A DNA stretch of 33,114 bases from the NCBI GenBank assembly GCA_001179505.1, contig CDMY01000672.1, positions 1 to 33,114 on the forward strand, in the 5' to 3' direction. Below the pieces are notes generated by a model that did no database searches, was not told the DNA's origin, and saw only the letters and a list, made by a program, of their open reading frames with translations. The position numbers were made by a program, and so were the translations under genes. Positions 1 to 33,114 of the stretch are shown here, piece after piece (the stretch's first letter is position 1; every line of letters starts with the position of its first letter). The DNA comes from Vitrella brassicaformis CCMP3155 (taxonomy: Eukaryota > Protista > Chromerida).

Positions 1-868
1 AAAGCCAGGCAGCATCGCAGAGCGTTGGGCAACGGTCACACAAAACAACGCACACAAAGCTCGCCAACTCAACATAGTCAGCACGACCTCACCCACCCCA
101 TCGACGCCCCCAGCCAGGCGGCCACCGACATAGCGAAGAGCCTTTCATTCGACAAGGTGAACGTCGTGACGGTCGAGAATGCCCCTGGCTTCGACCCCCC
201 TCCCAGCACACCCTCCACGGCCCCCGCCATCATCGAACACCTACCACAGTTCCAAAGGGCCACAGAGCTGCGTATCCACAGCGCTGTGGGCGGTCCTGCG
301 GGCCGGCTGCTGGCGGAGAGGATGCCCAGGGAGGTAGAGACCGTCTGGTTTGGCGCAGCTGTCAGCACAGAGACGAGGAGGGGCGTGCTGGGGACGCTGG
401 GGGAGGGGAGGGAGGTGGGCACTGCCGAGTTGGGACACGATTGCAGTCATATCAGCCTCACTCAGGGCGGCGCCTTTGACGGCTGGGAGTCGGAGAGCTT
501 CCCATCCATTCGCACGATACTGATATACTTCTCAGGTATGTGAGGAAGGTGCTCGTCTGTGTCATCCGCCTTGTCTGTGTGTGTTTCATTCAGTGCCCGA
601 TGACTTGAAGGATGCTGTTGCCGCCAACCTCATACGCGACGGCCTCTCGACTTTGCTCAAGGCTGGCGTGCGCGGCCTGGCGAGTGTGGCGCTGGACCTG
701 CCGGACTACAAGTATGGCGACCGGCAGGACAAGCATGGCGACCTCGACGATGCCATTCGGCAGGTGTTCCGGGACAGATCGAGAGTGGGCGATTTCATCA
801 TCAACACTTGGGATGGTGTTGGCCCCCGGTTCTGGTACGAGTCCGTGACGGCAACTCGTACCTCCTAA
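1..868 (+). CDS. Hypothetical protein, 5'-truncated by the window edge (2 exons visible)
   Basis: Frame 1 is open from base 1 to the donor CAG|GTATGT. Intron 536-593 ends in TTCAG and is phase 1, joining ...IYFS-V-PDDLKDAV... Stop TAA at 866-868. No recognisable catalytic motif. Confidence 0.7.
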
Positions 869-918
869 ACGGTAAGAACGACGTGCGGAGGCAGATATTG
901 TGAGTTTCGGTTTGTCAA

Positions 919-958
919 TGTGTGTGTGTGTCTGTATGTGTGTGTGTGTGTGTGTGTG
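919..958 (+). repeat. (TG)n microsatellite
   Basis: Near-perfect TG dinucleotide run with two interruptions. Confidence 0.9.
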
Positions 959-1899
959 GTGGTCAGGCTGTCTGTCTGACAGCATCGTAGTGTAGCTGCT
1001 GCCGGACGGCCGAGGCCATCCGGCCGCAGGCATGTTGTTGGTGGATGGATGGAGGGATTTGTATGAAGTCGCTGTGTGCGTGGCCCGCCCAAATCTTGTG
1101 CGGGCGTATCAGATACCCTCACTCTCATCGTACGTCGTCGGTAATTGGATGGATGGACGGACGTAGGTGAATGTGTCTGCATTGTGAGGACAACTCGTCG
1201 CTCTCAGAGCGACCGATGCTTTTAGTCCGTCGGTCCAACAAGGCAAGGCGACACAGCACAGTAGCTTCCCAGCTGCCGCACGGCCGAGGCCATCTCTTGG
1301 TGATTGTGACTTGCTTGATGTGATGCATTGTGTGTGTCTGGATGGATGGATGGACTCATTCAGACGGACCTGACGCTGTGCGTCAAGTGTGCCTTGAGCA
1401 ATTAATTGTGTCACTTTCGATTCTTCCGATACATACAGCCGGCCGGCTGCCCCGCACATCCACCCACCAGGCACCATGCAAGACACTCACCGGCCAATTG
1501 TTGACACCCGGATGCACACTTGTTGATTGACTGAGGAAGAGAGAGAAAGAAGTGTCACAGTGGGAAAGGGTCCACATACGCTCACTCTACCTAGCATCGA
1601 AACACAGAAAAATGAATGGTAGAATACCCCGACGGTGTCTGTACACTCATCTATCCCACACATGCCCAACACGTCATGGCATCCAATGCCGGCTGGATCC
1701 GCCCCGCCCTCACAGTGCGACCGGCGTGAGCGTCGCCTGTCTGCGCCCCGCAAGGAGGCAAACGCCTGTCTCGTGACACAGACGTTTGCACCCTCTCAAG
1801 ACGCGGGCCGACAACACTCCACCCATCGCATACCAGCGAGAAACAACAAGCACGTCCACACAGACAGACGAGTGTGCAGCAGCCCCCCTTCCTTTCGCT

Positions 1900-2589
1900 T
1901 CACTCGGACACACGTGCAGGCGAGGACATGTACATGTACAGCGACACAATCGACTGCAGCCCCGTGAACACACTCATCCGCAGGGACTCCTGGACACCCA
2001 CCGTTTGCTTGAGCGCAGGGTCCTTGGCTATCATCCGGGCCGTCAGGGCGTGGGTCGTGGCCGCGCCGCCGCTCAGCAGCGACAGCAGCAGGAAGAAATT
2101 CACGTCAGAGGGGCCGACGATGAAGCCGTAGACAGTCGACGCCAAGATGGCAGAGTTCCAGCCTCTCAGAAAACTGCACACACACACAGACAGACACGTA
2201 GGCAGCACAGCGGATCCTTTCGGTGCTTCGCAGCTCCGTATTACCTGAAGAGCAACTGCTTCTGCGAGTCGCCGAGGCCCAGTTTGCTGTAGACCTCATC
2301 TGAAGTGGTGTGCTCCTGCTGCTCGACCAGAGCCCCATGCGCTTCAGCCTGAAAGAAAGAAAACGACACACAGCTGAGTGAATGCGCCGTGTTGTGTGGC
2401 AACTCAAACCACCGGAAAGATGAAGAAAGCGCTCGAGGAGTAGAAGTTCACGAGCTGTGCGAACCCTGAGTGCAAGGAACACACCGCACTTTCATGTGTT
2501 TCGCCTCGCAGGTGCCAATGCTGGACGTGCGTCTTCGCCTTACAGAAGAACAGATCCCTCGCAGGATGCTCTGAGCTCAAGATCCACAT
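1900..2589 (-). CDS. Small multi-pass membrane protein of unknown function (~160 aa, 4 exons)
   Basis: Exons 2589-2544, 2465-2413, 2348-2245 and 2173-1900 have GT-AG boundaries with consistent phases (1,0,2). Product: MWILSSEHPARDLFFWFAQLVNFYSSSAFFIFPAEAHGALVEQQ...FLRGWNSAILASTVYGFIVGPSDVNFFLLLSLLSGG...SIVSLYMYMSSPARVSE*. It has several hydrophobic segments. The start codon is uncertain. Confidence 0.6.
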
Positions 2590-3186
2590 GTGATCCAGCA
2601 ATCACGATCAAAGCTGCAGCAGATCTCTCAAACGATGGCTGCACACGCTCCGTGGCTCCGTGGCTGTGTCCTTTTCGTCCGTCCCCGGGGTTCTGGTCGC
2701 GGCGTCAGCTCGCAAAGTTTCAGCTCGCAATCGTGAGATCTGCGAAATAATTCAGGCTCCCTACCACCGCCAAGAGTCTGGCAGGGGACTGCTGCGCCGG
2801 ATTTGCCTCAAACGGCGGCGTTTTCTCCCACCCATTGTTGAAGGGTGCTTCCGCTTCTTCAGCTGATGCGGAGGCGCGGTGTCACGGCACAGATGGACGG
2901 CAAACCGCTGCACGTAGACTGGTAAGCCAAGGGAGAGAACGGAGGGAGGGAGAGAGGCGGCCGTATAGATGTGCCCATGGATCAGCCAGCGTCTCTTAAG
3001 AGCTGCAGAGAGAGAGAGGTGCCGTGCTGTGTGTTGTGTGTTGGTGTTGGTGCCATCGACACGGCTGCACATCCGTTTCTTCTCCCTGCGGTGTGTGTGC
3101 GTGTTTTCAGGCCATACGTCTAGACGAGCATAGATATCACATCCGTCCGTCCGACACTCTTCCTTCCTCCTGAGTGAGTCGGCGCC

Positions 3187-6100
3187 ATGGGAGCGTGCAT
3201 GTCCAAAGCGTTGGTGGACGAGACATACAAGAAGAAGGTCGACAGCGAGCGGCGCCCGAAGAGCTCCAAACCGTCGGCATCGACCACTCCCCGCGTCAGG
3301 CAGTCGCCCAAGTTCGGTCCCTCAGAGCCGCCCCCGCCCCTCCCTCGGGCGCCACATCCATATGTCGTCACGGCGCAGTACAGCGCGTATTTCTACCCCT
3401 CCATCCCGCCCAACTGCCCGCCCTCGGCGCTCGAGACGCTGGGCATGACGGCCATCCGGTTCTCGCAGAAGGTGGTGGGCCACCAGAACTGGTGCAACAG
3501 CCAGTCGGAGCCGAGGCTGCCCACCGACCTGGCCATCGAGATGTGTCAGAGCCTTGACGAGCTGCCGATGCGGCCGTGGGCCATGGTGGCCAAGTACCTG
3601 AGGTGCAGGCTCGTGAGCAACATGCAGCGGCTGACGGAGGCGCTCAAGGGCCACAGCAGCAATGGGGGAGGGGGAGGCGGAGGTCCGGTGGAGGCTGCCG
3701 ATATTGAGCTAGAAGACGACAATGCGTCGCTGCTGGGGGATAGTTTTGACGGCTTTGAGTGCGGGTGGGACGAAAGGGGCACGGGTGAGGAGGTGGATCT
3801 GTTCGGCAACGGCGAGGTGGTCAAGAAGATTTTGAAGGAGGGGGAGGCCAAGCCGCTCAGGGGGTGGCCTTATCGCGGTGTGGCTGTGGTGGACCTGGCA
3901 ATGTCGCCCAAGGATGTCATCAAATACGGTACGGTCGGTAGGTCAGATACATACATGGTCGCACACGCACAGAGAGAGGCAGGCAGGCAGGCAAGGCCAG
4001 ACCGGAGAGCTGCGCCCCTCCCCTCCCCCTCTCTCTCTCCGGTCTGTGCCGTACCTGCGTGTGTCGTGCGTGTGTGTGTGTTGTGTGTTGGTTGTCCTCA
4101 TATGTCAAGGGGGGATCAACTTCTCATCACCTCCTCCTTCTGACGATGCTCATGGGCATGCTGCGTCTTCTCCGTCACGCATGTCAGACCTCGCCAAGAC
4201 GGACATCCACGTGCCCCTCGACCCACACACCGAGGAGCAGTACCAGATCGTGACGCTGCAGATCACCGACACCGTCACCCTCAACGTCATCACCGAACTC
4301 AGATGCGGACTCATGACGATGAAAAGAGGTGTGTGTGGAGGGGGGGACGGGTGAGGAATGTCGCAATAGCCCGTTTGTGTGTGTGTGTGTGTGTGTCAGG
4401 AGAGCGTTCTGTGTTTGTGTTTCGCAACGCCTTCCACCGGTACCCCGACCCGAACGGGGAGCCAGACGTCAAGGTCAAGCCCGAGGGGGCGTGGCGCTAC
4501 ACCATCACTCTCAAGGACGTCCTCCCCCCGCACCACGACCGGCACATCCCACACCCACTCCCCCCGATGAGCGAGGGCTCCACCGACCGCTCCCTCACCG
4601 CCAACACGACAGCCACCTCCGCCCCCCTCCCCCACGCAAACGGTGGCGGCGCGTCGGTGTCGGTGACAGCGGCGTACGAGCAGCTCATGGCCACTCAACA
4701 GGACCTGCAGCGGCTGTTCGAGCAGCTCGAGTGGCTGTGTCGGATGGTGCTGCAGATGCTCACCGACGACACCGGGACGACGGGTTTGGATGCCGGAGGG
4801 GGCGAGGACGGCCGGCGTGGGCTCAGGGACGTGCTCATCCACTTCTTGGAGGAGTACTACATCCAGGCCAACCAGCAGCTGCAGACGAACCGGGATCTCA
4901 AGCCCTCGTTCTTCCACCTGCTGGCCATGCCACTCGACGCCAAGGAGAATGCCAAAGACGTGAGGCCCGACGGCACCGCCAAACCCTCGCCCGACGACAA
5001 GCAGATGGAGGAGAACAGGACCGCCTTCACTGAGTGGGCCTACCACCGCGGGCACGACAAGGCCCATGGCGACCACAGCGGGCTCCTGCGCTTCGCCGCG
5101 CAGGGCTTCGAGTACAAGGGCGTTTTCTTCCGCCTCGTCACGTCGGAGAGCGAGTGGCGCTTCATCCAGGACCAGATCGTGCTGATCAAGCAGGCCCTCT
5201 TCGACAACGACACCGACCCCTGCCCCCCACTGCTGGCGTGCGCCGAGGGCAACGGCGGCCGGCTGATCGCATCCCCCCTGCTGCCGCTCAGTTGGCTGCT
5301 CGGCCGGTTCGCCCCCGAGCCCCCAATGCCGATCACCAACCGGCTGCCGTCCGACGGCCCCATCGACACGGTGTGCGTCGTGAGCCGGCAGGACAACGGC
5401 ATCCCGCAGCTGGACGTCTGCCGCATCCAAGCAGACGACTGGGAGCATTTCGCCATGGTGGCGCAGGAGAGGGTGGGGTCGGAGCTGCACTTCTTCCCCC
5501 CCGGGGCGGCGACGGTCCACGGGCCGCCCATGTCGGAGCTGTTCGGGCAGTTCTGCGCCGTGCTGACGTCGTCGGGCAGCGCCAAGGAGGGCGAGGAGAC
5601 CAGCAACGACGATGGAGGCGGCGTCAAGGACGACAACCACCCGCTGCCCTGGACGAGCGACGACTTCGTCCTGGCCTTCACCACGCCCCTTCCGCCATAC
5701 CCCCCATCTATCCGCCAACAGAAGGCCAGCGATGGGGCGCCCCCGCAGCCATCCGTCGAGTGGGCTGGGGACGGCTGGCCCGATTTTGACGAGCGCACAC
5801 ATGACCGGCAGGACACCATCGAGACGCAGGAGGGCGGCCCCATCAGCCCGTTTGACGAGCGCATGCCGCGCAGCAACAACAACAACACCAACAACAGCAG
5901 CAGTATCAGCCCGGCCGGCGGCTTGACGCCCAGGATCCGCAACGACCTGGACAGTTTCCTCAAGGGCGAGGCGGGCTACGAGATCATCGACCACCTGCGC
6001 AACACACTGGTCAACGGCGACGGCATCCACGTCGACTCGCCCACGCCCCCCACGGCCCCAGCTCCCCTTCGCCCGCCCCCAGAGGCGCCAAAGCAGCCGG

Positions 6101-9100
6101 GCGTCGCCACGGCGCCCTCGCCGAGACACGGAGAGGACGCGACGCCCCCGTCCGAGCCCCCCAAGCCACAGACCAAGACGTTCCTGCGTCGGCCGTCCAG
6201 CTCAGACGCGGTGCTGATGAATGACGATGACAAGAAGAGCGTGATGCGTCGGCACTTCACCAAGGGTGGCGGCGCGGAGGGGCCGCCGGAACACGGAGGC
6301 AGCAGCGGCAGCAGCCGGGGCAGCAAGAAGGGGGCCAAGCTGAGGCGGTCCTTTAGCGCTGGGGAGCAGTCGCCGACCGAGACGATCTACGAGGAAGAGC
6401 CGGAGGACGGTGGTGGGTCTGGCAGGAAGGGGGCACAGAGGCGGGCGAGGCGGCCGCTGCCGTCACCCGAAGCCAACATCGCGCGCTCCCACACCCCGCC
6501 GCCCCCACTCGCACCCTTCATCGACAGAGCCCTGAAGGACCTGCGCAGCCTCCCCTTCGTGTCGTCGTCACAGTCGCTGCGTCGCCTCATCGAGCACCAC
6601 CACATCCGGCCGATCCCCGCCCTCTGGTGCCTGCTGGGCCGCTTGCTGTCGGTGCCTTACCCGTCGCCACACCCGTCGGACGCCATGCTGGTCGACGCGA
6701 TCTGCTGCGACCTGGTGGGCATGGCTGTGGGGATGGTGGTGCGGCAGCTGATGGGTATGCGGCAGGGAGGCATTAGTGGCGGTGGTGGTGGCGGTGGCGG
6801 TGGGGAGGGTGGGGTGGAGCGGCTGGGGTGGGGTTCGAGGCTGTTTGAGGAGGAGGTGACGCTGCTTGTCACCGAGATGCTCAATGTCCAGTATGATCGC
6901 TCCAGGTGCGTCTGCTCAGTGCGGGAAGACACTCACTGGTCGATGAATGAATGGCTTCTGTGTCTGTGTGTGTGTGTGCGGCCGATGCAGGGTGTCATCG
7001 GCGGATGCGAACCGTGATGCGATCAGGAAGCACAACCGCAGGAAGGCCCTCAACCTCTGCCTCGCCGCGTCACTCGCAGAGGTAGGTACTTGACAGACAC
7101 CTTGCGCCTCGCCCCTGCCATGTGTGGCGTCATGCCATGTGCTGTGCGGCCCCTTCTCCATCTCCTTTTCCAGGCGGCTCACTTCATGGACCTTCCTCTC
7201 AACACCGATCAGCGCTTCCTCGTCGACCGCGTCATTGACACCGTAAGACGGGACGGACCACACGACAATGACAATAAGGAGTCCTCCCCTTTCTGCTGTC
7301 CATGATTCAGGCAACGGCCTCCGCGCCCCTGTTGCTGGCCTTCATCGCCGAGCACCTGCACATTCGCGTCAACGAGGGCGTGTTCGCCTTTCTGCGGTCG
7401 GAGCGGCTCAAGCTCAAGGGCCGCCCGGTGCGGCTGACGGGCGAGGCCACACCGCGTCGCTTCGACGACGATATGCCGCTCATGCCGGCCACCCCGACGG
7501 ACCCCACTTTCAGAATGGCAGGTCAGCTGCACAGCCAGCGATATCACTGGACACTGGACACGTGACACGTATGTGTGTGTTCCATCCAATCAGAGGCCTT
7601 GTTCGAGACGACTGGCCCCCTGCGGATCGAGGAGACCTTCGTCCGGTCCCTGCGGCTGACGGCCTTCCTCCTCCCCCACCTGGTGCATCCCGCTTCGTCG
7701 CCCTCGTCGCCCTCCTCCCCCCTGCTCTCCCCCCCCAATCCCCGCACTCTCGGCGTAGGCGTCGCGCTCGGCCGGCTCCTGCACGACCACAACCTCGACC
7801 TGGCCAGCATGATCGTGCCATTCATCTCGTGGGTCGGGAGCACGCCGCGGCCCGGTGGTCTGCCGCCGCTGGACCCGACACCACCACCTCTCAACTTCAT
7901 GGAGCCTCCTGCAGGGGGAGAGGTCTCGCCCGCTCCAATGGCTGCGCCACTGCCGCCTCCGTCGCTCGCGCACGCCATTCCGTCCGTGGAGGTGATTCCT
8001 GCAACCGAGACGCTGGAGGCGCCGGTGGCTGGCGCGGCAGCAGCTGGCGATGGGGGCGATTCGCCGCCCTTTTCGCTCAACACGGTGACGATGGACCAAC
8101 CCACACACATGGCGAAGGCCTGGGGCGACGAGGTGACGCAGCAGGGCAGCGCGCTGACCCTCCGGGGCATCACCCTCACCCGTTGTCACTCCCACTCCCA
8201 CCCACACGAGTATGGCCACAGCTATGGCACCGAGAGCCTGATGTCGCTGCTGCACTGCGACCACGACTGCCCACTCGACACCCGGCCCATGACGATCCGC
8301 CTCAAGACGGTGCTGCTCTTTTGGACCTGGCGGGTGCTGCAGTACTCCCGCTCGAGCAGGGGAGGCGCGAGTGGCGGCATGGTGAGCGACCTGGCCCCAT
8401 GGGGCGGCGCACAGGCGTTGCAGCCGCTGCTGCCCATCGAGGGCCGGCGGTCGGAAGGAGGGGCGTCTGTCAGTGGTGGGGGTGGTGGGGGCGGTGGTAT
8501 GGGTGTGGGTCATGGTCACTTCATGGGGGGATCCGAATTCGAGGGGACTGTCAAGGATGTGATAGAGACGATTGAGACGGCCATGAAGAACCACAGCGGC
8601 AGCTGCATGATGCTCCCGCCAGAGACATACATCGGACTCGCCATACTCAAGTACTTGAGGGCAGCGGGGCGGTGGGTGGGAGAGAGAAAGACAGACATTC
8701 CAGCACTTTCTTTCTGTTGTTGCGCGTTTGTGTCGTGTGTCGTCGATCAGGTTTCTGTGGCGCCTGCAGCTGCGTGACATAGAGGAGGCTTTGCGGTTGC
8801 TGCTGCACGCGCAGAGCCTGCTGGAGGACCTCTGGGGCGACCCCCGCTTCCCGGGCAGCAGGGGCCACCCCTTCTCCCTCTTCATCTCATGGATGGTTGC
8901 ACAGCTTTACATCAACGCGTGAGCCGAGCCACACAGGCCTGCCCAACCCAAACCAACCCTCCACACACACGCTCTCACTCTCTCCCTCTCTCTGTGCATG
9001 ATGCCCGCAGGGGTGAGGTGTCAGCGGCAGAGGGCTACATCGAGCGCTTCCGCGCCCTCCGGCTGTCCTTCCCCTTCTGCCCCCTCCCATGGACCCTCCC

Positions 9101-12100
9101 CTTCAAACTCCCCAACCCCAAGCGCCAGCAGCCCCCCTCCGTCCAGGCCAGCAGCCCACAGCCCGACCCACTGACACCCATGGCCTCACTCGGCGGCCAC
9201 AGCAACGACAACCAGCCACAATCACCGGCGGCAGCAGCAGCAGCGGGAGGAGGGGCCGATGACGACGACAGCCCGTTGGCTCCCTCGGTCAAGAGCGACT
9301 TTGCGCAGGTGGCTGGGGCGATGCGGGCGGGCCTGGGCAAGTGGGGCGAGGCGGCACAGGGGTGGATGTCCCCGAGTGTGGGGCGGAGGCAGCTGCAGGC
9401 GCCGTCGCCGTCGAGCCGGACGTCGCTCATGGGGCTGCTGGGGGGCAGCCCCAAGCTCACGCCCATCCAGGAGAAACATGCTAGGATGTGAGCAAGAGCA
9501 AGGGGGCGGCCGAGAGAAACGTTTGAGAAGAATGGATGGATGGTTCGTGTGTTGTGCTGTGTTGTGGTGTGTGCAGTCCATCTGGCGAGATGGTGTTGCC
9601 GCCCAGCCGTGTTGGCCACCTGCCGCAGAGACAGAAGAGGCGCATACATGTCCCACGTAAGCCGAGCCGACAAACACACACAGCCACGCCTAGCCAAGAC
9701 AAGGCATACACACACAAGGCCTGCACTGCTGCACTCATCCCCCCGTTCATTCAGTGCCCGACCGCGACGTCGGTCCCGACGAGGAGTCCATCGCCACCAA
9801 CGTGAGCGACCTGCTGCAGGAGATCCCCAACCTCAAGAACTGGCTCATGGCCAACCACCCACTCCTCCACTCATCCCCCGTCCGGCTGCACATCCGACAC
9901 AACGCCTTCGCCCCATTCATACCCCCTCGGACGCTCTGGGGGGGCCTGCCTCTCGAGAGGCAGGTTGGCGGTGGTGGCGGTGGTGGTGGTAGTGGTGGTG
10001 GCATGACACCAGGGATGCCGGGTGGTCCGCCGATATCGATGTCGATGCGGGTCAACCTGAGTGGCGGTTCGGTGCCGCCCAGGCCCAGGCCGGCGGTGCA
10101 GATGGGCGACAAGAGCCAGGTGCCCATGGCGCCCAGACCACCCACACCCAGAAAATCGGTACGTACGTCTGCGCGTCTGTGCGAGTTGACACCACAAGAG
10201 AGAGCGGCATTGCCTGCGTGTCACTCACTGTTGTTGTGTGTTGTCAGGTTGTCGCCGGCAGCGTCTACACGTTTGGCGAGAACAGCAATGGCGAGCTCGG
10301 CCTGGGCCGCCCCCTCATCCCCGACAAGGGCGAGAGCCAGGCCAAGCCGAGACACACGGCACAGGCCGCAGCCAAGCTCCTGGGGCAGTCGCCCGAGCCT
10401 TACATGCCGCCTTCAGACGGGCCGAAAGGTCTGCGTGACTGCGTGGAGAGCGGGGGCGTTGATGTGTCCTGGACGGGGCGGCCTGCCAAGGTGGTTGGTC
10501 TCAAGGATGTGGAGATCGTTGAGGTGGCCTGTGGGGACGCGTCCTCTGCTGCAATCGACAGAGAGGTCAGTGAGTGAGTGACTGAGTGAGTGACCCACCA
10601 CCACCACACCCTCGGGAGAATCAGCCCACTGTCTGTCTGTGTGTGTGGGTGCAATGGGTGCATGTGCAGGGTTGTCTGTACGTGTGGGGCCAGAACGTCG
10701 ACTCTCAGCTGGGCATTGCCCCCACGTCGCGACACCCAGGCGACCTCTCCGCTCCAGAGGCAGCCACACCGCCAGCCCACTTCTCCTCTCTCACACCACC
10801 CACCCCACCAGCACCAGCAGCAGCACCAGAGGAGAAGAGCACCAAACACGACCCCAAGAGAGACGAAGACGACAACCAGCCGCCGACCGCCCGGGCCCCC
10901 CACCACCTGAACTTCATAGCGGTCCCCCTGTGCGTTAACCTGACCCTCGACGTCCGCTTCAAGGCCATCGCGTGCGGCAACGGCTTCGCCATCGCGCTCA
11001 CCATCAACGGGGACGCCTTCAGCTGGGGCGTCAACACACGGGGCCAGCTGGGGCTCGGCGACTTCCAGCCCCGCCACACGCCCACACAGATCCCCGCCGC
11101 CCTCACGTCCGCCCACTTCAACCAGCTCGAGAAGGTGGCTTGCGGGGCGGAGAACGTCATCGCGCTCACCGGCAAGGGGCAGCTCTTCGTGTGGGGGGCG
11201 GGCCACGGCGGGCAGCTGGGCGTTCCTGAGGAGAAATTCGCGATAGCCGAGAAGGCCTACGGCGGCTTCCCAGGCGACATCAGGTGCCTCAGCCGCCCCG
11301 AAAGGCTCCGCTTCTTCACGACACAGGGCGATCCCATGGGGCCGCTCGTCCACCTGGCCATCGACCACCCCGGCACACAGACACACACAGCCCCCTCCCA
11401 ACTGGGGTCGTACGGCTCGATGGCCCCCTCCGTCCCCGTGTCGCCCGCTTCCCGCTCGGTGCGGCCGTCGCACAAGCCGCCCACCCCTCCCAGGATGGGG
11501 GCGCAATCTCGCCTCAGCACGCCCCCCCGCACACCGCCCCAGGGCCACGCCAAATTGAACAAGCAGACGAGCCGCATTTTCATCCTCACGGAGGACCACG
11601 CCGACATCACCAAGTTCGTCGATCCGCAGCCGACGGCGAGCTTGAGGGTGGGCAGCAACCCCCGGGCGGCCAAGCACTCGAGGGGCGAGCGGATCTCGTA
11701 CCGCGATTTCGGCGAGTACGAGTTGAAGTTTGACGACGTGGCGGCGGGCGAGGCGCACTGTCTGGTCATCGATAGGGCGGGCATCGTGTGGGCGTGGGGG
11801 GCGACGCTGACGGGCCAGTGTGGGCATGGGTATTCCATGGAGAGCGGCGAGTATGCCCTGAACATGGAGGTGGGCTACCAGCGGTTCCCCATGGCCATCC
11901 CGCCCTTCCGTACCTCATGGGGGCTCGAAAAGGTCAGCCAGCTGGGACGGACCCCACTCGCGCATCTGTGTGTGTGTGTGTGTGTGGTTTATGGACCGAT
12001 CGATTCGATCAGGCGTGGAAGGTGTCTGCGGGCGGCAACCTGTCGGCGTGCATCACCGACCGAGGGACGCTCTTCATGTGGGGCAACAACGATGTGGGCC

Positions 12101-12737
12101 AGCTGCCGCCCCCAGTCAGCCACGAGCTCCCCGCTGGCCTGCCACGGACGCCCGTCACACCCGCACCCTCCATCGTCTCACGACCAACACGCGTCGAATA
12201 CTTCCAGGCAAGCAAGAACGAAGACCGGCAGCTAAGGCACCCCACAATCTGATCATGTGCTTTGTGTGTTCCTCAGGATTTGGCTCTCAAGTCGGTGGCG
12301 TGTGGGGGCGACCACGTGGTGGCGATAGATGTGACGGGCCAGGCGTACAGCTGGGGCAGCAACGGGTGGGGGCGGCTGGGCCACTCGGCCACCACACGGT
12401 GCCGCGCACCGCCACCGCACTCGAAAGACAAGGCACCGCCCGCCAAGCTGGAGGGGTTCGAGGGCGTTGGCGTCAGAAAGGTCAGCTCAGCCAGCCTCTC
12501 AGATCAGATTGATTTTATAAGATGGGCGCATCCCTGAGCGATGTGTGTCTGTCGATTGGATTGTGTGCAGGTTGCGTGTGGCCCGACGCACACGCTGCTG
12601 CTGACAGGTGTGGGCGGCAACAACCCCCCACAGGCCGGCATATCGAGATATGTGTACCCCAATTATGCGTAGTGGACAGTGGACAGCTGACTGACGCACA
12701 CAGCACAGAGAGAGACCCCGCTAGACACAGAAACTGA
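3187..12737 (+). CDS. Very large multi-exon protein (~2,670 aa): N-terminal MGACMS acylation motif, Clu-domain-like and CLU-central-like regions, helical region, C-terminal 7x RCC1 repeat beta-propeller
   Basis: Phase-consistent exon chain: 3187-3928, 4188-4328, 4400-6905, 6991-7081, 7174-7242, 7311-7521, 7594-8650, 8751-8918, 9011-9487, 9577-9656, 9755-10158, 10248-10565, 10670-11932, 12013-12207, 12277-12480, 12571-12607, and a tentative last exon 12673-12737. Seven RCC1 units are visible (YTFGENSNGELG, YVWGQN, FSWGVNTRGQLG, FVWGAGHGGQLG, WAWGATLTGQCG, FMWGNNDVGQL, YSWGSNGWGRLG, each followed by a VACG-type motif). Some donors have in-phase alternatives (3937, 8671), and the terminal exon is uncertain. 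Confidence 0.7.
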
Positions 12738-12924
12738 GAGAGAGGCAGCCGGCCTTTTGTAATCGATCGGATGGATGGACGGAGGGGCGGATGCGGGCGG
12801 GTGAATGATTAGAGGGGCGGAGGAGTTTAGGAGTGGTGTTGTGTGTTCCGACTACAGGCAGACAAGCAGACAGGGAGGGAGGGAGGGGGTCCGTAGCAGC
12901 GGCCAAGATGGGCATCGTGCACGT

Positions 12925-13020
12925 GAATGTGTGTGTGTGTGCGTTTGTGTGTGTGTGGAGCAATTCGACTCTGTGTGTGTGTGTGTGTGTGTGGTGTTTT
13001 TGCTGCATGTGTGTGTGTGT
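12925..13020 (+). repeat. Interrupted (TG)n microsatellite cluster
   Basis: Three TG runs separated by short unique stretches. Confidence 0.85.
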
Positions 13021-13380
13021 GATTCTGCGTGTTTCCCGTCATTTATTACGTACCTCAATCAATCAATGAGATGAATTGCGTAGGTGCACCGATCGGATCC
13101 ATTCGTCGACCATTGACGTCAGGGAGCTAGCTATACAGAGCGCGACAGACACGCACAGACAGATCCATGCAGCTGCTGCAGCCATCAAGGCACAACACAC
13201 ACATTCAAAAGACAGCGTGCCACGCACTACCTCTGGACACCGCCACACCACTTAGACTTATCATCGCAGGCACCAAAATCGATATGACAACCAACACATG
13301 TATTCGACCCCCCACACGCCGTCCGACCCGCACGCAGCGCGTCCTACGCCCCTGCCAGCGTACGCCCGGTATGCAGACAC

Positions 13381-13412
13381 CCACCACCACCACCACCACC
13401 CCCCCACCACCA
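13381..13412 (+). repeat. (CAC)n trinucleotide microsatellite
   Basis: ccaccaccaccaccaccacc...ccaccac read directly. Confidence 0.85.
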
Positions 13413-13645
13413 CACACATAACTGTTTGGCTGATACAGCACGCAAGGCGCGGCAGAAAAAAAGGTGCGTCCACACTCTGTGCAGGAAAAACGAAAGGAGT
13501 CCTCCAACAGACAGCACGGCCCGGCGTGGGCCGCCCGCCCACGATAGAATGCGTGTTTACAATACACCCACAGACGTGTGAGTACACAGGGGAGAGAGAG
13601 AGGGGGAGAGAGAGACTCCGACCGAGGGATATAACGCAGAGCGAA

Positions 13646-13722
13646 ACACACACACACATACACACACATACACACAGAGACACACACAGACACACACAGA
13701 TACACACAGACACACACACACA
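13646..13722 (+). repeat. Compound (CA)n / CACACACAGA repeat
   Basis: CA runs punctuated by TA or GA at roughly 10-bp spacing. Confidence 0.85.
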
Positions 13723-13928
13723 TCGACGCGGACGGGTGGGTGACACGAATGACTTCCATGTGTGGTGCTCGGCTCGACCACATAGACAGACACGGACCAC
13801 TCCCCTACGTGTCGCATCATTACAATACACGTGGGGCTCGTAGAGGGAAGGCGAGAGTCCTGATACGCCACAAAACGCGACGGGGAGGAGAAACACATCC
13901 CCCCACGCCCCAGGGGGAAAGAGGGATT

Positions 13929-13930
13929 GA

Positions 13931-13965
<35 letters not shown>
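13929..13965 (+). repeat. (GA)n microsatellite
   Basis: GA run with a single interruption. Confidence 0.9.
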
Positions 13966-14357
13966 GCATAGACGTCGACCGAGAGATATCATGCAGAGCC
14001 ACACACCCACTCACAGACAGACAGGCGGCACGGACCAGCGTGGACAGAATGAGTGAGTGAATTACAATACACCAACCACCAAAGACAGGCAAAAGTGTGG
14101 AGAACGAGACTGAGTAGATAGTGGACAAATAGATCGACGATGCTCATGGAATGGATGGATGGATGGATGGGCGGCCCCTGCCGGGCCCCTTTGCCCAATC
14201 AACATTTCGCACAGACCGCCAGCCGACGAGGGAAAAACCGTCAGGCGGCGAACATCCATGTGCGAAACACGTACCTCCCCCCCTCCCACCAGCCATCAAA
14301 AACGATCGGACACACACACACACACACACACACACGAACCATCTAGTACTAAGTGGG

Positions 14358-15632
14358 TCACATGAGCACCACCCACGGCATGTCCCGCCCCACATCAAAC
14401 GAGACGCCGCGCCTCAGGAGCGCCTGAGTGTCCGACCTGCAGCTGCTGCACATCCAGTGGTGCACCGCCACACTCCGATTGCTCACATAAGTCTCCTCGT
14501 CATACTGCGCCGGGGCGAGCATCGCGCACCCCTGCCAAGCCCACGTCTGGTTGGCAAACGACCTCCTCGGCCTCGGCAGAATGTCGTCGAAGGTCCTGAC
14601 GTCGTCCACGCAGTAGCCGGCCATGAATCCGTTGTAGGCGGCATATTCGCCGTACAACACATCGAAGTCAGTCACCATGACGGAGCTCAGCGGAGGCCGT
14701 TTGTCGCATGACGACTCGCGGCCCTCTGCTGCCCGAAAGCTGTCCTCCGTGTCGAGGGCTTTGTGGACGAGAGCGGTCAGCGGTCGGGGGCCGGTGCAGG
14801 CCACGGGGTCCTTTTGACAGGTCTTGGCGGCTGTCGCATTCCCGAGAGCCTGGAGTGTCTGGTTGAGGAACTCGCCGATGAGCGGATGCCGGGGGGTCGC
14901 GGCGATCCATGCGTTGGAGACAAAAGGCCTCGCCTCGTCGTTGAGGTGCTCCAAGAGATAGACCTACGAGACAAGCACACACACATCACAGCCAACCGGG
15001 CGGCCTGGCTGCTTGTGCATGTGACTTACGTGTAGCAGGTGCTCTTCGCCGACGATAAAGTCCTTCCCCTGAGCCTCGGCTTCCTGCAGCAGACCCTCGT
15101 ATGGCCTCAGACACTCGTAGTCCATGTCTTGATAGACGCCGCCATAAATCCACAACACCAGCAAGCGGCCGACGTCCCCGCGAGTGATGCCCCGCAGCCG
15201 ACGCCACCTGGCCGAGAAGCCGGGGAAATGCTCATCCACCAACAGCCGCAGCGACGAGTCTGTGTAGAAGTAGTGCTCCATTGTGGGATTGCGATAATGG
15301 CACGACCGCATCCAGCCCTTGAACATGGTTGGCAGCTCCCGCCTCTTCCACGTCTGGTGGATGATACGAGGGAAGGCTGTCGTGCCGCCACATGCAGCTG
15401 CCGCGCTGGAGTGAGGATCTTCCTCTCTTCGGGTCAGCCTTTCGGCTCGCCAAGCGACAGTAGTCACGCCGTCAGCGCCAACAAAGCCGATGGGTGGCGC
15501 CGCCTCAGGCTGGCGTGCAGGCGGGGCAGATCTGGCGGAAGAGTAGAAGAAGGCGATGAGGGTCAGCGAGATGGCTGATGTGATGACGCAGCCCAGCAGG
15601 AAGCGGAGGAGATTGGGCGGGATCATGCCCAT
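14358..15632 (-). CDS. Glycosyltransferase family 32 (OCH1/SUR1-like, DxD sugar-binding motif), type II membrane protein, copy A (~402 aa)
   Basis: Exons 15632-15030 and 14963-14358; the 66-nt intron runs GTAAGT...CTCGTAG in phase 0. It has an N-terminal hydrophobic anchor (FLLGCVITSAISLTLIAFF), FPRIIHQTWK, and GRLLVLWIYGGVYQDMDYECLRP containing the DxD. An in-frame upstream ATG at 15719 is an alternative start. Confidence 0.85.
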
Positions 15633-15690
15633 CTCGCATTGGCTTCTTCGGGATGCTGGGTCGATGGGAAAAAGAAAGAAAGGAGGGTTG

Positions 15691-15708
15691 CAGGGTTTCC
15701 AAACCCTG
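15691..15708. promoter_or_regulatory. Palindromic telo-box-like element CAGGGTTT-CC-AAACCCTG upstream of GT32 copy A
   Basis: Perfect 8-bp inverted repeat about 60 bp upstream of the ATG at 15632. A matching element lies upstream of copy B. Confidence 0.35.
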
Positions 15709-16234
15709 AAGTTGATCATGGCCACTCAGCAATAGCAGATACTCAAATCACTTTCTCTCTGGATTGTGGTGTGAGTCATTGTGAAATCATCACAAACAAC
15801 AAAGCGAAACGCTTTCAGCCAGCCGGGAGGGACAAGACAGATAAACCACCAAACAAACACTCAAATGACTTGTGTTGTACAGTGCACCAAATGAACATCA
15901 TTCATCGCCTTCTCTCTCAGTGAGTGGCACACAATACACAGACAGAAGTACAAACACACCTACCTACCTGCACAACAAATGGCTACGATCGTCTATCTCC
16001 CACTTGAGCACCGCACCACCCACGGCAGGGACAAGACAAATAAACCAACCGTCAAGCAGACGCTCAAACGCGGTACAAAAACTCTAAAAGCACTTTCTCT
16101 CTAGTGACATACATGCACAAATCTGCCCTACACACAATCACAGACACACACACAAAATTAAACAGACACATAAACGTTCAGACAAATACACATATACCAA
16201 CACACTACTTGAGCAGGATTGATTTCCCTAGTAG

Positions 16235-17545
16235 CTACTTGAGCACCACCCACGGCGCATCACGCCGAACGTCAAAGGAATTGCTCCGCCTCAGCCGCGG
16301 GCTCGATCCGCACCAGCTGCACATCCAGTGGTGCACCGCAACGCTCTGGCTGGCCACATAAATCTGCGAATCGTCTTCGGCCAGAGCCAGCAGGGCACAC
16401 CCCTGCCAAGCCCACCACTCTGTGGCAAAAGGATTTCTCGGCGTCGGCAGAACGGCCTTGAAAGATGCTGGATCGCGCTTGCAGTAGTGAGCCAACTGGT
16501 TGTTCGATGCAGCATATTCGCCATACACCACATCGAAGTCGGTCACCATGACAGACCCCAATGGAGGCCGCTCACATGGCTGGCTCTCGTCCTCCATGTC
16601 CAGGGCTTTGTGGATGAGAGCCGTCAGTTTCTGCGGGCCGGTACAGCCGATAGGATCGCCTTGGCAGTCCCCGTTGGTTGTCGCATTGCCGAGAGTCTGG
16701 ACTGTCTGGTTGAGGAACTCGCCGATGAGCGGATGCCGGGGTGTCGCGGCGATCCATGCGTTGGAGACAAACGGCCTCGCCTCGTCGTCGACGTGCTCCA
16801 GGAGAAACACCTACGAGACAAGCACACACACATCACAGACAGCCGGGCGGCCTGGCTGCTTGTGCATCTGACTTACATGCAGCAGGTGCTCCTCGCCGAC
16901 GATAAAGTCCTTCCCCTGAGCCTCGGCTTCCTGCAGCAGACCCTCGTATGGCCTCAGACATTCGTAGTCCATGTCTTGATAGATGCCGCCATAAATCCAC
17001 AACACCAGCAAGCGGCCAACGTCCGCGAGAGTGATGCCCCGCAGCTCATCCCAAACGGCTGAGAAGCCGGGGAAGTGCTCATCCAACAGTGCTTGCAGCG
17101 ACGCGTGCGTGTAGACGTAGTGCTCCATTGTGGGGTTGTGGTCATGACACGACTGCATCCAGCCCTTGAACATGGTTGGCAGCTCCCGCTCCTTCCATGT
17201 CTGGTGGATAATGCGAGGGAAGACCGGCTCCTCTCTCCGCCTCGCGCTGCCACATGCTGTTGTCCTGGAGGCAATTACCTCCTCTCTTCGGGTCAGCCTC
17301 TCTGCTCGCCAGGAAACACTCACGCCGCCAGCGCCGACGAAAACAGCAGCCGTTGACGATTCCGGTGACGCCGCTTCAGGCTGGACCAGATGTGCAGGCG
17401 GGGCAGATCCGGCGGAAGAGTGGAACAAGGCAAAGAGAATCACTGAGATGGCCGATGTGATGACGCAGCCCAGCCAAAAGCGGGAGGGAACTGGCGGCAG
17501 CGAGAGAGGTGACTTGACTCCCATCTTGGGCTTAGGAGAGCCCAT
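16235..17545 (-). CDS. Glycosyltransferase family 32, tandem paralog, copy B (~414 aa)
   Basis: Exons 17545-16877 and 16810-16235, with a 66-nt phase-0 intron at the same position as in copy A. Same motifs: FWLGCVITSAISVILF anchor, FPRIIHQTWK, YGGIYQDMDYECLRP, SNAWIAATPRHP, AVHHW. Confidence 0.87.
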
Positions 17546-17585
17546 TGCGTTCGTTGAAAGGACTCGAGCTCAGAACGTGAGCTTG

Positions 17586-17602
17586 CAGGGTTTCGAACCC
17601 TG
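17586..17602. promoter_or_regulatory. Palindromic telo-box-like element CAGGGTT-TCG-AACCCTG upstream of GT32 copy B
   Basis: 7-bp inverted repeat about 40 bp upstream of the ATG at 17545. It is conserved with the copy A element while the flanking sequence differs. Confidence 0.35.
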
Positions 17603-17767
17603 ACACCGCGCGGCTCACCCCTCGCGTTTGCAATTCGGCATGGTGTTCATTGTCCACATTCATTCACATTTGGCACGTGAGCACGTGAAAAGCAAAAGAA
17701 ATCGCATCATGCATGTCGACCAAACTGTTCGCATCAGCAGTCTGTCTCAACGAGTTCTGCCGATTGA

Positions 17768-20700
17768 TTATTTCCTGGAGCTCCTTTGCCTCTTGTCCTG
17801 CAGCCACGCACCGGGAATACCATCAATAGAGACGTGTCAAACTGCATACAGCCGTGCACCACTGCAGTGGGACGTGTGTCCTCACCTCTGTTGGCTCCTG
17901 CGTGTTCGCCTGTTCTTCCTCCTGTCTCTTCAGCTCCCGCCGCAGCCCACGCAAGAAGGGCTCATACCGCTCCACCCACAGCTTGTCGAAGCTCTCGACA
18001 GCCTGAACACACAGACATGCGCACAAATCAGCCATATCCGCATGGACGCATCGAATCCTTCCTGTGTGTCTCACCATGTAGGTCTTGTGCTTGTTGAGCC
18101 CTTTCTTGTTGAGTCCCGCGCCGAGAAATGTCGACAGGCCCTGCATGGCCCTCGCCACCAGCTCAAAGAGGGACGTCCGATGGAGTAACAAGACTGTGCC
18201 CCCAACGAGTGGCGCCACACGGGCGACGATCGAGGCCACATACATGAGCAGGAATGCCAACCAGTCGATGACGATTGTGCCGGCCGATAGCAGTAGGAGC
18301 ACAGATGCTGTGGCCACGACTGCCCAAGAGGTCGCAGGCGATCGCCACTTGAGAATCCCTCGGAGGGTTTCGATTTTCAACAGCAGTTTGCGGCTCTTCT
18401 TCTGCAAAAAAAAGAGACATGAGCTTGGATCGACCCGTAGAGACACAGCATTCTCTTACCTGTGCAAGCCTGATGCGGTCCTTGACATGTGACGGTGCTC
18501 CGGCCAGCACGAATGCCAGCCATGGGCCAAGCTCTAGCTCCGTTTCCTGCCCCTCATCAATGTCCTCCTTTTTATTCTCAACTGACACAGCAGAGAAGGG
18601 CGGGTGACAGACATATGTGGTGTGTGGGGGTGCTCATGTCTCCAGCTTACGGTTCTTGGTACTGCTTGGTGAGATGTCCTTCAGCCTATCCGTGACTCCA
18701 GTAAGGACTGCGCCTGGAGTTGCCGCCACCCCCTCTATCGCATCTGCGGCCAGATTGAGGGTGCCGCCTACCACACCGGTCACGGCATCGACTGCACCAG
18801 TCCCGAGACCCACAGCCATGCCGGAAAAACCGCCCCTTTGAAAGCCCTGCACCGGAGACTCAACCAGGGAAGCCACACCACCCAGAGTGGAGGTGGCGAA
18901 GCCTTCCACGCCCGTTAGGAGCGCATCGCCAACATGGGAGAGCTTCTTACGGCGGCGCACTGGCGAAGACGACCCTGAATGGACAGCCAAAAGAGGCGAG
19001 GATGTGATATTACTCTCTTTCGTGTGAAGACGGTCAATGCTGACTTCCGTAGATGAGTGCGCCGGGTGTGTTGGCCAGTCCTCTCAGCGTGCTGCTTGCG
19101 AAGCCTCCCACCCCGCTGAATGTGCCCGTGACGGCCCCTGTGACACCTGATGTAAGGCCGGTGACAGCGCCGAGTGCCCCTCGCTCCGATGCGCCCTCGA
19201 ATGTTTCAGTAAAGATGCCCACAAAGCCGCCAAGTGTCTGCTCGTGAAGGGCCTGGGAGACCACGAAGACAGACAGGCAAATGTGTCAGTAGGGATGAGG
19301 GTTGACCTTAAAGCCGGCGGCAAGGCCTTGGCCGACGTCCGTCGGGTCCAGCTGCTGCGTGGTCTCAAGCTCTTCCATCATGTTGAGGAAACGATCCTGA
19401 AAGGTGGGCACGTCGAGGGGCGGCAGAGGGTGTTTGCGCGTGTGCATCATGAGTGCGATGAAGCAGATGAAGAAGAACGGCAGGATGAGGGCCGGGAAGA
19501 AATAAAGCAGCCAGAAGCCCAGCAGCACAAGCGAGGACACAATGGGGTCCTTCCAGTCGAGCACTGAGTTCGCCCAAACAGCAGCCTACAGCAACGACAC
19601 ACAAAGGAGGAAAGTGCATATATACAAATGTCTCCGTAACCTCCCCTTTGCCGTCTACCTTTTCCAGCATTTCGTCCCAGAGAATGAGCTTCATGCGCAT
19701 CCCATTGGCATACAGCTGGTTGAGGTCATAAACCGGCAGATGCTTGGGCCGGGGTGGCACCGGCAGGCACCCAGCCAAAAGCTCTCCCGTCATCGTGAAC
19801 TTGGCAGTGACTCGCAGACGGATGAAGCCTGCATATAGGAGACATTCCATGGCATTCATCAAAGATGCAGTAAGTGAGCATTCGTCGGCTTGATTGTGTT
19901 GTCGAGAGACCTGCGCCCTGCATCTCGAAGGCCTGTGACGGCAGGATCCGGAACCATCCCTCGACGGTCTGGCCGCTGACCAGGTGCTTGATGGGGAAGA
20001 TGATCTCCCCCAGCAGATCGTCATAGCCGACAACATCGAAGTCATATACCTGTCAAAGACACGGAAGCATCCGTACCGAGCCGATTAATGTGTGCGTCTC
20101 CTTTGTCCACTGACCTCCAGATGCAGCACACTCATGGGATGGTGGACGTGCATGACGAAGCTTTCGTTCCAGACCGGCTCGAGCGTCCTGCTCTGCGTCG
20201 TGCTCGTGCCCACAGAGATCATCGCGCGCTTGAGGGGAGACAGAGACAGGATCTTGGGGTGGGACACAGACGGATCAAGGGGCTTTGACAGCGTCATCTT
20301 CACATACGGATCACTGGCACACGGACACATCGCCATCCATGCCCATCAGTGTCCATCATCTTGGGCCATTCGTTCCCACCTGAATCCATTTGTGTCGGCT
20401 GCAGGCAGCCCCTTGGCCTCCAGCACGGTGATGGTGAACTCACAGTACCCCTGCCTCTTGAGCGCCTCTGCCGGATTCGTCAGGCACAGCCACGGGTCAA
20501 ACGGTGCTGGGCCCTTCAAAGCAGCAAGGTCCGTCTTGAGTGTTGGTTCAGGCAGCACACGTGTAGGCGGACTCGTCGACTTCTCGAATGCACTCGGCGC
20601 CGACTCCTTTGCCCGCATCGACAAGCCACGTGAAAGGCCCAACATTCCCGTCTTCCTGGTGTCCTCCGTGGCTGAAGACGGGCTGGGGCTGGCGCTTGCC

Positions 20701-20882
20701 GCATGTGTGGCCTCATCCTCTTTTTTCCTTTTGTCAGTCGCTGAGGCTGATGGAGCGACAGCATCGCTCGTCTCCTTCGGACGAGATGGTGTGGCCTCCC
20801 CAGGGATGACGCGAGGGGGCTCCTGCCCAGAGAGGGCCTGCTCAGGAGGCCGGTGCCGGCCGAGGCAACACGAACACAGCAT
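17768..20882 (-). CDS. MCTP-like protein: Ca2+-binding-type C2 domain, transmembrane region, duplicated Gly-rich amphipathic insert, PRT_C-like C-terminal membrane region (~805 aa, 11 exons)
   Basis: Exons 20882-20380, 20313-20115, 20049-19911, 19828-19659, 19585-19307, 19252-19045, 18974-18651, 18581-18460, 18401-18075, 18002-17886 and 17797-17768 sum to 2418 nt with consistent phases. C2 motifs: TVLEAKGLPAADTNGFSDPYVK, TLEPVWNESF, VYDFDVVGYDDLLGE. MCTP-type segments: LDWKDPIVSSLVLL and LRGILKWRSPATSW followed by hydrophobic helices. Confidence 0.8.
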
Positions 20883-21038
20883 TCTCTTCCGCTGCCGGGC
20901 TGCCCGGCCCCCAGACAACAATAGTATGAAACAATAGTAGCCCCGCGCTGTGCCTAACATCACCATCAGAAATGGTCTAAGCAGAACACAAGACAACCAA
21001 CAACAGCCTCACCAGAAGATAGTACGTCGCAGGGAGGG
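20883..21038. promoter_or_regulatory. Candidate compact bidirectional promoter between the MCTP-like and GH16-like genes
   Basis: Only 156 bp separate the two divergent ATGs (20882 on the minus strand, 21039 on the plus strand). Confidence 0.4.
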
Positions 21039-22206
21039 ATGACAGGGCTGTTTCTTGTGCTGAGTATCCTTGTCCTTGCGCACGCTGCAAAGGGATCTTC
21101 CGGAAGCCTCAGGGATCCAGAGAGGAAGCGGCTCGCCTGCCACCCTGCAGACGCTCTTGAGGTCACAGTAGGGGACGACTTCGACGCCAAGAAACTCGAT
21201 ACCAACACGTGGATGGTGCTGGAGGGGTGCAGCAAGAAGATGTGCCGCCGGCCAGACAAGGTGCAGCTGAGGGATGGGAACCTGGAGCTGCACATGGGCC
21301 CTTCGAAGCCATACAAAGCAGCCGACGGACGCGTCTTCTCGTACGAAGGAGGCGGCATTTTGATGAACGAAACGCTTCACTTTGGCTACTACGAGGCGCG
21401 AGTCGCATTCTCTGGTGCGCCGGGTTACGTCCAAGTCTTCTGGACCACCACCTCTCCCAGCTTTCTCGAGTGAGCAACCCAGGCAAACGATGCGCTGCTC
21501 GTTGATCCTGTTCTGTTGTTCGTTTCTGTTTGGGTCATGCATCTGGCAGGCCCGTTGACGGTCCACAGCAGGAGTTTGACGTGGTCCAGTACCCAGGCAA
21601 CAGAAGCTACTACGAAATCACCACATGGCGGTGGAGCCCTGAGCCGTATGCTATCGTCGGGAAGAGCCGCATCCTTCTGCAGCAGCCCACCAGGCTGTCA
21701 GCCAAGGCCTCTGAAGGCTGCCCCTTGATGACGCCTGCACTCTCCAAGTCGTTTACTAAAGAGAAGCTGGAGGAGCTCGGTGACAACAAGTGGGAGGGGG
21801 AGCCAGAACCGATGAAGCCTCCGTCAAACGAGACGGACGCCGAGGACGCACAAGCCGCCCAGCTGGACATGACAGGGTGGCATACGTATGGCTTACTCTA
21901 CACACCTGAACAGGTACGACCACACAGCAGGACAGCACACGCGTGTGTGTGTGTGTGTGTGTGTGTGGCTCACTGCTTCTCTTGTCCATTGATTGCTGCT
22001 CACAGGCCTTTTTCTACCTAGATGGTGTGCCGATACGCATGATCGATCTGGCGAAGGCCCTGCCTGGTGATGAGCTGGCCCGCCAGCACGTGCTGCTGAC
22101 GACACAAGTGACGGGGGAGACTGTGGGGGAGGTTGGTGATGCGAGTGGCGTCATGTATGTGGACTACTTCAGATTTCATCAGCTGCCTGGCTCCGAGACG
22201 CAATGA
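21039..22206 (+). CDS. Secreted glycoside hydrolase family 16-like protein (~331 aa, 3 exons) with a non-canonical catalytic motif
   Basis: Exons 21039-21469, 21550-21913 and 22006-22206 with phases 2 and 0. Signal peptide MTGLFLVLSILVLAHA. GH16 hallmarks: DDFD..LDTNTW, FGYYEARV, EFDVVQ, WHTYGLLYTPEQAFFYLDG, MYVDYFRFHQ. Confidence 0.8.
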
Positions 22207-22463
22207 ATGACTTGTGCGTGTCGGGCTGACGTTCCCGATTGATCCATTTAGACACCAGTCCGATTGTCAAAATCCATCCACACACCACACAGGCACTTTG
22301 GAACCTAGTACAAAACTAGGAAGGACGAAATCAGGCATCATCAGCCAGTGTCTTCCTCTAGCAATATACGACACAGGCCACACACCAGTAGGGTCAACGG
22401 ACACGACACCAGCAGGCAGGCACAGTTGAGAGAGACCTAGTACGCAGGCAAAAAGCCAAGACA

Positions 22464-25400
22464 TCAGCAGCGGGAGCCGTCCTCCCATCGCACAAACACA
22501 CGACCGCTCGACGGACACCGGCGACGCACCTGCACCAAATGCTTCTTGCCCTGGATGAAAGGGCACGACACACATGAGACTGGCAGGTTGTTGTGTATCA
22601 GTGCATGCGTACCTGCAGCTTTGCATCGACGGACTTGGCGACGTCGAGTATGATGCGCCATTCGTCAAACTGACCGACCTGCAGCTCCACCATGACGTCG
22701 AACGGCGGCTCGCCTTTGCGCTCCGTCCGCGTCTTGCGATCAGAGCCCTCACGCGAGGCACGAGCATCACCCAGAATCACAGTCCTGAACAGATGGAACA
22801 ACGGCCGATGAATACCCATCTCATCGTCAGTGTCTTGGCCTCACTGAGGCTCACTCGAAGCCTCCCAGAAGCCCTCGCAGTTCTGGGTTGCGCATGAGAC
22901 CAACGAAGTCGCCGTGAGCGCTGGCCAGGAGCCGTACTTTGCGTTGAGCCACGGTGCGGGCGGCATCCACCTGCACCCATCGTCACACCGTCACACACAG
23001 AGTATGCAATGCCCAGCTGCACTTATATGAGTGCATCGTCATTCACCTGCGACTTATGGCCGATTTCGTCAATGATCAGGACAACCGGTGTGTGATTCTG
23101 TACGGCCTCGATCATCACCTGACGCCAAGCAGGAGGGTAATACACCACGTGTTTGTGTGTCGCGCGACTTGGTCACCTGGTCCTGCTCGGCGACATTCCT
23201 GACCATCAGGCGGATGGCCTCCCCGACTGATGGATGCAGCACGTGCCCACCGCCGCAGATCTCATTGCTGAAACAAAAGGTGTGCACAAGCACAAAAAGA
23301 TTGATTGTATAATTGTCCATGTCTGGGGGCGCGGCGCTTCTGTGTGGTTACCTGGTGTCGACGATGCACACACGGAGATCCTTTGCAGTGAGTACGCGAG
23401 AGGCCTCACGGATGATGGTCGTCTTGCCGCACCCAGGAGCACCTGCACGCAAGTGGGTGGACACACAGTGACCCTGACGCCCACACGAAGAGGCCTTGCT
23501 TACCGAGAAAGAGGATAGAATGGCCGTCGTCGGCTGCCACACCTTTCTCGGGCGACAGAAGCAGATCTTGGACCATGTCGGTGTTGCCCTTCATGGCGCG
23601 ACCAACCTGCGGGCAAAATGGCACATACATGAAATCCCATGAAATGCACTCATCTTCTTGCCACGTTTCTTGCCCACCCTCATGGTCAGGCCGATCACCA
23701 CCCGCTCGTCAGATTTGTCTCGTATGGCACTGATGCGATGGAGTGAGCCAGGAAGGACGGCACGGTTGTCAGGCCTGGACACACAGACATCGACGAAGCA
23801 CGCAATGCGTGACGTTAGCTGATGCTCTCCTTCCCGTGTCCGTGCCCAACCCGATGTTGTTTTTGCCCCCCAGCTTGTCGACGGCGAAGTCGAGATGCAT
23901 AGTGTCGACCACCACCTCGGGCTTGCTCGGCGCCAGGTACCTCTTCTTGGGCTCTTCGCGGGTGATCGCGTGCGGGCGCTGCCCGATGTACATGACAATC
24001 TCGACCAGGAAGACGTCGCTTTCTGCTTCCTCTGTCCCCTCATTCCTGGCCCTCGCTTGCTCCAGCACGCCGCCTCTCTCCCAGAAGTCAGAGTGCACCA
24101 GCTGCAGGAGGCTCTTAATGTCTGTCGTGTCCTTCAGACCCATCTCATCAGCTGCCAATGATGCAGACCCATTGTCGCTGCCGCCATTCTTGACCGCCAG
24201 CACCTCAATCGAGCGCATTTGGTAGGTCTGCGGGTCAAAGCCGACCTCTGTCTCGCCAGGACGGGCCCGCATGTCGTCTCCCTCCCCCTCTGCAGCAGCC
24301 ATGCGGGCGAGTCGTCGATCCGAGGCCTTGCAGATGAGCCGCATCTCCTCAGGCGTTGTCACTGACGCCACCTCATCGACAGCACGCAAAAGGCCAGCGA
24401 CGGTCTGATTGGAAGCCGCCTTGGACACGGAATGCACCCACGTCAGGATGTCGCTAAGCGAAGCCAGAGGCGTCTCATGAACTATGTCGTACGCCAGCTG
24501 GAGGTCCCAACAGAACCGGATGGACGAGGGGGCGTCAGCTGCTGGCAGCTCGAGAGCCTTGACGATGGTCGGCAGGTTGTATGCCACTTTGAGGACGAAT
24601 GGTGAGGCCAGGAGACCGTTGAGCAGCTCCCGGGCAAGCTGACACCCCATGCCCTCCAGTTCCAGCACAGCCACGATGACACCACCATTGCTCGTCAAAG
24701 GGAGAAAGGAGGCCTCTGCCGCCGCACTCTCTGCTGTGCCATTCACACTCCCTGGCGCCAGGTAGCGTTCGGTGCCTTGGGCGAGCTTGACCTGGCCGAC
24801 AATGCGATGACACACACACACACACACGCACACTTGTCTCAATGAATAATTGCTTATTGACGTTGTCTTGCCTACCTTGAAGTTGACAGCAGGGGTATTC
24901 GGGGGGGCCTCCTCTACCTCGAAGACGTCCTCCCTCCGCCGAATGAGCTTCCTCAGTCGTTCGTACAGTTTGCGCAGCTCGGCCTTGGTGTCGGCATTGG
25001 CAATCCAGCCAAATTGGACGGCCTGCCCGACAACTCGCTCCCGGAACAGAGGAAGAGGGGCGAGGTTATCGATGCCGTCCTTGAAGTGCGATCGACCACC
25101 GCGACCTGATTGATTCACGACGAAACAACGATCCGCCGCATTCCCCTCCTCTTCTTCCCACCATCGATGATCTGACATAGCGATGCGACGATCTGCTCCT
25201 CATCGCTTTCAGACGTGGATGCTGCCCCCAACTGACTTGTCGAGCCATTGGGGGCGGCGCCACCGGGGCTGCAACTTGGCGGGGCTGCAACTTGGCCGGG
25301 GCTGCAACTTGACTGCGGGACGAGGGCGCCAAAGCTGCCCTTTTCCTCGTCTTGTCCCACGCGAGACCACCACTGATGGCTGAAGAGCGTCGATTGCCCT

Positions 25401-26280
25401 GCTGCGGCCGGCTCACTCCTTAGGTCCTCAAAAAAAGCTGGCGAGGCAGCACGTGACGGAGAGGAGGGGGGGTCTTCCAACTGGAAGTTGTCGATCTCTG
25501 TCCACACACCGACGGCCAGACATCCTGCCTGCTCGTGCAGCGCCACCACTGGGGTCTTGCTCTTGTCAACCTCGGCCTTGATCAGCAGCGGATTGACCAC
25601 ATCCATGAAGAAGGGGCGAGCCCCGTAAGCCGTCTTGAAGGTGAGCAAAGAGGGGAACGACCCAACCTTGGGCTCCTCGACAAAAGGTGGCCAACGCGTC
25701 CGGTCCTCGCTGCACATTCAAACGCAGAAAGCACTGAGTAGCGTGAGCTGCAGCAGGGCCCTGATGCAGCTCTTTGATGTGACTCCTCTTTGATGTGACT
25801 CTTCACCTGGGAGGAAGTGTGTACGGCCGCAGTTTGATGGGTTTGCCGTGGTCCATGCCCATTTCTGTGACCTGGTCGAATATCCTGCGGCTGTCCAGGT
25901 CTTTGCAGCAGACTGTGGCGAAAACCGCCTTGCCGTCCCTCCAGCAGTCGACGATCTCCGGCACCTTGCAGCTCTGCGCTATCTCGGGATGAGCCTTGAT
26001 GAACCTTTCGCAGTGCTTAGTGACATTGGTCCGCACGTCATCCTTTGACCTGCAGGCACAGCACGAGAGTCGTGTGTGTGATTCGCCTAAGCAGATGCAT
26101 ACACACGCCTGTGCACCGACCAGGTTTGAGGAATGTTGCTCAGGAACACAGCCAGGCTTTCGCGGATGGATGGGTGGACCTGGAGGGGTCACAACGTAGG
26201 CCATCACGCTCGTGAATGCCATTGACCTTGTCTGTATCTATCTCTACCTCTGAGAAGGGCGTGCCAACAGGCCACGTCAT
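22464..26280 (-). CDS. ycf45/SpoIIIAA-like P-loop ATPase with a long N-terminal extension including a degenerate 3'-5' exonuclease-like region (~960 aa, 13 exons)
   Basis: Exons 26280-26180, 26049-25807, 25709-25237, 25171-24876, 24791-23851, 23774-23678, 23606-23504, 23442-23352, 23267-23177, 23118-23047, 22970-22855, 22784-22613 and 22550-22464 are phase-consistent. Family motifs: DNRAVLPGSLHRISAIRDK, GLTMRVGRAMKG, Walker A GAPGCGKTT, VDTSNEICGGG, VMIEAVQNHTP, Walker B LIIDEIG, SAHG, LLGGFETVILGD. The 5' end is uncertain: an acceptor at 26292 suggests a further upstream exon. Confidence 0.8.
25265..25312 (+). repeat. Three-copy coding minisatellite GGGGCTGCAACTTG with 16- and 17-bp periods
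   Basis: Copies start at 25265, 25281 and 25298, inside an exon of the ATPase gene. Confidence 0.9.
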
Positions 26281-26939
26281 GGAGCCCGGAGCTGAGGCGA
26301 ACAACAACGACACAGGCACCAGACACCAGACGAAGACAGGTCCATGATCCTCAGGGGTCTTTCTCAGCAGCTTTCTTCCCAGGGTTGCTTGCAGACATCT
26401 CGAGTGAAAGAGTGGGGTGATGCTGAAGCGCGGGCGGCTATTCCTGGGTATTCCTGCTGGGGATGGGTTGCCAAGGAGGGTTTGAGAGGGATAACTCGCA
26501 TCTCGACGATCGAACTCATTGCTCTCTTCACAGTTAACATGAAATGCTCTGGTGTGGCCACCGAAGTATGCCAGCAACCATAGTCTGCACTCGAGATACG
26601 TTCATTCATTATTCATCACCGGTCCCGCTCAACGCACCAAGAAATAAATAGAACAAAGGCCTTCCTTCTCACGCCACGGACAACTCTTGCCCCTCAACAC
26701 AACACGACGGACGGACGGACGGACGGATGAATCAGTCAGTCAGTCAGCCAATCGCCACATATGAAAAGTACATGCGTATCGTACACACACGTTACATTAA
26801 GCACCCTTGGCACCCATCGAGCCACTAATCAATCACCACCAACCAACAAACTTCCAGCTGGCCAACCAACCCTGGTACCCCCCTCCCCTCCCCTCCCCTA
26901 CTATGCTATCCTACACACCTGTCTGTACGCAACACTCAC

Positions 26940-29900
26940 TCAACGCTTTCCCCCCCTATGTGAACTCCATTTGTAGTCCTGACGAGGTGGTGGCGGTGGG
27001 GGCCCTCGGCCGTCCCGCCGGGGCTGCGGAGAACGGGAAGAGCCCCCTCGAGTGATGTCGCGAGGGCCTCTGTCGTCGACGCGCGGATTCTTACTGCGAG
27101 GGCCTGGGCTGAAGGGTTTGCGTGGAGGTGACCGCTCTCGCTTGTCCCTATCCCTTCCCCTCTCGTCGCCGTCTCGTCCGCGGTCCCGCTCGCGTGGGCC
27201 CACCCTGTCGATGCTCATGTTGCCGCCCTCACGTGAATGCCGCGGTGCGCCGATCGGAGACCTGTTGTGGGCCCTGTCGTGGTGCGCTGGCCTGTGCGGC
27301 GAATGCACACCTCGCTCTCGCTCTCGCTCTCGGATGGGAGGCGACCGCGGTCTGCCGGGAGACCCGCGGCCTCGAGGGGACGGCCTGACTGACACTGGCC
27401 GATCGTCACACCGTCGCTGGCCATCATATGGCCTCCGCTGTGGTGGGGACGGGCCATCTGCTCGCTTGCCGTCCTCTCGATGACGTGGCGCTGGGCGGAC
27501 AACCTCCCTTCCTGGCGGCATGCGACGATCGGCACTTGGGCGCGGTGGACCCTCCTCGGGCTGTGGGCCCCCTCGTATATCAGGCGGCCTGACAGCATTT
27601 GGGGGCTGCCGATGAGCGCCTGGCGGGGGTGCTGTTGCAGATGCCTTGGGCTCGGTGGCGGATGCGGGGCCGTCGATGACAGGCGATATCAGGGCCGGCA
27701 GGGACGGTGTCATCGGCGGGGTGGCCGTATGAGCGAGAAGCTGAGGGTCCATCAATGGGGGCTGCCCGGTGGGAGGCCTCACGCAGTTCTGCAGCTCCTC
27801 TCTCGTCCCCTCCTTGATCTCCTTGTCCGTCAGCTGCACCCCCTGCTTGACCTCCTCCACGTCCAGCAGACCCACACCCGAGTCGAACTCAGCCGCCGTG
27901 AGGCAGGCTCGGCGGGCTATGGCAGGGGCGGCGAGGCAGCGATGCTGGGGTGGCTGACGCACCAGATCGTCATGGCCCTCGTAGGCACGAGCGAGGCGCA
28001 CGGGGTCGGGGGTAAACTTCTGCTGAACGGCGAATAAATCCTGAGATTCAAGAGGGAGGGAAGAAACGATAATGATCATGAGCAGGGAGGGCCGCTTTCG
28101 GGTTGGCTGTTTGGTGTAGGTTAGGTTCTGTACCTCAGGAAGGACCGAGACGAGGGAGGCCTTCTCGACCCCCGCCAGCTTGCCGCGGTCGTCGAATACG
28201 GGCGACTCGAACGCGAGGTGGAATGAGTGGAGGAAATGGCGGCCGAGGAGCTGGCGCATCTGCCAGTACTCGCGACGGTGGTGGTCGCTCATGTATTTGG
28301 TGTCCCACAGAAGAGGCCAGCCGTTTTCCCCCCCCATGTGCACGCGGATTTGGTGCGTTTTACCTGACCAGCCAACAGCACAGCCAGGGTGAGGTGAGTG
28401 AGCAGCAGATGGACTTCCACTTCTCCCGCAACCGCAACCGCACCCACCTGTGTCGATCTTGAGATGCACAATCGACACAACTTCGTTCTCTTGCGCTGTG
28501 TGCGGGGGCCCCATGGTCAGCACGTCTTGAAGTGCGTAGTGGGTGATGGCTTTGTCGGTCTCGGAGCCCTGCACACACCACGTCGACACGCATGCCAACA
28601 CACACAAGACGTCACCAGCCTCACAACCGCCTATGCGTGCGTGGATCCGTCGGTGTCTGTCTGTCTGCTGACCGTGTCGTGTTCCTTTGAGACGAAGCCT
28701 CTCTCATCCGCCTGGTTTGTGATGTAGTTCTTGATGGTACCGATAGGCGGACTCGGAACGCCAAGCACCATGGCCTAAACAAGCAACAGAACACTTGACT
28801 CTGTGTCCTCTCTTCTCCCTCTCAGGCAGACAGGCAGGCTTGTAGCTAACCTAACGTACCTTGTAGATTTTGACGAATCCGGGTCCCTTGCGCTGCACAT
28901 TCCTGAGATGTTGGTAGGTGCGCTCGTCCTTGGCCAGCATCAGCAGCCCACTGGTGTTCATGTCCAGCCGCTGCATGAACCCGTTTGACAGATCCTTCCG
29001 ACCGAAGAGGGCCGGCATCTTGCACTGGCGCTTCTCGGGGTTGGTGGCGAACTCGGGACGCCATGGCTCGGGCTGACCCAAGTTGAAGTAGGCCCACACA
29101 GCGAGCTGCGGCTTGTCGGCCTCGCTGAGCTGCTTCTCGTCCTCCCACAGTCGTGGGTCGACCTTGTCGGTGCAACTGAACAACCACACACCACACCCTT
29201 CATGCCTCTCGTCTGGTCTCGTCCGCTTTTGGTCACTCACTCACCACTCCCATCCTTGCGGCTTGGAGATGACCCACGTGGTTGCGTACTCCGCATGAAT
29301 ATCAGGCTTCAGCAACGGCCCCCTCCTCCGCTCGTCAGCCCTCTCCCCCGGGGGCGACGGCCGTGCTGGCGCCCCGGCAGCATCCGGCGCGCTAAGCAGG
29401 GAAGCGCTCTGCGGCACTGGCAACGTGCTGCTCCTCAGAAAGCTCGGGGCGGCGGCGGGCTTCTGTGCGTCGGGTTTCTTCTCCTTGCGCTTGATGGCTG
29501 TGCGTCGGACGACCTTGGCCGGATCGACTTTGCGGGAGCTGTTTTGGCTCTTGGGCTGCTCGCCAGCTGCCCCATTGAGCCTGCTGCCGTCGGCGGACTT
29601 CTTGCTGGCCGGGGACACCTCCTTGGCCGCCTTCTTCTCGCTCGCCTTTGCCTTCTGCTCAGCAGTTCCCTCGCCACTGTCTCCCTTGTCGCTGAAAAGA
29701 GCCGGGAAAGGAGGGAGCTCGACAGCTGCTGTTGGAAGGGTGCCGTCAGTCTTGGCCTTGTCCATCTTGCGCTTCTTGGTCTCGCCGTCCTGGTCCTTCT
29801 CCTCTCCCTTGCGCTTCTTGGGCGCCTTGTTGGGCAGGGCATCGAAGGACGATCCCACCGATGCAGATGGCGTGTCCGCAGGGCTGCTGCCCTTGTCACT

Positions 29901-32523
29901 CTTGTCCGCCTTCTTGCCCCTGTCACTGTCGGCTTGTGCTACATCGGCAGCAGGCGCCTTGGCGGGTGAGAGAGGCCGTGGCTGCGGGTGCGTGTCGGTC
30001 TTCTTGAGCTTCTTCTTGGCGGCGGGGACGGCCTTGGGCTTGGCTGATCCTGCTGGGGACAAGGAGCGGGGGGCAGCACTGGGGGGAGTGTCTGAAGTGA
30101 TGATGATTCACATGGATGGGCGGGGGGGTGGGGTGGGTGGGTTTGTGCGCCGCGCCCTGTCTGTCGTGTCGTCACGTACCAGATTTGTTTGAGGCGCTCT
30201 TCTTCGCCTTGGCCTTGGCCTTCCTCTTGCGCATCTTCTCCACGATCCTGCACACACCACATCCAGCCGCCAGTCCCCAGTTGCCCGCAGCGATGAGATA
30301 TGATGTGGTCTGGTGTGGTGTGGTCTGGTGTGACGCGGGTTGCCTACTGTTTCTTCTTCCATTTGCGCTTGGCAGTGAGCATTTGGGTCTCGATGTCCTC
30401 GTCCAGAGGGGTGGAGAAGCTGCCGTGGGGGAAGGAGAACAAGACACGACACATGTGGGTGTGTATCGGCCACTCGTCCAACCATGCAGTCAGGAGATGC
30501 ACTTACTGTCTGCGTCTCTGCCACGTCGGCTTCTTGAAACCCTGCACACACACACACACATAAAAGCGGAGGAAGACAGCCGAATGAAGGCATGGCTGCT
30601 GGCTCGTCGCCGGCCTGCATGTGTTGTCTGTCCTGTGTGTGTGGTTTGTATCATCTGACCTCCCAGTAGGTGCGCCACTTGCCCCGTCCGTTCCGGCTCT
30701 TGGCATACTCACCTATCCGCTGCACAGCACACCAATCAAACCAGCACAAGACACGTGCCCGTCATCAACCAGCAAATCGATGACCGCGCATCTCGTTCGT
30801 CCATTGGGTTGCATGTACATCTGTTCCCTCCCTCCCTCACCTCAACAACGAAATCTGCCCCTTGCACATTGGCGTCTTCCTCCTCAGACGTGTCCTCCTC
30901 TGTGACCGACCCACTCGTGTCCTTGCACTCCGTCTCACTCACACTCATCTCGTCCGTCAGCACCTCATCCACGCCACGATCCTTCGACTTGGCCGTCGAC
31001 CGGCTCTTGACACTGTAGCTCGTCGGTGACCCGCCCTTTAAGGGCCCAGGAGCAATGCTCGCCTGCTCAGCGCCCTTGGACGGCTCGCCGTTCTCATCAT
31101 CCTGTTGAGGTTGCGGTTTCTTGAGACGGCCCTTCCTCGGCTTCTCAGCAGCCCCGTCGGCCGCGGAAGACCGCAGTGCCACGGGACCGGCCTGAGGCAT
31201 GGCATTTTGAGCAGTGAAGGGTGCTGGCGGCGTCTCTGGGGGGAGAGATGGAGCGGGGGGCGGGGAGAGGGAGAATGGGCGAGGTGGGGGGGATGGGGGC
31301 TCCTCCAGTGGGACAGGCTGCTCGGCAGGCGGCGGGCTGGCAGCAGGAAGGGAAGGGGCCTCACAAGTAGGCTCCTCGGGAGCCGCCTTGGCCTCTTCTG
31401 CAGCCTTCTCTCCTGACGACGGTCTCTCAGCGGCGATAGCAGCGGCCACCGTCTCCTCAGACCGCTTCTGTACCGCCGCCGACGCTGCTGACTCCTCTTC
31501 CTCCGCCTTCTTTCGGGCCTCCTCTTTCTCCTCCTCCTCTGCCCTCTTTCGAGCCAGCTTCTCCTCCAGCTTGCGGGTCGCCCACTCTGGCCTCTTGACG
31601 ACGGGACTCTCACAGAAGTCGCACTCATCCATCTCGAGCGTCCACCGACTGCCGCATTTTCCCGGGCACAACCAGCGGTTGTCGCTGTCGTCCAATAGGT
31701 CTTTCTCTGCACCATCTGCCGTGTCGTCAGCTCCTGCGGGGGACGGTGGTGGTGGGGCGGGGGTCGCCTCGCTGGGCGCGGCGGCAGCAGCTGCTGGTGC
31801 TGTTGCAGGGGAAGGACGAGGAGAGGGAGGGGGAGCAGGGGCAGGGAGGGCAGCTGGTGACGCATCGTCGGCTGTGTCGCCGAAGATGTCTTGAAGCCAG
31901 GCGATTTCGTCTGACGGATGGTTCTTGATAGCTATCGCCCCGTCCCCGACGGCATTCTCGCTCTCCGGCTGCTGCTGCTCTTGCACCTGCTGGCCCTCGT
32001 CAGCTGCTGCCACCGCCACCGCCGCCGCCGCCGCAGCAGCGGGAGGCGCCTCAGTAGGTGTGTCGGCAGCGAGCTGGGGTGCGGCTGGAGGGGCTATGGG
32101 CGGTTCTGGGGCCGCAGACGACTCAGCAGGTGGGGCCTCGAGGAGATCTGAAACAAAGCCCATACAGTACAAACACCCAGAGTGGGTGCACTGCAGGCAC
32201 GTTGATTCGCATCAGACAGACAGACACGTACCTTTGGCTGTGATAGTTCCGTCCTTGATGGCCTGGACAAACAGCTCAGCCAAATCTGCGGCGCTGACGT
32301 CACGCCCCTCCCCGCCCTCCAGCTCCAGCCGATATGCTGCCGCACAACCGTCCGAACCCTTCGATGCGCCGGCAAACAGAGCCGAACGGCCGTCGTCTTG
32401 AAGGGTGAGGCGGGTCTTGTGTGCCGTGAGGCCGAAGATGGGGATCCACTGCGCCTTGTTGTCCTCTCCGCTGCCATCCCCGCACGCACCAGATGACTGC
32501 GATAACGCTGCGGCGGCCGCCAT
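26940..32523 (-). CDS. RluA-family pseudouridine synthase with an N-terminal RanBP2-type zinc finger, a chromodomain-like module and a C-terminal RS/RD/Pro-rich tail (~1,503 aa, 12 exons)
   Basis: Exons 32523-32232, 32147-30841, 30719-30660, 30541-30507, 30419-30348, 30247-30180, 30052-29245, 29175-28860, 28774-28673, 28568-28448, 28363-28134 and 28040-26940 sum to 4512 nt with consistent phases. RluA motifs: VISKPQG, QRLDMNTSGLLMLAK (catalytic Asp codon 28964-28962), KIYKAMVLG, IDTGKTHQIRVHM, RHFLHSFHLAF. Confidence 0.78.
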
Positions 32524-33114
32524 CCCTCACAGCAGGCCGACAACACTCCGCATCAAGCACCAGATTCTTCCCACAAGCAGCTGCAGGCATCTATGCGCAT
32601 GACGCTCATTTCCACACCTGGTTCGAAAGCTCGCGGGGCGCCAGCTAAGGGCTCCTTGAAACCGAGAGATCTGGCGCTAAACCACGGCCGCGTGTTTCTC
32701 AGCTTGGTCCTCTGACCGAGCCTGAGGTGAAAACACTTCGCTGTGCCCTCACAAAGTCTGAATTCGCTCGAATCTTGGAAAAACGTTGGGCTCATGCTCG
32801 CGTCCCTAGCTTGCCTGCTACTCCCTCTCTCCCCCCGCCTATCTCTCTAACGGCTCAGGCAGTGTCTTTGCTTCCATGGCGTTCTTATGCATCTGGTCAG
32901 ACAAGGGTGTCTGGCAGAGCACTTTTTCAAGCACGTAAGCTCCTCTTTGTCCCTGGTTGTCGCCTTTTCAATCATTCCTTTCCCGTGTCATTCCCACGCT
33001 TGCATCGTTCCTTTGCTCCTCCTCTGCGTGAGTGCCGGTGTGACCTTGACTCGCTCGTGTGCATGGCATCATACGTGCCAGCGCAGTCATATATGGAAGT
33101 GCTTCAGCATGGAC

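What the first reader, a model, noticed from the sequence alone, without database searches (positions are those of the whole stretch)
30507..30855. Chromodomain hidden across micro-exons of a pseudouridine synthase gene: a candidate chromatin-reading RNA-modifying enzyme
None of the supplied ORFs shows this domain. Joining the end of exon 32147-30841 to the 60-nt exon 30719-30660, the 35-nt exon 30541-30507 and the next exon gives ADFVVERIGEYAKSRNGRGKWRTYWEGFKKPTWQRRRHF (seen in sequence; all GT-AG and phase-consistent). This follows the chromodomain pattern (Y/F)-x-V-E-x-I...W-x-G-(Y/F)...T-W-(E/Q), and aromatic residues F, W and F occupy the methyl-lysine cage positions (established family knowledge). 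The same spliced frame continues through a Lys-rich, NLS-like linker (KRKWKKKQ...KRKAKAKAKK) into an RluA-type domain with its catalytic Asp. Inference: a nuclear enzyme that could be recruited by methylated histones or nucleic acid to pseudouridylate nascent RNA. I know of no characterised stand-alone RluA-family synthase with a chromodomain.
Basis: partly seen in the sequence, partly recalled or inferred. Interest (0 to 1): 0.82.

Follow-up and report, generated by a model that had tools for sequence, protein, structure and literature searches.

The report
Pseudouridine synthase gene with chromodomain-like module
An expressed 12-exon gene of the alga Vitrella brassicaformis encodes a 1516-residue RNA pseudouridine synthase that also carries a small segment, split over tiny exons, resembling a histone-mark-reading chromodomain; the gene and enzyme are solid, but the chromodomain is only probable.

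Summary
A 5058-nt spliced transcript contig covers the whole gene as one open frame. The eleventh acceptor lies at 30091, not 30052, which adds 13 residues in frame. The product is the public protein CEM29349.1 / A0A0G4GHZ3 (Vitrella brassicaformis, 1516 aa), named only as a pseudouridine synthase.

- **RluA domain:** firm. Pfam PF00849 scores E 9.5e-17, and the catalytic Asp965 and the GKTHQIRVH motif are present.
- **Chromodomain:** suggestive, not proven.
  - For: all seven Protein Data Bank hits are chromodomains (E 0.06-0.15). Three aromatic residues sit at the cage positions. It is the only aromatic-rich island in about 580 low-complexity residues. The top protein-language-model hit is Chromo. 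Only 3 of 20,000 shuffles reach its score.
  - Against: Pfam Chromo finds nothing, hhalign gives P = 0.02, and the only chromodomain-like AlphaFold model was built with a chromodomain alignment, so it is circular.
- **Relatives:** no orthologue was found, and no paper on this fusion.
- **Earlier scan notes:** notes s1-248665 and s1-212011 report chromatin-reader + RluA fusions in other genes of this genome. I did not check them.

Verdict: a real gene, a probable new variant of a known enzyme family, of moderate interest.

The parts
26624..32713 (-). Whole transcription unit: 12 exons, about 190-nt 5' UTR and about 316-nt 3' UTR. The CDS runs 32523..26940 and gives 1516 aa (CEM29349.1 / A0A0G4GHZ3).
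   Evidence: L002 transcript contig aligned to the window in 12 blocks. Joints. The model is identical to P0001.
30841..32147 (-). Exon 2 (1307 nt). It encodes a low-complexity Ala/Pro/Glu-rich region. Its last five codons (30855-30841, DFVVE) begin the chromo-like segment and include F530, proposed cage residue 1.
30660..30719 (-). Micro-exon 3 (60 nt): RIGEYAKSRNGRGKWRTYWE. It covers proposed strands 1-2 and includes W552, proposed cage residue 2.
   Evidence: Joints 30841|30719 and 30660|30541 are seen in X1, X6 and X7. BLAST block.
30507..30541 (-). Micro-exon 4 (35 nt): GFKKPTWQRRR(H). It includes F555 (proposed cage residue 3), the TW motif and a basic patch.
   Evidence: Joints 30660|30541 and 30507|30419..
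30348..30419 (-). Exon 5 (72 nt): (H)FSTPLDEDIETQMLTAKRKWKKK(Q). This is the proposed C-terminal helix of the module.
   Evidence: joints. The helix is predicted with pLDDT 79-95 even from the single sequence and again.
30180..30247 (-). Exon 6 (68 nt): IVEKMRKRKAKAKAKKSASNKS. This is the start of the Lys-rich linker.
29245..30091 (-). Exon 7 (847 nt), with the corrected acceptor at 30091. It encodes the Lys/Ala/Ser/Pro-rich linker with NLS-like PKKRK...KKRK, and ends with the first strand of the RluA domain (WVISKPQGW).
   Evidence: Joint 30091|30180 in X6 and X7..
28134..29318 (-). RluA-type catalytic domain, aa 870-1135, over the end of exon 7 and exons 8-11. Catalytic Asp965 lies at 28964-28962 (QRLDMNTSG). 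KIYKAMV lies at 28871-28766. GKTHQIRVH lies at 28448-28338.
   Evidence: Pfam PF00849 E 9.5e-17, 62.1 bits. TIGR00005 E 8.8e-23. PDB hits RluC, RluA, RluD, RPUSD4 and RPUSD1, with an alignment. Coordinates.
26940..28040 (-). Exon 12. It encodes a C-terminal extension and an Arg/Pro/Gly/Asp/Ser-rich tail (aa 1290-1516: 53 R, 45 P, 18 S, with RERERER and RDRGRD runs), then the stop codon.
   Evidence: composition.
31609..31686 (-). Four-cysteine zinc-ribbon-like motif, aa 252-277 (WLCPGKCGSRWTLEMDECDFC).
   Evidence: The best PDB hit is the ZNF265 RanBP2-type zinc finger at E 0.42, which is weak. No Pfam hit.

Best explanation
This is one expressed nuclear gene of Vitrella brassicaformis. It encodes a 1516-residue stand-alone (protein-only, not snoRNA-guided) pseudouridine synthase of the RluA family. 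Two things are shown: the 12-exon structure with its single mRNA, and an RluA catalytic domain that keeps the catalytic Asp (D965), the KxY tyrosine and the GxTHQIRVH motif. The following are inferred. (a) Residues about 529-589, encoded across the end of exon 2 and three small exons, form a divergent chromodomain-like (Royal-family) module with F530, W552 and F555 at the aromatic-cage positions. (b) The PKKRK/KKRK-rich linker sends the protein to the nucleus. (c) The Arg-rich RE/RD/RS-like tail, and possibly the chromo-like module, hold the enzyme at chromatin or at nascent ribonucleoprotein, so that it isomerises uridines in nuclear RNA (snRNA, pre-mRNA or other nascent transcripts). The module's ligand is unresolved. 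It could be a methyl-lysine, given the complete aromatic triad, or nucleic acid, given the basic WQRRRHF face.
For: Gene and transcript. Public identity. RluA domain: Pfam 62.1 bits against a cut-off of 26.8, TIGR00005 E 8.8e-23, and the RluC alignment with HRLDRDTSG/QRLDMNTSG and GRTHQIRVH/GKTHQIRVH. Chromo-like module:
- phmmer against 177,635 PDB sequences returns only chromodomains (CDY1, CDYL, CDYL2; 7 of 7; E 0.06-0.15), aligned in register with V-E-x-I, W-x-G-aromatic and T-W.
- In the alignment with 25 Pfam-positive chromodomains, I, W, G and W are invariant.
- The language-model nearest cluster is Chromo (0.87, 156 shared features). The Pfam-proven RluA part of the same protein gets the same values (0.87, 157).
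- It is the only aromatic-rich island (6-7 F/W/Y per 40 aa) between residues about 280 and 860.
- 3 of 20,000 composition-preserving shuffles reach its best phmmer score.
- AlphaFold2 with a chromodomain alignment gives three strands plus a helix at pLDDT 82, matching CBX1, CDYL and Rhino at target-normalised TM-score (TMt) 0.6-0.75.
Context: human PUS1, PUS7 and RPUSD4 are reported to modify pre-mRNA co-transcriptionally (bioRxiv 10.1101/2020.08.29.273565, abstract seen).
Against: - Pfam Chromo (PF00385) gives no hit on the segment or on the whole protein, even with E<=10 allowed.
- hhalign against 13 chromodomains gives P 0.02, probability 2.4%.
- A CDY-family HMM scores the full protein at only E 0.01 for one sequence, and 54 of 20,000 shuffles beat the real segment.
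- Single chromodomains against full-length P0001 give E about 1e-4 per protein. That is not significant proteome-wide.
- AlphaFold2 on the single sequence gave low-confidence helices instead of strands.
- The confident model depends on an alignment made of chromodomains, so it is circular.
- The strand 2-3 loop is two residues shorter than in the aligned chromodomains, and the conserved WEPE is WQRR.
- No orthologue exists to show conservation.
- Localisation, ligand and substrates are untested.
Confidence: 0.6

Rival explanations
1. There is no chromodomain. The protein is a nuclear RluA-type pseudouridine synthase with long disordered arms. Residues 529-589 are a different small fold, or a short amphipathic or basic element whose W/K/R-rich composition and a few motif letters mimic a chromodomain by chance.
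For: No Pfam Chromo hit. hhalign P 0.02. Per-protein E about 1e-4 for single chromodomain queries implies chance hits in a proteome of over 20,000 proteins. Some shuffles of the same composition reach the score. Single-sequence AlphaFold2 is helical.
Against: All PDB hits and all ten named language-model neighbours are chromodomain or its clan, the family named a priori. The register places aromatics at all three cage positions and keeps the V-E-x-I, W-x-G and T-W core. The island has the size of a chromodomain and is followed by a helix where one is expected.
Confidence: 0.3
2. The module has a chromodomain fold but serves as an RNA or nucleic-acid-binding substrate-recognition domain. It would take the role that S4 or PUA domains play in other pseudouridine synthases, rather than acting as a histone methyl-lysine reader.
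For: The face following strand 3 is strongly basic (KKPTWQRRRH) where the aligned chromodomains have acidic D/E-TWEPE. The protein lacks any other recognised RNA-binding domain. From established knowledge, some chromodomains (MOF, MSL3, CBX7, Chp1) bind RNA; this was not tested here.
Against: All three aromatic-cage positions are occupied by F/W/F, which is the signature of methyl-lysine readers. No direct data exist either way.
Confidence: 0.25
3. Two separate genes or transcripts: an N-terminal low-complexity protein (32523-30841) and an independent RluA gene, with the micro-exons not used.
For: Nothing was found. The only caveat is that assembled contigs can in principle bridge neighbouring genes (tool note).
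Against: One contig carries a single uninterrupted 1516-codon ORF with UTRs of about 190 and 316 nt. The micro-exon joints are seen in three runs from two or more studies. No alternative joints were reported.
Confidence: 0.03

Closest known systems
RluA-family pseudouridine synthases (E. coli RluC, RluA, RluD, TruC; human RPUSD1-4)
   Same: Same catalytic domain: PF00849 and the TIGR00005 subfamily profile match it. The motif II Asp, the KxY motif and the GxTHQIRVH motif are kept. It acts as a protein alone, without a guide RNA.
   Different: It is very divergent. The best PDB E-value is 1.8e-7, and no relative below E 1e-4 was found among 1.84 billion representatives. It has an insert of about 55 residues between the first strand and motif II. 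It has His-to-Gln in HRLD and Arg-to-Lys in GRTHQ. There is no S4 domain. The domain is embedded in a 1516-residue protein with about 870 N-terminal and about 380 C-terminal extra residues.
Canonical chromodomains (HP1/CBX, CDY/CDYL, Rhino, Chp1; Pfam PF00385)
   Same: It keeps the motif aromatic-x-V-E-x-I ... W-x-G-aromatic ... T-W, followed by a helix. Aromatic residues occupy the three cage positions. The best and only PDB sequence hits are chromodomains, and the alignment-assisted model superposes at TMt 0.6-0.75.
   Different: It is below Pfam detection. The loop is two residues shorter. WEPE is replaced by WQRR, giving a basic face. Several otherwise near-invariant positions differ (Y-L-x-R before the Trp reads W-R-x-Y). 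Binding is untested.
Other chromatin-reader + RluA genes of Vitrella noted by this scan (s1-248665, s1-212011)
   Same: Same genome and, according to those notes, the same design principle: a chromodomain-type reader N-terminal to an intact RluA domain.
   Different: I could not fetch them, so kinship with this gene is untested. They did not appear among the hits of the RluA searches, so they are not close paralogues. One of them is said to be missed by the public annotation, whereas this gene is fully annotated.
Chromatin-associated, co-transcriptionally acting pseudouridine synthases of animals (PUS1, PUS7, RPUSD4; dyskerin with RNA polymerase II)
   Same: The proposed site of action is nascent nuclear RNA (bioRxiv 10.1101/2020.08.29.273565; PMC10381945; abstracts).
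   Different: Those enzymes carry no chromatin-reader domain in the same polypeptide. Here a reader-like module would be covalently fused to the enzyme.

Membership tests
RluA-family pseudouridine synthase (PF00849 / TIGR00005) | Match to Pfam PseudoU_synth_2 above the gathering score | tested here: met
   62.1 bits against a cut-off of 26.8, E 9.5e-17, aa 940-1083.
RluA-family pseudouridine synthase (PF00849 / TIGR00005) | Catalytic Asp in motif II (xRLDxxTSG) | tested here: met
   QRLDMNTSG (D965) is aligned to HRLDRDTSG of RluC.
RluA-family pseudouridine synthase (PF00849 / TIGR00005) | Motif III GxxHQ(I/L)RxH and the KxY tyrosine | tested here: met
   GKTHQIRVH (aa 1074-1082) and KIYKAMV (aa 996-1002).
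RluA-family pseudouridine synthase (PF00849 / TIGR00005) | NCBIfam rluA_subfam full-length cut-off | tested here: not met
   81 bits against a cut-off of 192.7. The model is trained on bacteria and includes the S4 part. The match covers profile positions 119-275 only.
RluA-family pseudouridine synthase (PF00849 / TIGR00005) | U-to-pseudouridine isomerase activity | not testable with these tools
   Needs an enzyme assay or pseudouridine mapping.
Chromodomain (PF00385, Royal superfamily) | Match to the Pfam Chromo profile | tested here: not met
   No hit on the 70-aa segment, on aa 515-600 or on the full protein, with up to E 10 allowed.
Chromodomain (PF00385, Royal superfamily) | Significant sequence similarity to solved or Pfam-positive chromodomains | tested here: inconclusive
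   PDB phmmer E 0.06-0.15, chromodomains only. hhalign P 0.02. Shuffle test 3 of 20,000 by phmmer and 54 of 20,000 by HMM.
Chromodomain (PF00385, Royal superfamily) | Three aromatic cage residues at the canonical positions | tested here: met
   F530, W552 and F555 align with Y/F, W and Y of CDY1/CDYL2. This depends on the weak alignment being correct.
Chromodomain (PF00385, Royal superfamily) | Fold: three-stranded antiparallel sheet packed against a C-terminal helix | tested here: inconclusive
   Obtained at pLDDT 82 only with a chromodomain alignment, which is circular. The single-sequence model is poor and helical.
Chromodomain (PF00385, Royal superfamily) | Binding of methyl-lysine peptides | not testable with these tools
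   Needs peptide arrays or ITC.
RanBP2-type zinc finger | W-x-C-x(2-4)-C-x(10)-C-x2-C with a profile match | tested here: inconclusive
   The Cys spacing fits. The best PDB hit is ZNF265 at E 0.42. There is no Pfam hit.

The most novel reading that the evidence does not exclude
Vitrella has evolved stand-alone pseudouridine synthases that are covalently tethered to histone-mark readers. This would be one of at least three such genes in the genome. In that case a chromatin state (a specific methyl-lysine) would directly dictate where nascent RNA is pseudouridylated, giving a one-polypeptide link between the histone code and the epitranscriptome that has not been described in any organism.
Probability: 0.2. 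Interest if true: 0.8.

Novelty: new variant of a known kind. Interest (0 to 1): 0.5.

Why it matters
How pseudouridine synthases choose sites on nuclear pre-mRNA is an open question. In animals they act co-transcriptionally, but no chromatin-targeting domain is known in them. A synthase with a built-in chromatin or RNP reader would give a directly testable model for chromatin-directed RNA modification. It sits in a free-living relative of apicomplexan parasites. If the module is not a chromodomain, the gene is still an unusually elaborate, lineage-restricted nuclear RluA enzyme with a zinc-ribbon-like motif, an NLS-rich linker and an Arg-rich tail, but it would be of ordinary interest.

Tried and rejected
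- The word-indexed protein search with the chromo segment alone found no candidate. The same search with the RluA region found only the protein itself.
- The exhaustive representative search with the C-terminal half of the RluA domain found the protein itself plus five weak fragments: unnamed except one labelled 23S rRNA pseudouridine synthase, no organism recorded. So there is no orthologue to build a natural alignment.
- The chromodomain set gathered for profiles is dominated by animal CDY/CDYL sequences. The HMM and hhalign tests are therefore narrower than a proper family profile.
- Single-sequence AlphaFold2 was uninformative.
- A random-sequence regex simulation timed out and was replaced by an analytic expectation.
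- I could not fetch the other Vitrella reader-RluA genes named in earlier notes.
- The two-gene reading is rejected.
Full report

- Run X6 holds one 5058-nt contig and X7 one 4403-nt contig that cross the gene with every intron removed.
- A 338-nt contig of X1, from another study and organism label, independently joins 30841|30719, 30660|30541, 30507|30419 and 30348|30247.
- The intron after exon 6 is 30179-30092, so exon 7 begins at 30091 rather than 30052. This adds 13 residues in frame, in the linker.

The look-up of encoding contigs returned the same transcript contig (ERR558152_9665, locus L002). It has an uninterrupted ORF at 191-4741 and aligns to the window in 12 blocks from 32713 to 26624. 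The contig fits a single mRNA with UTRs of about 190 and 316 nt, so the two-gene alternative is excluded. The library type of these runs is not on record. That they are RNA is my inference from the loss of all introns.

**Identity.** The corrected model is letter-for-letter the public protein CEM29349.1 / UniProt A0A0G4GHZ3 of Vitrella brassicaformis CCMP3155. That entry is 1516 aa and is named [quoted passage not shown]. The window is contig CDMY01000672.1 of GCA_001179505.1. The micro-exons are therefore already in the public gene model. What is not annotated is any domain in that segment.

**The enzyme part.**
- Pfam finds PF00849 at E 9.5e-17, 62.1 bits, aa 940-1083.
- NCBIfam's RluA subfamily profile gives E 8.8e-23 but stays below its full-length cut-off.
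- The best solved relatives are RluC (1.8e-7), RluA, RluD, RPUSD4 and RPUSD1. The RluC alignment places QRLDMNTSG on HRLDRDTSG and GKTHQIRVH on GRTHQIRVH.
- The catalytic Asp is D965 (28964-28962).
- The domain is very divergent. An exhaustive search of 1.84 billion representatives with its C-terminal half found only the protein itself plus five hits near E 1e-4 to 1e-3. A word-indexed search among long proteins found only itself.

**The chromo-like segment (aa 529-589; 30855-30247 across four exons).**

Evidence for:
- phmmer against all PDB sequences returns seven hits. All are CDY1/CDYL/CDYL2 chromodomains at E 0.06-0.15. They align in register on V-E-x-I, W-x-G-aromatic and T-W, with F530, W552 and F555 at the cage positions.
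- In an alignment with 25 Pfam-positive chromodomains, I, W, G and W are invariant.
- The protein-language-model neighbour search puts a Chromo cluster first (0.87, 156 shared features), and all ten named neighbours are in that family or clan. As an internal yardstick, the Pfam-proven RluA part of the same protein scores the same (0.87, 157). The N-terminal 100 residues reach only 0.75.
- The segment is the only aromatic-rich island between residues about 280 and 860, with 6-7 F/W/Y per 40 residues against 0-2 around it.
- Only 3 of 20,000 shuffles of the segment reach its best phmmer score against 14 chromodomains.
The motif was defined post hoc.

Evidence against:
- Pfam Chromo gives nothing on the segment or on the protein, with up to E 10 allowed.
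- hhalign against 13 chromodomains gives P 0.02, probability 2.4%.
- A CDY-family HMM scores the full protein at E 0.01 for a single sequence, and 54 of 20,000 shuffles beat the real segment.
- Single chromodomains against the full protein give E about 1e-4, which is not significant across a proteome.
- AlphaFold2 on the single sequence gave low-confidence helices, with only the C-terminal helix confident.
- With an alignment of chromodomains, AlphaFold2 gave strands at 532-540, 546-552 and 559-562 plus a helix. The model had pLDDT 82 and pTM 0.65, and Foldseek then returned CDYL, CBX1, Rhino and Chp1 at TMt 0.6-0.75. That result is circular. It only shows that the sequence is compatible with the fold.
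- The strand 2-3 loop is two residues shorter than in the aligned chromodomains, and WEPE is WQRR.

I put the chance of a chromodomain-type fold at about 0.6.

**Other parts.**
- The linker (aa 590-860) has 46 Lys in 271 residues and includes PKKRK...KKRK, a classical NLS-like pattern. This is read from the sequence and is an inference.
- The tail (aa 1290-1516) has 53 Arg, 45 Pro and 18 Ser, with RERERER and RDRGRD runs. These recall the Arg-rich tails of splicing factors, but I make that comparison from composition only.
- A four-Cys motif at aa 252-277 is weakly similar to the RanBP2-type zinc finger of ZNF265 (E 0.42).

**Mechanism proposed.**
- Shown: one mRNA and an intact RluA catalytic core.
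- Inferred: nuclear import through the basic linker. The Arg-rich tail and the chromo-like module would tether the enzyme to chromatin or nascent RNP. The enzyme would carry out guide-independent pseudouridylation of nuclear RNA.
- The module's ligand is open. The complete aromatic triad argues for methyl-lysine, and the basic face argues for nucleic acid.
[quoted passage not shown] Only their abstracts were seen.

**Novelty.**
- Full-text searches found no paper that combines RluA or PF00849 with a chromodomain.
- No nearest Atlas cluster combines both families.
- Earlier notes of this scan report chromatin-reader + RluA fusions in other genes of the same genome (s1-248665, s1-212011). They also report one first-reader chromodomain call that failed (s1-242734). 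I could not fetch or test those genes.
- They raise the prior for a real reader here. They also mean the design has already been flagged by the scan on other DNA of this genome.
- I class the finding as a new variant of a known kind, of moderate interest.

Noticed in passing
window 31609-31686 (-), aa 252-277: A four-cysteine motif, WLCPGKCGSRWTLEMDECDFC, sits in a second small ordered island. Its best PDB hit is the RNA-binding RanBP2-type zinc finger of ZNF265/ZRANB2 (E 0.42), and Pfam gives no hit. It could be a zinc ribbon.
   Followed up: partly
window 32523-32140 (-), aa 1-100: The N-terminal 100 residues look ordered (8-12 hydrophobic residues per 40), but Pfam finds nothing. The language-model nearest clusters are PTM/DIR17-like Tudor domains at 0.75, which is noise level. 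This is a faint lead to a second Royal-family module.
   Followed up: partly
window 26943-27623 (-), aa 1290-1516: The tail is rich in Arg, Pro, Gly, Asp and Ser, with RERERER and RDRGRDGDERGRDRDKRER runs. It resembles the RS/RD tails of splicing factors.
   Followed up: partly
window 28364-28447 and 28041-28133 (-): Introns 10 (84 nt) and 11 (93 nt) are multiples of three without stop codons. That is why the genomic ORF 26940-28607 reads straight through them. Retaining them would insert 28 or 31 residues inside the RluA domain. No retained form was seen in the contigs.
   Followed up: no
window 30147-30337 and 30529-30719: Contig depth spikes here (up to 4043), with many loose ends at 30304, 30332 and 30544. 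The spikes lie in the bins that hold introns 5 and 3, which carry simple repeats (CACCAGACCACA-type and TG runs), and the Lys-codon-rich exon 6. These sequences are evidently shared with many other transcripts or contigs.
   Followed up: no
L001 6835-16175 (window about 16940-26280): The neighbouring called genes are a 960-aa AAA/Spore_III_AA-type ATPase, a 331-aa protein with a faint Glyco_hydro_16 hit, an 833-aa C2-domain protein and a Gly_transf_sug glycosyltransferase. None has an evident link to the finding.
   Followed up: no
Both are in frame, but the contigs use neither; the real acceptor AG is at 30093-30092.
   Followed up: yes
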